Made by a program: the position numbers and the translations under genes. A DNA stretch of 64,000 nt, from positions 1 through 64,000 of IMG/VR virus record IMGVR_UViG_3300025695_000006; one strand, written 5' to 3'. Position 1 is the first letter of the stretch. The number at the start of each line of letters is the position of its first letter. This DNA is from a virus. Of this stretch, positions 1 to 64,000 are shown one piece after another. The notes beneath the pieces are model-generated. The model was given only the letters and a program-made list of their open reading frames with translations. It made no database searches and was not told where the DNA came from.

Positions 1-798
1 AGAAAAATAATCGTCACCGTAAGTACCCCATTTGGTTTCACCATTTAATATAGCTTTTAACCCGTTGTCGTTTGGTTTCTCCTCTAACAACTCTTTGGTC
101 CTATTTATAACCCAATTATAATCGACTGGTACGTCTTTTATTTCTGGGAAGTATTTAAGTACCTTTTTCTCACCAATATTCTTAACACCAGAAATGTTAT
201 CACTACTGTCACCAGCAATCATCTTAATAATACCTACATTCATGTGGTGATAATCAAAGTAAGACTTAAAATTATCTTTATTAATCATGACTCTAGCTTT
301 ACTAATGGTTAACTGAACCTTAGTGTCGTCATCTAAAAGTTGCAACAAGTCTCTGTCGTTAGTGTATATAACTTTGTTCTCACCTGGTGAGTTCATACAA
401 TAATGAGCTATACCATCGTCAGCTTCGCACCCATCTACCTCTACTTGTCTTATCGATAATTCTTCTAAGTATTGTTTGATTCTGATTCTCTGTCTATCTA
501 GGTCGAACCTTTCGCCGTCATCATACTTATCATTTCGGTTCATCTTATAGTAAGGATAATAACCTTTTCTATAATCTTTAGAACCTTCACCTTCCCAAAA
601 TACAACTACCTTAGTTACGGCATAGTCTTGATAAAATCGTTTTATAGTGTTTATAAAATGATATATAGCGCCAACACTACCATGTTTACCTTGCGTATGT
701 TTAGCTCCGTGAAATCCCTGCTTTAGTAAGTACTCACCATCAATAAGTAATGAATTAATGGTGGTACGCCTATTTCTTGTGGGTTTATTAATTTTCAT
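1..798 (-). CDS. 5'-3' exonuclease / flap endonuclease (T4 RNase H / PolI N-terminal-like); partial, runs off window start
   Basis: Not in ORF track; manual translation from ATG at 798: MKINKPTRNRRTTINSLLIDGEYLLKQGFHG...VVVFWEG...YRKGYYPYYKMNR...EADDGIAHY...TNDRDLLQL...GDSSDNISGVKNIGEK, giving the PIN/FEN1 acidic motifs and the H3TH motif; frame is still open at position 1. Confidence 0.9.
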   Translation of the reverse strand, partial: MKINKPTRNRRTTINSLLIDGEYLLKQGFHGAKHTQGKHGSVGAIYHFINTIKRFYQDYAVTKVVVFWEGEGSKDYRKGYYPYYKMNRNDKYDDGERFDLDRQRIRIKQYLEELSIRQVEVDGCEADDGIAHYCMNSPGENKVIYTNDRDLLQLLDDDTKVQLTISKARVMINKDNFKSYFDYHHMNVGIIKMIAGDSSDNISGVKNIGEKKVLKYFPEIKDVPVDYNWVINRTKELLEEKPNDNGLKAILNGETKWGTYGDDYFS

Positions 799-1762
799 CC
801 GTTTGTAAATCGTAATCGTTTGACCCTAATGTCTCTGCCCAGTAGTCAGAATACTCTTTTTTATATTCAGCGATAGATTCTTTTGTATCCACTATAAATC
901 CATGTGGTGTTGCTATTATCCTACCGTCACCGTACCCTAAACCATTAACATGATTTTTTAACACACCTATCTTAGTTCTGGTAGCGAATTTAACTTTACG
1001 CCCGTTTTTAGTTGCGTCTATCTTGCTGGTACCAGAATTTTTCTGATTACCAAATAAATATATCATTGTAGAGTTTAGCCATAACGCTTCCCCACCTTTA
1101 GCTTTAACTCTAGGTTGACCGAAAGGGTTGTCGGGTAGTTCTACCCATGGTTGGTTAATTACCACCATAGTGTTAGTGTATTCGGAAGTTTCTTTTCTAG
1201 TACTGTTGATTCTTTGGTTTATACCCATACCTATCTTCTCTGCTAATACCCCAGCTGTATGTTGTTTACCACCTTTGCCATCAAAAGTCATTTTACAAGG
1301 TACGGAACCTACTGAATCCCAGAAAAATACTAAGTCAAAAGGTATATCCCCTTTAGCTTGGTCATCTAACAACTTGTTAATGTAGTCCGTTATTTGTTCT
1401 ATATAGAAGAAGTCATCTCTATAAAAGAACTTACCACCCCATTCTCCAGTTGTAGGGTCTTGATCAACATCTAAGCCCATTAGTTTCGCGTGACTGAAAT
1501 CCCACTTTTTTTCTGTAACTAAGAATACTGGTACGGCACCCCTTTTCTGAGCATCGATAGCGGCTAAGATTAGAGCTGTTGTTTTTCCAGTATCTGAATG
1601 ACCTAAGAACATGTTTATATGACCAGTTGCGGGTCCTGGTGTTCCTGTCATTTCTAAGAATGCTGGACCACAATTTAAAAACGAGTCTGGTTTGTATGTT
1701 GTTGAGGAACTATATTTGTTTCTCATATCATCGAATGAGAATTCTTTCTTTTTTACTGCCAT
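788..1762 (-). CDS. recA: RecA/UvsX-like recombinase
   Basis: Walker A GHSDTGKTT, Walker B FFWDSVG, VVINQ, GGEAL motifs; lies between SSB and exonuclease. Confidence 0.9.
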   Translation of the reverse strand: MAVKKKEFSFDDMRNKYSSSTTYKPDSFLNCGPAFLEMTGTPGPATGHINMFLGHSDTGKTTALILAAIDAQKRGAVPVFLVTEKKWDFSHAKLMGLDVDQDPTTGEWGGKFFYRDDFFYIEQITDYINKLLDDQAKGDIPFDLVFFWDSVGSVPCKMTFDGKGGKQHTAGVLAEKIGMGINQRINSTRKETSEYTNTMVVINQPWVELPDNPFGQPRVKAKGGEALWLNSTMIYLFGNQKNSGTSKIDATKNGRKVKFATRTKIGVLKNHVNGLGYGDGRIIATPHGFIVDTKESIAEYKKEYSDYWAETLGSNDYDLQTDEN

Positions 1763-1782
1763 TTTTTATATATTAATTTGTT

Positions 1783-1839
1783 AAAAAAAATGTGTGGGTA
1801 TATAAAGGTATACAACTACCATTTAGGTACCCACACATT
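1783..1839 (-). terminator. Long imperfect hairpin with U-tract (terminator/attenuator) between ssb and recA
   Basis: AATGTGTGGGTA (1789-1800) pairs with TACCCACACATT (1828-1839); inner TAAA/TTTA and GGTA/TACC; A8 at 1783-1790 is a U-tract on the - strand. Confidence 0.6.
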
Positions 1840-1854
1840 GTGTTATTAAAGCTA

Positions 1855-2811
1855 CTAGAACGGTAAGTCACTTATATTTAATTCAGCTTGATTAGCTGGT
1901 TCTGTTTGAGTGGCCGTTGTTGTAGATTCTGCTGTTGTTGTAGATTCTGCTGTCACTGATGGTGCAGGCGTTTCGTAAGTTGTTTTTTCTACTGGTGCCT
2001 GAGCTGATTGATAACTAGTGATACCTTCTTCAGATTTTTTAACGAATTTTTTAGCCTCAGCATCCCACATAGGTTCAGCACCTTCTGCTACTAATAATAA
2101 GTAATCTTGTGGTTTTTTTCTAAATACGTCTGTCCAAACCATAGGATCTTCTAGGATCTGTACCGCTTGATTCTCATCTTCACTTAACTTAGACTCTCTA
2201 TCTGGTATGATAGAAGAAACTTTACTATAACCAACTTTATTATCTCTAGATTTATCCCTAATGATAGAGATTGAGATATCGAAACCTTCAAATGGGTTCC
2301 AGAAAGCTCCGTATTTCTTAACTAGAGGTGCGATTTTGTCCATGATACCTGAACCATCTTGTACGGCTGGGAATCTCCAGAACTTAACACCTTCATCTTC
2401 TTTACCTCTTTCAATACATCGAACTATGAAGTATTGTCTAGATCTATAACTGTTAGCTGTTTTTCTGTCGTCAGAATCACCAGTGTTCATAAGATATTTG
2501 TACGCATCATTAAGAGGTGATGGTTCGTTATCTTGTGCTGGGTCGTAAAGTTTAGAATAACGTTTTCCGATTTTTAAGTTGTGGAAATATCCAACTTTGT
2601 ACCATTTTGTGGGATCATCTTGGTTAGGTAGTATCCTAATAGATTTTTCTCCTTGATTTTCACCGTCTTGTAATGCGATAGTGAAATACTTTTTTAAATC
2701 AACGCCAGTTCTGCGTGTAGATTTTTCAGCTGCTTGAGCTTTAGCTTGTTCGTAATCGGCCAGAGTATCTGTTGCGGCCTTGCTCCAATCAATCTTTTTG
2801 TAATCAATCAT
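1855..2811 (-). CDS. Single-stranded DNA-binding protein (T4 gp32-like)
   Basis: IRILP...FH...KLYDP...RQYFIVRCIERGKEDEGVKFWRF...EGFDI pattern; Ala/Thr-rich linker and acidic C-terminal DLPF tail. Confidence 0.8.
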   Translation of the reverse strand: MIDYKKIDWSKAATDTLADYEQAKAQAAEKSTRRTGVDLKKYFTIALQDGENQGEKSIRILPNQDDPTKWYKVGYFHNLKIGKRYSKLYDPAQDNEPSPLNDAYKYLMNTGDSDDRKTANSYRSRQYFIVRCIERGKEDEGVKFWRFPAVQDGSGIMDKIAPLVKKYGAFWNPFEGFDISISIIRDKSRDNKVGYSKVSSIIPDRESKLSEDENQAVQILEDPMVWTDVFRKKPQDYLLLVAEGAEPMWDAEAKKFVKKSEEGITSYQSAQAPVEKTTYETPAPSVTAESTTTAESTTTATQTEPANQAELNISDLPF

Positions 2812-2836
2812 AATTATATTTTTTAATGTTATGGTA

Positions 2837-2868
2837 CAAACCTAAACAAAAAAACTACAATAAACAAG
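2837..2868 (-). promoter_or_regulatory. Bacteroidota-type primary-sigma promoter for the ssb-recA-exonuclease operon
   Basis: - strand cTTG-N20-TAGGTTTG matches -33 TTTG / -7 TAnnTTTG, 25 nt upstream of the ssb ATG. Confidence 0.6.
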
Positions 2869-2893
2869 AATACACTTAAAAAATATTTGGAAC

Positions 2894-2922
2894 AAAAAAA
2901 AACCTCCGTATTAGAGGTTTTT
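2894..2922 (-). terminator. Intrinsic terminator (possibly bidirectional)
   Basis: AAAAACCTC-cgtatta-GAGGTTTTT flanked by A/T tracts, downstream of the 2947..3252 ORF. Confidence 0.65.
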
Positions 2923-2946
2923 AAATTCACTTATTTCTATCGTTGT

Positions 2947-3252
2947 TTAGAAAATAGATTTATACACCTTTACTCCGTATACTAACAATCCTTTTTGAAC
3001 CCCAGTAGAACTAGAGTCCTCTACGGACGTCACCTGTATGGATGTTATAGGCATTTCAGTTAACCCTATCATCGATAATACGACATTAGAAACTCCGTTT
3101 ATTTCCACTGTTACTGTATCATTAACATTACCACAAGGTAGTATAGAATAATACCTAATATTGTAATCATCGTTATCAATTTCTGTTAATGGTGGGTCAC
3201 CAGCTGTTATATAGGTAGTCACTACCTCTTGTTGTAATCCGTTATTTCTCAT
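2947..3252 (-). CDS. Hypothetical protein (beta-rich, possibly virion)
   Basis: ORF track; last gene of a late-type operon. Confidence 0.6.
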   Translation of the reverse strand: MRNNGLQQEVVTTYITAGDPPLTEIDNDDYNIRYYSILPCGNVNDTVTVEINGVSNVVLSMIGLTEMPITSIQVTSVEDSSSTGVQKGLLVYGVKVYKSIF

Positions 3253-3274
3253 ATCAATAGTTACTTACTTTTAT

Positions 3275-3970
3275 TTATTGTTTATCCCCAACGTTGTTAA
3301 AACTGTGTTTTATATCAACCTCATTGTAATCGTTAACCAGGTTGTCCATCATTGAAAGTTTATCTGGTCTACCCTCTAAATCGGTTTGAGTTTTTGGTCC
3401 CATATCTTCTAGGTATTCATCTTGAGTCACGCTAAATGGGTAAGAGTCTTTAGCTAAAGCTGCTCTTCTTTCTTCTTCAGTTTGTGGTCTCATTAACTCA
3501 ACTTCTTTAGATAATTTTTGCATTTGTTGTACTAAAGAATCCATTTTTTCTAAATTCTTTTCAACATTACTAACCTTGTTTATCATGTCTTCTATCTTAG
3601 AAGAGGCATTAGTTATTTTTTCTATAACATCGTCAGTTTTGGTATTCATCTCTTTTGCTGATGTGACTAAATCAGTTACATCAACCTCTATATCACCATC
3701 TTCATTTGTTGATTCAGCATCATCTACCATTTCTTCTTCTGGTTCATCAACGCTTTCGGTATCGTCTACCATTTCTTCTTCTGGTTCAACAATATCTTCA
3801 GCATCATCTACCATTTCTTCTTCTGGTTCAACAACACCTTCAGTATCATCTACCATTTCTTCTTCAGCTTCGTAAAATTTGTAATGTTTACCTTCTTCTA
3901 ATGTATATGATAAAATATCGTTATATCTCGATACTTCTTCTGATAAAACTTTCTCTTTTTTTATGTTCAT
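3275..3970 (-). CDS. Acidic coiled-coil protein, possible prohead core/internal protein
   Basis: N-terminal LSEEVSRYNDILSY motif, 14-aa acidic repeats, coiled-coil C-half. Confidence 0.6.
   Translation of the reverse strand: MNIKKEKVLSEEVSRYNDILSYTLEEGKHYKFYEAEEEMVDDTEGVVEPEEEMVDDAEDIVEPEEEMVDDTESVDEPEEEMVDDAESTNEDGDIEVDVTDLVTSAKEMNTKTDDVIEKITNASSKIEDMINKVSNVEKNLEKMDSLVQQMQKLSKEVELMRPQTEEERRAALAKDSYPFSVTQDEYLEDMGPKTQTDLEGRPDKLSMMDNLVNDYNEVDIKHSFNNVGDKQ
3714..3866 (-). repeat. 42-bp coding tandem repeat, ~4 copies (EPEEEMVDDxExxx)
   Basis: TCTACCATTTCTTCTTC recurs at 42-bp spacing. Confidence 0.85.
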
Positions 3971-4188
3971 CTTAAAAATCTTTTGTTTGAATTACTTATA
4001 GGGGTTTCTTCTCTTAATAATTCCCTACCGTCTTCTAGTACTAATTTTTTTTCTATCAAAGTTTTTTCTATTAAACCATCTTTAGTTTTAATATAACAAA
4101 CACCATTTAAATCACAAACTTCTTCACCTATCTGTGGGTTATTTTGATTACCCAGAAAATTATCTAATTTATTTCCAATATTATCCAT
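3967..4188 (-). CDS. Small hypothetical protein
   Basis: ORF track; ATGA overlap with next gene; TATTTATA motif upstream. Confidence 0.6.
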   Translation of the reverse strand: MDNIGNKLDNFLGNQNNPQIGEEVCDLNGVCYIKTKDGLIEKTLIEKKLVLEDGRELLREETPISNSNKRFLR

Positions 4189-4201
4189 AATTGTTATTTC
4201 T

Positions 4202-4209
4202 TATAAATA
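4202..4209 (-). promoter_or_regulatory. Putative late promoter TATTTATA
   Basis: Same motif recurs on the coding strand upstream of about 10 structural genes. Confidence 0.55.
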
Positions 4210-4247
4210 TAACGAATTTTATTAAAGTGTTGTATAGTAATTTAATA

Positions 4248-6950
4248 TTAAAAACTATTACTACCTAAGTCCCAAAATGTTTGTAGTGGTGGCCCATAAG
4301 TTATATTATCTGTATAATTATACGACCACCCATATACGTTATCCCTTGATTTTCTCTGAACGAATTTACCTCGTCCATCTGGATTTAAATTAGCATTTCT
4401 AGAGGTAACACTTCCTTCACTTTCTGCCTTGAAATCGGTTCTACCTTCGATTAATTGTTTAGCCTTATTTTGGTTAGTGGTGTCTTTAAGCGCTTCCCAT
4501 GTTTCTTTAAGTACCTTAGTTGCGGTAGCTATTGGGTCTGAGGATTGTTTGTATTTTTTTTCAGCTAACGCTTTTATGGCAGTAGCTTTATCTTTAATAT
4601 TAGCAAAATTTTGTGAAATCTCACCTGTTCTATTAGCGAATGCTGGTGCGTATGAACCTTTAGATTTGATTACTTCGGAAATTGTGGGTTTATACATTGG
4701 TGAACCAACTCTATTGTATATTGATTGTGCGACATCAGCTCTGCCTTGTGGATAACCATCTTCAAGTGCACATATAGCTAATAGCGACCAAAAATCGGCA
4801 GTATTGCCAGTTTGGATTGACCCAGGTGTTGCTACATTGCTACCTGTTGTTGTGTTAGTAGTTTTTGGTTTGACTCTTACTACAGCAAAATACTTAGTAT
4901 CTTTTATTTTACCGTTTTCTAGGTTTATTGCAGTACTCCCTATTTTTTCACTCAAATTACCTCCAATAGTGTAAGCTTTATTGTTTTCAATTCTAACCAC
5001 TATATCACTGTGACCATCGCTGCCTTTTACTACAGTGCTTAACCTATGGTTGGTACCTCTATTTTTATATACTATGTCACCAACACTTAGTATAGCCTCA
5101 TTAGCTTTGTAAGCCTTAAATTCATTTAAGTTGTTGTCTCTTATATCAACTAAAGATGTGTTATGGAAAGTTGATTCTGGGAAGCTAGAATACCCAGATG
5201 TTTTCATAACGTAACCAATGAAAGCTGAGCTCCAAAATTTCTTTGTGTCTATGAATTCTTCGGCCTTAGTGCCTGTTACACCTACTGACTCCCACATTTT
5301 AGTTAATATTGGTCTAAGTCTTGGGTCGGTTCCTTTAATACCTTTATAGTCTTCATATAGTTTTTTAGCTAATTCGACATGAGGTAAAGCTGTTGATGAG
5401 TTATTGTTGTTACTAGAATTAGCCTGTGGTGCTATATAAATATCATCACCGCTAGTTAGTTCTATAGTTGCGTCACGAATAGTCCAGTCTCTTAGTATAT
5501 CATCACTATCACCCGTATCTTCACCGTAGTTAAATTTACTCAAAAAACTGTGTTCTTTTAATGTAAGTGTATCATCAGGGGTTGTTTCGTCCGACCTAAC
5601 TATACTGTAGAAAGCATCGGTTTTAGTCTTACCTATACCACCAAGTGACACTATGTAGTGATCCTGGTGTGTTTCACCCGAATTTGGTAAAGAATATGGG
5701 GGTCTAGTATTACTTCTAGCCTTGATCCACTCAAAAGGCCCATTTTTGTCGTGACCTATAGTTGCGTTTGATTCGTAATTTATGTAATTATCATAAACAT
5801 CAAATTCTTCAGAATAATATTCCGTTATAACCCATTTGGTGGGTATTTCTTTGTAAACGTTTGTGGTTGTAATACCACCATTATTCAAAATATTTGGTGC
5901 TGTGGTGCTTTTTCTAACGTATATGTATTTCCTATCACTACCTATGAAGTAGTCATAAACAGTACCGTATAATATATTAGTTTGGATTCCATCTCTATAA
6001 CCCTCAACTGGTCTACCGTTAAGGAACTGATCACCTATATCATCGTCGGCCTTTACTTTGGCCAACTCATTATTAAATGCAACATCTTCATTCAAAGGAC
6101 CTAAACTACCGTCTGAATTTATGTCAGCCCATTTATTACTTTGTTCTGCTTTTCTTATCACATTAAAAAATAATATGGATGATGTTTGAGGATTTGGTGG
6201 TGTACCGTCTGCCTTAGTCTTTTGGTAATCAATCTCATCTGCTTTATGTTGATTTATGTATTTATAGTTTTCTGGTAACCCACCTGGTAGAAACCAGTGT
6301 GTGTTTAAATCATAGATAGATACACCCTGACCAAGGTACTCATTATTGTTTGGCTTTTCGTTAAACCACATGTTAGCCCTAGTTGTACTAGTTTTATAAT
6401 CGGCCCAATTAGCTGGTAAATCGTCTTCGAATGTTATCTTAGGGTTTGTTGAGTCGTTAGTTAAGTATCCGTTACCAGAACTGGGGGTCATTAACACTGT
6501 TTTGGGTTTGTAAAACTCATTCTCCGTTATCGACAGATAGTTTAATAGTTGGGAAGGGTTGTCACCTAATCTGTAAGCTTCATTCAGCATGGTTTCGGCT
6601 AAACAACCTTTTCTGTAATAACCGTCTATTAGTTGACTTAATGATATATTTTCTAAAGGCTCTATCTTATGGTATAAATCAAAAACTAAAATATCAGCCC
6701 AATATGGCGCTGAATTTTTTAAATTCCAACCACTAACATTATTTAATTTGCACGCGTTGTTGTGTAGGTAAGATATTATGGTTTTTATTTTAACCGTATC
6801 AGTATCATCATTAGATGTCATAAAGTTAATATAGGCTACGATAACCCATGATGCTCTGTAGGGTACAAATTTACCTTCTGAGTCTGGGTTAAGATCTGCG
6901 TCTATCCCTTGGTATAGTGTCCCGAAAGGGTCTTTTTCATTTATATTCAT
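4248..6950 (-). CDS. Tail/baseplate-associated peptidoglycan hydrolase (DUF2272/CHAP-like domain plus C-terminal SleB/Hydrolase_2-like domain)
   Basis: FWSSAFIGYVM...GDIV...GHSDIVV...TIGGNLS (DUF2272-like); AICALEDG..QGRADVAQSIYNRV...ISEVI..KGSYAP (SleB-like); last gene of the baseplate operon. Confidence 0.7.
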   Translation of the reverse strand: MNINEKDPFGTLYQGIDADLNPDSEGKFVPYRASWVIVAYINFMTSNDDTDTVKIKTIISYLHNNACKLNNVSGWNLKNSAPYWADILVFDLYHKIEPLENISLSQLIDGYYRKGCLAETMLNEAYRLGDNPSQLLNYLSITENEFYKPKTVLMTPSSGNGYLTNDSTNPKITFEDDLPANWADYKTSTTRANMWFNEKPNNNEYLGQGVSIYDLNTHWFLPGGLPENYKYINQHKADEIDYQKTKADGTPPNPQTSSILFFNVIRKAEQSNKWADINSDGSLGPLNEDVAFNNELAKVKADDDIGDQFLNGRPVEGYRDGIQTNILYGTVYDYFIGSDRKYIYVRKSTTAPNILNNGGITTTNVYKEIPTKWVITEYYSEEFDVYDNYINYESNATIGHDKNGPFEWIKARSNTRPPYSLPNSGETHQDHYIVSLGGIGKTKTDAFYSIVRSDETTPDDTLTLKEHSFLSKFNYGEDTGDSDDILRDWTIRDATIELTSGDDIYIAPQANSSNNNNSSTALPHVELAKKLYEDYKGIKGTDPRLRPILTKMWESVGVTGTKAEEFIDTKKFWSSAFIGYVMKTSGYSSFPESTFHNTSLVDIRDNNLNEFKAYKANEAILSVGDIVYKNRGTNHRLSTVVKGSDGHSDIVVRIENNKAYTIGGNLSEKIGSTAINLENGKIKDTKYFAVVRVKPKTTNTTTGSNVATPGSIQTGNTADFWSLLAICALEDGYPQGRADVAQSIYNRVGSPMYKPTISEVIKSKGSYAPAFANRTGEISQNFANIKDKATAIKALAEKKYKQSSDPIATATKVLKETWEALKDTTNQNKAKQLIEGRTDFKAESEGSVTSRNANLNPDGRGKFVQRKSRDNVYGWSYNYTDNITYGPPLQTFWDLGSNSF

Positions 6951-6961
6951 GCTTTTATATA

Positions 6962-9900
6962 TTATAAACCTCTGTCTGAGTATATTATCCCTGTAGTTGG
7001 TAAAGGGGTTATGTCACTTCTGTTGGTGAACCCAGTTGCTTGTGATGATCTAAAGGCGCTGTTTATTAATTTTTTTATAACAACATTGTTTGCATTTGGT
7101 TTCCTTGCGATAGGTTGTCTAACCCCTTTAAATGTTGTGACCATACTATTCGGAGTTATTTTATGACTCACATTTGTTATCCAGTAAGTACCGTAAAATA
7201 AAGGTACGTTCCTTAAATAGAAATATGATAAAGGTTGTATGGTCGCATTACCTAAACTAGTTACGGTACACGAATACGACCTACTCTCCATCGCACTAAA
7301 TAACTTACCTGAAGAAAGTACAACACCAGACGATTTATCTGATAAAGATACTGTTGTTTTGATACTTTCTTCAGTATTCACAAATTCGTCTGTTGATATC
7401 TGTATATTTTTAAACATGTTTTGGTTTTGATTAGCGAAATCAACAATAAAAGATGTTATGTTTGAGTTACTTATGTCTGATGGTACATCTTCATTTAATA
7501 ACCTACCGTTACCATCTACGTCCAATTGACTAGGGTCTATATCTAAACAAAATGTGTTACTAGGGTCGAAAGTTTGTTTCATACCTTTCTTTTTCTGACC
7601 TTTTCTTGATATCTCTGAGGTTAATGAACCTAGTTGAAATACGAATGATGGATTTGAGTCCCACATTTCTAAGTCCCTAAATACCCCAAACATGTCGTGA
7701 GCTAAATCATAAGGTGATTCATCATTTTTATTTGTTCCGTTAAGGTTTATATATGATGTTAACGGTAGTAATAAAAATTCGTGTTCTGAGGCTAGCATAG
7801 ATAAAACGCTCCACATGGATTTGTCTGTAGATTTTTTTACATCCATGCTTGAGTTAATGTTTGTACCTAGTATCGCTGATAAGCCACTTATATCCACTAG
7901 AACTTTGGAACCATAATCATTATTCCCTCTATCTAGAACACTAGTATAATCAAATAAATCCTTTAGGCGTTTAGTCTTTATGTCTCTATCTTCATCGTAT
8001 TTACCAAAAGAATCTTCATCACAAAAATCACTTGATTGTACATTGAAGTTGTAGAATAGTGGTTGGTTTAATATTTCGTTAACATCTATATTAGCTAACT
8101 CAGCGCTTCCATTTTTTATTAGGTTAGTGTTCTTTAAGTCTATGTTTTTAAAAGATACGTTTTTATCGTATAGGGTTTTTATTCGATAGTATGTACCAGC
8201 CTTTACATCTTCGTCCCCAGATTTAAAATCACTATAAGTGTTTTCCCCTGAATCCACAAATTGGTCTATTTTAGTTAACGTATCATGTAAATGACTCATC
8301 GATGAATCAAATAACTTTATTGTATTATTTACTGTTTTTTCATTGAAGGTCTTAATCCATTCATCGAACTTATCACCCATATCTAAGTCGCTAACCGCGT
8401 TTATTAGGTAGCTCTTAGTCGATACGGTTTCGTAAACACCGTTTACTATCTCACCTAATACCAATCGATTATAATCATCATCAATGTCGGTATCTTGATC
8501 ACCTTCGTTGCCTCTGAAACTGGCCATTAGTTTTTGTCTCACTTCTTTAAATTCGCGTAATAAAGAGTATACTCTTGTTACATTATATTCTGAAGTTGGT
8601 ATGGTGTACCCTATATAATCTCTTAAGTAGGATAATAGTAACTTTAAGTTACCTTCATTTAATTCTATGTTTAATAAAGTAAAGAAGTTTTTGGTTAACT
8701 GAGTTATAACGTTTTTGGTACCTAGTGAAGGGTTTATGAATTTACTATAATATAGATCAAGATAGACGTATTTATCTATCAAATTTTCTATAATTGAAGG
8801 ATCTTGTGTATCTTGGTTGTATGGTTGTATATCTTGATCACCAAACAATATGGTTCTAAATAATAATTGGTCTCCAACCTCTTTTACGATACTGTTGTAA
8901 CTCTTTTCTTCTGATGAGTAAGCTATTATCGGGTTAAATGCGAATGAATTTATTTTTATATGTGTTGGGTTACCTCTAGTGTTTTCAACATTTAAGGGAC
9001 CCATTGTTGAATAATTATTTACTGTTATTTTATCATTAAGAAACTCATCTATAACTACAGAAGCTTTGCTTTCTTGTGCAATTGTTAAACTTGTGTTTAG
9101 TAACCTGCTTAACCCAGTTGTTGAAGCGAATTGTATGAAGTGACCCGTATAACCATATAATAGAGCCGATATTTCATTTTTTTCGTATGTTCTACCATGT
9201 AGTGTTAAAATACTAGGTAGGTTTTCGTGACCTATAATACACAAATGTTTTAATAGCGATTTAAAATTAAAGCTATTAAATGTTTTGGTGAAGTATTCAC
9301 TAGTGTTATTGCTACTAAATTGTTTATATAAAGTTCTAAAATCTTCTAATTTATCTATATCAAATATATCAATCATACTTTTAATAGATGACGTTTCGTA
9401 ATACTCTGCTTTGTCACTAAAGTTAATCAGAGGATTAGTACCCTTATCCCAATTATATTCTCTCCATACAAATTTAAATGTTTTTGGTATGTACAAACCT
9501 TTCCCTTTGGGGAAATTCTTAAAGGTTAAATCATTCCCTAGGTCGTTATAAAACCCGTTTTCAGTAAATCTATTCTTGAACTCATCTCCGTATATATCTA
9601 TATCGTACAAGTAGTTAGTCGTTTCAATTGTGTCTGCTAGGGTTATGTAAGAACCACCCCCATTAATTTCATTACTCTTTATTAAGTATTTGATATGTGA
9701 CGGTGTTAATCTACCTGTATGTGTAGGTTGGTCAAACCATAATAACCTACTGCTATTCAGTATTAGAGTTCTATTATCGAACTTAAGTCTATGTATTGCG
9801 TCTGGGTCTGTCGTGTTAGCTACAATATGTACATCATCGTATCTATCTAAATAATTTATCTTTTTGACAGTAGTAGGGTTACTGAAAGGTGTTTTTGGTT

Positions 9901-11902
9901 CGTAATATACTGGATCGTAAGGATTTAGATCTACTAAGAATGCTTTGTCGTTCGCGTTGATGTTAGCTGGGATAGTTCTTTTTTTCGTGAACTTATTAAT
10001 AGTTTCGCTAGGTATTCTAGGTCTATTTATTTCTGTATCTATGTTTTCGTATCTTTGGTAAAACTCCCTTGTGTTACCATACAATAACATATCATTTAAT
10101 ATAGTAGGTTCGTATTCAATGAAGTTCGAGTCCTCGTAATTTAACCCTTTAATGTAGGTAGACAAACTTTTATCATTATCACTTATAATCGTACTTACAA
10201 CATTTGTCTTTTTATATTCGTAATCATCTTTAGTGGTACTATCATTTAACTTTGTTTCTGTACCACTTGCCGTAAATAAATTATTAACTTCTAACCCACC
10301 TCCAGCTCCAGGGTATAAAACGAACACACCTTTGTCATCAACCTTACTTAACTTTCTTGATTTTAATGTGTTACTCTCCGTGTTCCACATATCGGTTAGG
10401 AATGTGGTTACTATTCTACTTATATCAGTATAATCACCAGATAAACCTATTATCTGTTTTTGTAAAGACAAACCTAAGTTGTTTATACTAGGTGTTTCTG
10501 TTGAGATCCCTATAAAAGAACTTTCGTCAACCAAATACTTTGATAGTATCCTATATTCTTTGTTTGGTCTATTAAAACCTTCGCTTGGCTCTGGTCCGTC
10601 TGGGGGATAAATAGAGTATAGTAATAAGGCAACGAAATCTGGTAAATCGTAACTCTCTTCGGTGTTTATAGCTGTCTCCTTAGCGTTCAGGTTATTTACT
10701 TCGCATAAAATTTTTAATAGGTCGTAAACTTCTGTCTGAGATGTTTTACCACTTAGGTAATTCACTTTTATTTTAGATAATATTAAGAAGAATTCTATTT
10801 TCTTCGTACTTTCTTTATCGGTAAATAAAAAATCATCGTCTAATTTTATTGAGCTGGTTAGATTACCAAACGACTCACTTAAATTAGATAAGTCGAAGTT
10901 AAAGTTAGGTGCGTGGCTAACATATGATGTCATGAAATTAACGTTTTGATCGTTATATGTTTTCATGGTTTTTAGTCTACCATTATAGTTACCTATTATA
11001 TGGTAGGGTATATTATCGGTATTAGGGTTGTTACTTTCTATCGACTCTTTGGGACTCCCATCTAAACCCTCGTCAAATAGAATGTATGACATTGTATTTA
11101 GGTAGTTATTAAGGACTCCGTAACCAGATACTGGTATATGTGAGGATATGTTATTACTAACACTATCCATCCTTGATGAATCGTAATTGTAGAACTCACT
11201 TCTATGATTTTTTGGTTTATTGGTTGTTTGATACCTATCAGGACCATTAACCATCTTATCTTCTATAGATTTGGGTGTTAATGGTCTTATGAATGGTATA
11301 GTTGAAGCAGATAACCCTAGATCGTTGTAAGCGTAAGAACCGTAATGTCTTAATGACACATCGTCATTGTCTAGTATGTCAGAACCGTTAATACCAGTTA
11401 ACCCATTTATTGTTTTAAAATTTATTGGTTGGTCAGGCTCTTTATAATAATAAGAATCGTACAGGGCACCTATTTTTAATACCATACTTATGGGTAGTTC
11501 GACAAGACCTTGTGTTGTCTTGAATAAATTAATTAGATCGTTAATAACTCCATAGTTTATTGAGTTTGGGTTAGATCTAGTGTGTAGTGATTGTATTAAT
11601 ATTTGAGCACTTTTTTCAAAAGACCCAGTCTTGTATTCATTCACTAAGTTTTGAGTGAATGTTGCGTGATTTACCGTAGGGTTATTTATACGCCGATATA
11701 GTAGATATAGTGGGGTGGCACCAGGATGTACACCGTTTATTAGAAGGGATTCGTCTTTGAAGGCCTGTGCGTAATCAGTAAAGGTTTTAAGTAATTTACC
11801 GCTTTGGGCTTCTGTGTAACTAAGATCCATTAAATCACTAATATTATCGTGATTTAAATTTAAATATCTGTCAGCTAAATATGTCTCTAAAATACTACTC
11901 AT
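6962..11902 (-). CDS. Large baseplate hub-like structural protein
   Basis: C-terminal SYSCTVTSLGNATIQPLSYFYLRNVPLFYGTYWITNVSHKITPNSMVTTFKGVRQ resembles the C-terminal barrel of gpD/gp27-type hubs; tail module context. Confidence 0.55.
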   Translation of the reverse strand: MSSILETYLADRYLNLNHDNISDLMDLSYTEAQSGKLLKTFTDYAQAFKDESLLINGVHPGATPLYLLYRRINNPTVNHATFTQNLVNEYKTGSFEKSAQILIQSLHTRSNPNSINYGVINDLINLFKTTQGLVELPISMVLKIGALYDSYYYKEPDQPINFKTINGLTGINGSDILDNDDVSLRHYGSYAYNDLGLSASTIPFIRPLTPKSIEDKMVNGPDRYQTTNKPKNHRSEFYNYDSSRMDSVSNNISSHIPVSGYGVLNNYLNTMSYILFDEGLDGSPKESIESNNPNTDNIPYHIIGNYNGRLKTMKTYNDQNVNFMTSYVSHAPNFNFDLSNLSESFGNLTSSIKLDDDFLFTDKESTKKIEFFLILSKIKVNYLSGKTSQTEVYDLLKILCEVNNLNAKETAINTEESYDLPDFVALLLYSIYPPDGPEPSEGFNRPNKEYRILSKYLVDESSFIGISTETPSINNLGLSLQKQIIGLSGDYTDISRIVTTFLTDMWNTESNTLKSRKLSKVDDKGVFVLYPGAGGGLEVNNLFTASGTETKLNDSTTKDDYEYKKTNVVSTIISDNDKSLSTYIKGLNYEDSNFIEYEPTILNDMLLYGNTREFYQRYENIDTEINRPRIPSETINKFTKKRTIPANINANDKAFLVDLNPYDPVYYEPKTPFSNPTTVKKINYLDRYDDVHIVANTTDPDAIHRLKFDNRTLILNSSRLLWFDQPTHTGRLTPSHIKYLIKSNEINGGGSYITLADTIETTNYLYDIDIYGDEFKNRFTENGFYNDLGNDLTFKNFPKGKGLYIPKTFKFVWREYNWDKGTNPLINFSDKAEYYETSSIKSMIDIFDIDKLEDFRTLYKQFSSNNTSEYFTKTFNSFNFKSLLKHLCIIGHENLPSILTLHGRTYEKNEISALLYGYTGHFIQFASTTGLSRLLNTSLTIAQESKASVVIDEFLNDKITVNNYSTMGPLNVENTRGNPTHIKINSFAFNPIIAYSSEEKSYNSIVKEVGDQLLFRTILFGDQDIQPYNQDTQDPSIIENLIDKYVYLDLYYSKFINPSLGTKNVITQLTKNFFTLLNIELNEGNLKLLLSYLRDYIGYTIPTSEYNVTRVYSLLREFKEVRQKLMASFRGNEGDQDTDIDDDYNRLVLGEIVNGVYETVSTKSYLINAVSDLDMGDKFDEWIKTFNEKTVNNTIKLFDSSMSHLHDTLTKIDQFVDSGENTYSDFKSGDEDVKAGTYYRIKTLYDKNVSFKNIDLKNTNLIKNGSAELANIDVNEILNQPLFYNFNVQSSDFCDEDSFGKYDEDRDIKTKRLKDLFDYTSVLDRGNNDYGSKVLVDISGLSAILGTNINSSMDVKKSTDKSMWSVLSMLASEHEFLLLPLTSYINLNGTNKNDESPYDLAHDMFGVFRDLEMWDSNPSFVFQLGSLTSEISRKGQKKKGMKQTFDPSNTFCLDIDPSQLDVDGNGRLLNEDVPSDISNSNITSFIVDFANQNQNMFKNIQISTDEFVNTEESIKTTVSLSDKSSGVVLSSGKLFSAMESRSYSCTVTSLGNATIQPLSYFYLRNVPLFYGTYWITNVSHKITPNSMVTTFKGVRQPIARKPNANNVVIKKLINSAFRSSQATGFTNRSDITPLPTTGIIYSDRGL

Positions 11903-14757
11903 TATAAATTTATTTTACTGTATCTAACCCCACTATTATTTTTTTTAGATTGGTCCAATCCTAACATGTTGTCTGTTTTTATTGATAACGCTAACGCATT
12001 TGAGTTTTTATCATTAGAAGCAACTTTATTATTTATAGTATAATTTCCTGTAACCTCAAAAAACTTCGGATATTTTTTTGGTTGGTCTCTATAATAACCT
12101 AATGGTGTCACCTTGCTAACTGAGTTCTTTAATTTGTCGTTAAGTTTATTGAGTGAAACGGAGTAACCCTCGTACTCATCATGATAATCTAATCCTTTAA
12201 AAAATAAAGAGTTTATCCCAGATAAACCACTACTACTTTTTAAGTTTTTGTAATTAAGTGGTTCGTAATCGTATAACCTTTTAAATTCGTTTAAATTAAC
12301 AGCCTCACCTATTCTACCTTCTATCTTATTATATAGTGTTCTAATTTCTTCAGTATCGTAAGTTGTGTAAGGTTTTATGGATTCTTTAATAGCTTTTATG
12401 TGTTCGTTAGATTGATTTATTATTCCGATGTAGTTATTGTTATTACCTCTTTTAGTCACACGGATTTTACAAAAATATTTATATCCTTCCTCACTATCTG
12501 CATCATTTATCGAATATATATCGTTAAGGTATTGTTCACGACTTTCTTTAGACGCGATAGCTACTCTCCTTTCTATAAGATCGTACTCGTGATCAACCAT
12601 TATCTTACTTATACCATCTATATCAACATCACTAACATTTGTGTTTAGAAAACCTAGGTTTGAAAACATTGTTATCTTTTGGAACATCTCGTAATAGGAT
12701 TCCGACCCTGTTTGTTTTATGTTATAGTAGTCTAGATTGTTTTCAACTAACAGTGTCGATAATAACCCGAATTTTCTATCAGACTCTACATTTGTGACTT
12801 TAGGTATACTATCTTTATATTCGTAGCTATCTAAAGAATCGCTATCCATTCCTGATATCTCTTTTAATCTATCTAGTGCTCTGAATATTTCTTCTACGAA
12901 TTGGACTTCGAACCATTCCTTTGTGTCGGTATTACCAGGATACCTTTTTTGTATTAAGGTATCTTCTGTTTCGGTATTGTATTTTTTCTCGTAAAAATTT
13001 GGGAACGGATAATACCCACCGTTTATAGTTTCACCAAATTTGTTTTGTAACTCTCTTCTGTAATAATCGTCTTCTAGTTGTTTGGCCGAGTTTAGACCAA
13101 CCAAATTTAACATAGATAAAAACGCTTGCATGTTGTTCATTAGTATTCTAATGACATTTGACATATTAGGTACATAACCTATCTTTTCTTTTAAATTAAG
13201 TGTGAAGTTATCGACCTTTGTTGTTTCTAATTTTTGGTAAAATTCATTTAGAGTCTTTGTTAGTAAATTATGTAGTTCTTTGAAGTGTTTAAATGTATAA
13301 TATACTTTACGTAAAGATTCCTCTGTTTTTGTGGTTGTTAGGTTGTAACCAAATAACTCGTCATTAATTAACGTATAACCAAGTGAATCGGTACCATTTT
13401 TTCTTTGTGTTACCTCGTTGATGTACTTTGATGGGAATATAGCATTTTCATTTTTTAACACTTTATCTAAAATAGATTCTTTAACCTCTTGATCTAAATC
13501 ATTTTCTATACTACTTATAGCTTGTATATAGTTATATATCTCAGAAAAAATACCGTTTAAATCATATATGGTGTGTAGTGTATCCCCCCCACCAATTATT
13601 TCGTTTATGAAGTCTAATCTTAAATAAAAAAGTGGTGATTCGTTGTCTTCTGTGTTTGGTTTTATGGTGTATTCTTCAGTATTACCACCATAATCCCCAG
13701 ACTCTATATCTTTAATTCTTAGATAACTAAACTGTTCGCTTAAAGCTAAGGATAGAGATGTACTTTTAATTGAATTTTCTTTTATTACACTTAATTCGTT
13801 AGCTAAGCTTAATGAATTATAATCTAAAGCATCTTTAGCTCTAGATAAATCCTGTATTGAAGGGTATTTAGTAAATTCGTATTTTTTATACTCAAGACTA
13901 TCTTTACCATACAGTTTTTCATAATTTTTGTTTTGTTTTTGATAAAGTCCTTTGAGTATCCTTTTACCCAGGTAATCGTTATTAGTCCCATTTTTAAGGT
14001 ACATATATGGTGCTACCTGAGCATAAGCCATTAAGAAATTGTTATATACAGAAAAAGTTCTGGATAAGAATTCGGCTTTTATTACATAATTACCGCTGGT
14101 TGAGTCAAATGTTGTTGAAGTTTTTGTCATTGATAGAGGGTACTCTATCGCTTTACCGTAATACCCTTTAATAGTTAACGTAAAAATAGGGTACGGGAAT
14201 CTGTAAAATATGTTATAAGGGTTAGTATCATCATCACCCCTTTCTAAAAGGGTACGACCTTGCACATCAATAAACTCGACTTTTATTATGGGTACTAAGC
14301 TAGCGTTGTGGGTTACATCTATGTTTGATATACCAAAAGTTTCTGGATCATAGAAACTATCTTTGTTTTCGTTTGAGGTGAAATACTCTGACCATCCAGT
14401 GGTAAATTTGTTTTTAAACCCATCAAAGTTAATATCTCCATTTGGACCTTTTTTGGAAGTTTGTAATGGGTTGAGGAAATTAACCCCTACCTTACCTATA
14501 GTTATCGTTTCTTGGTTTGCACCATCGTTATCTATTATCGAACTATCTGGGTTTAGTCTAGCTGTAATATTCGCATACATCACTAGGTCCTCTTGTTTTA
14601 CATACCTAGGTTTAATAGCGTTTTCTGAATCTACTAACCTGTTAGGGTCTACAACAAATATACCGTTAACTTTTTCGTCAGGTTCACTTGGGTTTATAGA
14701 CTTTTTATCCCTCTTACCGAAACTGGATAATATTTTTTCATCGTAATTACTCGCCAT
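11902..14757 (-). CDS. Large baseplate structural protein (hub N-terminal-like)
   Basis: FGISNIDVT...PIIKVEFIDVQGRTL...YPIFTLTIKGYYGK beta-rich N-domain; TAATG coupling to the downstream gene. Confidence 0.5.
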   Translation of the reverse strand: MASNYDEKILSSFGKRDKKSINPSEPDEKVNGIFVVDPNRLVDSENAIKPRYVKQEDLVMYANITARLNPDSSIIDNDGANQETITIGKVGVNFLNPLQTSKKGPNGDINFDGFKNKFTTGWSEYFTSNENKDSFYDPETFGISNIDVTHNASLVPIIKVEFIDVQGRTLLERGDDDTNPYNIFYRFPYPIFTLTIKGYYGKAIEYPLSMTKTSTTFDSTSGNYVIKAEFLSRTFSVYNNFLMAYAQVAPYMYLKNGTNNDYLGKRILKGLYQKQNKNYEKLYGKDSLEYKKYEFTKYPSIQDLSRAKDALDYNSLSLANELSVIKENSIKSTSLSLALSEQFSYLRIKDIESGDYGGNTEEYTIKPNTEDNESPLFYLRLDFINEIIGGGDTLHTIYDLNGIFSEIYNYIQAISSIENDLDQEVKESILDKVLKNENAIFPSKYINEVTQRKNGTDSLGYTLINDELFGYNLTTTKTEESLRKVYYTFKHFKELHNLLTKTLNEFYQKLETTKVDNFTLNLKEKIGYVPNMSNVIRILMNNMQAFLSMLNLVGLNSAKQLEDDYYRRELQNKFGETINGGYYPFPNFYEKKYNTETEDTLIQKRYPGNTDTKEWFEVQFVEEIFRALDRLKEISGMDSDSLDSYEYKDSIPKVTNVESDRKFGLLSTLLVENNLDYYNIKQTGSESYYEMFQKITMFSNLGFLNTNVSDVDIDGISKIMVDHEYDLIERRVAIASKESREQYLNDIYSINDADSEEGYKYFCKIRVTKRGNNNNYIGIINQSNEHIKAIKESIKPYTTYDTEEIRTLYNKIEGRIGEAVNLNEFKRLYDYEPLNYKNLKSSSGLSGINSLFFKGLDYHDEYEGYSVSLNKLNDKLKNSVSKVTPLGYYRDQPKKYPKFFEVTGNYTINNKVASNDKNSNALALSIKTDNMLGLDQSKKNNSGVRYSKINL

Positions 14758-15070
14758 AATAATCTATCCTATTTTGTAGCTTGGTCTCGTACTCGTTTAG
14801 TGTTTGAGATAAAGGGTAAGGTATTCTTATTGTTGTGTTATTAGGTATCTCCCATTCTGATGATGCCACGTCTGTGTTGGCCATTAATATTAACCAACCA
14901 TAATATGGTGCTGAGTAATATTCTTGACTTAGTTTATCTAGACGTGATTTACCACTTTCATATACCGTAAAAAGATCCGTAGATTTTTCAGTTAATTTTA
15001 TGAACGGTGTTGACACCCTTTTCTCGTCTGAGATTAGCGTCTTGTATCTATTGAAATAATTTAATGCCAT
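14747..15070 (-). CDS. LysM-like baseplate wedge protein (T4 gp53 / P2 gpX-like)
   Basis: SRLDKLSQEYYSAPYYGWLILMAN...IPNNTTIRIP. Confidence 0.75.
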   Translation of the reverse strand: MALNYFNRYKTLISDEKRVSTPFIKLTEKSTDLFTVYESGKSRLDKLSQEYYSAPYYGWLILMANTDVASSEWEIPNNTTIRIPYPLSQTLNEYETKLQNRIDYYGE

Positions 15071-15090
15071 GAGTACTATATATTAATTTA

Positions 15091-18000
15091 TTACCCCTCT
15101 GATTCATCTTCCTCAGGTTTTTTATACACTTCGGGGTATTTCTCTACCAACTGATTTAATTTCGTTGTCTTTTCTTTTATTTCTTCCTTAGGTTCTAAAG
15201 TAGAAGTTGAGTTAATAATAAGCTTTTCTTTGTGATTTGTAAAGATATCTAAGTTTTTAACTATGGTCGGATCTAGTTTACTAGTTTCTCTCATTAGAAG
15301 TGTATAGTCTTCGGTACCACCTTTAGTTAGTTTATTATTAATCTCACCTGCCGTAATTAGTGTTGTTGAAGTATTTTCGAATAGGTTTTCATTTATGTTT
15401 TTACATGTTTTTTCTATTGACTCATTGTTGTAGTTAAATAAGTTTGTCATATCTTCTTTACTAGCATCTATGAATTTACCGAATAGGTTAAACGTATCGT
15501 CCAATGTCTTTCTAATCCTCTTCTTTTTTCGTTCTATATAAGTTCTGCTTTTCTTAACATTACTTTTTATGTTCGTTGGTACTGATGGGTCGCTAAATAT
15601 GGCGTCTAACGCTTCTGTGTGTCTAGCTTTGTTTTTAAATAGCTCGTGTATGAATTCTAAGAATACAGTTTCTAGCATTGCAGACATTTTAATTGTGTTA
15701 CCTGACCCTATTTCACCAACGATATTTAAGTATATTTCTTTTTTATTGGCTTCTGGTAATGCGGATACGAAGGCATCGTTTACAACAAATTCATAAACTA
15801 TCTTTTTATTTAAAGAATCTAATGTATCCCCTAATTCTGAACTAACATCGTTAAACATATAATAATTTAAATCCGTTAATCTTTCACTAGGTTTTTTGTT
15901 ATCACCGTAATAGAATAGTAGTTTACTCATTTCTGTTGTACCAGATGTTGTACCAGATGTTGTACCAGATGTTGCACCAGATGTTGCACCAGTAATAGTA
16001 AAATCATTTAATTGTTCGTTAAATTCGTATTCTGGTGTATATGTTAAATCTAGGTCTTTAAGTCTGGATTCTAACTCGTCAGACATCATTAAGTCTATCG
16101 TTTTATTACTGAAGTCAAATAATTCGTAATTTAGTTTCTCCCAAACGTATTTCATTTTATAGTCACCAGTTTTAAACGAATTATCACTAACGCTAATTAC
16201 ATCACCTTGTGGGTTTCTCATTACTAAGTCGTTAGCTGTAGTTTCTTTAGTTGTGCTAGTACCGTATTGACCAGGGTTAAAAGAAAATGGTGTGTCGAAA
16301 AAATAACTTTTACCACTATTCTTTATATCAGTTCTGCTAGATAGTTCTATTGATTTAGGTAAGTAGTTCTCAAAATTGTATTGGTATGGTAAAGAAAATC
16401 TATCATCGTAACCAAACTCTTTAGATATACGATCCATATTCCTTTCGTACTCGACTTCGGTCCACGTATAATCATCAAAGTAATCTGATGATGAGTAACT
16501 ATTTACTTGTTGTTTAAAGAAGTATAGCCCGTTACCTAGTGATAAATAATCCTCTAATCTTAGTGTTGATCCGCTATTCCAATTTAGTTCAGCAGCTCTT
16601 TTGTATAGGTTATCCACTTCGTAGAATTTAAGTTTTTCGGCACCAAAATAACCTAGCGTTTTGTATTCTGTGTAAGGGTCGTAACCAAATATTTCTTCTG
16701 ACCCAGTGTTTAGTTCCTTTCCGTTTGGTATAACTTCATATAGCTGGTTTCTACCGTCTTTGGTTTTTCTTACATCATACCCGTATGTTGGTAGTGATAG
16801 ACCAGCTATTATTACCCCCATTTTAGCAACTTTATCCTTTACATACTTATTATTCTCTTCTATGTGTTTTGTTAACATAGAGTAGTAATTATTAAACTCA
16901 TTATTCAAGTAACTTCTAAACGCTATACGATGGCTATCATCTAGATCCGTATAGAAGTTATTAAAAGTATTTAATGATGGTTCCAAATTTTTGTCCCATA
17001 TAGCTAAAGTATTTAACGCTATTTTTGTCTTAAACTCTTTAGCGAAATTATCCATTATATCTTTATATATTTTATTGGATATCGTAGTTTCTTTAAAGTA
17101 TATCCCTCCAGTTTCAGAATATGCATCTGACCTATTGTTTGTGTAACCATTAGTTAGGTTTCCTGGGTGGAATTTGGTGCTAGAACCGTTGTCACCTAAT
17201 GCTTCAGAACTTTTTGCTGTAAAATTGTAAGGTAAACCTAAACCATCACCCACCTTAAACATGTATTCTTGTGGGTGTAAATGTAGTTTCAACGCCTCGA
17301 ATTTATAGACGCCCTTAAAGTAATTATCTTTTTGTTTGTTGAATAGGTTACCTAATTCAATATACCTTTTGCTCTTCGCTATATTGTTAAATATTTCAGC
17401 ATAAGTAACCCCGTCATTTAAAGTATCACCACTAACCCTATTAATTGAATCTGATGTACTATCTTCTTCTGAAGTACTTGAGCTATAAATAATAGAGTTA
17501 ATTATATCCTCTTTATTTTCAGATATTTTTGATTGGTAATTTTTACCGTTTAACATATCTACTAATACTCTGTAAGGTTTACTTTCAGAGGAAATAGGTG
17601 ATTCCTGTTTAAAATCAACTAAAGAGAAGCCATCTTCTTTTACGGTTAGTTCTGTCGCAGAGCCTAAAACTAGTGAATTAGTATATTCACCGAATGTTTG
17701 GTATAGCTCTGAGAATAGACCATCGTACTTTATCTCGTACCTTTGCATGTAGTTTCTACCGTACTCTTCTCTAAAAGAGAATTCACCGAAATTAGAGTGA
17801 TCTATTTCAGTCCAATATTTAGTGTTTGTTGGGTCAGGATTACTTGGTTCGGTACTATCAACTATTTTTATGTTATTTCTAACGTAGTATTGACCTTGCC
17901 ATATAACACAAGACTCTTCGTTATAAGAAGTTACTGAAGGGTCATATGCTTGAGCCCTAATTAAATCATTATAATATGTACCACCAGCTAATTTAGGTAG

Positions 18001-21000
18001 TAATCTTTTACTTATAACACCTATAGTACCTACTGGTATTTCTAAGTTTTCAGTAGATGGTGTTATTAATTCAGCTTTTTTAACTATAGGTATTAAATCT
18101 AAACTATTTTGAGCGAAGAAATCCTCCTCTAAATTAATTAAGTCTCTTTCTCTTTGGTCTGTGTTAGCGAATGTTCTTTCATCGTATACATCTGTATTGG
18201 CGTAATAGTTGAAAGATAGTGCTGTTTGTAATTCATCAACATATCTCCTTAACCCTTGTCCACCTATGTATTTGAAATTAACGCTTACTTTGGCGATCAT
18301 TGGTTGTACACCTATACCTTCTGGATTTAAGTCGAATACTAAAGGGTCGTAGCTTATGTTTAAATTGTTTAGTATTATTTTAGTATGGTAGAAATCACCT
18401 ATTCTTAAGACACAGACTGGTGGTCTACCGAAACTAGTGTTTTTAGCGTCACAACTGTAGTTACCTTTAGGTTTTTGTATAGTTTCTCCTGGCCTCATAC
18501 ATTGTTGTAAGAACGTTAACCTAGCATTTAACCCTTCTGGTGTCATAGAGTGAAATGCTGGTGTGAAGTATTTTAATTTTTGTTTTAAACTATCGTATAC
18601 AATAGGCGCTTCTTCTGATAAGAATTCGAAATAATCACATTCCGTTAATAGTTTACCTAATATTCTTTGAGCTATTTCTCTTTTAGTTACGTTAGTTTGT
18701 ACATTTTTAGCCTCAGTAACCAGTGGTGGTTTTTCTTTTGAGGGTAGAGTTCTTTCTATTTTAATATTTCGTTTTCGTAACTCAGTACTGATACCCACTC
18801 TTCTACAAAAAGATGCTTGTGGTGATAAATTACCACATATAAGGTCAGCTTCTGTAAGTGGTACCCTTATTTGTTTACCGTTAGCACCGTTTTTTATATT
18901 AAGTAAAGTACCAATAAATTGCTTATCTATAGTTACACCTTCTACTTTAAACCCACCCTCTGTTATTTTGTCATAGTCATCATAGGTACCAACCATATAA
19001 TAAGTGTCGTTAGAACCGTAAGCAACTTTGTAGTATGGTACGCCGTTGTATGTGCTTGGTTTACCGAAATTAGAGATAAATTCTTCACCTGTAAATACGT
19101 CTTCCGCGGTTAAACCTAAACCTGAATTACTTGTGTCTAGGAAGAAAATTATTTCTTGTTTTGATACTAATTGGTTTGTGTCTTGCCTGTATATTATAAC
19201 GTAGTTAGTACTTTCTATTTCGGTAAATAAACTATCTACATTAGATTTGGTTATTTTCACCCCTTCGCTATTACTACATATTATTCTTTCGTTACTTAAC
19301 ACGTCTGTTATAAACCATTTTATTACAGAAACGAATCTTCTAGAAGCTAATTTATCGTTATAATCCTTTATTTTAGTTATTGATTGACCTGGTGCTGAAG
19401 GTGATGCGTGAGCTACTACATTTATTTGCATGTTATAATCTTTAACATTATCAAATGATTCTGCTGCTAGGTTAGAGTTTTCACTTTTTATCGACTCATA
19501 TTGTTCTTGATAACCGTAAGATATCTTTCTGTATGTCTCTCTATCTTTTTCGAAAAAATATTTTGATCCTTCTATCGCTTTTAAACCTATAGTTTGGTCG
19601 TATCTAACCCAATTTTCTTCTTTTGCGATTACTTGTGATCCACCCGCTTTAGCTCTTTCGTACCTATGATTTTGTTGGTAGATAGGGTCTGTAGTATCTT
19701 TCATTTTAGCTAAACCACTATACACTTCGAAATACTCGTCATAACCTTTAACCTCGAAAGTTTCCTCCTTATATTTTCTTAAAGGTATGTCATTTTCAAA
19801 GAAAAGGTTATATTTAGGTACTATAGGGGTTTCAACTTCTGTACCTTCTATGTCTACTGCGGTGCTTTGGAATGAACCACTACTTTCAACTGATTTCCTT
19901 ATTTTATCATTAGGTAACCTAACGTCTAGGTCACTAATAACTTTCTTAAAGTATTCTATGTCAGAGTCTGTGAACACACCCCATATTCTGGCTAATTCAA
20001 ATATATCGTACTCCAAACAACCAGCCCAAAAAGCTGCTAATAATTCGTCTACCTCTCCATCTGTTATAGAAGCAAATTCTTTTGATACTAATAGGTTTAG
20101 TATTGATGGGTGATCGACAACAATATCCCATGATAACGTACCACTTCTTTCGGTGTTATTGTATGTATATATTGGTTCTGGTCTACCTAAGAACTGGTGT
20201 GATGTCCAGTTTGTATTAGTATCATCCGTAAAACGCATATTGTAAGGTGGGAACCACATTATTCTACCTCCGTTTGAACCTTTTTCGCATGGTGGTAAGT
20301 CTGTGAATGGTTGTGAGTCTCGCCAAGCTAAATTCTCTAAAGAAAACATGTATTTTCTGGCTCTCTTTTCCCCAAATCCTTCTACTACAGCATCACCTAA
20401 TCCATCACCTAGTCTACCGTAACCTTCATTTACGTTTAGTGCTGAAGGGTGTATGTTTAGGTTACCATATCTATCCAGTACTGAATTCCTTTCTTTTCTA
20501 TTCAATTCTTTCCATCTGATTAGGTCGGTTACTTTTGAAAATGGTTTTGCTTTCGTCCATGTTCTACATAACTCAACTTCATCGTATAGTTTTTTATCAA
20601 CCCTGTTACCAGCAGCGTCTAACCCTGGTACTAAATAGTCGTAACCTATAACCTCTTCATTTTTATTGAGTCTAGGTGTCTTAAATGGTGATATAACACC
20701 ACTACCTTTTGCCGAGAAATTATACCCGTCATAAAACTTCGTTTTAGTTTGGTCTATGGATCTTGAAACAACGTTTACATCACTGTTGTTTAGTAGCTCT
20801 TGGGTTTTAGCCATTATAGAGGATCCTCTGAATTGTTTAAATTTTGATAAATTTTCGTTTTCTAAACTTTCATCCCAGTTAAAATCTTGACTACCCGCAC
20901 CGCTAGATCCGCCATCAAAGAATCCACCTAGTGTAGGGTCCCAATATTTTTCTCTTGTTGTACCTCTCCATATAAAAGAGGTTTGTTTTGACCCGTATTT

Positions 21001-23889
21001 AGAGACGTCTTCAACGCCTGGTTCTGAATAAAAACCTACAGTACCATTTTTAGTTGTTATTTCTGTGGTTAATCTGGCCGCACTTGTTACTTGGTTACCG
21101 TTAGTGTCTGTAAGTAACTTAAAAATCTTTTCAGTAGCCGTACCCATATAGGTTTGGTCATTTGAGGGGTCGTAATCATTACTTTTTCTTAATCTGTTGT
21201 ATGTTAGTTTACCGCTACCTACAGATAGTTCAGGTATGTAGTCTGGGCTGTACTTGTTTAAAGTTAGGTTAGAGAAAGTCATGAACCTTTGTCCTAAACC
21301 AGTACTCCTTAACCTTTCTTCATCTCTAGAGTCTAGTTTATTATCTGAATCATAATCGCTTTGTCCTGTCGGTAATAATAAAACTGAATCATCTGAGAAG
21401 AAAGCTGAAGCTAATCCCCCTAGACCACTAACGTCTGAAACGAAACTAGCTAGTTTACCTAAACCACCTTTAAATGTTGTTATGTCGGAATTACCTCTTT
21501 CTAATATAGATGAAGGGTTTTTTAACGCTTCGGCTATTTTTAATGGGTTTGTTAACATTTCGTCGAATGTTACTAACCCTAATGCTTCGGCAGCTAATTT
21601 AGATGCTAATCTAGCTTCTAAATGGAATTTTAATTCAATAGCACCTATCTGTGCTAGTAATGTATCATTTTTTAAACCTGGTTCTGTTAATAGATTTGCG
21701 ATATTTAGATCTTCTCCTAATAAAGCACTTAAAGGTGTTGATGCGGTTGGTGTATTTAAAAAATCACCTAATACTAATTCTGTTGGGTCCGCATTATTTA
21801 ATTTGTCCTCCGTTAAATAAGGGTTTTGAGGTGTGTTTGGTGATTGATTTAAAATTAAGTCAGCTAATATATCGTACACAACCGTAGATTCTGGTTGATA
21901 TAGGTTTTTAGCGTTAGCATTTATGTATTGTAGTTGTAAAGGGGTTAATTCGTTTTGGTTTTGTACTATGTAGTTGTTAACTATAGTGTCTGCACCTACA
22001 GGTATAGTACCTGGGTTGGATAATGTATATGAATCAGTAGCATCGTTAGGGTCTTTAACCATATTTAAACCTAATAAACTTATTCTTAATGGAGCTGCGT
22101 CAGTTTGAACGTCTCCAGGGTTTAAGTTAGTGAATGTGTTAATGGTTGTGTTTGTACCTCTACCCGCTAAATACTGAGCTGTTAATGTAGCATTAGCTGT
22201 TAATGTACCTATACCAGTAGTTATATCTGTTGGGGTTGCCAAAGACATATTTAAGTTCATGGTTCTTGGGATTACAGCTTCTGTATCTACATCTCCAGGG
22301 TTTATTACATTAAAATCGTTAACTACTGTCGGTGTACCTCTACCAGCTAAATATTGTGCTGCAAATGTACCACTAAGGTTTAATACACCACTTGTTATAT
22401 CTAAAGGTGTGTTTAAACTCTTATTTAAATTTAATGTTCTAGGTGTTAACGCGTCTGTTAATACATTACCTGGGTTAGCGTTTAGGTAGTCATTAATTAC
22501 GGTATCTAAACCTCTACCAGCTAAATATTGTGCTGCTAAAGAACCGCTTAAACTAGTAACGCCAGCCGTTATATCCAATGGAGTGTTTAATGTTCTATTG
22601 AAATTGGCTGTTCTTGGTGATAATGAGTCTGTAACCACATCACCAGGGTTTGTGTTTATATAGTCGTTTATAACACTAAATGCGCCTCTACCTGATAAGT
22701 ACTGAGCCGCAAAAGCACCACTTAATGTCCCTACTCCGCTTGATATGTCCGATGGTGTGTTTAAGGCTCTGGCAAAGTTCATTGCTCTTGGAGTAACCGC
22801 ATCGGTTAATACGTCACCAGGGTTTGTATTTGGTACCGTGTTTATAGGGGCGATAGTTCCTCTGCCAGCTAAATATTGTGCTGCTAAAGACCCACTTAAC
22901 GTCCCTACCCCACTGGTTATATCTGATGGTGTATTTAATGTTTGTGCAAAATTTAATGTTCTAGGTGATATAGCGTCTGTTAAAACGTCTCCAGGATTAT
23001 TAACTATAAAGTCATTTATAACACTAAACGAACCTCTTCCAGATAGATACTGAGAGGCTATAGCTGAAGTTGGTGATAAGTCGTTAACCCCAGCTGTTAT
23101 ATCTGATGGGGTGTTTAAGTTTCTAGCTAAATCTAAATTTCTGGGTGATACCGCATCGGTTAATACATCACCAGGGTTTAAAACATTAAAGTCGTTTATA
23201 ATACTAAATGAACCTCTTCCAGATAAATATTGTGACGCTAATGTTGTATTTGGTGATAAATTATTTACACCAGAAGTTATATCCGATGGTGTGTTTAGGT
23301 TTTTAGCTAAATCTAAATTTCTAGGTGATACTGCATCAGTTAATACATCCCCAGGGTTTACGACATTAAAATCATTTATGACGCTAAACGCACCTCTTCC
23401 AGATAGATATTGTGATGCTAATGTTGTATTTGGTGATAAATTATTTACACCAGAAGTTATATCCGATGGTGTGTTTAGGTTTTTACCTATGTCTGTAGTT
23501 CTAGGTGATACCGCATCGGTTAATACATCACCAGGGTTTAAGTTAGTAAAATCATTTATAATCGTTAATTCACCTTTGCTATTTAACATATTAGCGGTGT
23601 ACTGTTGGTTACTATTTAAATCATCTAAACCAGTTGTTATATCATTAGGTGTATTAAGTGTCCTACTTAAGTTAGATTTTCTGGCGGATATACCGTCAGT
23701 GTCTACGTCACCTGGATTTAATACTTTATAATCGTTTATAAGTGCATATTGACCTAAGGAGCTTAGGTATGCGTTAACCGTTACTGAATTTGTTAGGTTC
23801 GCTAAACCAGTTACAACATCAGGTGTTGATTTTAAATTAAACTTTAGAATTTCATCTCTGAATTCTGCTGAAGTGTTTTTAAGACCCAT
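15091..23889 (-). CDS. Giant baseplate/tail-tube-initiator-like protein with N-terminal ~58-60-aa repeats and an OmpA-like domain
   Basis: Tube-fold-like segments (WFPPYNMRFTDDTNTNW...FLGRPEPIYTYNNTERSGTLSW; PPVCVLRIGDFYHTKIILNNLNISYD); OmpA_C-like AHASP...YNDKLASRRFVSV; directly follows the tape-measure genes. Confidence 0.6.
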   Translation of the reverse strand: MGLKNTSAEFRDEILKFNLKSTPDVVTGLANLTNSVTVNAYLSSLGQYALINDYKVLNPGDVDTDGISARKSNLSRTLNTPNDITTGLDDLNSNQQYTANMLNSKGELTIINDFTNLNPGDVLTDAVSPRTTDIGKNLNTPSDITSGVNNLSPNTTLASQYLSGRGAFSVINDFNVVNPGDVLTDAVSPRNLDLAKNLNTPSDITSGVNNLSPNTTLASQYLSGRGSFSIINDFNVLNPGDVLTDAVSPRNLDLARNLNTPSDITAGVNDLSPTSAIASQYLSGRGSFSVINDFIVNNPGDVLTDAISPRTLNFAQTLNTPSDITSGVGTLSGSLAAQYLAGRGTIAPINTVPNTNPGDVLTDAVTPRAMNFARALNTPSDISSGVGTLSGAFAAQYLSGRGAFSVINDYINTNPGDVVTDSLSPRTANFNRTLNTPLDITAGVTSLSGSLAAQYLAGRGLDTVINDYLNANPGNVLTDALTPRTLNLNKSLNTPLDITSGVLNLSGTFAAQYLAGRGTPTVVNDFNVINPGDVDTEAVIPRTMNLNMSLATPTDITTGIGTLTANATLTAQYLAGRGTNTTINTFTNLNPGDVQTDAAPLRISLLGLNMVKDPNDATDSYTLSNPGTIPVGADTIVNNYIVQNQNELTPLQLQYINANAKNLYQPESTVVYDILADLILNQSPNTPQNPYLTEDKLNNADPTELVLGDFLNTPTASTPLSALLGEDLNIANLLTEPGLKNDTLLAQIGAIELKFHLEARLASKLAAEALGLVTFDEMLTNPLKIAEALKNPSSILERGNSDITTFKGGLGKLASFVSDVSGLGGLASAFFSDDSVLLLPTGQSDYDSDNKLDSRDEERLRSTGLGQRFMTFSNLTLNKYSPDYIPELSVGSGKLTYNRLRKSNDYDPSNDQTYMGTATEKIFKLLTDTNGNQVTSAARLTTEITTKNGTVGFYSEPGVEDVSKYGSKQTSFIWRGTTREKYWDPTLGGFFDGGSSGAGSQDFNWDESLENENLSKFKQFRGSSIMAKTQELLNNSDVNVVSRSIDQTKTKFYDGYNFSAKGSGVISPFKTPRLNKNEEVIGYDYLVPGLDAAGNRVDKKLYDEVELCRTWTKAKPFSKVTDLIRWKELNRKERNSVLDRYGNLNIHPSALNVNEGYGRLGDGLGDAVVEGFGEKRARKYMFSLENLAWRDSQPFTDLPPCEKGSNGGRIMWFPPYNMRFTDDTNTNWTSHQFLGRPEPIYTYNNTERSGTLSWDIVVDHPSILNLLVSKEFASITDGEVDELLAAFWAGCLEYDIFELARIWGVFTDSDIEYFKKVISDLDVRLPNDKIRKSVESSGSFQSTAVDIEGTEVETPIVPKYNLFFENDIPLRKYKEETFEVKGYDEYFEVYSGLAKMKDTTDPIYQQNHRYERAKAGGSQVIAKEENWVRYDQTIGLKAIEGSKYFFEKDRETYRKISYGYQEQYESIKSENSNLAAESFDNVKDYNMQINVVAHASPSAPGQSITKIKDYNDKLASRRFVSVIKWFITDVLSNERIICSNSEGVKITKSNVDSLFTEIESTNYVIIYRQDTNQLVSKQEIIFFLDTSNSGLGLTAEDVFTGEEFISNFGKPSTYNGVPYYKVAYGSNDTYYMVGTYDDYDKITEGGFKVEGVTIDKQFIGTLLNIKNGANGKQIRVPLTEADLICGNLSPQASFCRRVGISTELRKRNIKIERTLPSKEKPPLVTEAKNVQTNVTKREIAQRILGKLLTECDYFEFLSEEAPIVYDSLKQKLKYFTPAFHSMTPEGLNARLTFLQQCMRPGETIQKPKGNYSCDAKNTSFGRPPVCVLRIGDFYHTKIILNNLNISYDPLVFDLNPEGIGVQPMIAKVSVNFKYIGGQGLRRYVDELQTALSFNYYANTDVYDERTFANTDQRERDLINLEEDFFAQNSLDLIPIVKKAELITPSTENLEIPVGTIGVISKRLLPKLAGGTYYNDLIRAQAYDPSVTSYNEESCVIWQGQYYVRNNIKIVDSTEPSNPDPTNTKYWTEIDHSNFGEFSFREEYGRNYMQRYEIKYDGLFSELYQTFGEYTNSLVLGSATELTVKEDGFSLVDFKQESPISSESKPYRVLVDMLNGKNYQSKISENKEDIINSIIYSSSTSEEDSTSDSINRVSGDTLNDGVTYAEIFNNIAKSKRYIELGNLFNKQKDNYFKGVYKFEALKLHLHPQEYMFKVGDGLGLPYNFTAKSSEALGDNGSSTKFHPGNLTNGYTNNRSDAYSETGGIYFKETTISNKIYKDIMDNFAKEFKTKIALNTLAIWDKNLEPSLNTFNNFYTDLDDSHRIAFRSYLNNEFNNYYSMLTKHIEENNKYVKDKVAKMGVIIAGLSLPTYGYDVRKTKDGRNQLYEVIPNGKELNTGSEEIFGYDPYTEYKTLGYFGAEKLKFYEVDNLYKRAAELNWNSGSTLRLEDYLSLGNGLYFFKQQVNSYSSSDYFDDYTWTEVEYERNMDRISKEFGYDDRFSLPYQYNFENYLPKSIELSSRTDIKNSGKSYFFDTPFSFNPGQYGTSTTKETTANDLVMRNPQGDVISVSDNSFKTGDYKMKYVWEKLNYELFDFSNKTIDLMMSDELESRLKDLDLTYTPEYEFNEQLNDFTITGATSGATSGTTSGTTSGTTEMSKLLFYYGDNKKPSERLTDLNYYMFNDVSSELGDTLDSLNKKIVYEFVVNDAFVSALPEANKKEIYLNIVGEIGSGNTIKMSAMLETVFLEFIHELFKNKARHTEALDAIFSDPSVPTNIKSNVKKSRTYIERKKKRIRKTLDDTFNLFGKFIDASKEDMTNLFNYNNESIEKTCKNINENLFENTSTTLITAGEINNKLTKGGTEDYTLLMRETSKLDPTIVKNLDIFTNHKEKLIINSTSTLEPKEEIKEKTTKLNQLVEKYPEVYKKPEEDESEG
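15935..15992 (-). repeat. 12-bp tandem repeat x5 encoding TGATSGATSGTTSGTTSGTT
   Basis: GTTGTACCAGAT x3, GTTGCACCAGAT x1, plus a final partial GTTGCACCAG. Confidence 0.9.
22070..23860 (-). repeat. ~174-180-bp coding repeat, 10 copies (LNTPxDITxGV...AxQYLxGRG..xxINDF...NPGDVLTDAxxPR)
   Basis: Ten NPG(D/N)V motifs in translation; near-identical DNA copies, e.g. at 23285 and 23465. Confidence 0.9.
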
Positions 23890-23929
23890 ATCTTATTTAT
23901 ATCTTTAATTGTCTTTAATTCTAATAACT

Positions 23930-26695
23930 TTATATGTCGTTAATTGGTGCTACACCAAAATCAACTACATAATTAGCACTACCAAATTCGGTTTTGGCCA
24001 TTGTAGCCTCTATATATTTACCGAACATTTGTGGATCAGCGTCATAAAGTTGTTTAGCTGTTATATTTTTAATTCCGTTTGGTGTATCATGTTCTATTGT
24101 ACCTGATACGTTTACGGTCATTGTTGACGTACTGTTATTATTAGATGAATAGGTGTTTCTTGCCGCCATTTCGTCTATAAAAGCTACCGCATCGCCTGGG
24201 GAACCTTTTATTAACCTACCGTTTGAGTAGACCATAGCATCCTTTACGGGTTCTTCAGGTATGTGTCGGAGGTCCGATAAAGATTCTGCGTTATAACCCT
24301 CTTTCGTTCTAAGTTTATCTCTTAGTTCCATCTCGTATGAGTTGTTATCTGCGTTAGTTGAAACAAGCCCTGTTATGGCATCGGTCATTTGTGCCCCAGA
24401 TAATTGTAGTGATATCCTAGCTTGTCTTTGCCAATCTTCGGTATCCGCACCTACTAAATAACCTACCCCAGACATAAGACTGTAAGCTGTACCTTCGAGC
24501 ATATTTAAAACCCCAGAAGCAGTTCTTGTAAAAAAATTATTACTGCTTTCAGATTGACTTAAGCTTTTTGCTGCCTGGTCCATTAGTTTGTTGGCCGATT
24601 CTCTACCACCAGCCATTGCTACAGTTCCCTTTACTACGTTACCGTCGGAATCTCTGAACGATTGACCTATTAATTGTTGACCAGCGCTGTTTAGGGAATC
24701 ACCAACTAAAGGTAGGTCTTTTAATGAGGTAAATATGTTTCCGAAGATGTATTGTACGTATGGTAGTATCGTGTTAGCCATGAACTTAATCATACTTTGC
24801 ATCACATTTTGTATTTTTGTGAAGAACGGACCTTCTCCATCCATCATTTTTTTTGAGCTGTCTAAGAATTCATTAAAATCATTTAGGAAGAAATTTAAAC
24901 CTGTGGATAAAACACCTCCTGGTGCAAAAGCTGAATCTATAAAGGGTATCATCTGGTCAGATATTGCTGAACCTAAATCCTCTATCTTCTTTAAAGTACC
25001 TTCGTCTTCTAAGAATCTAGTTAAATTTGTGAATAATGGTGTTAATCCTATGGCGAATCTATCTAAAACAATAGCAAACCTTTGACTTAAATTTAATCTT
25101 TCTTGGGCGGCATTTTCGTTTGCTCTTCTAGCTGATAATATATTTTGTAATTGATCTTCGTTAGTTATACTGCTAACTAATTTACTAACACCGTTAGGCA
25201 TTTTTATTTCATATTTCCCACCCTTGTTCATTGTTATTAGGTTGGATAATGATTGTTTATCATCTTCACTAAAATTTATTAGTGAACCAGATGATTCACT
25301 TAAACTCATTAATTTGTCAGATGTTTTAGCCTGTTCTATAACAGCATTAGCTATTTGATCAAAATTTTGACCTAGAGCTTCAGCCTGCTCTTTTAATATC
25401 TGACGTTGGGCTGGTGGTATGATGAATTGATTGTTTTTGTTCTTAACAGCTAAGTTTCTTGCACTATCTATTAATTTTTCAGCCATACCATCGGCATTGT
25501 TCATTGAGTCGTACATTAACGAGGCTGGGTCTCCAAATTGTTGGGCCATCTCACCACCTAATACTTGTATTTTTGCAGCCGCCTCAACAGCCTTTTCTGG
25601 ACTGAAGAATGCGTCTTTAAACGATTTAATTGATTCGGCTAGATTAAACCTTAAAGATTGTGATTTTGCTGCTAATTTAGTTAAATCCTCAACACTTCTA
25701 CCAAAAGCACTACCAGTTAGATTTTTAACTACGTCTGTAGTTGTTTTTAATAACTTAGTTTGGTTTATATTAAACTTAGCTGCTACATTCCTGCCTTTAT
25801 CAGCCGTTTTCATTGTAGTTTTCATTGAATAACCTAAGTTATCAAATTCACTAACCATTTCAGTAACACCTTTAACACCTAAGCCAGTACTGTACCCTAG
25901 TTTAACTATGTCTTCTATCTCACTATTACTAAATAAACGATTTTTACCAGTGTTATTACTGAACTCGTTTATGATGTTTGCTATGTCCTCTATTTTACCT
26001 CCGTAACCAGCTATATCGTTGTATAGTTGGGGCATGTTATTCATTAAACCCCTATACTCTTTGTTGGTTAACCCTATATCAGCAGAGAGGCCTCCAACGG
26101 CTGACTGCATGTTTAAGAACATTTTCCAGGCTTTCTCTATAGGGAATATGGTTTTAAATATAGCGGTACCTATTGATAGCGCCATTTTAAATATACCACT
26201 TAATGGACTTAATAGGTTTCCAGCTATATTACCTATATTACTAACACCAGCCATAACACCACCTAGTTTACTACTAGCTTTCTTGGCCATTTTGTAATTA
26301 ACGTCAGCTATTTCTTTTTCTACTTTAGCTTGTTTAATTTTATTAGATAGGTGTATTTTCTGTTCTTTAGATAGTTCTTTAGATAACTTTTTTTCAATAT
26401 CACCCATTCTTTTGATGGCTTTATCTTGTTTAGCTAGATCTTTCTTAACCTTTTTTAGATTATTAGCATCATCTATTTTACCTTTAGCCCATCTTTTAAT
26501 ATTTTTACCTATAGTTTCAGATTTTAAATCCCATTTAAACGATTCCTCTTTTTTAGAAATAATAGCTTCATGCATGTTTAACATGCGGTTCATTTGCTCT
26601 TCTTGTTTAGCTCCGTCTATTATACCCTCTTTCCTAGCCTCGTTTAGAGCCTTTGAAGCGTTGAGTATGTCTTTCATGAAATCACCTTGTGCCAT
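23930..26695 (-). CDS. Tape-measure-like protein, paralog 2
   Basis: Helical Ala/Gly/Lys-rich 921 aa; between chaperone and baseplate genes; paralogous to 26758..29466. Confidence 0.65.
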   Translation of the reverse strand: MAQGDFMKDILNASKALNEARKEGIIDGAKQEEQMNRMLNMHEAIISKKEESFKWDLKSETIGKNIKRWAKGKIDDANNLKKVKKDLAKQDKAIKRMGDIEKKLSKELSKEQKIHLSNKIKQAKVEKEIADVNYKMAKKASSKLGGVMAGVSNIGNIAGNLLSPLSGIFKMALSIGTAIFKTIFPIEKAWKMFLNMQSAVGGLSADIGLTNKEYRGLMNNMPQLYNDIAGYGGKIEDIANIINEFSNNTGKNRLFSNSEIEDIVKLGYSTGLGVKGVTEMVSEFDNLGYSMKTTMKTADKGRNVAAKFNINQTKLLKTTTDVVKNLTGSAFGRSVEDLTKLAAKSQSLRFNLAESIKSFKDAFFSPEKAVEAAAKIQVLGGEMAQQFGDPASLMYDSMNNADGMAEKLIDSARNLAVKNKNNQFIIPPAQRQILKEQAEALGQNFDQIANAVIEQAKTSDKLMSLSESSGSLINFSEDDKQSLSNLITMNKGGKYEIKMPNGVSKLVSSITNEDQLQNILSARRANENAAQERLNLSQRFAIVLDRFAIGLTPLFTNLTRFLEDEGTLKKIEDLGSAISDQMIPFIDSAFAPGGVLSTGLNFFLNDFNEFLDSSKKMMDGEGPFFTKIQNVMQSMIKFMANTILPYVQYIFGNIFTSLKDLPLVGDSLNSAGQQLIGQSFRDSDGNVVKGTVAMAGGRESANKLMDQAAKSLSQSESSNNFFTRTASGVLNMLEGTAYSLMSGVGYLVGADTEDWQRQARISLQLSGAQMTDAITGLVSTNADNNSYEMELRDKLRTKEGYNAESLSDLRHIPEEPVKDAMVYSNGRLIKGSPGDAVAFIDEMAARNTYSSNNNSTSTMTVNVSGTIEHDTPNGIKNITAKQLYDADPQMFGKYIEATMAKTEFGSANYVVDFGVAPINDI

Positions 26696-26723
26696 ATATT
26701 AAATTTAGTGTATATCTCTTAAG

Positions 26724-26731
26724 TATAAATA
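26724..26731 (-). promoter_or_regulatory. Putative late promoter TATTTATA
   Basis: 28 nt upstream of the 26695 start. Confidence 0.55.
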
Positions 26732-26757
26732 CAAAAGAAATTGTTTTATAGTTATCA

Positions 26758-29466
26758 TTAACTTAAATTATTTATCATTTGTTGTAGTACCATTTTAGAT
26801 GACATAATAACGGTGTCATCAACGGTTTTACTGTCTACTGACAAGTTATTATATTTATTTAGTATCCTACCACTTAATACTATATTAACTTTTCTGTGTC
26901 CGCTAGCATTAAATCCGTTAGACAAACTGTTAATATAGTTTAGTGCGTCACCTTTTTTACCTTTATAGGCAGAGCCGTCTGGTCTAATGACAAGATCTTG
27001 GGCTGTTTCTACCGAATAATCCTTCTGCGAATCTATACCAGCATTTACTGCGTCTAGAGCCATACTCCCTGCTGTACCTGCTCCTGGTAATGTGGATAAT
27101 ACACCAGAAGCTAAAGCCATACCTGCTTGACCAAAGTTACCCTCTATAGCATAACTAAAGGTATCCCAAAGGCCTATAGCAAGACCTACTAATGGTATTC
27201 TTTTAGCTATATTTTTAGCACCCGTTTTTGCTAATGATTTACTAATTTTTTTACCAGAAGCTCTAACCCCTGCTCCGACCGCGTTAGATGTCAAGTCTGC
27301 CTCACCATATAATTCGTTGTGTTTTTCTATAGTTTTTTTAAGTGTTTCTAAATTGTTTTCATAAAACTTGGTACCTTTTGATTTTTCTAGACCTTTTTTT
27401 TGTAGCTCTACACCACCCTTCATTAAACTTCTACTTTTAACCGCACCTTTCGTACCTTTCTCTATACCTATACCTAATTTCTGTATGGCTATACCTGAGT
27501 AATACTCTAAGGGTCCTACTAGGTATTTAATTAAATTATCGGTTATAATATCTTTACTATCTATTAATATTTTTGAAAACCCTTTATCTGGGTCTTGCCA
27601 TACCATGATTAAATCAGTTATGATAGAATTAAAAGTTTTTAGTATATCTCTTACCGTTGAACCGAGTTCGTTAGAAAAACCATCGTTAATGAATTTAATC
27701 ATTTCTGATGATATAGCTTTAACTGTTTTGTCTAGGTTATTTATAGTATCGTTTTCTGTGAAGTGTCTGTTTAACGCAACGAATATTTTGGAGAACCCTA
27801 TCATAAACCTATCCGATGCTATACCTATCCTTTCCGATAAGTTTTTCCTCATTAAGGCCGATTCTTTGTTTACCCTGTCCTGGTTTATGGTTTTTAATAT
27901 ACTTACATTACTAGGTATTTCTGATAATTTTTTTGTCATTCCGTTAGATAATCTCATACTGTAAGATCCGTCCTCGTTTAAAGTCATTAGATTTTTAAGT
28001 AATTCAGCTTTGTCTTCACCTATATTAAGTTCTAATATACCTCTATTCTCTAGAGCTTTTAGTTTATCTAGGTCCTTACCTTGTTCTATCGCAACATTAA
28101 ATAATTCTTCTGAGTCGTGTCCTAATATACTAGCCATATTTCTTATGATCTCACGATCTTCTGGAGCTATATCGAAACCGTTTTTACCTTTAAACGCTTT
28201 ACCTTTTAATGATTCTATAAGGTCTGCGGTTAATTGTTCTGGTTCTAATATACTTTTAGCCATTAAAGTAAAGGGGTGCCCAAAATAAAACCCGAATTTA
28301 CCACCTAGTAGTCTAGCTTTAGCTGCTATATCTACAGCTATTTCTGGGTTTCTAAACGCATCAGCAAAATTTTTAACCGAATTACCCACGTCTAACCTCA
28401 TTTTTTCGGCTTTTAATACTAAGCTGGTCATTCCTTTAAGTCCTATACTTATACCAAAACCAGTTAACGCTACTGTTGTTTTATCTATACTTTTTAATAC
28501 CTTTGATTGGTTTAGGTTTAAGCTCATAGCTTTACCTCTAACGTATTTAGTAAAATCTAAAGTTTCATCTAATGAATAACCTAAGTTGTTAAAATTACCA
28601 ACTAGTTCAGCAGCACCTTCTGCACCTAGTGACGTACCTAAACCTAGTTCTAATATACTTTCGTACTCTTTACCAGTAAATAACCTATTTCTGTTAGTTA
28701 CGTCACTAAATTTAGTAAAAACTTTACCTATATCTTCCAGGCTACCACCAACATTTAAAACGTTTAGCATGATTGAAGGTAGGTCTTCTAACATTTTTTT
28801 TGACTCGGAGGCTATTAACCCAGAATCAGCAGCTATATTACCAGATAAACTTTGTATCTTTAAGAAAAAATTATAAGCTCCTTTAATAAGATTAAGTCTA
28901 GCCATACCTAATTTCTTAAGTATATCCTTAGTAACACCAAATATAGCTTTTGCGGCACCTACTATTGCTTCACCTGCCACCATAGCTATAATAACTAGTG
29001 GGTGACCTCCTTTTAATGATTTACCTATACCACCAGCAGATTTAGCTGTCTCTTTAGCTATTTTTTCATCAACCTCGTTAAGTTCTTTTGTAGTCTCTAG
29101 CTCAGTCCTTCTTTTTTTTAATAATTTAGCTAAATCTTTATCACCTTTTTTATTAGCTTCTTTTTCTTCTTCTCTGTAATCGCTTATTTTTTTAGTTAAC
29201 TCGGATTGCTCTTTTTTGTACCTATTTTTTTTCTCACGTTCTTTTGATAAATTTTTATAAACCTTTTTAAAGTATTTAAGTAAAGTCTCCTCTTTTAAGT
29301 CAAGTTTGTAATATTCTTTCCTTCTGTTAACTGAATCTATAGCATCATCCAACGAATCTTTTAAAAAGTTGTTTCTAGTGTAATTACTTATACTACCTTT
29401 TTTATTTAGTTCGTTTATTCTCTCTTGAGCTTTTACAAAAGCTGATGTTATATCTCCTTGAGCCAT
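26758..29466 (-). CDS. Tape-measure-like protein, paralog 1
   Basis: Helical 902 aa with C-terminal KRIPLVGLAIG...GNFGQAGMALASG...PGAGTAGS glycine-zipper typical of TMPs. Confidence 0.65.
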   Translation of the reverse strand: MAQGDITSAFVKAQERINELNKKGSISNYTRNNFLKDSLDDAIDSVNRRKEYYKLDLKEETLLKYFKKVYKNLSKEREKKNRYKKEQSELTKKISDYREEEKEANKKGDKDLAKLLKKRRTELETTKELNEVDEKIAKETAKSAGGIGKSLKGGHPLVIIAMVAGEAIVGAAKAIFGVTKDILKKLGMARLNLIKGAYNFFLKIQSLSGNIAADSGLIASESKKMLEDLPSIMLNVLNVGGSLEDIGKVFTKFSDVTNRNRLFTGKEYESILELGLGTSLGAEGAAELVGNFNNLGYSLDETLDFTKYVRGKAMSLNLNQSKVLKSIDKTTVALTGFGISIGLKGMTSLVLKAEKMRLDVGNSVKNFADAFRNPEIAVDIAAKARLLGGKFGFYFGHPFTLMAKSILEPEQLTADLIESLKGKAFKGKNGFDIAPEDREIIRNMASILGHDSEELFNVAIEQGKDLDKLKALENRGILELNIGEDKAELLKNLMTLNEDGSYSMRLSNGMTKKLSEIPSNVSILKTINQDRVNKESALMRKNLSERIGIASDRFMIGFSKIFVALNRHFTENDTINNLDKTVKAISSEMIKFINDGFSNELGSTVRDILKTFNSIITDLIMVWQDPDKGFSKILIDSKDIITDNLIKYLVGPLEYYSGIAIQKLGIGIEKGTKGAVKSRSLMKGGVELQKKGLEKSKGTKFYENNLETLKKTIEKHNELYGEADLTSNAVGAGVRASGKKISKSLAKTGAKNIAKRIPLVGLAIGLWDTFSYAIEGNFGQAGMALASGVLSTLPGAGTAGSMALDAVNAGIDSQKDYSVETAQDLVIRPDGSAYKGKKGDALNYINSLSNGFNASGHRKVNIVLSGRILNKYNNLSVDSKTVDDTVIMSSKMVLQQMINNLS

Positions 29467-29474
29467 TTAATTAA

Positions 29475-30143
29475 TTAATTAAAATTAAATATTAGTTTTT
29501 TACCCGATACATCTGGTTTTACAGAAAACTGTATCGCATCAATCAAGGCTTTTAAATTATCCCCTTTAGCGATTAGTTTGTAGAACGTGTCTAGTGATAC
29601 GCCGTCTAAGAAACTATATGTTATACTCTTAACTTTTTTAGTATCTCTTTCCACTATAGCTTCAATACTTTTGTTAGTAGATACTATTTTAGCGTACTTT
29701 TCATCTTTGAAACTATCATCAATATTAACTTCTAATCTAAACCTATTACTTAGTAGTGGTTTAAGGTTCGTTAATTTATCTGATTGATTTTTTTTAAGGT
29801 AATCGTAATTAGAACCAAGGTCTACACCTATCTTAGGTATTTTAACACTTTTTATAACACCTTCTTTTTGTAGATAAAATAGTAAAGAGAATACTATAGT
29901 AGTTAATTTATTTAATTCAACTAAATCATCATTATCTAAAAAATATCGATACTGATAATGATGCCCTAAATAATTCTTCATAGCGTCATCCGTATTTTTA
30001 TTAGCTCTAGACGCCATGGCTGAAGATACTTCTGCGTCAGCATTAGATAAGAAATCATCGAAATTCTTTGGTTTATCATTAGATTCGTTTAATTCTTTCA
30101 GTATTAAACTAACTTGCGATTCCGTTAAAATATATTTCTTCAT
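29475..30143 (-). CDS. Hypothetical (possibly virion-internal) protein
   Basis: N-terminal KKYILTESQ...LNES; TATTTATA motif at 30156-30163. Confidence 0.55.
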   Translation of the reverse strand: MKKYILTESQVSLILKELNESNDKPKNFDDFLSNADAEVSSAMASRANKNTDDAMKNYLGHHYQYRYFLDNDDLVELNKLTTIVFSLLFYLQKEGVIKSVKIPKIGVDLGSNYDYLKKNQSDKLTNLKPLLSNRFRLEVNIDDSFKDEKYAKIVSTNKSIEAIVERDTKKVKSITYSFLDGVSLDTFYKLIAKGDNLKALIDAIQFSVKPDVSGKKLIFNFN

Positions 30144-30173
30144 AATTCTTTTATTTATAAATACCTTTAAAAC

Positions 30174-30204
30174 AAAAAACCCACGATTAAGTGGGTTTTT
30201 TTTT
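30174..30204 (-). terminator. Intrinsic terminator
   Basis: AAAAAACCCAC-gattaa-GTGGGTTTTTT immediately after the chaperone extension ORF. Confidence 0.7.
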
Positions 30205-30451
30205 AATTTCTTTTAGATTTAGATTTTTGTATCTCTCTTTCTCTAGATTCTTTAATTTTGTCGTTCTCTTCCATTAGTATTTCAATAAACTTTCTTCTCT
30301 CGAATACTGGCATAGTAATAACGTCACGGTATGTAAAATTCCCGTGTTTAACTAACACATAGGATTCGTACATCATTTGAGATCTATAATCAAACGTAAG
30401 GCCAAAGAAATTTGGATGTAATGGGAAGTTCACCAAAAAAAAACTCTCCAC
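30203..30451 (-). CDS. Tail assembly chaperone C-terminal extension (T4 gp51-like), probably reached by frameshift
   Basis: YVLVKHGNFTYRDVITMPVFERRKFI resembles gp51/gpGT-type tails; overlaps the end of the upstream ORF in the +1 frame. Confidence 0.65.
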   Translation of the reverse strand: MESFFLVNFPLHPNFFGLTFDYRSQMMYESYVLVKHGNFTYRDVITMPVFERRKFIEILMEENDKIKESREREIQKSKSKRN

Positions 30452-31148
30452 TTGGAGCTTGTATATTAATCGTTAAGTCTAGCCCAGGTTCGTTGTCGTT
30501 TAGGTACTTTCTGAATTTCGAGGAATCCATTGGAGACATAGCGTCTACGAATTGAACAATAGCTGCTTTATCCCTAATCCCATCAACTTCTGTTATTTGA
30601 TTTTGTAATCTAAGTGTCATTACTTGTGATATAGCGCTTGAACCTAGTTTCTTACTTCTAATCTGATCGTCTTTAATCAACTTCTCATCTTCATAAGCAG
30701 TTAGGAATTTAAATTTTACGGTTTTACCAGATTTTGGTAGTAAGAAAGAACACTCGCCGTTATCATCAGGAGTTAAATCAACTTCTTTTATAGGAAACTG
30801 ACTAATATCAATATCCTCTACAAAAGTCTCATCTGTTTTAGGGTCTGTTAATTCTACTGGGTATATCTCACCATAACCAGTAGACCTAAGGAAGAAAATA
30901 ATAGCGTTTCTATCTCCAGGTAATAAATCCCCAGCCTTAATGTCTTTGTCTAAGATTTTTTTCTCTAATAATACATCTAACACTTTACCGCTCTGTAATA
31001 AGTTTGGTGATGTTAATATGTTTTCGTCTGAAGCTGTCATGTAAGCAACTTTAACGGTGTCTTTCTTGTTTTTGTAAAACAACCCTTTTGAAGGTAATGT
31101 AATTACATCATGTGCTGGTTCAAAGTATACTTGTTCCGAATTTTCCAT
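30390..31148 (-). CDS. Baseplate hub assembly / tail assembly chaperone (T4 gp26-like)
   Basis: VITLPSKGLFY...VAYMTASDENIL...GDRNAIIFFLRSTGYG...LPKSGKTVKFKFLT..DE...PGLDL; ends FLWPYV. Confidence 0.75.
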   Translation of the reverse strand: MENSEQVYFEPAHDVITLPSKGLFYKNKKDTVKVAYMTASDENILTSPNLLQSGKVLDVLLEKKILDKDIKAGDLLPGDRNAIIFFLRSTGYGEIYPVELTDPKTDETFVEDIDISQFPIKEVDLTPDDNGECSFLLPKSGKTVKFKFLTAYEDEKLIKDDQIRSKKLGSSAISQVMTLRLQNQITEVDGIRDKAAIVQFVDAMSPMDSSKFRKYLNDNEPGLDLTINIQAPSGEFFFGELPITSKFLWPYV

Positions 31149-31180
31149 AATTTTATTTAAATGTGTTTTATTAATGTTTT

Positions 31181-31188
31181 TATAAATA
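31181..31188 (-). promoter_or_regulatory. Putative late promoter TATTTATA
   Basis: 32 nt upstream of the chaperone start. Confidence 0.55.
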
Positions 31189-31240
31189 CTGTATATTTTT
31201 TTTTCTTAAAATACTAGTATTTACTTAAAAGTAACACTAT

Positions 31241-31654
31241 ATGGCTAAAAAGAAAGTTAAAAAGAAAAATAAAATGAGGTCTGTTAGAAAAAAAATGAAT
31301 GGTACTTCTAAACTAGAGACTTCTTTTGCTGAAATATTGGAATCTTTAGACATAAAATTTAAACAACATTATATGTTTAAGGATAGGGAATTTGATTTTT
31401 TACTTACGGACCATAATATTATAGTTGAAACTCACGGTTGTTTCTACCATTGTTGTAAAGCACATAACCCAGAGGCTAAATATAGTTTTCAGAGGTCTAA
31501 TTTAAAAAACGATAAACACAAGGTTAAGCTAGTCAAGTTTGATCACAACTATACTTTACTGGTTGTTTGGGAACATGAAATGAGTGAGAATAAGTTGTTA
31601 GTTGAGCGGGTTAATAAATTTATTACCAAACACAGTAAGTTACTAAACGATTGA
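31241..31654 (+). CDS. Vsr/DUF559-like PD-(D/E)xK endonuclease
   Basis: TSKLE...FDF...IIVETHGCFYH...NDKHK...YTLLVVWEHE. Confidence 0.75.
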   Translation: MAKKKVKKKNKMRSVRKKMNGTSKLETSFAEILESLDIKFKQHYMFKDREFDFLLTDHNIIVETHGCFYHCCKAHNPEAKYSFQRSNLKNDKHKVKLVKFDHNYTLLVVWEHEMSENKLLVERVNKFITKHSKLLND

Positions 31655-31658
31655 GAAT

Positions 31659-31692
31659 AAAAAAAAGGGGATATGATATACACACCCCCCTT
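31659..31692. terminator. Probable terminator between the convergent endonuclease and tail tube genes
   Basis: A-tract-GGGG...CCCC-TT imperfect hairpin. Confidence 0.45.
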
Positions 31693-31716
31693 ATATTAAT
31701 GATAATAGTTTTTTTA

Positions 31717-32205
31717 TTAGTAAACTAATATACAACGATCCATTCTTAATGTTGCAGATATATCTGCGATCTCATCGTCGCTATATTCTAGAGAACCGAA
31801 ATCAACGTTAGTTAAGAAAGTTCCTTGAAGAATCCATTTCTCAACAACAACACCAGTTGGGTCTAACATTTCTAATTCTATATCTTTTTTATAACCTGCG
31901 GCATAACCCATACGTCCTGTTACAGATTCAGCGTGTAAACGAACCCACTCCATCAATGCTTGAGCAGCTGAAGGTCCAATAGGGTCTTTAAATGTAACAT
32001 CAATAGACTCCCAGTTAAATCTACCAGCAACATATGTTGATGTATTTAAAAAAGGTATTTCTACTTCGTTTATTGTAACCTTTGGTCTAGATGTAGAGAT
32101 CACAAACCACTCGTTAATACCTAGTGAACTTGGAAATCTTAAAATAAATCTGTTCTTCTTCTTTGGTTCGTAAGGAACAGGCATTTTCATTAATAAGTTA
32201 GCCAT
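31717..32205 (-). CDS. Tail tube protein (T4 gp19-like)
   Basis: EPKKKNRFILRF...RPK...YVAGRFNWESIDVTFKD...EW...YKKDIELEMLDPTGVVVEKWILQGTF. Confidence 0.9.
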   Translation of the reverse strand: MANLLMKMPVPYEPKKKNRFILRFPSSLGINEWFVISTSRPKVTINEVEIPFLNTSTYVAGRFNWESIDVTFKDPIGPSAAQALMEWVRLHAESVTGRMGYAAGYKKDIELEMLDPTGVVVEKWILQGTFLTNVDFGSLEYSDDEIADISATLRMDRCILVY

Positions 32206-32238
32206 ATTTTATATATTTAGTTTTTAATTATTCTTTCT

Positions 32239-32246
32239 TATAAATA
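32239..32246 (-). promoter_or_regulatory. Putative late promoter TATTTATA for the tail tube gene
   Basis: 33 nt upstream of start; second copy at 32347-32354. Confidence 0.55.
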
Positions 32247-32410
32247 CCCTCACTTTTACCTTTGTACACCTTATTTTAAAAAAAAGTTAATATAATTAAC
32301 TATATTTGTAAAAGTGTAACGATATAGTGATCGCGTACTGTTTTATTATAAATAGTCTAAAGACCATTTTTATCAAAATAATGGTTAAATAAAAAATAAT
32401 TCACCAATAA

Positions 32411-32442
32411 CTTGACTTTTTGGTTTGAGATCCTTATTTTTG
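32411..32442 (+). promoter_or_regulatory. Bacteroidota-type promoter pointing into the AT-rich repeat region, with no ORF downstream
   Basis: cTTG-N20-TATTTTTG; further TAnnTTTG at 32257-32264 and 32301-32308. Confidence 0.4.
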
Positions 32443-32465
32443 ATAAGGCTATTATCCCAACCCCC

Positions 32466-32590
32466 ATTATAATTAATATATATATAGTACATATTATAAT
32501 AATATAATAATATAATAATATAATAATATATTGTACTATAATAATATATATAATATATGTACTATAATAATATATGTACTATAATAATAC
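32466..32590. repeat. Extremely AT-rich repeat tract (tandem TATAATAA units, GTACTATAATAATA iterations); candidate origin/unwinding element
   Basis: Direct reading: ATAATAAT tandem copies, three GTACTATAATAATA copies and a further GTAC; almost no G/C. Confidence 0.75.
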
Positions 32591-32622
32591 AAAAAAAAGA
32601 AGGGTAACTTAATACCCTTCTT
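32591..32622 (-). terminator. Intrinsic terminator of the tail sheath gene
   Basis: A8-GAAGGGTA-acttaa-TACCCTTC. Confidence 0.75.
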
Positions 32623-32638
32623 AATACATTATTTATTT

Positions 32639-35600
32639 TTAGATGTTATCAAAAGATACGTTCTGAGGAGTAACTGTGAACTCAAGCTCTATGAACTCTA
32701 ACGTTGGTGTGGGTTTGATAAATATCTTACCTCTCAACGTATTTCTATCTCCATCTTCAATATCCATTTCAACTGAAACTCTAAAGTCTGTTAAACCTCT
32801 TTCTTTTCTTATGTTATCCAATATAGGGTTAACTAATGATAAGAATTGATTTCTAACCGTAGTATCATTCGGATCAAATAATAATCTTTTAGATACACTC
32901 ATTATTAATCTTCTAGCTTGTAATAACAATCTTCTAATGTTAAGTCTATCAAGAGCACTTGATTTAATCTGTAAGTTTCTGTTACCCCAGATAACAACTC
33001 CAACGTCTGAATATGTTGCTAATGGGTTAATTCTACCTGGGTAAAGTACATCTCTAGACTCTTGATCTAGCGCTATACGAGCTCTATTACATTTAACCAG
33101 ACCTCTGTTATAACCAGCTGTCGCAAACCATGGGAAAGAAACGTTATCAGTGTAAGCTAAATTCCTAACTACTTCAGCGGTAGGTGGTATAAATAAATTA
33201 GCGTTATTAGTCGTGTCGTTAATTTGAATCCATGGGTAATATAGAGCAGTGTAACTAGAATCTATTTCAGTACCTTCAAGTTCATCAACAATATCCTCAG
33301 CGTAATACCAGTTTTCTGAATCAGAAGGGTTACTGTTATTCAATAACTTTATATCTGGTAAAGTAGGTAAGTAGATAGTGTCTAATCTTTTCTCTTCAAC
33401 AATCTCGATAGCATCTCTTACCAAATCAGTGTTATTCAACACATCAATACCAGGGGTAGTTAATATGTTTATAGCTATTTCCTCAGGATTCTGCATACTT
33501 CTCAATCCGTATAGAGTAGAGTAGTAATCAGAAGTACCAAACAATTCAGCGTACTCCACATTTGTGAATGTATCGAAAGAACTATTAACGAAACCAGTTC
33601 TACCTATTTTATAATCATCTGTATTAGTTCTATTAACTCTATAAGCATCCCAACCATCAAAACCACCTGAAAATAAACAAGTGAATTTTCTAGTTCTCAT
33701 ACTGTTATAAGGGTGGGTTGTAGTACCATCAACGATAGTAGCATCGTTAAAAGTCCCAACACCTACAGCAAATACCTCTTCATTTGTCATAGAGTCAATA
33801 ATAGCCGAAGCGTTAGTATCCATATGGAAACCTTTAGTTTTTGTTATATAATCATCACCAGTATTGTAAGCGTTATCACCTAAAATACTTTTCTTACCTT
33901 TGAATAGTAATAAATCTTTATCATAACCAAATTGACTAGAAAAGCCTAGGTAGTGTTTACGAACAACATCTCCAGAAGAAATTGTAGCGTTATCAAAAGG
34001 TGGGTCAAAAACAACATCACCAGGTGAATAATACTCTAACTTGTAAGGTACTTCAGGTACAGAAAGAGAACCTAAGTCATCAACTCTAAATTCATAACCT
34101 TCGAAACCAGAAGCAACACCATCGCTAGGTGCGTTATCTGCCATTTCTAAAATAACATAACTACTCTTTAAAGGGTATTTATTATCGATAGTACCTATTT
34201 TTCTACCTATGTAATTATCTAAAGACTCGTCCATTGTACAATCAACAAATTTCTCTAGAATAACAGGAGACTTATCACTATCATTAAAAGATCTAATATA
34301 TAAATCGAAAGTTCTTTTAGATAGATCTACATTAGCGATAGATAATTTTATTTCATAATTAGCGTTAGTACCGTCAGATATAGAAATTAATCTAAACATT
34401 CTTTGTGGTAAACCACCTCGTAATTCAGATACAATAAAAGGTGTTACTGGAGATTGAAATTGGAATTTATAATGATCCCAGCTATTCTCAGAAACTAACT
34501 CAGTGTGTAAACCTTTTATCTTACCGTTTAATCTACCCATTTTTAAAGAGTTATCATAAACTTCTTCAACAAATATCATAGCGTCACCATCATCAGGTGT
34601 AGAACCGATAACCTTCTTAATGTAATTCGCTTTAGTTTGATCTAAAGATACAGTATAAGAAAAATCGCTACCAGTAGGGTTACCCGTAGTACCAGTTAAC
34701 TCGAAAGACAAGAAAGGGTTATTAACCATATCGTCCTGAGCATTCATACTTAAAGTAGCTGCGTTATATTTAAGTACATCAGAAACATACCCACCTCTAC
34801 TTCTAATAGTAGCTACAGTTTTATTATGACCTTCATTATAAGGTGAAGCACTTAAAACAGTTGTATATAATTCTAATTCACCAGCTATAGTAGTAATACC
34901 ACTAGGTGTGAAACTATGACAAAATAAACCAAAACTAGTACCCACATATTCCTCGTTAGAAGAATTATAAACTAATTCGTTATTAAGTATATACGAATCT
35001 CTATCACTTACAGGTACAGACGAAGGTAATTCGTAAGCATCTATATAAGTAGGTATTACACCATTAACAGTATTAGCATCATTATCTATATCTGTCTCTA
35101 ATTGAGAGGTTAATAACCCCCAATACATAGAGTGTTTTTTATCATAAAAACGTGCGTTCTGATAACCACCTATTGTAGTGAAATAACTTTCAAAAGTGGT
35201 GGTGAATTCAGTCGCATCAACACCAACAATATCAGATATGTAAGTTAATAAATCTGTATTACCTGAAACACTAGTCGTATAAAAAGAGTTAGTAGCGGTA
35301 TCAAATTCAAAAGCAATTGATTGTTTAGTGACACCAGTAGTTGACAAAGTTGATTCATCAACAGCCCCCATAGTCTTAATACTCCATGCCATACCAGCCT
35401 CGTACCCAGACAAACCTAACACTCTAGTTACATACAATTGGTTTGATTGAGTTAAATACTGTTTAGCAATATAAGGTAACTCATATTTAACTATTTGTGT
35501 GTTTTTAAATTTTTGTGGGTCAGTTCCCCCAAAAGTTGTTTGAAACTCGTCAAAGTTTCTAATAAACATCGGTTGGAACGCAGGTCCCTTCAACGTTTCA

Positions 35601-35701
35601 CCTACACTACCTAGTGTAGTAACACCAACAGTTTCTGTTGTGAAGGATAAGTCTTTTTCGGTTGTGTAAACACCTGGAGATGCATATACTTTATTTGCCA
35701 T
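32639..35701 (-). CDS. Contractile tail sheath protein
   Basis: N-terminal SPGVYTTEKDLS; C-terminal YYPWI...PPT...PWFATAGYNRG...LYPGRINPL...VIWGNRNL...LDRLNIRRLL...FDPND...IKPTPTLEFIELEF. Confidence 0.95.
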   Translation of the reverse strand: MANKVYASPGVYTTEKDLSFTTETVGVTTLGSVGETLKGPAFQPMFIRNFDEFQTTFGGTDPQKFKNTQIVKYELPYIAKQYLTQSNQLYVTRVLGLSGYEAGMAWSIKTMGAVDESTLSTTGVTKQSIAFEFDTATNSFYTTSVSGNTDLLTYISDIVGVDATEFTTTFESYFTTIGGYQNARFYDKKHSMYWGLLTSQLETDIDNDANTVNGVIPTYIDAYELPSSVPVSDRDSYILNNELVYNSSNEEYVGTSFGLFCHSFTPSGITTIAGELELYTTVLSASPYNEGHNKTVATIRSRGGYVSDVLKYNAATLSMNAQDDMVNNPFLSFELTGTTGNPTGSDFSYTVSLDQTKANYIKKVIGSTPDDGDAMIFVEEVYDNSLKMGRLNGKIKGLHTELVSENSWDHYKFQFQSPVTPFIVSELRGGLPQRMFRLISISDGTNANYEIKLSIANVDLSKRTFDLYIRSFNDSDKSPVILEKFVDCTMDESLDNYIGRKIGTIDNKYPLKSSYVILEMADNAPSDGVASGFEGYEFRVDDLGSLSVPEVPYKLEYYSPGDVVFDPPFDNATISSGDVVRKHYLGFSSQFGYDKDLLLFKGKKSILGDNAYNTGDDYITKTKGFHMDTNASAIIDSMTNEEVFAVGVGTFNDATIVDGTTTHPYNSMRTRKFTCLFSGGFDGWDAYRVNRTNTDDYKIGRTGFVNSSFDTFTNVEYAELFGTSDYYSTLYGLRSMQNPEEIAINILTTPGIDVLNNTDLVRDAIEIVEEKRLDTIYLPTLPDIKLLNNSNPSDSENWYYAEDIVDELEGTEIDSSYTALYYPWIQINDTTNNANLFIPPTAEVVRNLAYTDNVSFPWFATAGYNRGLVKCNRARIALDQESRDVLYPGRINPLATYSDVGVVIWGNRNLQIKSSALDRLNIRRLLLQARRLIMSVSKRLLFDPNDTTVRNQFLSLVNPILDNIRKERGLTDFRVSVEMDIEDGDRNTLRGKIFIKPTPTLEFIELEFTVTPQNVSFDNI

Positions 35702-35738
35702 ATCTTATAAATTTATTAATCTTTTAATTTTACTTATT

Positions 35739-35746
35739 GATAAATA
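35739..35746 (-). promoter_or_regulatory. Putative late promoter variant TATTTATC
   Basis: 37 nt upstream of the sheath start. Confidence 0.45.
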
Positions 35747-35805
35747 TTAAACTTTTTATCAAAAAACCAGAAACTTTCAGCATTTCATAAAAAGTTACTT
35801 TATTT

Positions 35806-36573
35806 TTAATTATTTTCTGTTATAGTTATTGTCCTACTTACTGAAGGAGTTACAATGAAATCTTCTGGATCCAATATGAAACCCTGTAAGTTAAAAGTGT
35901 ATAATTGAACATAAAATCTTTTATTATTTAAATCAGTTACTTGACTCTCATCTGATGTATCTTCCAACACAATTGGTATATAATGACCATTAACAGCGGT
36001 ATAAGCCTGTCTACTTTGAAAATTCTTTAAAACTATAGCGTTAAACTTATTCAGTTCCTGTTGTCTATATGAGAATATCCTCACAGAATAATTTATATCT
36101 ACAGGTATAGGTTGAGGTATTTGATACACATCAACACCCCTATTATTACCATCCCATGTAGGAACCTCAGCGTAAGTGTAATGTCTACCAGTAGGTATAT
36201 TATATCTCATAGAAGGGTTGGTACCATACTTTGTATCAGGACTTCTAACTATATTAATAAAAGGTATTTTAGTGTTTTTATATTCATCAGAAAACTTCCA
36301 AGTCTGAGAAAATTCATTCCAAGCCTGTATACCCATCATAAAAACTGGAGTTTTTTCTCCATTAAGTGTTAATGACAATTCATTATTAACGAATTCCTTA
36401 AAACCCCTATCTAAATCAATATGTAAAACACCTTTAGGTAAATAAGTATCCTTATCAACAATCATATCCTTCATATTCTCAGCCGCACCACTCTGCATAG
36501 AGTAAGGGTAAGTAATATTAGAACGATCTCTCGTTATGTTTATTTTCTTTTTAAAAGAACCAGGTAAAGCCAT
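35806..36573 (-). CDS. Tail terminator / sheath stabilizer (T4 gp15-like)
   Basis: PFINIVR...PQPIPVDINYSVRIFS...ELNKF...YTFNLQGFI; upstream of the sheath gene. Confidence 0.6.
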   Translation of the reverse strand: MALPGSFKKKINITRDRSNITYPYSMQSGAAENMKDMIVDKDTYLPKGVLHIDLDRGFKEFVNNELSLTLNGEKTPVFMMGIQAWNEFSQTWKFSDEYKNTKIPFINIVRSPDTKYGTNPSMRYNIPTGRHYTYAEVPTWDGNNRGVDVYQIPQPIPVDINYSVRIFSYRQQELNKFNAIVLKNFQSRQAYTAVNGHYIPIVLEDTSDESQVTDLNNKRFYVQLYTFNLQGFILDPEDFIVTPSVSRTITITENN

Positions 36574-36575
36574 AA

Positions 36576-37097
36576 TTACAATCCATTAAAAACGTTAGGG
36601 TCAACGCTAGTACATTTTATTCTTCTGAAGTAACCCTTATAACCGAAATGAGAACTAGGGTTATCACTAGTGATTTTACCATCATCAAACACGGTAAAAT
36701 ACTTAAAATTATCTTCATAATCCGAGTAACCAACCATATCACCATACGATATATCAATACCCTTCTCCTCCAATTGTTTCTTTAAAAGAGTGAACTCTAA
36801 ATTACCGTAATCTTGATACCTCATATTACCATCTGGTAAATAAGATTTATTTTCACTAGTAGATAAATTAAGTATAACCTTCAGTTCAACAGGAGCCTTA
36901 AATCTAATATCAGAAGCATTACCTTCCTGATAAACATCATCAACCTGAGTATTAACCCTATCTATCCTAAATAAAACAACGGTAAAATTCATATCTCCCT
37001 CAATGAGTTCTGTCGCCATGTCTAATTCTAATCTGAAGTCTTCTTCGTCATAAAATTTATTTAATCTAGTATTAGGTATCCTAGTCTTTCTATTCAT
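36576..37097 (-). CDS. Head closure / neck protein (T4 gp14-like)
   Basis: VVLFRID...DDVYQE...F.APVEL...LEEKGIDISYGD; position in the head-tail joining block. Confidence 0.55.
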   Translation of the reverse strand: MNRKTRIPNTRLNKFYDEEDFRLELDMATELIEGDMNFTVVLFRIDRVNTQVDDVYQEGNASDIRFKAPVELKVILNLSTSENKSYLPDGNMRYQDYGNLEFTLLKKQLEEKGIDISYGDMVGYSDYEDNFKYFTVFDDGKITSDNPSSHFGYKGYFRRIKCTSVDPNVFNGL

Positions 37098-37119
37098 ATT
37101 AATATAGTTATCTATTACA

Positions 37120-37127
37120 TATAAATA
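37120..37127 (-). promoter_or_regulatory. Putative late promoter TATTTATA
   Basis: 22 nt upstream of the 37097 start. Confidence 0.55.
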
Positions 37128-37146
37128 GTTTCATTTATTAATGAAT

Positions 37147-37175
37147 TGACTTTTATTTTAACAAGTCCTATTATT
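37147..37175 (+). promoter_or_regulatory. Possible promoter for the helicase (TTGACT-N16-TATTAT)
   Basis: sigma70-like hexamers upstream of 37214; AT-rich background makes a chance match possible. Confidence 0.3.
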
Positions 37176-37213
37176 AATAAAGAATAAAGGTTTGAAATAC
37201 ATGTATTCATATA

Positions 37214-38992
37214 ATGAAACTACCGATAGAAAAAAGAGCTTTAGATATACTAAAAGTTTATGAAGGGCTTAATGACCACATACTTAAAATAAAAAATGAT
37301 TATAATAAAACTAAGGGATTTGTACCAACAAAGGCTCAAAGTAATTATATAATTAGGAATGGTAATGTAAACCCTGTAATCGTAAACAAGTTATTTACTT
37401 TAAACCCATCTTGTAGAACTTTTATATCCGAACAACTAATGTTAGACTTCATACCAGAAGAAGTGTTCGTCAGTAAATTATTATCAAGAAAAAATGATAT
37501 GTTACATATAAACGGTTGTTTTGAAGAGGGATGTGACAAATATTTCAATTTTTATTTATCTAAATCATGCTTAAAATCCAATAAAGAAGAACCAGAGATA
37601 GACATAACAAAATACTCTAGACCACCAAAACCGCATCAAGTTACCGCTATAAAGAAGTTATTAAGTAACGACAAGTTTATATTAGCTGACGAAATGGGTC
37701 TGGGTAAAACAACCTCTGCTATCATATCAGCTGTTGAGGCTGGGTATGAAAAAATACTAATCGTATGTCCCGCTTCTCTTAAATTAAATTGGGAGGTGGA
37801 GATATCTAATTATGATTCGGTGGAAAATATAAGTGTTGTTAATGGCAATAACTTTAATGCTAAGAAATGGACTATAGTTAATTACGACATACTCAAAAAT
37901 TTTCATCACCTACCCAAAAGAGGTGTCAACACTGAAGACTTACCAGTATCACCAATAGACTATAATGAGTTTGATTTAGTTATTGCTGATGAAGCTCATT
38001 ACCTAAAGAACTCTAATTCAAATAGAACTAAAATATTTAATGACTTCGCTATGAAGATACCCGTTAGATGGTTATTAACAGGGACACCTATAACCAATAA
38101 ACCTATCGACTTCTATAATTTGTTATTCCTATGCGAATCACCAGTAGCGGACAGTTGGGTTGGTTATGTAAAAAGGTATTGTGCTGGTAGACAATTTAAC
38201 AGAAAAGGTACCAACAAAAAATACTGGGTATGTTCTGGAGCCTCAAACCTGGAAGAATTAAACGAATTTTCATCTGATGTTATATTGAGAAGAACAAAGG
38301 ATGAATCTATAGATCTACCACAAAAAACTGTAAAACCAGTATATCTACCAATAGAAATGTCTAAAAACTATAACACCTATATTAAAGAATACGAGGAGTG
38401 GCAAGAAGAAATGATAACCAATGGTGAAAAACCAAAAGTAACAGACCACTTAACCCAATTAGTAAAAGTTAGACAATTGTTATCCTCAGATAAAATTGGA
38501 ACGACTATTAATATGGCTGAAGAGATGATAGATAACGGTCATAAAGTTATTATATTCAGTTGTTTTACAAACACTATAAAAGAATTAGAATCCCATTTTG
38601 GTAACAAATGTGTCACTATTGACGGTTCGGTATCCTCTATAAGAAGACAACACGCAGTTGAAAGTTTTCAAAACAACGATAAAATAAAAGTCTTCATAGG
38701 GAATATAGTTGCTGCTGGAGTTGGATTAACATTAACCGAAGGTAGTGTTGTAATATTCAATGATTTGGATTGGACGCCAGCAAATCACATGCAAGCTGAA
38801 GATAGAGCACACAGAATAGGACAAGAAAATAAGGTACATATAATATACCCCCTAGTTAAAGACACGTTAGATCTTATAATGTATAAAACACTACAATCAA
38901 AAATGGAGATTATAAGTACTATAATGGGTGATGACCCAAAAGAAGACCATATCTCTATGACTAAAGAGGTTATAAATACCCTATCTCTTTAA
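37214..38992 (+). CDS. SNF2-family (HARP/SMARCAL1-like) helicase
   Basis: ILADEMGLGKT, IVCPASLKLNW, DEAH, LLTGTPITN, GVGLTLT, QAEDRAHRIGQ. Confidence 0.92.
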   Translation: MKLPIEKRALDILKVYEGLNDHILKIKNDYNKTKGFVPTKAQSNYIIRNGNVNPVIVNKLFTLNPSCRTFISEQLMLDFIPEEVFVSKLLSRKNDMLHINGCFEEGCDKYFNFYLSKSCLKSNKEEPEIDITKYSRPPKPHQVTAIKKLLSNDKFILADEMGLGKTTSAIISAVEAGYEKILIVCPASLKLNWEVEISNYDSVENISVVNGNNFNAKKWTIVNYDILKNFHHLPKRGVNTEDLPVSPIDYNEFDLVIADEAHYLKNSNSNRTKIFNDFAMKIPVRWLLTGTPITNKPIDFYNLLFLCESPVADSWVGYVKRYCAGRQFNRKGTNKKYWVCSGASNLEELNEFSSDVILRRTKDESIDLPQKTVKPVYLPIEMSKNYNTYIKEYEEWQEEMITNGEKPKVTDHLTQLVKVRQLLSSDKIGTTINMAEEMIDNGHKVIIFSCFTNTIKELESHFGNKCVTIDGSVSSIRRQHAVESFQNNDKIKVFIGNIVAAGVGLTLTEGSVVIFNDLDWTPANHMQAEDRAHRIGQENKVHIIYPLVKDTLDLIMYKTLQSKMEIISTIMGDDPKEDHISMTKEVINTLSL

Positions 38993-40158
38993 TGTTCACA
39001 TAAAAAGCTAATCTTAACATCTCTTCTTTGAGCACCCACATCACTATCACCAGTAGGTAATACAATAACATTATACTTTAATGGCTCCTCCTGAGTAGAA
39101 GGTAATTCACTAGTGTAAACTAATGACTCATAAGGTACATTGTACTTTGAAACAATTAATTTCTTAAGATTCTCTTCACCACCCTCATTAAAGGTAGGTT
39201 TACCATTTTCATCTTTAACAAAGTGCGGCCCCTTTTTAACGAAAATATCTTTAAATAGTTCTTTAGGTACTATCTTAGAAACTTTAACAGAGTCAGTATC
39301 CACTTTTTCCGTTTCTCTTTTGTTAGCGTCATCTGAAAAGTTCATGATAAAGTTATCATCAGATATATTTGCTATATCCCCCATTTTAGTATAGGCGTAA
39401 GATTCGATATTAAAGCCACTACTAATTAATTGATTAGTAACACTCCTAGCGATATCATAATATTTTTTAGAGAAAAAATCACCAGCGTCATTCCACCTGA
39501 TTATTAATTTAATATCTTCCCCTAGTTTTCTAGACTCTCTTTTAATCTTATAAGCTAAAGGGTCTAATTCATCCATAATTATATTCTCATACTCTTCTGG
39601 ATCGTTTAATAGTAGGTTTAATCTTTGGGTATACTTTAAGTTCTTACCATCATTCATTATATAAAACCCCTTACGAGCATAACAGTTAACAGCACAAGCA
39701 CCCGCACCAGGACAAGTATTTATAGTATAAAATTTATTATTATCCTTATCATATAATATACTCCTCAAAGCAGGTAAACCAGTATTAACGGTATATTGTA
39801 GCGCACCCTTATCACCTTTTTCCATTTTAGGATTCCTATCGAAAATTAGTTTAGGTTTAGAAGTGATTTCTCTAATAAAATGCTCCACATCAATATCACC
39901 GTCTTTAAGCGGTATATTACCCCTACTAATTATAGGTTCGTTAGCGCTTATCTTACCCCTATCTTTAGATTTAGAGTTAAGTCTATCTAATTGACCGTTT
40001 AGCATATTAACCACATCTTCTGGAGCCATACAGGTTTTCTTAACATCTGAAAACTCTTTATCCCAATCAACCTCGTTAATGCTATTATGTTCTTTTAATC
40101 TATAATTAGACAACTCTTTTAATCTAACTAAAGACTCTCTTATATTTTTCTTACCCAT
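38989..40158 (-). CDS. GP88-like protein (Cys-cluster, radical-SAM-like fold)
   Basis: TCPGAGACAVNCYARKG, IRWNDAGDFFS, YAYTK, FIMNFS. Confidence 0.7.
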   Translation of the reverse strand: MGKKNIRESLVRLKELSNYRLKEHNSINEVDWDKEFSDVKKTCMAPEDVVNMLNGQLDRLNSKSKDRGKISANEPIISRGNIPLKDGDIDVEHFIREITSKPKLIFDRNPKMEKGDKGALQYTVNTGLPALRSILYDKDNNKFYTINTCPGAGACAVNCYARKGFYIMNDGKNLKYTQRLNLLLNDPEEYENIIMDELDPLAYKIKRESRKLGEDIKLIIRWNDAGDFFSKKYYDIARSVTNQLISSGFNIESYAYTKMGDIANISDDNFIMNFSDDANKRETEKVDTDSVKVSKIVPKELFKDIFVKKGPHFVKDENGKPTFNEGGEENLKKLIVSKYNVPYESLVYTSELPSTQEEPLKYNVIVLPTGDSDVGAQRRDVKISFLCEH

Positions 40159-40218
40159 TCTTTTAAATTATTATATAGTTACACAACTAATATGATGACG
40201 TTTTTAGCTATATTAAAC

Positions 40219-40233
40219 TATTTATTATAAATA
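40219..40233. promoter_or_regulatory. Overlapping late-promoter motifs for divergent genes (TATTTATT on +, TATTTATA on -)
   Basis: TATTTATTATAAATA between the GP88-like and neck genes. Confidence 0.45.
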
Positions 40234-40241
40234 CATACAAA

Positions 40242-41333
40242 ATGAGAATAAATCCAGCTGAGAAAGAGAAGATATACAAACAAGCTAAACATAGACTTGG
40301 TGCACCGATCAGAAAAATACAACTAGAGGATGAACAATTAGATTCGTTACTTGAATTAGCTACAGAAGATTACGTTGAGTTTATACACAACTGGTTAATA
40401 GAACACCAGTGGCCCAGTCTAGTCGGTTTAAACGTTAATGAAGCGGACTTAACCAGAGCATTTCTATACAGAACACACGATTTAGTAACACAATACACCT
40501 ACTCATACTCCAAAATAGTTGGTCTAGGTGCTGGTGAAGGGGGTTATGTCATGAAAAGAGATTTCTTTGAATTAGTAAAGGGTCAACAAATGTATGAAAT
40601 ACCAGCTAACAGAGAAATCAATGAAGTGCTTTGGTTTACACCAGCCTCTTTAGATCAATCGGTTATAGATCCATTCTTAGGTGTATGGAATAATGCATTT
40701 GGTGCTGAATATATGGGATTAGGTAGTTATTATATATTACCAGCGTCCGATATGATGCTGAGACAAAATGATAGGAATTTAAAGAATAGAATGATCCGAG
40801 GGGAGATGATATATAAAATAACCAACGCACCAGACGGTAAGAAGTACGTTCACTTAATGAACACTCCTGGCGGTCGTTTTGATTATAGAGGATCAATGAT
40901 GGACGCAGGTAAATGTTGGTATTGGTATTATGATATTAATCCAGAAATTAAAGAGGATTGTTTAACAAAAAACAAAGATATCATTAAATCGCCAATGGAT
41001 GTACCTTTGGATAACGTTGCTTTTGATGATTTAAACGACCCAGCAAAAATATGGATAAGAAGATATTTCACTGCACTTTGTAAAGAAACTCTGGGTAGGG
41101 TTAGAGGTACCTTTGGTGGTAAAATACCAATTCCAGATGCTGCTATGGAGATGGAATACCAATCACTTTTATCAGAAGGTAAAGACGAAGTATTAACACT
41201 TAAAAAGGAATTGGAAGATAGAATGGTTAGATTCAACCCTGTTGAAATGTTGAAGAGAATGTCAACTGAAGCTGAAGAGATTAATAAAGCCTTAAAATAT
41301 AGAGCTTTCCCAACGCCAATAAAAATAATATAA
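40242..41333 (+). CDS. Neck / head-tail adaptor protein (T4 gp13-like)
   Basis: HRLGAPIRKIQLEDEQL; WIRRYFTALCKETLGRVRG.FGG.IPIP...LLSEGKDE. Confidence 0.8.
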   Translation: MRINPAEKEKIYKQAKHRLGAPIRKIQLEDEQLDSLLELATEDYVEFIHNWLIEHQWPSLVGLNVNEADLTRAFLYRTHDLVTQYTYSYSKIVGLGAGEGGYVMKRDFFELVKGQQMYEIPANREINEVLWFTPASLDQSVIDPFLGVWNNAFGAEYMGLGSYYILPASDMMLRQNDRNLKNRMIRGEMIYKITNAPDGKKYVHLMNTPGGRFDYRGSMMDAGKCWYWYYDINPEIKEDCLTKNKDIIKSPMDVPLDNVAFDDLNDPAKIWIRRYFTALCKETLGRVRGTFGGKIPIPDAAMEMEYQSLLSEGKDEVLTLKKELEDRMVRFNPVEMLKRMSTEAEEINKALKYRAFPTPIKII

Positions 41334-42856
41334 TGAGGTATAACGAATCGTATAAGAATGATTATTTCGATCTAACGTTAAGTAATGACTCTCGTGATTT
41401 CTATCGAGATTATAGTGATTGTGATTTAATTAATATTGACATAACTAAAAACTTATGCTCAATTAAAAACTCATATACGGGTGAAGACGTTGTTTTAGAG
41501 AATATAACGCTAACGGGTTACGACAATCAATTCTTAGCAGAAAAAGAAGATCTTATAGGAGACAATATAATACAAAACACTAAAAACGGTGTTCAAATTA
41601 TTTCAAACCCTAAATTAAGTTATGTAATAGAGAGTGGTGATACATTTTGCTTTCATCAAGTATCTGGTTACACGGGTACGTATAGTTATGATATAGAATA
41701 CGATAAACTAGATAAAGGTCAATATTACGACCAACTAAAGGGAGGTTTCTACCAAGGTTTTTACAAAATAGTTAATCAACCAGTAGAATGGTTCCCCACA
41801 AGAGCCAGATTAGGGTGGACCTCAAACAAAGTTATACACTTTCCTTTATATGAGCAAAGTACAGGGTCGACAAAAAACATTTTAAACGACAATTACTCGG
41901 GTAATACTGGTTTTATATTCTATATGGGTACTAGAGCAGAAAATAAATTCTCTGACTTAACTCAGATCGAAATAGAAAAATTAGAATCTGGCTACTCAAT
42001 ATCACCCAAAACAGGTGAAAATATATATACGTACAATGATTTAGTAACATTAGATGGGGTTAATAAATACGACGGTTATTATAACTACTATCAAGGTTCT
42101 ATGTACACAGGAAGAAACTATACTGATGAATCCAAGAAACTAGTGTATCACCAAGAATACAAAGATTTATATTATAATTCCATAGGTGTTAGAATCACAC
42201 CAGATGGTAAAATAGGTTACAGAACCATATATCCAACAGACGTTTGTTATAGTGGAGAAACACAAGATGTATCTGGTATAACCAGCAATTCATTCGTAGA
42301 GGAAGAAGATAACCCATGTTCAAACCATACTGTTAGCAGAATAATAACTAAGTATTTTACTATAGAAGAGTGTTACACAAAAAAACCATTAATTGATGTT
42401 AATGAAGAAAAGTATCTACATATTAGCGCCGTTTTCGAGAGAGACTTCCCTTATGGAGAAGGGTGTGAACTTAAATACGGTGACTATAAAAAAGGTGTCT
42501 TATCTATTTACATAAATGGTTTCCTAGTCTTAAGAAATAAAGAATTTATTGAGATAATTACACACGATTTAGACGAAAAAGCTGATCTACAAGAGACCGT
42601 ACCATACAACATATCTTTTGGTGGGGGTACTCAAAACCTAGTTGAAGCAACATATTTAGACAATACTAAGGAAATAAACACAGTTTTAGACAAATTTTTT
42701 ACTGGTACTTTTCTAGGTGGTATTAAAGATTTTCAAATGTTATGTACCCCACTATACACCATGGAAATAAAAGAAATTGTATCTAATATTAAAGATAAAT
42801 ACGATTTAAAGACAATAAATGGTGGGAGAAAGATATTTATAAATAAATTATTCTAA
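41333..42856 (+). CDS. Virion structural protein with LamG/ConA-like beta-sandwich
   Basis: HISAVF...LSIYINGFLV...ISFGGG...FLGGIKDFQM; many (S/T)GxT motifs. Confidence 0.5.
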   Translation: MRYNESYKNDYFDLTLSNDSRDFYRDYSDCDLINIDITKNLCSIKNSYTGEDVVLENITLTGYDNQFLAEKEDLIGDNIIQNTKNGVQIISNPKLSYVIESGDTFCFHQVSGYTGTYSYDIEYDKLDKGQYYDQLKGGFYQGFYKIVNQPVEWFPTRARLGWTSNKVIHFPLYEQSTGSTKNILNDNYSGNTGFIFYMGTRAENKFSDLTQIEIEKLESGYSISPKTGENIYTYNDLVTLDGVNKYDGYYNYYQGSMYTGRNYTDESKKLVYHQEYKDLYYNSIGVRITPDGKIGYRTIYPTDVCYSGETQDVSGITSNSFVEEEDNPCSNHTVSRIITKYFTIEECYTKKPLIDVNEEKYLHISAVFERDFPYGEGCELKYGDYKKGVLSIYINGFLVLRNKEFIEIITHDLDEKADLQETVPYNISFGGGTQNLVEATYLDNTKEINTVLDKFFTGTFLGGIKDFQMLCTPLYTMEIKEIVSNIKDKYDLKTINGGRKIFINKLF

Positions 42857-43257
42857 TGATATTCAGTATAAGACAAAACTCAACGCTACCCGTATTAAAA
42901 ATGAAAGTTTTAAAAGATGGTAGAAACGACTTCAGACACTTTGAAGAACTTCTAGAGAATTCTGTTGCTACTTTCGCCATGAAAGATGAAGAGAATGGTG
43001 TTTATAAAGTAGCCAACAAAGAAGCTAAAATAGTTTTAGAAAAACCATGCGAAGAAACTTCAGAAAAAAATTATATTGTCACTTACCAGTTTTCATCTGA
43101 GGATACTAATAAACCAGGTATATTTTTAGGTGAGTTTAAAATCACATTATTCGATTTAACCGACCCAACTAAAGTATACGGAGAGTTGATAACCCCAATA
43201 CAAGAACAATTATATATACACATACTGGATTCTTTTGTTAAAACAGATATCGTATAA
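42856..43257 (+). CDS. BppU N-terminal-like Ig-fold structural protein
   Basis: IRQNSTLPVL...VTYQFSSEDTNKPGIFLGEFKIT. Confidence 0.55.
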   Translation: MIFSIRQNSTLPVLKMKVLKDGRNDFRHFEELLENSVATFAMKDEENGVYKVANKEAKIVLEKPCEETSEKNYIVTYQFSSEDTNKPGIFLGEFKITLFDLTDPTKVYGELITPIQEQLYIHILDSFVKTDIV

Positions 43258-43338
43258 TAGTACCATACTCTATATTAGTGAATCAAGGTTTTAAACCACG
43301 TGTATTTAATCAATATTAGAAAAAAGAATGTAATCTTT

Positions 43339-43369
43339 TTTGTTTATCATGTAAATTTATCTATATTTG
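43339..43369 (+). promoter_or_regulatory. Bacteroidota-type promoter for DNA polymerase
   Basis: Exact TTTG-N19-TATATTTG ending 24 nt upstream of ATG 43394. Confidence 0.7.
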
Positions 43370-43393
43370 TCCTAAATTAAAATAAAATTAACG

Positions 43394-46300
43394 ATGGCTG
43401 GATACAAGATACCTTTAGATCAAATAGAAAAGTTTTTAAATGGACATGATGATGAGAAGTATATTGTTAATATAGAATACGACAAAGAAACAAATCTTAT
43501 TCACAAAATAAAACAGCATCCAGAAAAAGGCCTCTATACCGAAAAGGAGCCTCTACTCGCTTTTATGTGGATTAAAAACCTTAACAAAGTTAAGGAATTA
43601 ATAAACTTCTACGGTAATAGCGATGCTAGGATAAGATCTGCTAGAGAAAAATTCGGTATAGAAATAAAATCGTTAGAACACAGTAATCACCCTAAATTAA
43701 TTGAAGGTTATAGGTATTTACTAACCTGTACTCAGGGACACCAAAGAATGTTACAGTTCTTTAAAGAAGGTGGTTTATATGTTTATGATAAAAGAAATGA
43801 TATAAGATCTAATTTCTTAATGATATCACCAGTAGAACAATATTTAATACATACTGGTAAACGACTTTTTAAGGGTTTCGATGAATATTCTGAAATACAC
43901 AAACTAGTATTCGATTTAGAAACAACTGGTTTAGACCCTAGTTATAGTAGGATATTTATGATTGGTATGTACACAAATAAAGGTGTGGAAGAAATAATAC
44001 CAATCGAAGACAATGACGAGTCAGAAAGACAAGGTATCATAAAATTCTTTGATAAAATAAACGAAATAAAACCAGCTATTATAGCGGGATACAATAGTGC
44101 TAACTTTGACTGGCCATTTTTCTTTAAAAGATGTGAAATACTAGGGTTAGATATAGAAAAAATAGCAATCACCCTTAAGAAAGGTGAGTTAATCAATAAT
44201 AGATCAGGAATGCTTAAACTAGGTAGTGAAGTCGAACATTTCGAACAAACTAATATGTTTGGTTATAGTATTATAGACATTATACACTCAGCCAGAAGAG
44301 CTCAAGCTATCGATTCCAGTATGAAGTCAGCAGGTCTTAAATACGTTTGTAAATACAATAAAATAAATAAGAAAAATCGTGTTTATATCACTGGTGATAA
44401 AATAGGTGATACGTGGTATTCAAAAGATACTTTTTATTTTAATGACAGGAACGGTACCTACAACAAAGCTAAAGGTTCCATAGATTTTATCGATAACATA
44501 ACAAGAGAGTACGTACAATCAAACCCAGAAGAGATATTTGTTTATAGTGAGAATGAGTCTTTAGAAGGTTTTGGTGAACAATCTAAAGAGATGCGTGGCG
44601 AAAGCAACGCAATACCTATCCTTACTAAGAAAAAACCAGGTAATACCGATGATTCATTCTTTAACGACCTAGAATTAGAGGATAATAAAGTTAAAATAAA
44701 TAAGGGTATCAAGGAGATAATCAGATTTATTGATGAGGGTAAGAAAGTTAATTTCCCTAAAAGTGGTATAGGTACAGATTCTTCTCAACTACAATTAAGA
44801 GCACCTAATACCTACAACTTTTTAATACAAACGCTAAAAGCGTTGCGTTCTTACATAGAAACAATAAAACCTGTTGATGGTAAATATATTGTTGAGAGAT
44901 ATCTTATTGATGATTTATGGGAAACCATGGAAGTAGATGAGGTTTACAACCAGTCTTCATTTTTATTAGCTAAGCTAGTACCAACAACTTACCAAAGAGT
45001 ATCCACAATGGGTACCGCTGGGTTATGGAAGCTTTTAATGATGACCTATTCCTTCGAGAATGGTTTAGCCGTACCAACCCCAGAAGAGAGACGTAGTTTT
45101 ACTGGTGGGTTATCTAGACTTTTTAAGGTCGGTTATTCTGAAGAATTAAGGAAAATGGATTACGACTCATTATACCCAGCCATACAATTAGCTCACGATA
45201 TATTCCCTAGTTCTGATGTTAATGGGGCTATGAAATCCATGTTAAAATACTTTCACACAGAGAGGTTTAAAGCTAAAAACCTAGCCAGTAAGTATAAAAA
45301 AGAGGGTAACTATCAATTAGCGGATAAATACAAAAGAAAACAACTACCACTTAAGATATTTATAAACTCAATGTTCGGTGCCCTGGGTGCTCCTCTAGCC
45401 TTTCAATGGGCTGAGATAGATGTTAGTGAGCAAATAACATGTACAGCTAGGCAATACCTTAGATTATTAGTTAAATTCTTTATAAAGAAAGGTTACGACC
45501 CTTCAGTATTAGATACCGATGGTGTAAACTTCACAGCGCCAGAGAGTGGTGAAGATTTTATTTATATAGGTAAAGGTTTAAGTAACAGCGTTGAAAAAGG
45601 CAGAGAGTACACTGGTGTAGACGCTACGGTTGCGGAATTCAACGACTTATATATGCGTAAAGAAATGGGGTTGAGTTTAGATGGGGTATGGCCATCAACT
45701 ATAAACCTATCTAGAAAAAATTATGCTCTCCTAGAATATGATGGTAGTATTAGTTTAACTGGTAACAGTATTAAATCCAAAAAACTACCTATGTATATAG
45801 AAGAATTCCTTAAAAAAGGGATTAAAATGTTGTTAGAGAATAAGGGTTATGAATTTGTTAGTTATTATCATGAATATGCTGAAAAGATATATAACAAAGA
45901 AATACCATTAGCTATGATAGCAACTAAATCAAGAGTTAAGAAGAGTATTGAGGATTATAAAAATAGAGGCACTGATAAAAATGGTAGAGACCTACCTAAA
46001 CAGGCTCATATGGAATTAGCGGTTATAAATAACTTAGATGTTAACTTAGGTGATACAATATATTATGTAAATAATGGTAAGGTAAAGTCTCACGGTGATT
46101 CGCAATATAATAAAGAAGGTGAAATGTATGCTTCTTTAGTACCTATGGATATAATAGAAAACAAACCTAATGAGATAGGTGAATATAACGTACCTAAATA
46201 TCTAGACGCTTTTAACAAGAAAATAAAACCATTATTAGTTTCGTACTCTTTAAATGTTAGGGGTGATATATTGATAAATAAACCAGAAGACAAGAAAATG

Positions 46301-46495
46301 TTCCTAAGGTCGGAATTAAAATTGTTGAATAATCAACCTAACGATATAGGTGACCAAGATACCTTATTAGAGTTTTACACCCCATCACCAACAGAAAAAG
46401 AGTTCTGGAATAAACTATCATATGAACCTGATTTTTGGTTTAATGATGATATAATATTTAAAATACCTGGTTTCGAAGAAGAAATTCCAGTGTGA
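43394..46495 (+). CDS. polB: Family B DNA polymerase with an inserted ~120-aa domain in the 3'-5' exonuclease
   Basis: ExoI FDLETTG, ExoII GYNSANFDW, ExoIII ERYLIDD; Pol motifs DYDSLYP, KIFINSMFG, DTDG, KNYA. Confidence 0.95.
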   Translation: MAGYKIPLDQIEKFLNGHDDEKYIVNIEYDKETNLIHKIKQHPEKGLYTEKEPLLAFMWIKNLNKVKELINFYGNSDARIRSAREKFGIEIKSLEHSNHPKLIEGYRYLLTCTQGHQRMLQFFKEGGLYVYDKRNDIRSNFLMISPVEQYLIHTGKRLFKGFDEYSEIHKLVFDLETTGLDPSYSRIFMIGMYTNKGVEEIIPIEDNDESERQGIIKFFDKINEIKPAIIAGYNSANFDWPFFFKRCEILGLDIEKIAITLKKGELINNRSGMLKLGSEVEHFEQTNMFGYSIIDIIHSARRAQAIDSSMKSAGLKYVCKYNKINKKNRVYITGDKIGDTWYSKDTFYFNDRNGTYNKAKGSIDFIDNITREYVQSNPEEIFVYSENESLEGFGEQSKEMRGESNAIPILTKKKPGNTDDSFFNDLELEDNKVKINKGIKEIIRFIDEGKKVNFPKSGIGTDSSQLQLRAPNTYNFLIQTLKALRSYIETIKPVDGKYIVERYLIDDLWETMEVDEVYNQSSFLLAKLVPTTYQRVSTMGTAGLWKLLMMTYSFENGLAVPTPEERRSFTGGLSRLFKVGYSEELRKMDYDSLYPAIQLAHDIFPSSDVNGAMKSMLKYFHTERFKAKNLASKYKKEGNYQLADKYKRKQLPLKIFINSMFGALGAPLAFQWAEIDVSEQITCTARQYLRLLVKFFIKKGYDPSVLDTDGVNFTAPESGEDFIYIGKGLSNSVEKGREYTGVDATVAEFNDLYMRKEMGLSLDGVWPSTINLSRKNYALLEYDGSISLTGNSIKSKKLPMYIEEFLKKGIKMLLENKGYEFVSYYHEYAEKIYNKEIPLAMIATKSRVKKSIEDYKNRGTDKNGRDLPKQAHMELAVINNLDVNLGDTIYYVNNGKVKSHGDSQYNKEGEMYASLVPMDIIENKPNEIGEYNVPKYLDAFNKKIKPLLVSYSLNVRGDILINKPEDKKMFLRSELKLLNNQPNDIGDQDTLLEFYTPSPTEKEFWNKLSYEPDFWFNDDIIFKIPGFEEEIPV

Positions 46496-46519
46496 TATGA
46501 ATATTACTAAACTCAAAGA

Positions 46520-46527
46520 TATTTATA
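46520..46527 (+). promoter_or_regulatory. Putative late promoter TATTTATA
   Basis: 12 nt upstream of the 46540 start. Confidence 0.55.
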
Positions 46528-46539
46528 ATAAAATATTCT

Positions 46540-47106
46540 ATGGAAAATAATAAAAACATCAAAGAGTTTATTGACGATGAAGGTAATATCATAAGTGGTG
46601 ATCTAAAACATGTCGATTACAAGAACACGTCACATGACACTACTGACGCTTCGGTATTAAAAACTAGACAACCTTTTTTATTCCAAAACTACAGGAGATA
46701 CTACGGAGAATCAACACTACCGTTCAACGAAGAAGCAGATAAACTAAAAGACTCACCAGAAAAGTTTTATGAATTCCTATATAAAAAGGGTTTAGAGAAC
46801 ACTTTTGAAGATTACTTCCTAGAAATAAAGGATAAAAAAGATGTTAAACCAGCCAACCCAGAGGAACTAACTAAAACTACTTCTAAAGAAAAGGCGTTTA
46901 AAATGTTAGAAGATTTATTATCTAGAGGTAAAGACAGTAGCATAATAAACAAAGTAGTACCTACCACCATAGAAGAAATAAGAGGTAAAGAAAGCCTAAT
47001 TTTAGGTAAATTAGATAGACTTATTGAATTCTTTAATAAAAATATGGATGAATCCGAAAAAAAGGTTTTACTAGACTACTTTAAGAAATCTTTAGATAAT
47101 GAGTGA
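46540..47106 (+). CDS. Hypothetical protein
   Basis: ORF track; late motif upstream. Confidence 0.6.
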   Translation: MENNKNIKEFIDDEGNIISGDLKHVDYKNTSHDTTDASVLKTRQPFLFQNYRRYYGESTLPFNEEADKLKDSPEKFYEFLYKKGLENTFEDYFLEIKDKKDVKPANPEELTKTTSKEKAFKMLEDLLSRGKDSSIINKVVPTTIEEIRGKESLILGKLDRLIEFFNKNMDESEKKVLLDYFKKSLDNE

Positions 47107-47596
47107 GTTATTTGAGAACATAAACGAAGAAAATTCTATATTAAAGAGTAAATCCTATGACTTACCAGAAGAGTTAATTGATTTATTAAAAAGTGCGATT
47201 AAAAAACACTCTGAACATAAGACAGTAAAGGGTTATAAAAGAGCCAACCATTTAATAAAAAACACTAACCAACCCTTTGTTAACTTAGTTATGATAAAAC
47301 ATTACTTTGATACGCTAGATAAAGACAACTTAAACCCAATAGAATACGAGTTAAATGGTGGTGATGCTATGAATAAATGGGTTCAGGGTTTAATAAAAAG
47401 TGAAAGAGAAAGGGTTAAGAGTCAAAAAGTCGCAAAAACTAATGCTGGTATGAGTCAACAATTTAGACAAGATGATAAAGATAATGACTTCGACACTAGT
47501 ATAGGTGATAGAGTTATGGATGTACCAGACCTAATGACGAATAGTGCTTTATTAGAGGATATAGATAAAATAAAAAAATTAATAAATAAAATTTAA
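47099..47596 (+). CDS. Hypothetical protein (possibly virion-internal)
   Basis: ORF track; INEE N-terminus and LLEDIDKIKKLI C-terminus. Confidence 0.6.
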   Translation: MSELFENINEENSILKSKSYDLPEELIDLLKSAIKKHSEHKTVKGYKRANHLIKNTNQPFVNLVMIKHYFDTLDKDNLNPIEYELNGGDAMNKWVQGLIKSERERVKSQKVAKTNAGMSQQFRQDDKDNDFDTSIGDRVMDVPDLMTNSALLEDIDKIKKLINKI

Positions 47597-47601
47597 AGAT
47601 T

Positions 47602-47883
47602 ATGGCTAACAATATTTTAAAAGTACCTGCTTCACAACAACTTAGACAGGTAGCTAGCGATGAAAGAGAAGGTAAATTAATACCAACTAACGAATATAAA
47701 CCAGATTCATTCGAGTATGGGGCTACAAACCCTAATGCTGTAAGTGACGGTGACAGTAAAGGAAAAGGTGATTTAGGGAAAGGTACTATCGGTAACGACA
47801 CTGATGTAGCTGAAAGATCTAAATTATTAGCTGTTAATAACTACAAGAATACTAATACATATCCAGACGAATCTGTACTTTAA
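47602..47883 (+). CDS. Small hypothetical (probable virion) protein
   Basis: ORF track; two R-x-x-(x)-L-x-x-x-N-x-Y motifs. Confidence 0.6.
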   Translation: MANNILKVPASQQLRQVASDEREGKLIPTNEYKPDSFEYGATNPNAVSDGDSKGKGDLGKGTIGNDTDVAERSKLLAVNNYKNTNTYPDESVL

Positions 47884-47895
47884 TTTTATAATATT

Positions 47896-48444
47896 ATGCT
47901 TATAATTGAAAATATCGGTGATGATAAGTTAGATGTTATTAGATACGCAATTGAAAATAAATACGAGGTTTCGTTCTGGTACAGAGGTGTTAAAGTTAGT
48001 GACCCTGACAATAAAAAGTACACTAAACAAAACTATAGACGCGTACAACCAGTAGCACTAGGTAAAAGTAAGGGTACTGGTAAATGGATGCTTAGGGCCT
48101 ACCAAACTACAGGTGTGACTAACACAGAAAACCAAAAATGGAAAACTTTCATTGTTGATGAAATTAAAGATAATACGATTAAAGTGATGTATGATAACAC
48201 GGGTAAGAATCTAAAAACTTTCGAACCTAAAAGCGATTACAAAACGGATGGATCAGACAAAAAGATGGCTAATGATAAGTCTATAAATTATTTAGATGTT
48301 AATAAACCAGCTGGACCTAAAGATCCCAATTATAAAGAACCAGAAATGGTAAATAAAAATGAAGAAGGAGAAAATGTCGATTTAACTATTAATGAATCTT
48401 ACAGCTCTGGTTTTCTAAAATGGATATATAGTACATATGAATAG
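47896..48444 (+). CDS. Stand-alone WYL-domain protein
   Basis: IRYAIENKYEVSFWY...RRVQPVALG...WMLRAYQ...WKTFIVDEI. Confidence 0.7.
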   Translation: MLIIENIGDDKLDVIRYAIENKYEVSFWYRGVKVSDPDNKKYTKQNYRRVQPVALGKSKGTGKWMLRAYQTTGVTNTENQKWKTFIVDEIKDNTIKVMYDNTGKNLKTFEPKSDYKTDGSDKKMANDKSINYLDVNKPAGPKDPNYKEPEMVNKNEEGENVDLTINESYSSGFLKWIYSTYE

Positions 48445-49033
48445 TGAAGAAAAAGCGAATAAATTAGCTCAAGGTATAGCTAACGCAAGAAAAGTAATGC
48501 AGAAAGTAGAAGGTGGTATCTCTAATAGCAACCAAAACACAAATAATGGTATTAGCACATCATACCCACCACAACCTAACTATAATGAAAGGGAACCAGA
48601 GTACATATCTGAGGCTGAAATGAAAGCAAGGGTAGCGTCTAAGAACACTGGACCTAAAAAGACTATGAAAAACCTAGAGTCATCTAAAATGCCTAAAGAA
48701 ATATTAGAATCTTTCTTAAACAACCCTATTAACGACCCAACAGTACCAGTTGGTTTAGACAACGTTGTAAGTAAGGTTAACGAGACTCAAAACAGTTACA
48801 ATAACGTATATCAATCAACAGGACCCGAAATAACTAAAGAGGTTGTAGTAGAATCTAAAGCTCCAGTTATGGACACTAATTTGATAGAATATATCATAAA
48901 AAAAACTGTTGAAGAAACGATAGACAAGATGAGTAAAAATACGTCTATTGATGAGACTATACAAATAAAAATAGGTGAAAAGACTTTTGGTGGTAAATTA
49001 ATGTCATTAAAAGAGAATAATAAAAATAAATAA
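48437..49033 (+). CDS. Hypothetical protein
   Basis: ORF track. Confidence 0.6.
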   Translation: MNSEEKANKLAQGIANARKVMQKVEGGISNSNQNTNNGISTSYPPQPNYNEREPEYISEAEMKARVASKNTGPKKTMKNLESSKMPKEILESFLNNPINDPTVPVGLDNVVSKVNETQNSYNNVYQSTGPEITKEVVVESKAPVMDTNLIEYIIKKTVEETIDKMSKNTSIDETIQIKIGEKTFGGKLMSLKENNKNK

Positions 49034-49046
49034 ATAAATAAAAATT

Positions 49047-49226
49047 ATGAACAAAGAACAATTAATGGGAATTATTAGACACGTACTAACATTTGTTGGT
49101 GGTATTGTTGTCGCAAAAGGGTTTGCTGACGAAGCTCTTGTATTAGAATTAATCGGTGGTGGTACAACACTAATAGGTGGTATATGGTCAATCTTAGATA
49201 AAATCAAGGATACTAAAAAAGTATGA
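49047..49226 (+). CDS. Putative holin (Pam3-gp28-like, two hydrophobic helices)
   Basis: Not in ORF track (59 aa): MNKEQLMGIIRHVLTFVGGIVVAKGFADEALVLELIGGGTTLIGGIWSILDKIKDTKKV. Confidence 0.75.
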   Translation: MNKEQLMGIIRHVLTFVGGIVVAKGFADEALVLELIGGGTTLIGGIWSILDKIKDTKKV

Positions 49227-49227
49227 T

Positions 49228-49419
49228 ATGTCTGTAATAAAATTTTGTAAAAACAAATGTTGTCCAGTAATAGAGGTGAAAGAATCCACGATAGTACTTG
49301 GCGATAAAGAAGGTCCAGAAGGTATAACCACATGGACTAAATCACAGTTTTCTGATTTTGTTGAGGCGGCCAAGTCGGGTAAGTTCGACGATATAACCAC
49401 CAACAAACAAGAAAGTTAA
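49228..49419 (+). CDS. Small DUF397-like protein
   Basis: CCPVIEV...VLGD...W...FSDFVEAAKSGKFD resembles the DUF397 pattern CVEV..RD..W..F...K.GEF. Confidence 0.5.
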   Translation: MSVIKFCKNKCCPVIEVKESTIVLGDKEGPEGITTWTKSQFSDFVEAAKSGKFDDITTNKQES

Positions 49420-49425
49420 AAACTC

Positions 49426-49463
49426 AAAAACCCAATTAAATGCAATATATTAATTGGGTTTTT
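49426..49463 (+). terminator. Intrinsic terminator / inverted repeat
   Basis: AAAAACCCAATTAA...TTAATTGGGTTTTT. Confidence 0.65.
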
Positions 49464-49499
49464 AATTAAATTCACTATATTGCAATAAATCTACTAACT

Positions 49500-50270
49500 A
49501 TGAAACAAATAATCTTAAGCCTGTTAATCACAACAGCACTATTCGCTTGTCGAAAAACATCACCAATGGAAGAATCAGAAAACACATTGGAAGTAACAGA
49601 AGCAAACATGGCTGTTATCGGAAAGAGAACTGCAACTTGGTGCGGGCCTTGTGGAAGTTGGGGGTTTCCTCAATTTGAAACATTGAAAGAAACTTACAAA
49701 GGAAAAGCCCTATTTATGGCTTGGAAAGACGCCTTTACAACTACCGAAGGTTCAACTTTGTTTGATGAAGTAGGACCAACTTTTAACTTAGGGGGTTCAG
49801 TACCAACATTTTTTTACAATTTTATTCCAAACGCTGATGATTCAGTGATTACGAAGCACGTTGAATCTGATTACGTTGTTGCTAGCGCTAATTACGACAT
49901 GGAAGTATCAGGTCAAAATGTGTTGTTAAAAACCACAACAAAGTTTTTTGCTAATGTGGAAGGTGTGTACTATATAGCCCCATACATGATAGTTGACAAC
50001 ATCGTTGGTTACCAAAATGGGCATGTTGACGGGAACAACACAGTTCATCACAACTATGTTGCTAGAGTCGCAAAACCAACAACGGTTAGTTCAGTAGAAA
50101 ACTTTGGGTACCAATTAACAACAAATGGTGCTGAAAGAGGCCACACAATTAACCTAGACTTTACAGTAAAAAAAGATGTTTCCTGGAAAACAAAAGATAT
50201 TTCTTTCGGATTAGTGATCTACAAACAAGAACCTTGGGGGTTACAATTTGTCAACGCATTCACTAAATAA
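49500..50270 (+). CDS. Lipoprotein with thioredoxin-like CxxC and Omp28-like domain
   Basis: Signal peptide II with lipobox LFAC; TATWCGPCGSWG; YQNG...HHNYVAR Omp28-like segment. Confidence 0.7.
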   Translation: MKQIILSLLITTALFACRKTSPMEESENTLEVTEANMAVIGKRTATWCGPCGSWGFPQFETLKETYKGKALFMAWKDAFTTTEGSTLFDEVGPTFNLGGSVPTFFYNFIPNADDSVITKHVESDYVVASANYDMEVSGQNVLLKTTTKFFANVEGVYYIAPYMIVDNIVGYQNGHVDGNNTVHHNYVARVAKPTTVSSVENFGYQLTTNGAERGHTINLDFTVKKDVSWKTKDISFGLVIYKQEPWGLQFVNAFTK

Positions 50271-50300
50271 CTTTAATTAATAAAGGTAAATTTTTATTAT

Positions 50301-51047
50301 ATGAATAAGATTAGAATTCTAGTTATAGGTGAGAGTTGCACTGACGAGTTTATTTATTGTAAATCGGATAGATTATCACCAGAAGCCCCAGTACCAGTTT
50401 TAAACCCAATAAAAACTGTTAAAAATAGAGGTATGTCTGGTAACACAACAACAAATTTAAAGTCTATATTACCAAACTCTCAGATTACTTCAGTGATACA
50501 AACTGAAAATATAACTAAAACACGTTATATCGAGAATAAATCTAACCATATGTTCTTAAGGGTAGATAAAGGTGAGGACAGTTTAACACCTATAGAATGG
50601 ACTAACGATATCATAGAATCTATAAAACAGGCTGATATAGTCGTTGTAAGTGATTACAACAAAGGTTTTTTAAAGGATTCTGATGTAAAAAGAATAGGAG
50701 AGTTAAGTGAGTTATCTATATTAGATTCTAAGCGTAAATTAAATAATGATATTATAAATAGTTATACGTTTATAAAATTGAATGAATCAGAATATGGTAA
50801 CAATAAACATTTAACACATAACGGTATTATAGTAACACTAGGATCTAAAGGTGCTAGACATGGTAGTAAATTATACCCATCACTAAACCCTCAAGAAACC
50901 ATAGACGTAAGCGGTGCTGGTGATACTTTTACCGCTTCATTCATAACTACCTACTATATAACCTCAGATATTTCAGAAGCTATAATAAAAGCTAATGAAA
51001 ACGCTTCCAACGTCGTAAGTAGAAGAGGGGTAGTAACACCCAAATAA
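50301..51047 (+). CDS. PfkB-family sugar kinase, RfaE/HldE domain I-like (heptose-7-phosphate kinase-like)
   Basis: ILVIGESCTDEF...RLSPEAPVPV, VVVSDYNKG, VTLGSKGA, DVSGAGDTF. Confidence 0.8.
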   Translation: MNKIRILVIGESCTDEFIYCKSDRLSPEAPVPVLNPIKTVKNRGMSGNTTTNLKSILPNSQITSVIQTENITKTRYIENKSNHMFLRVDKGEDSLTPIEWTNDIIESIKQADIVVVSDYNKGFLKDSDVKRIGELSELSILDSKRKLNNDIINSYTFIKLNESEYGNNKHLTHNGIIVTLGSKGARHGSKLYPSLNPQETIDVSGAGDTFTASFITTYYITSDISEAIIKANENASNVVSRRGVVTPK

Positions 51048-51109
51048 ATAAACAGATTTACTTTAATTTATGCATTAAATTTACTATTATTACACAAATA
51101 ATAAATTTA

Positions 51110-52333
51110 ATGAGTAAGATAAACATACTAGTTAACCCTAATGATAGGTCTGGATCTGGTAAATACAGGTGTATAGACCCACACGTAACCCTACAAAATA
51201 ACCACAGTGAAGAATATTTTGTAGAGATAAACCAAAATATAGATTTTAACGACACTAACTACCTAAAAAAGTTTAATATATTCTTTTTTAATAGGGTACC
51301 TGGGGGTAATTACCAACAAGCCGAAGAGATTTTCGCTAAGATAAAATCTTTAGGTGGTAAAATAGTTCTTGATTTAGATGACTACTGGAGATTGGATAAA
51401 TCTCACGGTATGTATTTACAGGCTAAAGAAGGTGGATACAGTAGAACTATTATCAATCTAGTTAAAAGTGCTGATATGGTAACTGTTACAACAGAAATAC
51501 TAAGAGATGAAGTATTTAAGTACAACAAAAACTGTTTCGTATTACCAAACGCGATTAACCCAAAAGAACAACAATTTACACCAAAACCTACAGAATCTGA
51601 TAGATTAAGGTTCGGTTGGCTTGGCGGGTCTTCCCATATTAAAGATATCGAATTAATTAAAGATATAGCTCAGACCACAGCAAAACGAAAAGATGAAATA
51701 CAATTTGTTTTATGCGGTTTCGATAAAAGAGGTAAGGTTAAAATGTTCAACCCAGAAACTAAAAAGTGGATGGAAAGAGATATGCAACCACTAGAAACTA
51801 CATGGTTCATGTATGAGGTGTTTATAACTAACAATTTTAGATTATTAGAGGGTGATACCGAGTATCTAAGTCATCTAATGAAGTTTGACCCAGAAGTTAA
51901 ATTTGATGACTTAAACAAACCATACAGAAGGATATGGACAAAAAATATTAATAACTATGCTACAGGTTATAACGAGTTCGATGTAGCATTAGCACCTTTG
52001 TTAGATAACGAATTTAATAAATACAAGTCTCAGTTAAAAGTTATTGAGGCTGGTTTCCACAAAAAACCTATCATTGCACAAAACTACGGTCCGTATACAA
52101 TAGATTTAATATCAGCGGTAAACAAAGGTGGTACTATTAACAGTGATGGTAACTCTTTATTAGTGGAAACTAGTAAAAACCATAAACAATGGGGTAAACA
52201 CGTTAAAATGTTAATGGATAACCCAAATATGGTAACGGACTTAGGTGAAAAGTTATACGAAACAGTTAAAGATCGTTACGATATAAATAACGTAACAAAA
52301 TATAGAGACGAATTATACAAATCATTAGTTTAG
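51110..52333 (+). CDS. Glycosyltransferase, GT-B fold
   Basis: LDLDDYW, ADMVTVTT, VLPNAI, GWLGGSSH, DVALAPL...FNKYKSQLKVIEAG. Confidence 0.8.
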   Translation: MSKINILVNPNDRSGSGKYRCIDPHVTLQNNHSEEYFVEINQNIDFNDTNYLKKFNIFFFNRVPGGNYQQAEEIFAKIKSLGGKIVLDLDDYWRLDKSHGMYLQAKEGGYSRTIINLVKSADMVTVTTEILRDEVFKYNKNCFVLPNAINPKEQQFTPKPTESDRLRFGWLGGSSHIKDIELIKDIAQTTAKRKDEIQFVLCGFDKRGKVKMFNPETKKWMERDMQPLETTWFMYEVFITNNFRLLEGDTEYLSHLMKFDPEVKFDDLNKPYRRIWTKNINNYATGYNEFDVALAPLLDNEFNKYKSQLKVIEAGFHKKPIIAQNYGPYTIDLISAVNKGGTINSDGNSLLVETSKNHKQWGKHVKMLMDNPNMVTDLGEKLYETVKDRYDINNVTKYRDELYKSLV

Positions 52334-52334
52334 A

Positions 52335-52919
52335 ATGGAAAATCATTTAGATAATATAAACATAAACGAACTTCTTAGTGAGGATGTTAAGAAAGACTTA
52401 GAAAGTGTGTTAGGTCAAACACAAGATTTAATGGGTGACTGGGATTACGACCAAGAAACCATGAGTATAAAATTAAAAGTATCATTTATAAATAAATCTG
52501 ACAACCCTGACCCATCATACGAAAAACACGGCGACAGTGGTTTTGATATTAGAGCCAATATAGATGAACCGATCGAACTAAAACCAGGTAATAGAACATT
52601 AATAAAAACTGGTTTATATTTTCAGATACCGTTAGGTTATGAATTACAGGTTAGGTCTAGAAGTGGTTTAGCCCTTAAAAACGGTGTGATGGTATTAAAT
52701 AGTCCTGGTACAGTAGACTCTGGTTACAGAGGCGAAGTAGGGGTTATACTTTATAATACAGATAATTCAGAATCATTTGCCGTAAATAATGGTGATAGAA
52801 TAGCCCAAGGAGTTATAGCCGCCGTACAAACAATGGATAGGACTAAACTTATAAAAAAAGATAAACTATCTTCATCAGAAAGAGGTGAAGGCGGGTTTGG
52901 TTCAACAGGAGTTAAATAA
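52335..52919 (+). CDS. dut: dUTPase (trimeric)
   Basis: SGFDIRA, RSRSGLA, GTVDSGYRGE, GDRIAQ, RGEGGFGSTG. Confidence 0.95.
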   Translation: MENHLDNININELLSEDVKKDLESVLGQTQDLMGDWDYDQETMSIKLKVSFINKSDNPDPSYEKHGDSGFDIRANIDEPIELKPGNRTLIKTGLYFQIPLGYELQVRSRSGLALKNGVMVLNSPGTVDSGYRGEVGVILYNTDNSESFAVNNGDRIAQGVIAAVQTMDRTKLIKKDKLSSSERGEGGFGSTGVK

Positions 52920-52923
52920 TGTT

Positions 52924-53226
52924 ATGGAAGAATTTAAAGAACAAATAAAGGCTTACAAAACTATCACACCAGATGTACTAGATAGAGTCGAGTACAAAAC
53001 AGTTTGGTCTGGTAAAAGGATAGAGGTCGGAGATAAAGTATTGTACGCATTTGTTTATCCACCAGGATCGGACGAGTATAAGTTAGCCACTTTCCTCCAA
53101 AGAGAGCTAAATGAGGTTAGTTTAAAATTTAGTTTCATACAGATGTTTAATGGGATCATACCTGTATTAAAATTTAAAGACGATGATACGGTACGAGAAT
53201 TAATAGAAGAAAAAGATGAAGACTAA
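52924..53226 (+). CDS. Hypothetical protein
   Basis: ORF track 52885..53226; ATG at 52924 after the dut stop is the more plausible start. Confidence 0.55.
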   Translation: MEEFKEQIKAYKTITPDVLDRVEYKTVWSGKRIEVGDKVLYAFVYPPGSDEYKLATFLQRELNEVSLKFSFIQMFNGIIPVLKFKDDDTVRELIEEKDED

Positions 53227-54655
53227 CATTAAGATCAGTGTCGTTTTCTCAACCAGAGCTATAGACGATTCATTTGTTGAACACGTAAAAAAAACATGTC
53301 TACATAAAGGTGTTGAAGTATTACCGTACCTAAATAACGGAGAATACTCATTAACTGAAATATACAACAAAGGGTTAAAAGAAGCGTCTAGTGATATAGT
53401 GGTTTTTTGTCATGATGATATAATTTTTGAAACAAAAAATTGGGGTAATAAGTTAATAAAACATTTTGATAAAAATGAAGAATATTCCATACTAGGTGTT
53501 GCTGGCACGAATCACATGATCAGTGGTATGTGGTGGGAGATAAGGAACGCTATGCACGGAACCGTTAAACACACCGACGGTAATAAAGTATGGGAGAATA
53601 AATTCTCTAAAAGTTACGGTAATGAACTAAAAGAGATGGTTGTTCTGGATGGTTTATTTTTAGCGGTAGATAGGACTAGGTTAATAAGTAAATTCGATGA
53701 ATCGTATAAAGGGTTCCATTTCTATGACATATCATTTTGTTTTGATAATCATATAAATGGGGCTAAAATAGGTTTAATGTCTAATATTAAATTGATACAT
53801 AAATCGGTTGGTGGTACTAACAAACAATGGGAGGAGAATAAATTAATCTTTGAGACCAGAAATTCTAAAAACATACCAATAAACCTAAATAAAAACACCT
53901 CACATATAGTATTCGATAAATCATTACCAAAAGTAGACTTACACGTACTATGTTGGAACGAAGAAAAGATAATCCCTTCATTTTTAAAACACTACGAAAA
54001 CTGGGTTGATAGAATCATAGTTTACGATAACAAATCTAATGACAATAGTGTTAAGATATTAACTGAACACCCTAAAGTAACTATCATTAGTTACGATACT
54101 GGTGGTGAAATACGCGACGATGCCTACCTACAGATAAAAAATAATTTATGGAAAAATTCGATAGGTAGAGCGGACATTGTAATAGTTTGTGATATGGACG
54201 AGTTTCTATATACCGAAAACATAGGAACTTTAATACGAAACTTTAACGATAGTAGTGCTACTATAATAAAACCAGTGGGTTATGATATGATAATAGAGGA
54301 TTTCGACATCACTAAAAGTGTTGATTTATTAAGTGACGTTAAATACGGTATAAGACACAATCATTTTGACAAACTATGTATGTTCAAGCCAAGTGAGATA
54401 AAGGAGATTAATTATAATTTCGGCTGTCATGTCGCTAACCCCTCTGGTAATGTAAAGTATTTCGATGGTGATGTTAAACTATTACATTATAAAAAAATAG
54501 GGTTAAAATACTTTCTAGATAAAATGGGTAGTTACCATAAAAGGTTAAGTAAGTTTAACAGGGATAGATCCCTGGGTTACCAATACGATTTCGATAGAGA
54601 GAAACATATCACAGACTTCACTAAAGATTCTCATAAAAGTAAAAAAGTTATATGA
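53216..54655 (+). CDS. Two-domain GT-A (GT2-like) glycosyltransferase
   Basis: Domain 1: YNKGL..ASSDIVVFCHDD...LDGLFLA...FHFYDI; domain 2: CWNEEKII..FLKHY...YDNKSND...VCDMDEFL. Confidence 0.8.
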   Translation: MKTNIKISVVFSTRAIDDSFVEHVKKTCLHKGVEVLPYLNNGEYSLTEIYNKGLKEASSDIVVFCHDDIIFETKNWGNKLIKHFDKNEEYSILGVAGTNHMISGMWWEIRNAMHGTVKHTDGNKVWENKFSKSYGNELKEMVVLDGLFLAVDRTRLISKFDESYKGFHFYDISFCFDNHINGAKIGLMSNIKLIHKSVGGTNKQWEENKLIFETRNSKNIPINLNKNTSHIVFDKSLPKVDLHVLCWNEEKIIPSFLKHYENWVDRIIVYDNKSNDNSVKILTEHPKVTIISYDTGGEIRDDAYLQIKNNLWKNSIGRADIVIVCDMDEFLYTENIGTLIRNFNDSSATIIKPVGYDMIIEDFDITKSVDLLSDVKYGIRHNHFDKLCMFKPSEIKEINYNFGCHVANPSGNVKYFDGDVKLLHYKKIGLKYFLDKMGSYHKRLSKFNRDRSLGYQYDFDREKHITDFTKDSHKSKKVI

Positions 54656-55185
54656 AAGAAGTTTTATTGATAGGTAATGGTCCGTCTTGTTTAGATAAAG
54701 AATTGGGTGAACTAATAGACTCTCATGAAACAGTTATTAGGTTCAATGACTTCGAGACAAAAGGTTACGAAAAACACGTTGGTACCAAAACAGACGTATG
54801 GGTCAAGACTAAAATGTCATCTAAACATATAACCAAAAACTTCAAAAGTAAATTCTACGTTTACCCAAACATCATAAGATGTACCGAAGAAGAGAAGAAG
54901 ATTTTAGTTAATGATGGGTTTAATGTGATCCCTGTAAAATTCTACAACAAGGTAAATAAATTGTTAGACGCTGGTAACCTATGGGCCACTACTGGATTAG
55001 TGATGATATACTATTTTATAGAAAAAGGTTATAATGTCAAAATACATGGTTTTGATTTCTTTGAGAATGGAGTTCATTACTATAAAGACGATAATAAAAT
55101 GATAGGTCATAGACCAGACTTAGAAAAGGCTTTGGTCAACAATCTCATTAATAAAGGTGAAGTTAAATTATTATATAATGGATAA
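54652..55185 (+). CDS. GT29-family sialyltransferase-like protein
   Basis: Sialylmotif L: LIGNGPS...LGELIDSHETVIRFN....GYEKHVGTKT; S: ATTGLVMI...VKIHGF; motif III HYY; VS HRPDLE. Confidence 0.8.
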   Translation: MKEVLLIGNGPSCLDKELGELIDSHETVIRFNDFETKGYEKHVGTKTDVWVKTKMSSKHITKNFKSKFYVYPNIIRCTEEEKKILVNDGFNVIPVKFYNKVNKLLDAGNLWATTGLVMIYYFIEKGYNVKIHGFDFFENGVHYYKDDNKMIGHRPDLEKALVNNLINKGEVKLLYNG

Positions 55186-55828
55186 ACTTAAAATATTAAT
55201 ACCAGCCAGAAGAAACTCAAAAGGCTTACCTTTTAAAAATAGGTTACTTTTTAACGAAACAGTTGATAGTATACCTAAAAAATACCACAAATACATAATT
55301 GTATCAACAGATGATGAAGTATTGATCGAAAAATGTGAATTAATGGGTTTAAAAGTTTCTATTAGACCAGATGAGTTAGCCATTGACACAACCAGCACAA
55401 AAGAAGTCATTGAATACCTAGTTAAAAACGGTGATTTAAATTACGACGATGTGGTTATAATGCTATACCTAACTTACCCAGAAAGAACTTTTAAAGAGGT
55501 TAAAAATGTCTATAAATTATTTTTAGATAATAAAGAAAAAAGTTTGTTGTGTAAAAAGGATTTTAAAGGTGTACACCCATATTTATATATGTTAAACGCA
55601 GGTAACAACAAAGGTAGACAGTTAGTTAAACATAATCTATACAGGAGACAAGACTACCCAGAAATATTTGAAATATCTCATTACATATCTATATTTAAGG
55701 TTAGTGAATTAGGTAAACTAAACAATAATTTATATAATGATGATACATATTTCTTTAAAATATACGATGTTATAGACGTTGACACTAAAAAAGATTTTGA
55801 TGGGTTACTTCGCAAAGAAAAAAAATAA
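55178..55828 (+). CDS. neuA: CMP-nonulosonate (acylneuraminate/Kdn) cytidylyltransferase
   Basis: IPARRNSKGLPFKN, VSTDD, RPDELAIDTTST, RRQDYP, IDVDTKKDF; ATG at 55178 preferred to 55157. Confidence 0.8.
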   Translation: MDKLKILIPARRNSKGLPFKNRLLFNETVDSIPKKYHKYIIVSTDDEVLIEKCELMGLKVSIRPDELAIDTTSTKEVIEYLVKNGDLNYDDVVIMLYLTYPERTFKEVKNVYKLFLDNKEKSLLCKKDFKGVHPYLYMLNAGNNKGRQLVKHNLYRRQDYPEIFEISHYISIFKVSELGKLNNNLYNDDTYFFKIYDVIDVDTKKDFDGLLRKEKK

Positions 55829-56783
55829 GGGTAAATCAATAGTTACTAAGAGTAACCAGAAACAAAGAATTAAAATTAATTCTCAGGTCGATGAGGTCTT
55901 AGAAAACGTGGTTGAAATAGTAACAGCTAACAACCCTAAAAAAGGTCTTAAAGTGAATAAAACTAAAAATGTTGACTTAAAGAAAGGGGTTGTAAAAACA
56001 GAACAAAAAAATGTTGACTTAAAGAAAGGGGTTGTAAAAACAGAACAAAAAAATGTTTCTGAACCTACACTCACCACTATTAAAGGAACTAAAACAAAAA
56101 ACAATGATAAGTCTAATCAAGAATTATATGACGAAACCATTGACAGATTATTAAACCAATTTTTAAAAAAACGCTCTTTATTATCTTTAGATAATTTAAA
56201 GAGGATGATAAAAAATAAGACTATAATATTAGTTGCTAACTCATCAGACTTACTTAAAAAAGAAAATGGTGATATTATTGACTCTAATGATATTGTCGTA
56301 AGATTCAACTCATTTAAATTAAACGAAGTATATACTGGGTCTAAAACTACAATACATGTTAGCGTATACCTACAAGACGAAAATCTAGATAAATACGTAC
56401 CTATAAGATTTATCATATCAAATAACCTCACTAACTGGATCAATAAGGTTAAAGGTTTAAACAAGGTTCATCAGGGGTTAATACTTAAGTATAACCACCA
56501 TAATGATCATAATAGTATGAAAACAGACGAACAACCAAGCACTAGCGGGTATACCATGCTAAAGTTATTATTACACCTAGGTGGGTTTAAAAAGATAGAC
56601 CTAATAGGATTTAACTTCTATGACGGTGGTGAAAATAGTTTATTAAGGACAGATAAAGGTTTAGAGTACGAGATATCTAAAGTACATAATTATAAGAAAG
56701 AGAAATTAGAAATAATGAGTATGGCTTTTGAGTATGATAAAAAAAATAATATAATAACTTTTTATGATAGTAACACATACTAA
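55800..56783 (+). CDS. Second GT29-family sialyltransferase-like protein with Lys-rich N-terminal extension
   Basis: L motif LVANSS...GDIIDSNDIVVRFN....YTGSKTT; S motif STSGY...IDLIGFNFY; VS HNYKKE; ATG at 55800 preferred. Confidence 0.75.
   Translation: MGYFAKKKNKGKSIVTKSNQKQRIKINSQVDEVLENVVEIVTANNPKKGLKVNKTKNVDLKKGVVKTEQKNVDLKKGVVKTEQKNVSEPTLTTIKGTKTKNNDKSNQELYDETIDRLLNQFLKKRSLLSLDNLKRMIKNKTIILVANSSDLLKKENGDIIDSNDIVVRFNSFKLNEVYTGSKTTIHVSVYLQDENLDKYVPIRFIISNNLTNWINKVKGLNKVHQGLILKYNHHNDHNSMKTDEQPSTSGYTMLKLLLHLGGFKKIDLIGFNFYDGGENSLLRTDKGLEYEISKVHNYKKEKLEIMSMAFEYDKKNNIITFYDSNTY
55965..56057 (+). repeat. Perfect 42-bp tandem duplication (KNVDLKKGVVKTEQ x2)
   Basis: AAAAATGTTGACTTAAAGAAAGGGGTTGTAAAAACAGAACAA twice plus a partial copy. 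Confidence 0.9.
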
Positions 56784-57615
56784 ACACACCAACATAGCCG
56801 AGGCACCAGAAGCTATAAGTGAGGTTATAAACAAATATACCGAACATAAATCATATGTTGTTGGTTATTCTTACCCAGGTAAATTAATTATACCTAATTC
56901 AGATATAGTACACCAACACAACAAGAAGTTCTATACTACCAAGAAAAGTATTATACAATACCACAGTGAACCTTTTAGAGTTGAATTAAATGTTGATATA
57001 CCAAAACTAGTAATAGCCCAATATCATGCCACCTTACCCGAATATAGACATTGTAGAGTGGTAAGAAACCCAGTAGATTTATTTGATGTTAAATACATCC
57101 CCAAATATCAAAACAAAGTAATTAGAATAGGATATTCACCATCTTCAACAACACCCTCGTCTAAATGGGCTGATAAGGGTTACAAAGAAACTATACCAAT
57201 CCTAAATAAAATAAAAAAAATATATAAAGATAAAGTGGAGATAGAGGTGATTACTGGGGTGCCACTAGAAGAATGTCTCAAAAGAAAATCTGAGTGTAAT
57301 ATATTTATAGATGAAGTTAAGACCGATTCGTATCACAGATCAGGCCTCGAATCAATGGCCATGGGTATAACAACCATATGTTCTGTTAGTAAGGAAGTAG
57401 AAGAAGTTTTACTAAGGTCGTCAAACGCTAAAACAAACCCTTTTATTAACACGTATCACCAAAACTTAGAAATAGAATTAATTAATTTAATAGAATCTGG
57501 TTTAAATAAAATAATTGATAAAGGTTACGAAAGTAGATTATGGATGGAGAACCATTGGGACCCAGAAACTATCGCAAATGAATACATTAAAATATACGAA
57601 AAATGGCTAGATTAA
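56764..57615 (+). CDS. Glycosyltransferase, GT-B-like
   Basis: IRIGYSPS...KG...CNIFIDEV...YHRSGLESMAMG...SRLWMENHWD. Confidence 0.65.
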   Translation: MIVTHTKHTNIAEAPEAISEVINKYTEHKSYVVGYSYPGKLIIPNSDIVHQHNKKFYTTKKSIIQYHSEPFRVELNVDIPKLVIAQYHATLPEYRHCRVVRNPVDLFDVKYIPKYQNKVIRIGYSPSSTTPSSKWADKGYKETIPILNKIKKIYKDKVEIEVITGVPLEECLKRKSECNIFIDEVKTDSYHRSGLESMAMGITTICSVSKEVEEVLLRSSNAKTNPFINTYHQNLEIELINLIESGLNKIIDKGYESRLWMENHWDPETIANEYIKIYEKWLD

Positions 57616-58238
57616 ACATGGAAACAATGAAAGATGTACTAAATGAAAATTTGGATATATCAAAAATAAAATTAATTTATGACGTAGGGTGTTTAAACGG
57701 AGTTGACAGCTTCCTTCTATCAGAATTATTTGACGCTAAAGTTATAGGGTTCGAAGGTTTACCCAACAATTACAAAAAATTCCTACTAGGTAAAGATACC
57801 GAAAAAGTTAGTTTTGAAAATTTCGTAATAAGAGATTACGATGGGGTAACACATTTTTACGAAAAAGAACAAAATGGTATACATAGTATTTTTGAACAAA
57901 ATTTATCAAAAACTAAAGAACGGTTAGTTGAGTTAAAATGTAAAAGGATGGACACGTACATAACAGAAAAATCCTTAGATATACCCGACCTCGTTAAAAT
58001 AGATGTTGAAGGAGCTACATTAGAAGCCTTAAAAAGTTTTGGTGGTATTTTAGAGGATATAAAAATACTACAAATTGAAACTGAGGAGGTTGAATATTTC
58101 ACAGGACAAACTTTAGAACCTAAAGTTATGGAATACCTTTACAGTAAAGGATTTTTTCCTATATTTAAATCAACAGCAATTAACGTCAAACAGAATGACT
58201 ATATTATGTTAAATAAAAAATATTATAAACAAAAGTAA
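57603..58238 (+). CDS. FkbM-family SAM-dependent methyltransferase
   Basis: IYDVGCLNG, VIGFEG, RMD..I, DLVKIDVEGA. Confidence 0.85.
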   Translation: MARLNMETMKDVLNENLDISKIKLIYDVGCLNGVDSFLLSELFDAKVIGFEGLPNNYKKFLLGKDTEKVSFENFVIRDYDGVTHFYEKEQNGIHSIFEQNLSKTKERLVELKCKRMDTYITEKSLDIPDLVKIDVEGATLEALKSFGGILEDIKILQIETEEVEYFTGQTLEPKVMEYLYSKGFFPIFKSTAINVKQNDYIMLNKKYYKQK

Positions 58239-58241
58239 ATT

Positions 58242-59081
58242 ATGAATAGTAAGACAAAGATTATAGGTGAAATAGGTATCAACCATAACGGGGATATAGC
58301 TATAGCAAAACAATTAATATTAGTAGCTAAAGCTGCTGGTTGTGATTATGTTAAGTTTCAAAAAAGAAACCCAGACATATGTGTTCCAGAGGAACAGAAA
58401 GGTAAGATGAGACAAACTCCTTGGGGTGAGATAACTTACTTAGAATATAAATGGAAAACTGAGTTCGGTGAAGCTGAGTACGATGAAATAGATAGGTTTT
58501 GTAAAGAGATTGGTATTAACTGGTTCGCATCCGTTTGGGATAAAACATCTGTAGATTTTATGATGAAGTACGAAAGTGACCTAGGAGTAGCTATGAAAAT
58601 ACCATCGGCGTTGATAACCGATATTGAATTATGTGAGTATGCTAGAGAAAAGGCCGATTACTTAATGATATCAACAGGTATGAGTAATGAAGATGAGGTT
58701 ACTTTATGTATAGATGCGTGTAACCCAGACGTTATAATGCACACAAACTCAACATATCCATGTCCAGTAAACGAATTAAATTTAAATTACATAACATGGT
58801 TAAAAAACCACTACGCTGAAAAAGAAATAGGTTATAGCGGACATGAGTACGGGCTAGTAACCACTTTCGCTGCTATACCAATGGGCGTAAAATGGGTAGA
58901 ACGCCACATAACACTAGACAGGGGTATGTGGGGATCCGATCATTCAGCTTCAATTGAACCATCTGGTTTATTTAAATTAGTTAAAGGTATTAGAGATATA
59001 GAAGAATCATTATCAATACCAGAAGGTCCTAGAGAATTATTTGGTGGTGAACTATCTAAAATGAAGAGTTTAAGGAAATAA
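58242..59081 (+). CDS. neuB: NeuB-family nonulosonic acid (sialic acid/Kdn) synthase, short form without the C-terminal AFP-like domain
   Basis: EIGINHNG, VKFQKR, ISTGMS, HTNSTYP, GYSGHE, VERHITLD, GSDHSAS. Confidence 0.92.
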   Translation: MNSKTKIIGEIGINHNGDIAIAKQLILVAKAAGCDYVKFQKRNPDICVPEEQKGKMRQTPWGEITYLEYKWKTEFGEAEYDEIDRFCKEIGINWFASVWDKTSVDFMMKYESDLGVAMKIPSALITDIELCEYAREKADYLMISTGMSNEDEVTLCIDACNPDVIMHTNSTYPCPVNELNLNYITWLKNHYAEKEIGYSGHEYGLVTTFAAIPMGVKWVERHITLDRGMWGSDHSASIEPSGLFKLVKGIRDIEESLSIPEGPRELFGGELSKMKSLRK

Positions 59082-59092
59082 AATTAATTTAT

Positions 59093-59383
59093 ATGTTAAT
59101 ATATGTTGATATAGATAATACTATATTTAAAACAGGGAGTACCGACTATACAACCAGTACCCCAATGATGGACAGAATCAAAAAGATAAATAAATTATAC
59201 GACGAAGGGAACACTATTGTTTATTGGACGGCAAGGGGTTCCGTAACAGGTATAGATCATTCGGAACTAACCAAGAAGCAATTTAAGGAATGGGGAGTCA
59301 AACACCATGAATTGAAATTCGGCAAACCTCCTTACGATATTTTTATCGACGATAAGAATATAAACAGTGAAGATTACTTTTAA
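59093..59383 (+). CDS. Capless (C0) HAD phosphatase
   Basis: VDIDNT, YWTARG, GKP, FIDDK. Confidence 0.8.
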   Translation: MLIYVDIDNTIFKTGSTDYTTSTPMMDRIKKINKLYDEGNTIVYWTARGSVTGIDHSELTKKQFKEWGVKHHELKFGKPPYDIFIDDKNINSEDYF

Positions 59384-59397
59384 TACAAAACATACAT

Positions 59398-60135
59398 ATG
59401 GCTAGAAAAGCTAGAAAAAAATTATCATACGAAGAACAGCAGGATATCCTAGAATCAATGAGTAATGATCATCAAGGGAACGATTTTTTAAAAAGAATTA
59501 AGGTTGATATAAAGTGTAAAACGGTTAACCAGAAAAAACTAGTTAAAGAAATAAAGGATAAAGAGATGGTTATATGCTCTGGATTACCAGGTACAGGTAA
59601 AACTTACTTGTCCTGTGCAGTCGCACTAGATTTAATAAAAAATGATGGCAGATATCGAAAAATAGTTATAGTTAAGTCGGTTACAACATTAAAAGATGAA
59701 GAGATAGGCTTTTTAAAAGGTACTATGAAAGAAAAGATGGAACCTTTTATGTACTCTTTTATGCATAACTTCGAAAAGATAGTCGGTAAATATAATACTC
59801 AAACCCTTAGAGAAGCGGGTATGATAGAAGAAATGCCTATAGCGTACATGAGGGGTATAAATATAGATAACTCCATAGTAATCATAGACGAGGCTCAAAA
59901 TATCTCTATAGATAACATAAGAACCATAATGACAAGATTGGGTGAGAACTCTAAAATGATATTTTTAGGTGATGAGAATCAAGTAGACATGAAGAGAAAG
60001 GGTCAGAGTTCCTTACACTTTATAATCGAAAAGTTTTCTGATTTTGAAGAGGTGGGTACTGTCGTACTTACTGACAGTGACGTAGTCAGAAACCCGTTGA
60101 TTAAAAAAATAGAACAAATATTTAGAGAAAAATAG
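59398..60135 (+). CDS. phoH: PhoH-family ATPase
   Basis: GLPGTGKT, IGFLKG, AYMRG, IIDEAQN, TRLGENSK, GDENQ.D, VVRNPLI. Confidence 0.92.
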   Translation: MARKARKKLSYEEQQDILESMSNDHQGNDFLKRIKVDIKCKTVNQKKLVKEIKDKEMVICSGLPGTGKTYLSCAVALDLIKNDGRYRKIVIVKSVTTLKDEEIGFLKGTMKEKMEPFMYSFMHNFEKIVGKYNTQTLREAGMIEEMPIAYMRGINIDNSIVIIDEAQNISIDNIRTIMTRLGENSKMIFLGDENQVDMKRKGQSSLHFIIEKFSDFEEVGTVVLTDSDVVRNPLIKKIEQIFREK

Positions 60136-60188
60136 ATGTAGACTTTATTTTATACCAATTATCTACTAATTTTAATAAAAAATAGAAC

Positions 60189-60827
60189 ATGATAATTGGT
60201 ATAACAATAAACAATATTTTACGTGACCACGTATCAAAATTGAAAGACCTTTACGAATTTGAGTTTGAGAAAGAGGTAGAGGGTCCTATAAACCCATTTA
60301 AGTTATCAGAACATTTCCCTGATATTGATCCTGTTATTGAATCACCAGAATTTAAGGATGATGGTAAAGAGATTGAATTCCCTGAAAACGCTAAAGATAA
60401 CGGGTTTAATTTAGATAAATTCATGTATGACGAAGCTTCTTTTGAAATATTCGGCAGAACTGATGAAACGGAACAAGGTATCATTAAAAATATATCAGAT
60501 TTCTCCAATAAAAACAGGATCAAAATAGTATTACTTAATAACGAAAGTCAGAGGTCAAAAGCGGCGACGCTTTTCTTCCTAAGTAAGAATTATTACAATC
60601 TAGAACAAGTTATTTTCCCTAAAAAATGGAAAGACTTCTGGACGCACTGTGACGTAATCGTTACAGACAATCCCAAGCTACTAAAATCTAAACCAAAAGG
60701 TAAAATATCGATAAAACATATAAACGATTTTAATATTGACATTAAATCCGATTATGCTATAATTAACACAAAGGAATTATTTAAACTCCTAAGAAAATTA
60801 AAAAAAGAAAATAATGGAAAAAGGTAA
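60189..60827 (+). CDS. HAD/5'(3')-nucleotidase-like protein with degenerate catalytic motif
   Basis: IIGITINNILRD in place of DxDGVL; ATLFFLSK, DVIVTDNP, FN fold motifs. Confidence 0.5.
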   Translation: MIIGITINNILRDHVSKLKDLYEFEFEKEVEGPINPFKLSEHFPDIDPVIESPEFKDDGKEIEFPENAKDNGFNLDKFMYDEASFEIFGRTDETEQGIIKNISDFSNKNRIKIVLLNNESQRSKAATLFFLSKNYYNLEQVIFPKKWKDFWTHCDVIVTDNPKLLKSKPKGKISIKHINDFNIDIKSDYAIINTKELFKLLRKLKKENNGKR

Positions 60828-61893
60828 AGAATTGGTTAGTAACCTAGAATCTGCTATAGCTAAGATTCAAAATAAAGAACATAAAATAATATTTATGGTA
60901 CCAGACACTAAAGGTAACGGTAAATCAAGTGTTATTCACCTGTACGACCAAGCATTAGCTTTAAAAAACGCTGGGTATAATGTAGCAATGTTACACGAAA
61001 AAAACGACTTTATAAAAGTGGGTAGTTGGTTATCAACAGAATGTGACGAGATAGAACACATGTCTATTGAAGATAATAACTTAGTTGTAGGTCCTTCAGA
61101 CTTTATAGTAGTACCAGAAGTGTACGGAAGCGTTTTTGAGCAGATAGTTAACATGCCTATGGAGAAAATAATCTATGTACAATCTTACGATTATATGTTA
61201 GAGGCATTCTCACCTGGTAAATCTTGGCTTGATTCTGGTGCCGAAGAATGTATAACAACATCAAACACTCTCAAGGATATGATTGAAGGTACTGTACCAG
61301 TAAAAGACGTACAATTCATAGAACCTAAAATAGGTGGTAGCTTCAAACCTAGCGAAAAACCACAAAAACCTATTATTGCGATACATTGTCGTGAAGCCAG
61401 AAAAGCAGCTAAATTGATAAAGGCTTTTTACATGAAATATCCTATCTATAGATTCGTTTCATTTAAAGATATGCACACAATGAATCACGACGATTTCGCT
61501 TCAAACTTAAAAGAATGTGCTGTATCAGTCTGGATAGACGATGACTCGTCATTCGGTAGATTCCCAGTAGAATCAATCAAATCTAACGTACCCGTTATAG
61601 GTAAAGTACCTAATATTATCCCAGAATGGATGACTGACGATAACGGTGTATGGATGTACGATGAGAACCAAATACCTGAAATATTATCTAGTTTTATAAA
61701 AAATTGGTTAGACGACACGCTACCTGATAACTTAACTAATGTTAAGGAAACTATTAAGGACAGGTACTCGGAAGATAATTTCGAAAAAAATACTGTAGAG
61801 GTATTTGAACACTTATTCGATAAGAAAGTGAGTAAATTAGAAAAAATAAAAGAGAATATTAAAGAAACATTACAAGAAGATGAGCAAAAGTAA
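60814..61893 (+). CDS. Glycosyltransferase, GT-B-like
   Basis: DFIVVPE, IYVQ, SSFGRFPVESIKSNVPVIG. Confidence 0.65.
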   Translation: MEKGKELVSNLESAIAKIQNKEHKIIFMVPDTKGNGKSSVIHLYDQALALKNAGYNVAMLHEKNDFIKVGSWLSTECDEIEHMSIEDNNLVVGPSDFIVVPEVYGSVFEQIVNMPMEKIIYVQSYDYMLEAFSPGKSWLDSGAEECITTSNTLKDMIEGTVPVKDVQFIEPKIGGSFKPSEKPQKPIIAIHCREARKAAKLIKAFYMKYPIYRFVSFKDMHTMNHDDFASNLKECAVSVWIDDDSSFGRFPVESIKSNVPVIGKVPNIIPEWMTDDNGVWMYDENQIPEILSSFIKNWLDDTLPDNLTNVKETIKDRYSEDNFEKNTVEVFEHLFDKKVSKLEKIKENIKETLQEDEQK

Positions 61894-62713
61894 TTTAACA
61901 ATTATAGTACCAGTACATTCAGTAGAAGATGCGGGTAAACATAAGTTTGATGATATGTTCGATATAGCACTATCATCCATTAACATAAATGAAACTAAAC
62001 CAGAAAAGGTACTAGTAGTCATATGTGATTGTTCCGATGTCAAAGAAAAGGTAGAATCAGTAGATTTTGGTAAATACGATGGACTAGACATAGAAGTTAT
62101 AGTTAACACTGGTGAAACTGATTACCAAAGTCAGATAAACTTCGCTGCTAAAGAGGTTAACACTGAATTTATGAGTGTCCTAGAGTTTGATGATGAATTA
62201 TCTAAAACTTGGTTTAAAAACGTTAACGACCACATAGAGTCTTACCCTGAAGTAGATTTATTCTTACCCATCGTAAATGATGTTGACCAAGAAGGTAATT
62301 TCATTGGGTTATCGAACGAAGCTGTATGGGCGTACAACTTTACTGAAACAGTTGGTAATATTGATCTAGAAGTACTACTTGAATACCCTAACATCAGTTT
62401 ATGTGGTATGGTTATAAAAACTGAAGTGTTTAATAATATAGGTGGTTTAAAACAAATTAAACTAACATTTAATTATGAATTCCTATTAAGATTCCATAGT
62501 AATGGTCATAAATCAATGGTCATCCCTAAGATAGCTTACAAACACGTAAACATGAGAGATAACTCTTTATTCTGGTTGTACAAAAATAGTGAAGCCTTAG
62601 AATATAAGATCGAACCAAATGAGGGTTTATTCTGGATGGAAACTGCTAAGAAAGAGTATTTGTTTAATGATGATAGAAATATAAAATATGAGGATGTAGA
62701 AACAGTTGATTAA
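61880..62713 (+). CDS. Glycosyltransferase, GT2-like
   Basis: LTIIVPVH, QINFAA..VNTEFMSVLEFDD, FN.IGGLK, YEFLLR. Confidence 0.75.
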   Translation: MSKSNLTIIVPVHSVEDAGKHKFDDMFDIALSSININETKPEKVLVVICDCSDVKEKVESVDFGKYDGLDIEVIVNTGETDYQSQINFAAKEVNTEFMSVLEFDDELSKTWFKNVNDHIESYPEVDLFLPIVNDVDQEGNFIGLSNEAVWAYNFTETVGNIDLEVLLEYPNISLCGMVIKTEVFNNIGGLKQIKLTFNYEFLLRFHSNGHKSMVIPKIAYKHVNMRDNSLFWLYKNSEALEYKIEPNEGLFWMETAKKEYLFNDDRNIKYEDVETVD

Positions 62714-63426
62714 TGGGTAGGAAGAAAAAAAATAAAACCTACTATGGTCCAGAGCAAGAAGAAGCTGTTGTTAGGTTTTTAGAAGCTGAGTCTGACTACG
62801 AACGCCAAAAAATCTATAGGGAAGAATTAAGAGCCCCTATAGATAAGTTAATAGAAAACATAATAAGAACGTATAGACTTTACAGACCATCTTATGAGTT
62901 CGAAGATCTACATTCTGATACATTATCGTTTCTAATAACTAAATTCGACAAATTCAAACCAGAAAAAGGTAAAAAATCGTACTCGTATTTCGGTACTATA
63001 TGTAAAAATTATCTCTTTGGTGAAATGGTCAAGGAGCACAAAAGGAATACATCATTAGTAGATATTGATAAAAGTCAGAGTGATGTATTAAAAAGAGATG
63101 GGTACACTTACTATATAGACACTGAAGATATAGACTTTACACTTTTCTTAGAAAATTTAGCTATAAGTGTTAGAGAAGATTTGAAGAATGATAACCTATC
63201 CGACAATGAGTTTAAGGTTGGTTACGCACTAGCCAAAATATTAGAAGAGTGGAGGGAATTATTCTCAGATGTAAGCGATGGTAAAAATTCAACTAAATTC
63301 AACAAAAACTTAATTCTACTTTACATAAGAAATATGACAGGTTTAAACACTAAAGAAATAAGGAATAGTATGAAAAGGTTTAAATCATTATATAAAATGT
63401 TTAAGAACGATTATCTAGATGACTGA
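62713..63426 (+). CDS. Phage late-transcription sigma factor (T4 gp55-like)
   Basis: KLIENII..Y......EDL....L...KFDKFKPEKGKKSYSYFGTICKNYL resembles gp55 region 2. Confidence 0.65.
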   Translation: MGRKKKNKTYYGPEQEEAVVRFLEAESDYERQKIYREELRAPIDKLIENIIRTYRLYRPSYEFEDLHSDTLSFLITKFDKFKPEKGKKSYSYFGTICKNYLFGEMVKEHKRNTSLVDIDKSQSDVLKRDGYTYYIDTEDIDFTLFLENLAISVREDLKNDNLSDNEFKVGYALAKILEEWRELFSDVSDGKNSTKFNKNLILLYIRNMTGLNTKEIRNSMKRFKSLYKMFKNDYLDD

Positions 63427-63434
63427 TATTTATT
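63427..63434 (+). promoter_or_regulatory. Putative late promoter variant TATTTATT
   Basis: 16 nt upstream of the 63451 start. Confidence 0.4.
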
Positions 63435-63450
63435 ATAAAATAATATTATT

Positions 63451-63831
63451 ATGGCAATAAAGAAAAAAAAGGTAGAAGTTACTGAAGAAAGCATGAGGGA
63501 ACTAATGCAAGAAACTTATAATGAGATAGTTGACGAAAGAAGCAGGGCGTTATCTGCATATAAAAAGTTTAGTAAAGACATACAAGAAAATTCAGATATA
63601 GCTTTAGTTGGTAAAATAACTAACGATTTACTTAAAATAATTGACTCTTCGATAGAAAAAAAGATTAGGTTAATTAAAATACAAGGTGATATACTGTATA
63701 AATCTGGTAAACCAATTGAAGGTGCTGGTTCAAATATGACTATAACTGAAGATGATCGAAAGTGGGCCGAAGAATTCCTTAAAAACCAATCTAAGGATAA
63801 CTCAAACGGAAACGAAAAAAAATATGAATAG
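63451..63831 (+). CDS. Helical hypothetical protein (possible small terminase-like)
   Basis: ORF track; coiled-coil; function is a weak guess. Confidence 0.45.
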   Translation: MAIKKKKVEVTEESMRELMQETYNEIVDERSRALSAYKKFSKDIQENSDIALVGKITNDLLKIIDSSIEKKIRLIKIQGDILYKSGKPIEGAGSNMTITEDDRKWAEEFLKNQSKDNSNGNEKKYE

Positions 63832-63833
63832 GT

Positions 63834-64000
63834 ATGAGTTCACAAAGCGAAATATTTTCAAGATATAGATCATTAACTACATCAAATACACAGAAAGGGT
63901 TTATTACTGACTCACAAAAGAAAATCAATAAATTAGAGTTTATTGATTTTTTGGTTGAATTAGTTAAGTCAACTAGAGGTCAAAAAGAGTTTAAAAGTTT
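63834..64000 (+). CDS. Hypothetical protein, partial (runs off window end)
   Basis: MSSQSEIFSRYRSLTTSNTQKGFITDSQKKINKLEFIDFLVELVKSTRGQKEFKS, open to the end. Confidence 0.6.
   Translation, partial: MSSQSEIFSRYRSLTTSNTQKGFITDSQKKINKLEFIDFLVELVKSTRGQKEFKS

What the first reader, a model, noticed from the sequence alone, without database searches (positions are those of the whole stretch)
44480..44850. DNA polymerase B carries a macrodomain-like insert inside its proofreading exonuclease
Seen: between ExoII (NFDW) and ExoIII (ERYLIDD) lies a ~120-aa block, ITREYVQSNPEEIFVYSEN...GFGEQSKEMRGESNAIPILTKKKP...FFND...KKVNFPKSGIGTDSSQLQLRAPNTY.FL. It has no intein hallmarks. From recall, it matches small stand-alone phage proteins of the DUF7831/A1S_2505-like group (FVFGDN..G.GGQA..MRGEPNA.GIPTK...FP..GIGTG.A.L...AP), which look macrodomain-like. 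Here the Gly loops are altered (GGQA to GEQS, GIGTG to GIGTD). Established: DarT toxins ADP-ribosylate DNA to block phage replication, and macrodomain DarG removes the mark. Inference: a polymerase with a built-in reader or eraser of ADP-ribosylated or otherwise modified DNA, or a decayed domain retained as a scaffold.
Basis: partly seen in the sequence, partly recalled or inferred. Interest (0 to 1): 0.75.

Follow-up and report, generated by a model that had tools for sequence, protein, structure and literature searches.

The report
Macro-like DUF7831 domain inside phage polymerase
A large uncultured phage's DNA-copying enzyme has a small domain of unknown function (DUF7831) in its proofreading part that looks like a stripped-down ADP-ribose-removing enzyme, which suggests a built-in tool against a bacterial defence that marks DNA, but this copy has altered key loops and nothing has been tested.

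Summary
The 1033-aa family-B DNA polymerase (window 43394-46495, +) carries a full-length Pfam DUF7831 domain (aa 365-479, E 5.6e-31) between Exo II and Exo III. Its closest insert-less relatives have a 14-residue linker at that position.

What is new here is the evolutionary pattern:
- About 55 related polymerases keep all 21 DUF7831 signature residues.
- The window's lineage keeps only 12-15 (this copy 14; SEN, GEQS, GIGTD).
- The insert decayed independently in several other lineages and was lost at least once.
- The window's insert is still under purifying selection (dN/dS about 0.1).

It is therefore a retuned or weakened variant, not a neutral relic. An anti-DarT, DNA de-ADP-ribosylating role is the best guess and is untested.

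This scan had already noted the same polymerase insert in at least seven other genomes. No paper in the searched library mentions DUF7831.

The parts
43394..46495 (+). Family-B DNA polymerase gene, 1033 aa, including the stop codon
   Evidence: Pfam DNA_pol_B_exo1, RNase_H_2 and DNA_pol_B; phrog_262 DNA polymerase at E 4e-47. PDB profile hits to Pfu/KOD/Tgo PolB at E 1e-34 to 1e-30.
43910..43930 (+). Exo I motif FDLETTG (D174, E176)
   Evidence: Invariant columns in alignment A1; coordinates.
44090..44113 (+). Exo II motif YNSANFDW (D239)
   Evidence: (aligned to Pfu YNGDSFDFPYL).
44480..44860 (+). Inserted DUF7831 domain with its C-terminal helix (aa 363-489). The Pfam match proper is 44486-44830.
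   Evidence: AlphaFold model pLDDT 91.9.
44540..44584 (+). Motif 1, VYSEN...GFGEQS (family consensus FVFGDN...G.GGQA). N387 is the family-invariant Asn, aligned by hhalign to the catalytic Asn of AdfM/DarG (DarG N22). Substitutions here are G385S, D386E, G395E and A397S.
44588..44638 (+). Motif 2, EMRGESN...ILTKKKP (consensus EMRGEPN.IGI.TK..P). R401, E403, N405 and K412 are kept; G408 is replaced by P.
   Evidence: The equivalence of K412 to DarG K80 (FPTK) is by eye only; hhalign did not place it so.
44765..44815 (+). Motif 3, GIGTDSSQLQLRAPNTY (consensus GIGTGLA.L...AP.T). G462D falls at the position of TARG1 Asp in GCGLD.
44900..44926 (+). Exo III motif YLIDDLWET (Y503, D507), about 14 residues after the insert's last helix
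   Evidence: (aligned to Pfu 306-315).
45158..45178 (+). Polymerase motif A, DYDSLYP
45353..45379 (+). Polymerase motif B, KIFINSMFG
45512..45523 (+). Polymerase motif C, DTDG

Best explanation
The insert is a complete DUF7831 domain. DUF7831 is a small, phage-enriched alpha/beta domain of unknown function. Its predicted fold and motif layout are closest to the TARG1/DarG2 branch of macrodomains, in a cut-down form that lacks two strands. It lies on the surface of the 3'-5' exonuclease module of an otherwise intact replicative family-B polymerase, just before the Exo III helix. An ancestor of a deep clade of large-phage PolBs acquired it. Most of that clade keeps every signature residue, which suggests a ligand-binding or catalytic accessory function that travels with the replisome. 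The most likely such function (inferred) is recognition or removal of ADP-ribose placed on single-stranded template DNA by DarT-type defence toxins. That would be an anti-DarT factor of the AdfM kind, built into the polymerase that stalls at the lesion. In the window's lineage the two Gly-rich loops are rewritten (G385S, D386E, G395E, A397S, G408P, G462D), while the invariant Asn387, Arg401, Asn405 and Pro471, together with Glu403 and Lys412, remain. The domain is still under purifying selection. This copy is therefore most likely a retuned or weakened variant with changed ligand or specificity, or binding without efficient hydrolysis. It is not a neutral relic.
For: - **Identity and position:**
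- **Intact polymerase:** the Exo I-III and Pol A-C motifs are invariant.
- **Fold:** two models have pLDDT 91.9 and 94.9. VIA-align searches put macrodomains on top:
  - Macros fill 12 of the top 16 rows. Non-macro rows show 4-12% identity.
- **Motif register:** hhalign against a diverse DarG2/AdfM profile aligns end to end. It puts the family-invariant Asn on the catalytic Asn, GGQA on GAGlA, and P..GIGTG on PPLGCANG. DarG N22 and K80 are the catalytic residues (PMC13309987).
- **Conservation:** about 55 PolB cluster representatives keep 21 of 21 signature residues down to 46% PolB identity.
- **Window lineage:** it keeps 12-15 of 21, and the new motifs are shared by all six representatives. 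Insert dN is 0.155-0.212 against dS of at least 1.5. The dN ratio of insert to the rest of the protein is 2.05-2.61, against about 0.8-2.4 in fully canonical pairs.
- **Accessory behaviour:** there were at least 6 independent decays and at least one precise loss.
- **Counter-defence context:**
  - DUF7831 occurs in giant proteins of crAss-like phages and in many stand-alone phage genes.
  - DarT modifies ssDNA and stalls replication (PMC7003065, title and abstract seen).
  - Phages escape DarTG by polymerase mutations or by macro or NADAR erasers (PMC11481870; PMC13309987; PMC13716836).
Against: - Foldseek finds no macrodomain. Its best PDB rows have E of about 0.02 (CbiL, DUSP).
- hhalign probability is 2%, and 8 of 150 column shuffles reach the score.
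- A shallower DarG profile gave an off-register alignment.
- No Pfam Macro hit appears in this protein at E up to 1, or in any of 48 family members at E up to 10. There is no PADLOC DarG hit.
- hhalign did not align the TK motif with FPTK.
- The domain lacks about 35 residues and two strands of a canonical macrodomain.
- The characterised AdfM phages (PhiKZ, T4) have no DUF7831, so no member of this family has any assay behind it.
- This copy has Glu in place of a loop Gly (G395E), which on the macro reading should hinder diphosphate binding.
- No DarT, host or DNA-modification information is available for this phage.
- The position of the insert relative to the DNA path was not modelled.
Confidence: 0.45

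Rival explanations
1. In this lineage the insert is a catalytically dead structural module. It is kept because the exonuclease domain now folds around it, or because it docks a replisome partner. It does not handle ADP-ribose or any other ligand.
For: Six to seven of the 21 signature residues are replaced, mostly Gly in the two loops, and G395E and G462D introduce acidic side chains. Other PolB lineages keep a same-sized insert with almost no signature residues left (P0064/65/66/68/76/79/119, 1-7 of 21), which shows the fold can be retained without the motifs. The insert evolves about 2-2.6 times faster than the rest of the protein.
Against: The invariant Asn387, Arg401, Asn405 and Pro471, together with Glu403, Lys412 and Asp425, are retained. 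The replacement motifs (YS[ED]N, GEQS, GIGTD-SSQL) are themselves conserved across the lineage. dN/dS of about 0.1 shows stronger constraint than a spacer needs. Whole clades have removed the insert cleanly, so the polymerase does not need it structurally.
Confidence: 0.22
2. DUF7831 is not a macrodomain derivative. It is an unrelated small nucleotide- or phosphate-binding alpha/beta domain (Rossmann-like or SLOG/LOG-like, or a new fold) with another substrate. Candidates are a nucleotide-derived immune signal, a damaged or blocked DNA end, or a modified nucleotide. Its likeness to macrodomains is a common three-layer arrangement.
Against: Macrodomains of one sub-branch (TARG1, DarG, Poa1p) top all three VIA lists for two models. 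Their structure-based identity is 17-20%, against 4-12% for the other folds. The motif order, and the strand-loop-helix context, match DarG/AdfM at the catalytic Asn and the GxGxG loop. There is no Cys for a DUSP-type P-loop and no Walker A motif (sequence). No LOG, DprA or YpsA structure appears among the 50 rows shown in any list, which is weak evidence.
Confidence: 0.25
3. The insert is a selfish mobile insertion (intein-like or homing-element remnant) with no function for the phage.
For: It is a discrete in-frame block absent from close relatives. A related PolB (P0050) does carry a true intein elsewhere.
Against: There are no Hint, intein or LAGLIDADG hits. The same domain exists as stand-alone genes and in many other architectures. 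It is conserved with 21 of 21 signature residues across PolBs down to 46% identity and is under purifying selection. It is present in the mature reading frame of all clade members at the same site.
Confidence: 0.02

Closest known systems
Pfam DUF7831 (PF25176) / PHROG phrog_2072: stand-alone phage proteins of about 120-160 aa (for example in Roseobacter phage DSS3P8, Rhizobium phage RHph_Y65, Caulobacter phage Seuss) and copies in giant viruses
   Same: There is a full-length HMM match (107 bits, profile positions 3-117 of 118). The predicted fold matches at BFVD Foldseek E 1e-9 to 1e-12 and TM 0.8.
   Different: Here the domain is an internal insert in a polymerase, not a separate gene. This copy keeps only 14 of the 21 signature residues. 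The family itself has no known function.
DarG2 antitoxin macrodomain (T. aquaticus 5M3E, M. tuberculosis 5M3I, EPEC DarG) and human TARG1 (4J5S)
   Different: No significant sequence or profile similarity was found. The insert is about 35 residues and two strands shorter. It carries an extra conserved EMRGEPN motif and has no DarT-binding C-terminal domain. No activity has been shown.
AdfM, anti-DarT factor macrodomain (PhiKZ gp104, PMC13309987; T4 Tk.4, PMC13716836)
   Same: It is a phage-encoded, DarG2-like small domain proposed or shown to strip ADP-ribose from phage DNA. It acts where phage DNA replicates (PhiKZ AdfM is imported into the phage nucleus).
   Different: AdfM proteins are bona fide Pfam Macro members and free-standing proteins. 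PhiKZ and T4 have no DUF7831. The polymerase-embedded architecture has not been described in the papers searched.
Insert-less sister PolBs (902-966 aa; for example P0083, P0089, P0102)
   Same: They are 50-55% identical across the whole polymerase, with the same Exo and Pol motifs.
   Different: They have a 14-residue linker where the window has the 125-130-aa domain. On the core tree they are nested among insert-bearing lineages.

Membership tests
Pfam DUF7831 (PF25176) | HMM score above the gathering threshold over the whole model | tested here: met
   107.3 bits against a cut-off of 27, E 5.6e-31, profile positions 3-117 of 118; 112 bits on the six-frame search.
Pfam DUF7831 (PF25176) | Family signature residues (5 invariant, 15 present in at least 90% of 48 stand-alone members, plus the third Gly of the consensus GIGTG motif) | tested here: inconclusive
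   All 5 invariant residues are kept (N387, G392, R401, N405, P471). Overall 14 of 21 are kept: F384Y, G385S, D386E, G395E, A397S, G408P and G462D are changed.
Macrodomain superfamily (Pfam Macro PF01661 and clan) | Sequence or profile match to a Macro family | tested here: not met
   No Macro hit at E up to 1 for the protein or the insert. None of 48 DUF7831 members hits at E up to 10. PDB sequence and profile searches are empty. hhalign probability is 1-2%, and 8 of 150 shuffles reach the score.
Macrodomain superfamily (Pfam Macro PF01661 and clan) | Macro fold (three-layer alpha/beta/alpha with a mixed sheet) | tested here: inconclusive
DarG2 / TARG1 / AdfM-type ADP-ribosyl glycohydrolases | Catalytic Asn after strand 2 and catalytic Lys in the (F)PTK strand (DarG N22, K80), with a GxGxG diphosphate loop | tested here: inconclusive
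   A low-confidence hhalign alignment places the invariant Asn (N387) and the P..GxGxG loop in register. The TK motif (K412) matches FPTK only by eye. Catalytic residues are taken from PMC13309987.
DarG2 / TARG1 / AdfM-type ADP-ribosyl glycohydrolases | Binds ADP-ribose and hydrolyses ADP-ribosyl-DNA | not testable with these tools
   Needs biochemistry. No member of DUF7831 has been assayed in the papers searched.
Family-B DNA polymerase with proofreading | Exo I (DxE), Exo II (NxxxFD), Exo III (YxxxD), and Pol motifs A (DxxSLYPS), B (KxxxNSxYG) and C (DTDG) | tested here: met
   All are present and invariant in alignment A1. The profile matches Pfu/KOD/Tgo PolB, with Pfam and PHROG polymerase hits.
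Intein / homing element | Hint domain blocks, splice-junction residues, LAGLIDADG or HNH endonuclease | tested here: not met
   No such Pfam hit in P0001. The block is a DUF7831 domain that also exists as free genes.

The most novel reading that the evidence does not exclude
A clade of large-phage replicative polymerases carries a built-in, cis-acting DNA de-ADP-ribosylase. This is a minimal TARG1/DarG-like macrodomain mounted on the exonuclease domain that clears, or senses, DarT lesions on the template as the enzyme meets them. The function would be gained, retuned and discarded repeatedly in an arms race. The window's GIGTD variant, with an Asp at the TARG1 catalytic position, would be a specificity switch rather than a decay.
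Probability: 0.25. Interest if true: 0.8.

Novelty: new variant of a known kind. Interest (0 to 1): 0.55.

Why it matters
DarT toxins stop phages by ADP-ribosylating single-stranded DNA, which stalls the polymerase. Known escapes are polymerase mutations or free-standing eraser enzymes (AdfM, AdfN). A polymerase that carries its own eraser or reader at the stall site would be a third solution. It would also give a first function to DUF7831, which has more than a thousand 50%-identity cluster representatives in phages and giant viruses, some of them embedded in giant phage proteins.

The natural series found here offers ready-made controls for that test: fully conserved, retuned (this window), decayed and cleanly deleted inserts in otherwise similar polymerases. 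If the domain turns out not to handle ADP-ribose, the pattern still marks a dispensable accessory module of the replisome that is kept under selection and is worth assaying.

Tried and rejected
- **Foldseek against the PDB** for both models found no match at E up to 0.001. The top rows were CbiL, DUSP and MurD at E of about 0.02-0.1.
- **Foldseek against BFVD** returned only DUF7831 proteins and no viral macrodomains.
- **PDB sequence searches** with the insert and with the family profile found nothing meaningful.
- **hhalign comparisons:**
  - Against a shallow EPEC-DarG profile: probability 1%, off-register.
  - Against a diverse DarG2/AdfM profile: probability 2%, empirical p of about 0.05.
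- **Other libraries** gave no further lead. PADLOC returned no DarG model hit. NCBIfam returned no model for the domain. The ESM Atlas returned only DUF7831 clusters.
- **Literature:** 'DUF7831' and 'PF25176' give zero papers. The polyvalent-protein and viral NAD/ADPr surveys do not mention a polymerase-embedded macro.
- **Alternative folds rejected:** DUSP/PTP-like, CobA and CbiL readings were rejected because there is no catalytic Cys, Walker A or GxGPG motif, and the structure-based identity is low. The intein reading was rejected.
- **Redundant copy:** a stand-alone DUF7831 or Pfam Macro that could explain the relaxed loops was not found in the 80-kb record, or in five relatives' records that are 52-69% complete. 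All are incomplete, so absence is not shown.
- **Gene neighbourhoods** of stand-alone copies are uninformative in DSS3P8. In Rhizobium phage RHph_Y65 the gene sits near exonuclease, DnaQ-like and SbcCD genes.
- **Cluster look-ups** gave no source names, so 'A1S_2505-like' stays unverified.

Full report
**What is there**

The window is part of an 80-kb IMG/VR virus record that CheckV estimates at 27% complete, so the full phage genome is probably large. It is AT-rich, about 30-36% G+C. It carries tailed-phage genes, including an SNF2-type helicase, an adaptor-like protein and glycosyltransferases.

ORF 43394..46495 (+) encodes a 1033-aa family-B DNA polymerase. Pfam finds the exonuclease module at aa 172-316 and the polymerase module at aa 609-895. 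Between them it finds a full-length DUF7831 (PF25176) at aa 365-479, with E 5.6e-31 and profile positions 3-117 of 118. PHROGs gives phrog_262 (DNA polymerase) and a weak phrog_2072 on the insert.

The Exo I, II and III motifs and Pol motifs A, B and C are intact and invariant among relatives. The host enzyme therefore looks like a working proofreading replicase.

**Delimiting the insert**

A search of 5.8 billion proteins finds a deep clade of PolBs of about 1030-1100 aa, down to 46% identity, that all carry PF25176. A group of 902-966-aa PolBs at 50-55% identity does not carry it. In the alignment the shorter proteins join the flanks with a short linker, exactly where the window has about aa 360-490. 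The insert ends about 14 residues before the Exo III helix, which aligns to Pfu residue 306 onward.

**What the domain is**

DUF7831 is widespread. A full HMMER scan of 1.84 billion representatives gives 1390 hits at E up to 1e-3. They include:
- stand-alone proteins of 120-160 aa;
- tandem copies;
- fusions to cpYpsA-SLOG, sigma-70 regions 3-4 and a RanBP zinc finger;
- many giant proteins of 2,000-6,800 aa in which it is the only Pfam hit.

BFVD shows it in crAss-like phage giant proteins, in Caulobacter and Rhizobium phages, and in giant viruses.

The family consensus is FVFGDN..R.G.GGQAKEMRGEPNAIGI.TK..P....FF.D ... VV.P..GIGTGLA.L...AP.T. It has no significant sequence link to any other Pfam, NCBIfam or PADLOC family, or to any PDB chain. 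No paper in the searched library mentions it.

**Fold**

I folded the window insert (pLDDT 91.9) and a canonical stand-alone member (pLDDT 94.9). Both give the same order of elements: beta-alpha-beta-loop-alpha-beta-long alpha-beta-loop-alpha.

- then alphavirus, coronavirus and PARP macrodomains.

**Motif register**

Using EPEC DarG and PhiKZ gp104 AdfM with its homologues, I built DarG2/AdfM profiles. hhalign gives no significant score. Probability is 1-2%, and 8 of 150 column-shuffled controls reach the score.

With the diverse profile, however, the alignment runs end to end:
- The family-invariant Asn (N387 here) falls on the catalytic Asn of AdfM/DarG.
- GGQA falls on GAGlA.
- P..GIGTG falls on PPLGCANG.

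DarG N22 and K80 are the catalytic residues (PMC13309987). By eye, the conserved IGIPTK strand resembles DarG NFPTK and TARG1 LITKK (sequences), but hhalign did not align it that way.

The characterised AdfM phages, PhiKZ and T4, contain no DUF7831. This family is therefore distinct from the tested erasers.

**What is special about this copy**

I scored 21 signature residues in 118 PolB cluster representatives.

| Group | Signature residues kept (of 21) | Notes |
|---|---|---|
| About 55 representatives | 21 | Canonical |
| Window lineage (P0001, P0003-7) | 12-15 | Shared new motifs YS[ED]N, GEQS, GIGTD-SSQL |
| Neighbouring group (P0012-14, P0021) | 13-14 | |
| P0008 | 19 | Intermediate |
| Seven representatives in at least five further lineages (P0064, P0065/66, P0068, P0076, P0079/P0119) | 1-7 | Insert of 89-131 aa retained |
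| 43 representatives | none | Insert absent |

On a maximum-likelihood tree of the polymerase core, built without the insert, the two insert-less groups sit in separate places. Each is sister to a canonical insert-bearing lineage, with support 1.0 and 0.997. No rooting makes the insert-bearing proteins one clade. At least one clean loss, and at least six independent decays, are needed.

Codon analysis on IMG/VR relatives covers the window subclade. The insert has dN 0.155-0.212 against dS of at least 1.5, which gives dN/dS of about 0.07-0.12. dS is near saturation, so these values are approximate. The rest of the protein has dN/dS of 0.04-0.06. The dN ratio of insert to rest is 2.05-2.61, against about 0.8-2.4 for fully canonical pairs.

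The copy is therefore mildly relaxed but clearly constrained. It keeps all five invariant residues and Lys412. The replaced residues cluster in the two Gly-rich loops. On the macro reading, and from established knowledge of macrodomains, these loops hold the diphosphate and distal ribose. G462D puts an Asp where TARG1 has its Asp in GCGLD, by chaining the alignments. That chain is low-confidence and is an inference.

**Mechanism proposed**

Shown:
- a complete, folded, selected domain inside the exonuclease module of an intact polymerase;
- dispensability across the clade;
- the closest resemblance being to TARG1/DarG.

Inferred:
- In canonical members the domain binds or removes ADP-ribose from single-stranded template DNA, acting as a replisome-tethered anti-DarT factor.
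- In this lineage the function is retuned or weakened.

The biological logic comes from published work. DarT ADP-ribosylates ssDNA and stalls replication (PMC7003065, title and abstract). Phages escape through polymerase mutations or through macro or NADAR erasers.

No second DUF7831 or Pfam Macro gene was found in this record or in five relatives' records. All of them are incomplete.

**Relation to earlier notes of this scan**

The same polymerase insert was noted and followed up in at least seven other genomes, with the same cautious reading. One of those notes led me to the T4 Tk.4/AdfM paper, which I checked.

This report adds three things:
- the window's copy belongs to a lineage with rewritten loops;
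- the insert has decayed or been lost repeatedly across the clade;
- the window's copy remains under purifying selection.

**Verdict**

The macro-like interpretation is partly supported, with about 0.65 for a macro-derived fold and about 0.3 for an anti-DarT function in the clade. This copy is most likely a retuned or weakened variant.

Noticed in passing
P0123, P0128, P0131, P0136, P0138 and others; BFVD A0A7M1RU68, A0A7M1RTM7, A0A7M1RV35: DUF7831 sits inside many giant proteins of 2,000-6,800 aa. In the three scanned (P0123, P0126, P0131) it is the only Pfam hit. Several BFVD matches are giant proteins of crAss-like phages. This is consistent with multi-domain, possibly injected, counter-defence proteins.
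   Followed up: partly
P0122, P0161, P0164, P0215: Other DUF7831 architectures exist: two tandem copies in a 300-aa protein, a cpYpsA-SLOG fusion, a RanBP zinc-finger fusion, and a sigma-70 region 3-4 fusion.
   Followed up: no
P0050: A related 1392-aa PolB carries a true intein (PF14528, PF14890) in addition to the DUF7831 insert.
   Followed up: no
BFVD hits A0A3G5ADK8, A0A6N1NMG5, A0A5K0U977: Giant viruses of eukaryotes (Hyperionvirus, Tupanvirus, Yasminevirus) encode stand-alone DUF7831 proteins, so the family is not limited to phages.
   Followed up: no
P0008, L012, L030: An intermediate form keeps GDN and GGQA but has NVPGSG in place of GIGTG (19 of 21). Its insert differs from fully canonical neighbours four times faster than the rest of the protein (dN ratio 3.6-4.8).
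   Followed up: partly
P0079 and P0060 in alignment A1: Single PolB relatives carry further lineage-specific insertions: about 45 aa in the N-terminal domain of P0079, and about 32 aa near the C-terminus of P0060.
   Followed up: no
window 37214-38992 (+), 51110-52333 (+): An SNF2-type helicase (phrog_62, E 7e-104) lies upstream of the polymerase region and a glycosyltransferase (phrog_7162) lies downstream. Most neighbours of the polymerase gene have no PHROG match.
   Followed up: no
L006 (Rhizobium phage RHph_Y65): The stand-alone DUF7831 gene lies among an exonuclease gene, a DnaQ-like epsilon exonuclease gene and an SbcCD-like gene, which is a DNA-metabolism neighbourhood.
   Followed up: no

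Follow-up and report, generated by a model that had tools for sequence, protein, structure and literature searches.

A marine jumbo phage operon with two GT29 sialyltransferase-like genes, predicted to make and transfer a sialic-acid-like sugar

Which sugar does a phage handle when it carries two sialyltransferase-like genes of the GT29 family together with genes for a NeuB-type synthase and a CMP-sugar synthetase, and onto which molecule is this sugar attached? We addressed this question for an uncultured marine jumbo phage, known from an IMG/VR record of 80,330 bp that represents ∼27% of the genome; the window referred to below is the stretch of 64,000 nucleotides (positions 1 to 64,000 of the record) that was analyzed. 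A literature search turned up no account of NeuB/GT29 modules in phages. In our view, the enzymes of the operon probably synthesize and activate a sialic-acid-like sugar of nine carbons, which the two GT29 enzymes then attach.

Organization of the operon and its sugar island

As listed in Table 1, eight plus-strand genes, overlapping or nearly abutting one another, occupy positions 53216–59383. The GT2 reading frame overlaps that of the first GT29 gene (GT29a) by 4 nt and is followed by the cytidylyltransferase frame, the probable ATG start of which lies at 55178. The GT-B frame overlaps the second GT29 frame (GT29b; recorded gene call of 313 aa, with a later start) by 20 nt and the FkbM frame by 13 nt, and NeuB and the HAD phosphatase follow after gaps of 3 and 11 nt, respectively. 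These boundaries agree exactly with the original prediction, the operon structure of which is borne out, as is the gene content that it had listed (GT2, two GT29, CMP-synthetase, GT-B, FkbM, NeuB and HAD). No terminator-like site was found on the plus strand between 49000 and 63600, and no membrane segment in any operon protein. Two marine metatranscriptome runs contained contigs that match exactly over NeuB and the synthetase gene's 3′ end, which gives a weak hint of expression.

We propose that the eight genes form the core of a ∼12-kb glycan-building island. The upstream phrog_7162 glycosyltransferase and the two downstream glycosyltransferases are kept in syntenic relatives; the first of the downstream pair has no Pfam match, and its language-model look-alikes (0.98–0.99) include clusters with PF00534. 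The PfkB-family kinase lies outside the predicted operon and is part of the same sugar island.

Table 1. Genes of the operon and of the surrounding sugar island
Product	Position	Strand	Evidence
PfkB-family sugar kinase, HldE/RfaE domain I-like	50301..51047	+	TIGR02198 1.7e-31, below cut-off
Glycosyltransferase, phrog_7162, probably GT-B	51110..52333	+	phrog_7162 1.1e-49; weak PF13692
Two-domain GT2 glycosyltransferase, 479 aa	53216..54655	+	PF13712 2.6e-25 (residues 43-211); PF13704 4.4e-17 (residues 248-335)
GT29a, minimal soluble GT29 sialyltransferase-like, 177 aa	54652..55185	+	PF00777 1.8e-17
CMP-nonulosonate synthetase, NeuA/PseF-like cytidylyltransferase	55157..55828	+	PF02348, PDB matches
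GT29b, second GT29-like transferase	55779..56783	+	PF00777 5.1e-06; L, S, VS motifs
GT-B fold GT4-like glycosyltransferase, 283 aa, without Pfam family	56764..57615	+	AlphaFold2 model, Foldseek
FkbM-family methyltransferase	57603..58238	+	TIGR01444 57.2 bits (cut-off 37.7); PF05050 2.1e-10
Short NeuB-family nonulosonate synthase, 279 aa	58242..59081	+	PF03102 9.7e-60
Minimal cap-less HAD sugar-phosphate phosphatase, 96 aa	59093..59383	+	HAD motifs; phrog_1238 8.7e-26
Probable further GT-B (Glycos_transf_1-like) glycosyltransferase, lead only	60814..61893	+	Language-model look-alikes
Further GT2 glycosyltransferase, downstream end of sugar island	61880..62713	+	PF00535 25 bits (cut-off 23.3)

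Properties of the encoded enzymes

Both GT29 assignments and the predicted motif pattern were confirmed. In an HMM search, GT29a and GT29b scored 64.1 and 26.5 bits, respectively, against PF00777 (cut-off 23). GT29a contains sialylmotifs L, S, III (HYY) and VS (H153xxxxE158), which are invariant or nearly so across 56 homologues. GT29b, which clusters with GT29a by BLAST, contains motifs L, S and VS (H303xxxxE308) and lacks HYY; residues N154, S155, D168, R175–N177, G277, F278, H303 and E308 are invariant among its 21 homologues. An AlphaFold2 model of GT29a (pLDDT 93.2) was best matched in the PDB by ST6GalNAc2, ST8SiaIII, ST3Gal-I and ST6Gal1 using Foldseek, with the GT42 enzyme CstII ranking after them. 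GT29 membership is thus well supported by Pfam scores above the cut-off, the sialylmotifs and a model best matched by animal GT29 enzymes. The label "eukaryote-type", originally given to both proteins, needs a qualification: the phage proteins fall into an extensive prokaryote/virus branch with 2458 cluster representatives, and bacterial GT29 homologues have already been published (PMC5811610). Moreover, neither protein has a membrane anchor, and these soluble cores, which also lack the disulfide cysteines, are stripped-down relatives of the animal sialyltransferases. The catalytic domain of GT29b (∼residues 120–334) follows a Lys-rich low-complexity N-terminus (28 K+R versus 11 D+E in residues 1–115) encoded in part by a perfect 42-nt tandem repeat (55965–56057), which is present in a different copy number in another marine metagenome.

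The NeuB protein comprises the TIM barrel only and is devoid of the C-terminal SAF/antifreeze-like domain (match ending at profile position 259 of 329; PDB matches 1vli, 8h2c and the short 6ncs). It scores 189.9 bits against TIGR03569 (cut-off 399.65) and 136.4 bits against TIGR03586 (cut-off 340.25), so far below the curated cut-offs of the NeuB and PseI equivalogs that its substrate cannot be read from family membership. The cytidylyltransferase scores 27.4 bits against PF02348 (cut-off 22.6) and matches TIGR03584 (PseF) at 5e-14, below its cut-off; its best PDB match is the Neisseria meningitidis CMP-Neu5Ac synthetase (1eyr, 3.6e-14), followed by 6ifd and 9t4z (PpNeuA). For the 283-aa protein, which has 174 homologues, all unnamed, the GT-B call was upheld by an AlphaFold2 model with a GT-B/GT4 fold (pLDDT 94.5) and by Foldseek matches to PimA (2gej, 2.1e-9, the best), BshA, MshA and PglA; PglA was also reached by profile search against the PDB (0.044).

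The 96-aa HAD protein has all four HAD motifs (D6xD8xT10, T46, K78 and D86D87, as read from the translation). By sequence it is a member of TIGR01689/phrog_1238, which also includes the homologous RB69 gp51 and AfhF of phage HY126 (TIGR01689, 3.1e-06; BT0820 family, 0.0049; PDB entries 9iqw, 1.7e-9, and 1xpj, 0.0016). Originally, it had been likened to the C0 HAD phosphatase of the Bacteroides thetaiotaomicron Kdn route. Its cap-less character stands, but it is not a KdsC/YrbI (BT1713-type) enzyme like the Kdn-9-P phosphatase of that bacterium; it falls into the AfhF/RB69 gp51 sugar-phosphatase family. RB69 gp51 is treated as the counterpart of AfhF, a Mg-dependent sugar phosphatase, and these enzymes remove the terminal primary phosphate of Araf-1,5-bisphosphate (PMC13326640). 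By analogy, removal of the 9-phosphate from a nonulosonate would be the same kind of reaction, and nonulosonate-9-phosphate is the substrate that we propose. HAD homologues occur in 388 cultured phage records, beside kinases and nucleotidyltransferases, and NeuB matches in only 3 records of that collection. This, like the difference from the KdsC type of the known Kdn route, speaks against the pathway proposed below.

Recurrence of the core trio and the proposed pathway

In IMG/VR, genes for relatives of this NeuB are present in at least 110 stretches, and 74 distinct loci carry the short form, of which 69 were assessable. Within 6 kb of NeuB, HAD was present in 56 of these 69 loci and CMP-synthetase likewise in 56, frequently in the order synthetase, NeuB, HAD, a few bases apart and across different gene neighbourhoods; of the 81 loci in which NeuB was matched, ∼36 have HAD within ∼30 nt of it. 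That CMP-synthetase, NeuB and HAD recur together, in 56 of the 69 loci assessed, strengthens the predicted succession of synthase, phosphatase, CMP-activation and transfer.

We infer a phosphorylated route in which the short NeuB would condense phosphoenolpyruvate with a host hexose 6-phosphate, most likely mannose-6-phosphate, giving Kdn-9-phosphate, from which the adjacent HAD would strip the terminal phosphate. The cytidylyltransferase would then form the CMP-sugar, the two soluble, anchor-less GT29 enzymes would transfer its sugar, with inversion, onto a glycan built in the cytoplasm by the neighbouring GT2, GT4-like and other transferases, and the FkbM enzyme may methylate the product. 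In both B. thetaiotaomicron and P. parvum, the established route to Kdn runs through a synthase, a phosphatase and a CMP-synthetase (PMC6200933). Epimerase_2, DegT and NAD-dependent epimerase/dehydratase (PF01370) genes are absent from the whole 80,330-bp record, which covers only ∼27% of the genome, so that this absence holds for the record; nor were any found in the 154-kb closest relative. Kdn is a plausible but unproven assignment, argued from these missing genes in a 27%-complete fragment and from the phosphatase logic. The system was originally described as apparently complete, but for its hexose-phosphate precursor it must depend on the host.

The same pathway logic could instead yield Neu5Ac-9-P from ManNAc-6-P, a Leg/Pse-type diamino sugar or another nonulosonate, with precursors supplied by the host or encoded in the 73% of the genome that is not sequenced, a possibility that we consider rather unlikely. 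Consistent with it, NeuB matches the NeuB/NnaB model better than PseI (below both cut-offs), the best-matching solved synthetase acts on Neu5Ac, the genome is only 27% complete, and relatives of the G001 type (a complete genome of 298,833 bp) carry a DegT-like gene inside the operon. In more distant viral loci, the same NeuB (60–69% identity) is often found near dehydratase (31 loci), DegT aminotransferase (24 loci) or Epimerase_2 genes, making amino-sugar substrates possible for the family as a whole. However, a UDP-sugar dehydrogenase gene accompanies five of the nine Epimerase_2 genes near viral NeuB, a pairing that looks like WecB/WecC making a separate sugar. Neither the 80-kb record nor the closest relative yielded a precursor gene, and the HAD is retained although a phosphatase has no place in the Leg and Pse routes. 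ManNAc-6-P, in turn, is not known as a general bacterial metabolite. It is also improbable that the HAD and the upstream HldE-like kinase work apart from NeuB in an NDP-heptose or NDP-pentose pathway of the P-SSM2 or RB69 kind, with NeuB taking an unphosphorylated sugar. The kinase in the window shares 38% identity (8e-48) with the cyanophage P-SSM2 carbohydrate kinase PSSM2_310, which abuts the HAD and two nucleotidyltransferases of that phage. The HAD family occurs beside such a kinase in NeuB-free cyanophage sugar islands (S-SM2 has two HAD copies in one), cyanophage HADs nest among NeuB-linked HADs in a tree, and RB69, DLP3 and HY126 employ HAD homologues in their UDP-arabinofuranose pathway (PMC13326640). 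Against this, the HAD is present in 70 of 81 NeuB loci but the kinase in only 3, those of the closest relatives; in G001, which lacks the kinase, NeuB and HAD are adjacent; the PF01467 nucleotidyltransferase that a heptose-type pathway would require is absent from the 80-kb record; and the HAD lies 11 nt from NeuB but 8 kb from the kinase.

Donor and acceptor of the GT29 enzymes

For the donor, the overlap of the GT29 genes with the CMP-synthetase gene on both sides counts for use of the phage-made CMP-sugar, as do the GT29-like genes present in 23 of the distinct NeuB loci and the four GT29-like ORFs around NeuB in the huge phage LR756508. We regard it as quite improbable that GT29a and GT29b transfer host CMP-Kdo or another host CMP-sugar and that a different transferase handles the phage sugar. 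This reading draws on the availability of CMP-Kdo in every Gram-negative host, on the plant GT29-like proteins, thought to use Kdo-type donors, and on the DUF115/MptE-like protein occupying the same slot in relatives. In addition, GT29 patterns led to 66 viral loci, 61 of which contain no NeuB, CMP-synthetase or HAD within 8 kb, indicating that the family is not strictly dependent on a phage-made nonulosonate.

The acceptor would be a cytoplasmically accessible molecule, either proteins of the phage's own virion or a glycolipid precursor of the host envelope. DNA, which had also been suggested, is disfavoured, and we consider it very unlikely that the operon hypermodifies phage DNA by placing the acidic sugar within a short glycan on a hydroxylated or hydroxymethylated pyrimidine. 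Precedents exist in the Kdo and heptose placed on 5hmC by metavirome gene clusters (bioRxiv 10.1101/2023.12.21.572611) and the arabinose on 5-hydroxycytosine of other phages, and RB69 and DLP3 use GT4-like GT-B transferases and a HAD of the same family (PMC13326640); the operon, furthermore, lies between a dUTPase/dCTP-deaminase-like gene and PhoH, and the N-terminal extension of GT29b is strongly basic. However, no thymidylate synthase homologue is present in the 80-kb record, no C5-cytosine methyltransferase was found in G000–G004, and the thymidylate synthase of G001 has canonical QRSVD and PFN signatures, without D169N (5-hydroxy-dCMP synthase) or N177D (dCMP hydroxymethylase). Related phages swap the transferase (GT29a, GT29b, DUF115/MptE-like or GT8) in fixed slots, and likewise the methyltransferase, FkbM being confined to this phage and its closest relative (L004) and an unrelated Methyltransf_24/TylF-type enzyme taking the slot in other relatives, as expected for a surface glycan under diversifying selection.

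Layout of the operon and of the surrounding sugar island

The original prediction had placed an eight-gene operon at 53216-59383, and these coordinates proved exact to the nucleotide: the stretch is taken up by eight + strand ORFs, joined by overlaps of 4 to 20 nt or separated by gaps of 3 to 11 nt, and no + strand terminator-like site was found between positions 49000 and 63600. The sugar island extends beyond these limits on both sides, with additional sugar-related genes upstream of the operon and downstream of PhoH.

Features of the sugar island (window coordinates)
Feature	Position	Strand	Placement	Basis or remark
HldE-like kinase (HldE-domain-I-like)	50301-51047	+	upstream of operon	
Phage-type glycosyltransferase	51110-52333	+	upstream of operon	
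Two-domain GT2		+	first gene of operon	PF13712 plus PF13704
GT29a, putative transferase	54652-55185	+	operon	177 aa
GT29b, putative transferase	55779-56783	+	operon	
Tandem repeat of GT29b	55965-56057	+	Lys-rich N-terminus	perfect 42-nt (14-aa) unit in 2.2 copies
FkbM methyltransferase		+	slot just upstream of NeuB	family profile match
NeuB	58242-59081	+	operon	
HAD phosphatase	59093-59383	+	operon	96 aa
NT5C-like nucleotidase, lead only	60189-60827		between PhoH and last GT2	language-model look-alikes; no Pfam family
Probable GT1-like (Glycos_transf_1-like) transferase, lead only	60814-61893		downstream of PhoH	language-model look-alikes; no Pfam family
Further GT2			downstream of PhoH, end of island	profile match

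The window covers the first 64 kb of an IMG/VR virus record of 80,330 bp. According to CheckV, this source record is ~27% complete, and the genome is therefore estimated at roughly 300 kb; the G+C content of the DNA is 30-36%. The operon stretch was found in marine metagenomes from several studies, and the same operon is also carried by a 186,834-bp contig. No tRNA genes were found in the window, and comparison of the family B polymerase revealed no cultured phage relative above ~25% identity, the best match being to Salinibacter phages. In two marine metatranscriptome runs, each of a separate study, contigs matched the window exactly over NeuB, the synthetase gene's 3' end and the dUTPase gene. 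Since these are assembled contigs that cover the stretch in part, from libraries in which DNA carry-over is possible, they provide only a weak hint of operon expression in the field, and genes without cover are not thereby silent.

Two putative GT29 sialyltransferases

GT29 transferases are, to our knowledge, treated as essentially eukaryotic. The two operon proteins originally described as eukaryote-type GT29 both exceed the cut-off of the Pfam profile PF00777 (23 bits), GT29a with 64.1 bits (E 1.8e-17) and GT29b with 26.5 bits. Using phmmer against the PDB, GT29a matched ST3Gal-I, ST6Gal1 and ST6GalNAc2, and its alignment to pig ST3Gal-I covers sialylmotifs L and S. An exhaustive search for GT29a-like proteins returned 2458 cluster representatives (E ≤ 0.001), the best of which are mostly 170-200 aa long, some of them fused to other domains. 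The consensus of 56 short homologues displays LIGNGPS..ID..VVRFN (motif L), PSTG..GFD (S), HYY (III) and HxPxxE (VS), with G8, N32, G133 and E158 invariant and H153 retained in at least 90% of the sequences. Motifs L, S and VS (H303..E308) are likewise invariant in GT29b and 20 sampled homologues, and motif III (HYY) is absent across this 21-sequence set. The motif content proposed earlier for each protein was therefore borne out.

An AlphaFold (AF2) model of GT29a, built on the 56-homologue alignment, reached a pLDDT of 93.2. In a Foldseek search of the PDB, animal GT29 enzymes filled all of ranks 1-27 (best E 3e-9; query TM 0.62-0.76) and CstII appeared from rank 28, the order being ST6GalNAc2, ST8SiaIII, ST3Gal-I and ST6Gal1, followed by the GT42 enzymes CstII and Cst-I. 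According to this model, GT29a is predicted to adopt the GT-A variant 2 sialyltransferase fold, with GT29 enzymes as its nearest solved relatives.

Like the animal Golgi enzymes (ST3Gal-I, ST6GalNAc-II, ST8Sia-III and ST6Gal-I), the phage proteins share PF00777 and the L/S/III/VS motif set, including the catalytic histidine. Unlike them, the phage core measures 177 aa as compared to the ~270-aa animal catalytic domain, the proteins appear cytoplasmic, and GT29b is devoid of motif III and begins with a Lys-rich repeat. No membrane anchor was found in GT29a (maximum 19-residue hydropathy 1.06), and neither protein has membrane segments, a stem, or cysteines at the motif positions for the conserved Golgi-type disulfide. 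Hence, of the description as eukaryote-type GT29, family and motifs hold, together with the fold in the case of GT29a, whereas the Golgi architecture (anchor, stem and L-S disulfide) does not. Campylobacter CstII and Cst-I (GT42) are of the same fold class and are also soluble, and CstII ranks directly behind the GT29 enzymes in structural similarity; the sequence match of the phage proteins, however, is to PF00777 and not to GT42. Cytoplasmic use of CMP-nonulosonate donors is known from these Campylobacter enzymes and from the Maf/DUF115 flagellin transferases. Taken together, we infer from the profile matches, the motifs and the GT29a model that both proteins are true members of the GT29 sequence family, and, since anchor and disulfide cysteines are absent, that they represent soluble minimal cores.

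The repeat within the Lys-rich N-terminus of GT29b is variable in nature: another marine metagenome (run X3) has exactly one unit fewer, and a relative of ~95% identity (run X4) carries other variants at this site.

GT29-like proteins of bacteria are already on record from marine proteobacteria, in a study in which phages go unmentioned (Petit et al. 2018, PMC5811610), and we found no paper in the open-access literature on a phage-encoded NeuB or GT29 module, or on phage Kdn. If the assignment is true, a large unstudied branch of prokaryotes and viruses would join the GT29 family tree, and the 177-aa soluble cores would constitute compact glycoengineering enzymes.

The proposed nonulosonate pathway, its possible product and its possible target

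NeuB matched PF03102 with 202.4 bits (cut-off 22.1) and aligns over the whole TIM barrel with SpsE (1vli), PseI (8h2c) and the 290-aa short NeuB 6ncs, sharing the blocks GEIGINH, KFQ, KIPS, GYSGHE, ERHIT and DHS, which we take to be catalytic barrel residues. It lies below the NCBIfam equivalog cut-offs for NeuB/NnaB (189.9 vs 399.65) and PseI (136.4 vs 340.25), and its profile match ends at position 259 of 329, the C-terminal SAF domain being absent, in line with the earlier description of a short NeuB. The CMP-synthetase exceeds the cut-off of PF02348 (CTP_transf_3; 27.4 vs 22.6 bits) and does not reach that of the PseF equivalog (52.5 against 205.7). Its PDB matches (1eyr, 3.6e-14; 6ifd, 4e-11; 9t4z PpNeuA, 0.003) place it nearest to the N. 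meningitidis and V. cholerae CMP-Neu5Ac synthetases, with the P. parvum CMP-Kdn synthetase more distant. For the 283-aa ORF, which has no Pfam family, the designation as GT-B was confirmed by a predicted structure (AlphaFold pLDDT 94.5) closest to the GT4 members PimA, BshA and MshA.

The HAD protein carries all four motifs (D6xD8xT10, T46, K78 and D86D87) and no cap. Family searches matched it to phrog_1238 (8.7e-26), TIGR01689 (capsule biosynthesis phosphatase, 3.1e-06) and the BT0820 family (0.0049); its PDB relatives are 9iqw and 1xpj, the latter also a PDB neighbour of DLP3 gp81, and neither the family nor the PDB profile searches returned a KdsC-type match. Of its original designation as the C0 HAD phosphatase of the Kdn route, the cap-less nature is retained, whereas the family is TIGR01689/phrog_1238; the tetrameric C0 type of KdsC/YrbI was ruled out on these matches. 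A tblastn search located homologues in 388 records of cultured phages, among them RB69 ORF051c (33% identity, 3e-7), P-SSM2 PSSM2_311 and two copies in S-SM2 (53% identity). By homology, the protein is placed in the AfhF/RB69 gp51 subfamily of HAD phosphatases.

The synthase, phosphatase and CMP-synthetase steps, encoded by adjacent genes, are akin to those of B. thetaiotaomicron BT1713-1715 and of Prymnesium parvum CMP-Kdn synthesis. In contrast to these systems, the phosphatase is a 96-aa TIGR01689/AfhF-type HAD and not the KdsC/YrbI type expected for the Kdn route, NeuB lacks SAF and falls below every curated equivalog cut-off, and the pathway is virus-encoded, in one operon with its transferases. 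The Kdn routes of B. thetaiotaomicron and P. parvum, as well as the animal Neu5Ac route, proceed through a phosphorylated intermediate (PMC6200933), and by analogy the conserved trio argues for such an intermediate here. The claimed absence of NeuC and Pse/Leg precursor genes was confirmed in the 80-kb record (~27% complete), where Epimerase_2, DegT and NAD-dependent epimerase/dehydratase genes were not found, nor were they in the closest relative (154 kb). A Kdn route would dispense with epimerase and amino-sugar genes because mannose-6-phosphate is a central metabolite, and since this is the simplest host-supplied substrate, Kdn is our leading, if tentative, candidate for the product.

In more distant viruses (NeuB identity 60-69%), dehydratase, DegT and Epimerase_2 genes often lie nearby, and in relatives of the G001 type (G001 being a complete relative of 298,833 bp, IMGVR_UViG_3300042350_004528) the operon itself includes a DegT-like gene, so that the wider family may also yield amino-substituted products. 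Of the nine Epimerase_2 genes near viral NeuB, five co-occur with a UDP-sugar dehydrogenase, and these five probably make UDP-ManNAcA as a separate sugar. In G001, the DegT-like aminotransferase gene (105847-106470; L010/L103/L104) is located between a GT4-like gene and a methyltransferase and has an in-frame TAA, such that it may be split or decaying. The same genome harbors two NAD-dependent sugar epimerase/dehydratase genes at 281447-282987 (L178/L179), ~180 kb from the nonulosonate operon, which points to another sugar island in the lineage.

The kinship of the HAD protein raises the question of whether it serves NeuB or the kinase encoded upstream. HY126 AfhF is a Mg-dependent phosphatase, and RB69 gp51 and DLP3 gp81 are assigned, by AfhF homology, the conversion of arabinofuranose-1,5-bisphosphate to the 1-phosphate, toward UDP-arabinofuranose (PMC13326640). 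In P-SSM2, the HAD gene is placed between a carbohydrate kinase (PSSM2_310) and nucleotidyltransferases. The window kinase is 38% identical to PSSM2_310, whose neighbours are this HAD homologue and a pair of small nucleotidyltransferases. The islands of RB69 (gp51-55), DLP3 (gp81-83), HY126 (Afh), P-SSM2 (PSSM2_309-313) and S-SM2 thus resemble the present one in the small HAD (phrog_1238), in several clustered soluble glycosyltransferases within large T4-like or jumbo phage genomes and, for P-SSM2, in the PfkB kinase; they differ in making NDP-pentose or heptose-type sugars, without NeuB or GT29. Cyanophage kinase-linked HADs were not separated from NeuB-linked ones in the HAD tree, so the substrate is not assignable from sequence alone and, given the AfhF/gp51 kinship and the P-SSM2 context, the family is best described as general terminal-phosphate sugar phosphatases of phage sugar-nucleotide pathways. 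This copy is still assigned to NeuB, because its gene begins 11 nt after NeuB, the adjacency recurs in unrelated neighbourhoods, the kinase occurs in just 3 of 81 NeuB loci, and G001 maintains NeuB and HAD together without the kinase. Moreover, the kinase pathway looks incomplete here, since no PF01467 nucleotidyltransferase was found in the 80-kb record. We therefore consider service to the kinase pathway improbable.

Some of these same phages also bear on the target, as RB69 and DLP3 place their product on DNA, which the original prediction had listed among possible acceptors. Phages are known to attach Kdo and heptose to 5hmC (bioRxiv 10.1101/2023.12.21.572611) and arabinose to 5-hydroxycytosine (PMC13326640), which is why this option was examined, and the operon resembles the corresponding hypermodification clusters in its viral GT-A/GT-B, HAD and cytidylyltransferase genes, those clusters installing acidic ulosonic sugars (Kdo) and heptose. 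What defines those clusters, however, is either a C5-methyltransferase next to them together with 5mYOX or a variant thymidylate synthase, and neither was found in the window or G001, and the window island has no base-modifying enzyme matching those of RB69 and DLP3. ThyA of G001 (CheckV 100%), with canonical QRSVD and PFN, is ordinary by the criteria of PMC13326640, no C5-methyltransferase (PF00145) was found in five related records, and no PF00303 in the 80-kb record; a Tet_JBP search gave no match, and neither did its control. With a canonical ThyA and no C5-methyltransferase, DNA is disfavoured, and decoration of phage DNA by the operon product appears very unlikely.

Separately, the T4-like Stenotrophomonas phage DLP6 encodes a hypothetical protein (116969-117496; L109, H6) with weak likeness to GT29a (25% identity, E 4e-4); DLP3, to which DLP6 is related, has known DNA glycosylation.

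Returning to a glycan acceptor, all operon proteins are soluble. The sialyltransferases of bacterial LOS, too, are soluble or peripheral enzymes, working at the membrane's inner face. The acceptor could be either virion proteins or host envelope precursors, and the target decides the biology: particle shielding or adhesion for the virion, exclusion of competing phages for the host envelope, and restriction evasion for the less likely DNA. The most specific version, in which an O-methylated Kdn-type sugar is produced by large marine phages from host mannose-6-phosphate and soluble minimal GT29 enzymes cap glycans on the phages' own virion proteins, is doubtful as a whole. If true, a bacteriophage particle would for the first time be known to carry sialic-acid-family glycosylation, and a large phage/prokaryote GT29 gene pool would come to light, with bearing on the origin of eukaryotic sialyltransferases.

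Recurrence and exchange of the module in viruses

Sugars of the sialic acid family cap animal cell surfaces and serve bacteria as mimicry and motility factors. The module recurs in many uncultured marine and aquatic phages; if the proposed pathway is true, the assembly of glycans with acidic nine-carbon sugars would be a routine part of phage infection. An IMG/VR scan with NeuB revealed at least 110 stretches encoding a relative, of which 80 loci were fetched; clustering of neighbouring ORFs gave 74 distinct NeuB loci, 69 of them assessable. In 56 of the 69, the HAD gene is found no more than 6 kb from NeuB, and the CMP-synthetase gene likewise in 56, the three genes being contiguous in many loci; the core trio within 6 kb thereby recurs in 56 distinct viral loci, which answers the original prediction's call to follow the cassette in related phages. 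GT29-like genes are found near NeuB in 23 loci and a DUF115/MptE-like protein in 15.

The window lineage (L004-L023 and L028) is recognizable by its shared flanks, a dUTPase on one side and PhoH plus a sigma-like gene on the other. Within it, the core trio is constant, while the transferase slot is occupied by GT29a, GT29b, an MptE-like protein or GT8. Immediately upstream of NeuB, the window and its closest relative (L004) have FkbM, and several others have an unrelated Methyltransf_24/TylF-type enzyme in this slot. Such a constant donor pathway, combined with exchangeable transferases and tailoring enzymes, resembles the arrangement of O-antigen-like surface glycan loci. Relatives with the DUF115/MptE-like protein in the transferase slot recall the Maf/DUF115 flagellin nonulosonate transferases. 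The DUF115 assignment, at 22.8 bits, is below the Pfam cut-off of 34.6; a profile comparison of this family with that of GT29a was not significant (probability 3.9%), a PDB profile search gave no matches, and sequence likeness to GT29a, suggestive of homology, is confined to the surroundings of the S motif.

An IMG/VR scan seeded with GT29 motifs (patterns from a 9-sequence alignment) yielded 66 loci, and outside the window lineage only one has NeuB within 8 kb. Some 60 smaller marine phage contigs (L114-L175) carry a GT29-like gene without NeuB, usually beside, and sometimes fused to, a class I methyltransferase, with ribonucleotide reductase, radical SAM/SPASM and JmjC genes nearby. The donor of these NeuB-free enzymes must come from the host and is possibly CMP-Kdo. 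In the window, the CMP-synthetase gene is overlapped by a GT29 gene at either end, and this interleaving still makes the phage-made sugar the likely donor for the two putative transferases.

Overall, neither the protein families nor the logic of the pathway is new; apparently undescribed are the viral combination of an AfhF-type phosphatase in place of KdsC with soluble 177-aa GT29 cores, and its wide spread in uncultured phages. A pattern-based scan of bacterial contigs identified at least 18 loci with a NeuB relative (up to 59% identity), with no HAD among the matches listed.

A 484-kb uncultured huge phage (LR756508.1; L003) carries four GT29-like ORFs of 210-249 aa around NeuB at 10025-14846; its NeuB is 51% identical to that of the window, and a HAD homologue lies 3.9 kb downstream. 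Short NeuB proteins of 60-68% identity are also encoded at eight loci labelled GVMAG (giant-virus MAG), namely L032, L045, L051, L064, L072, L074, L081 and L083.
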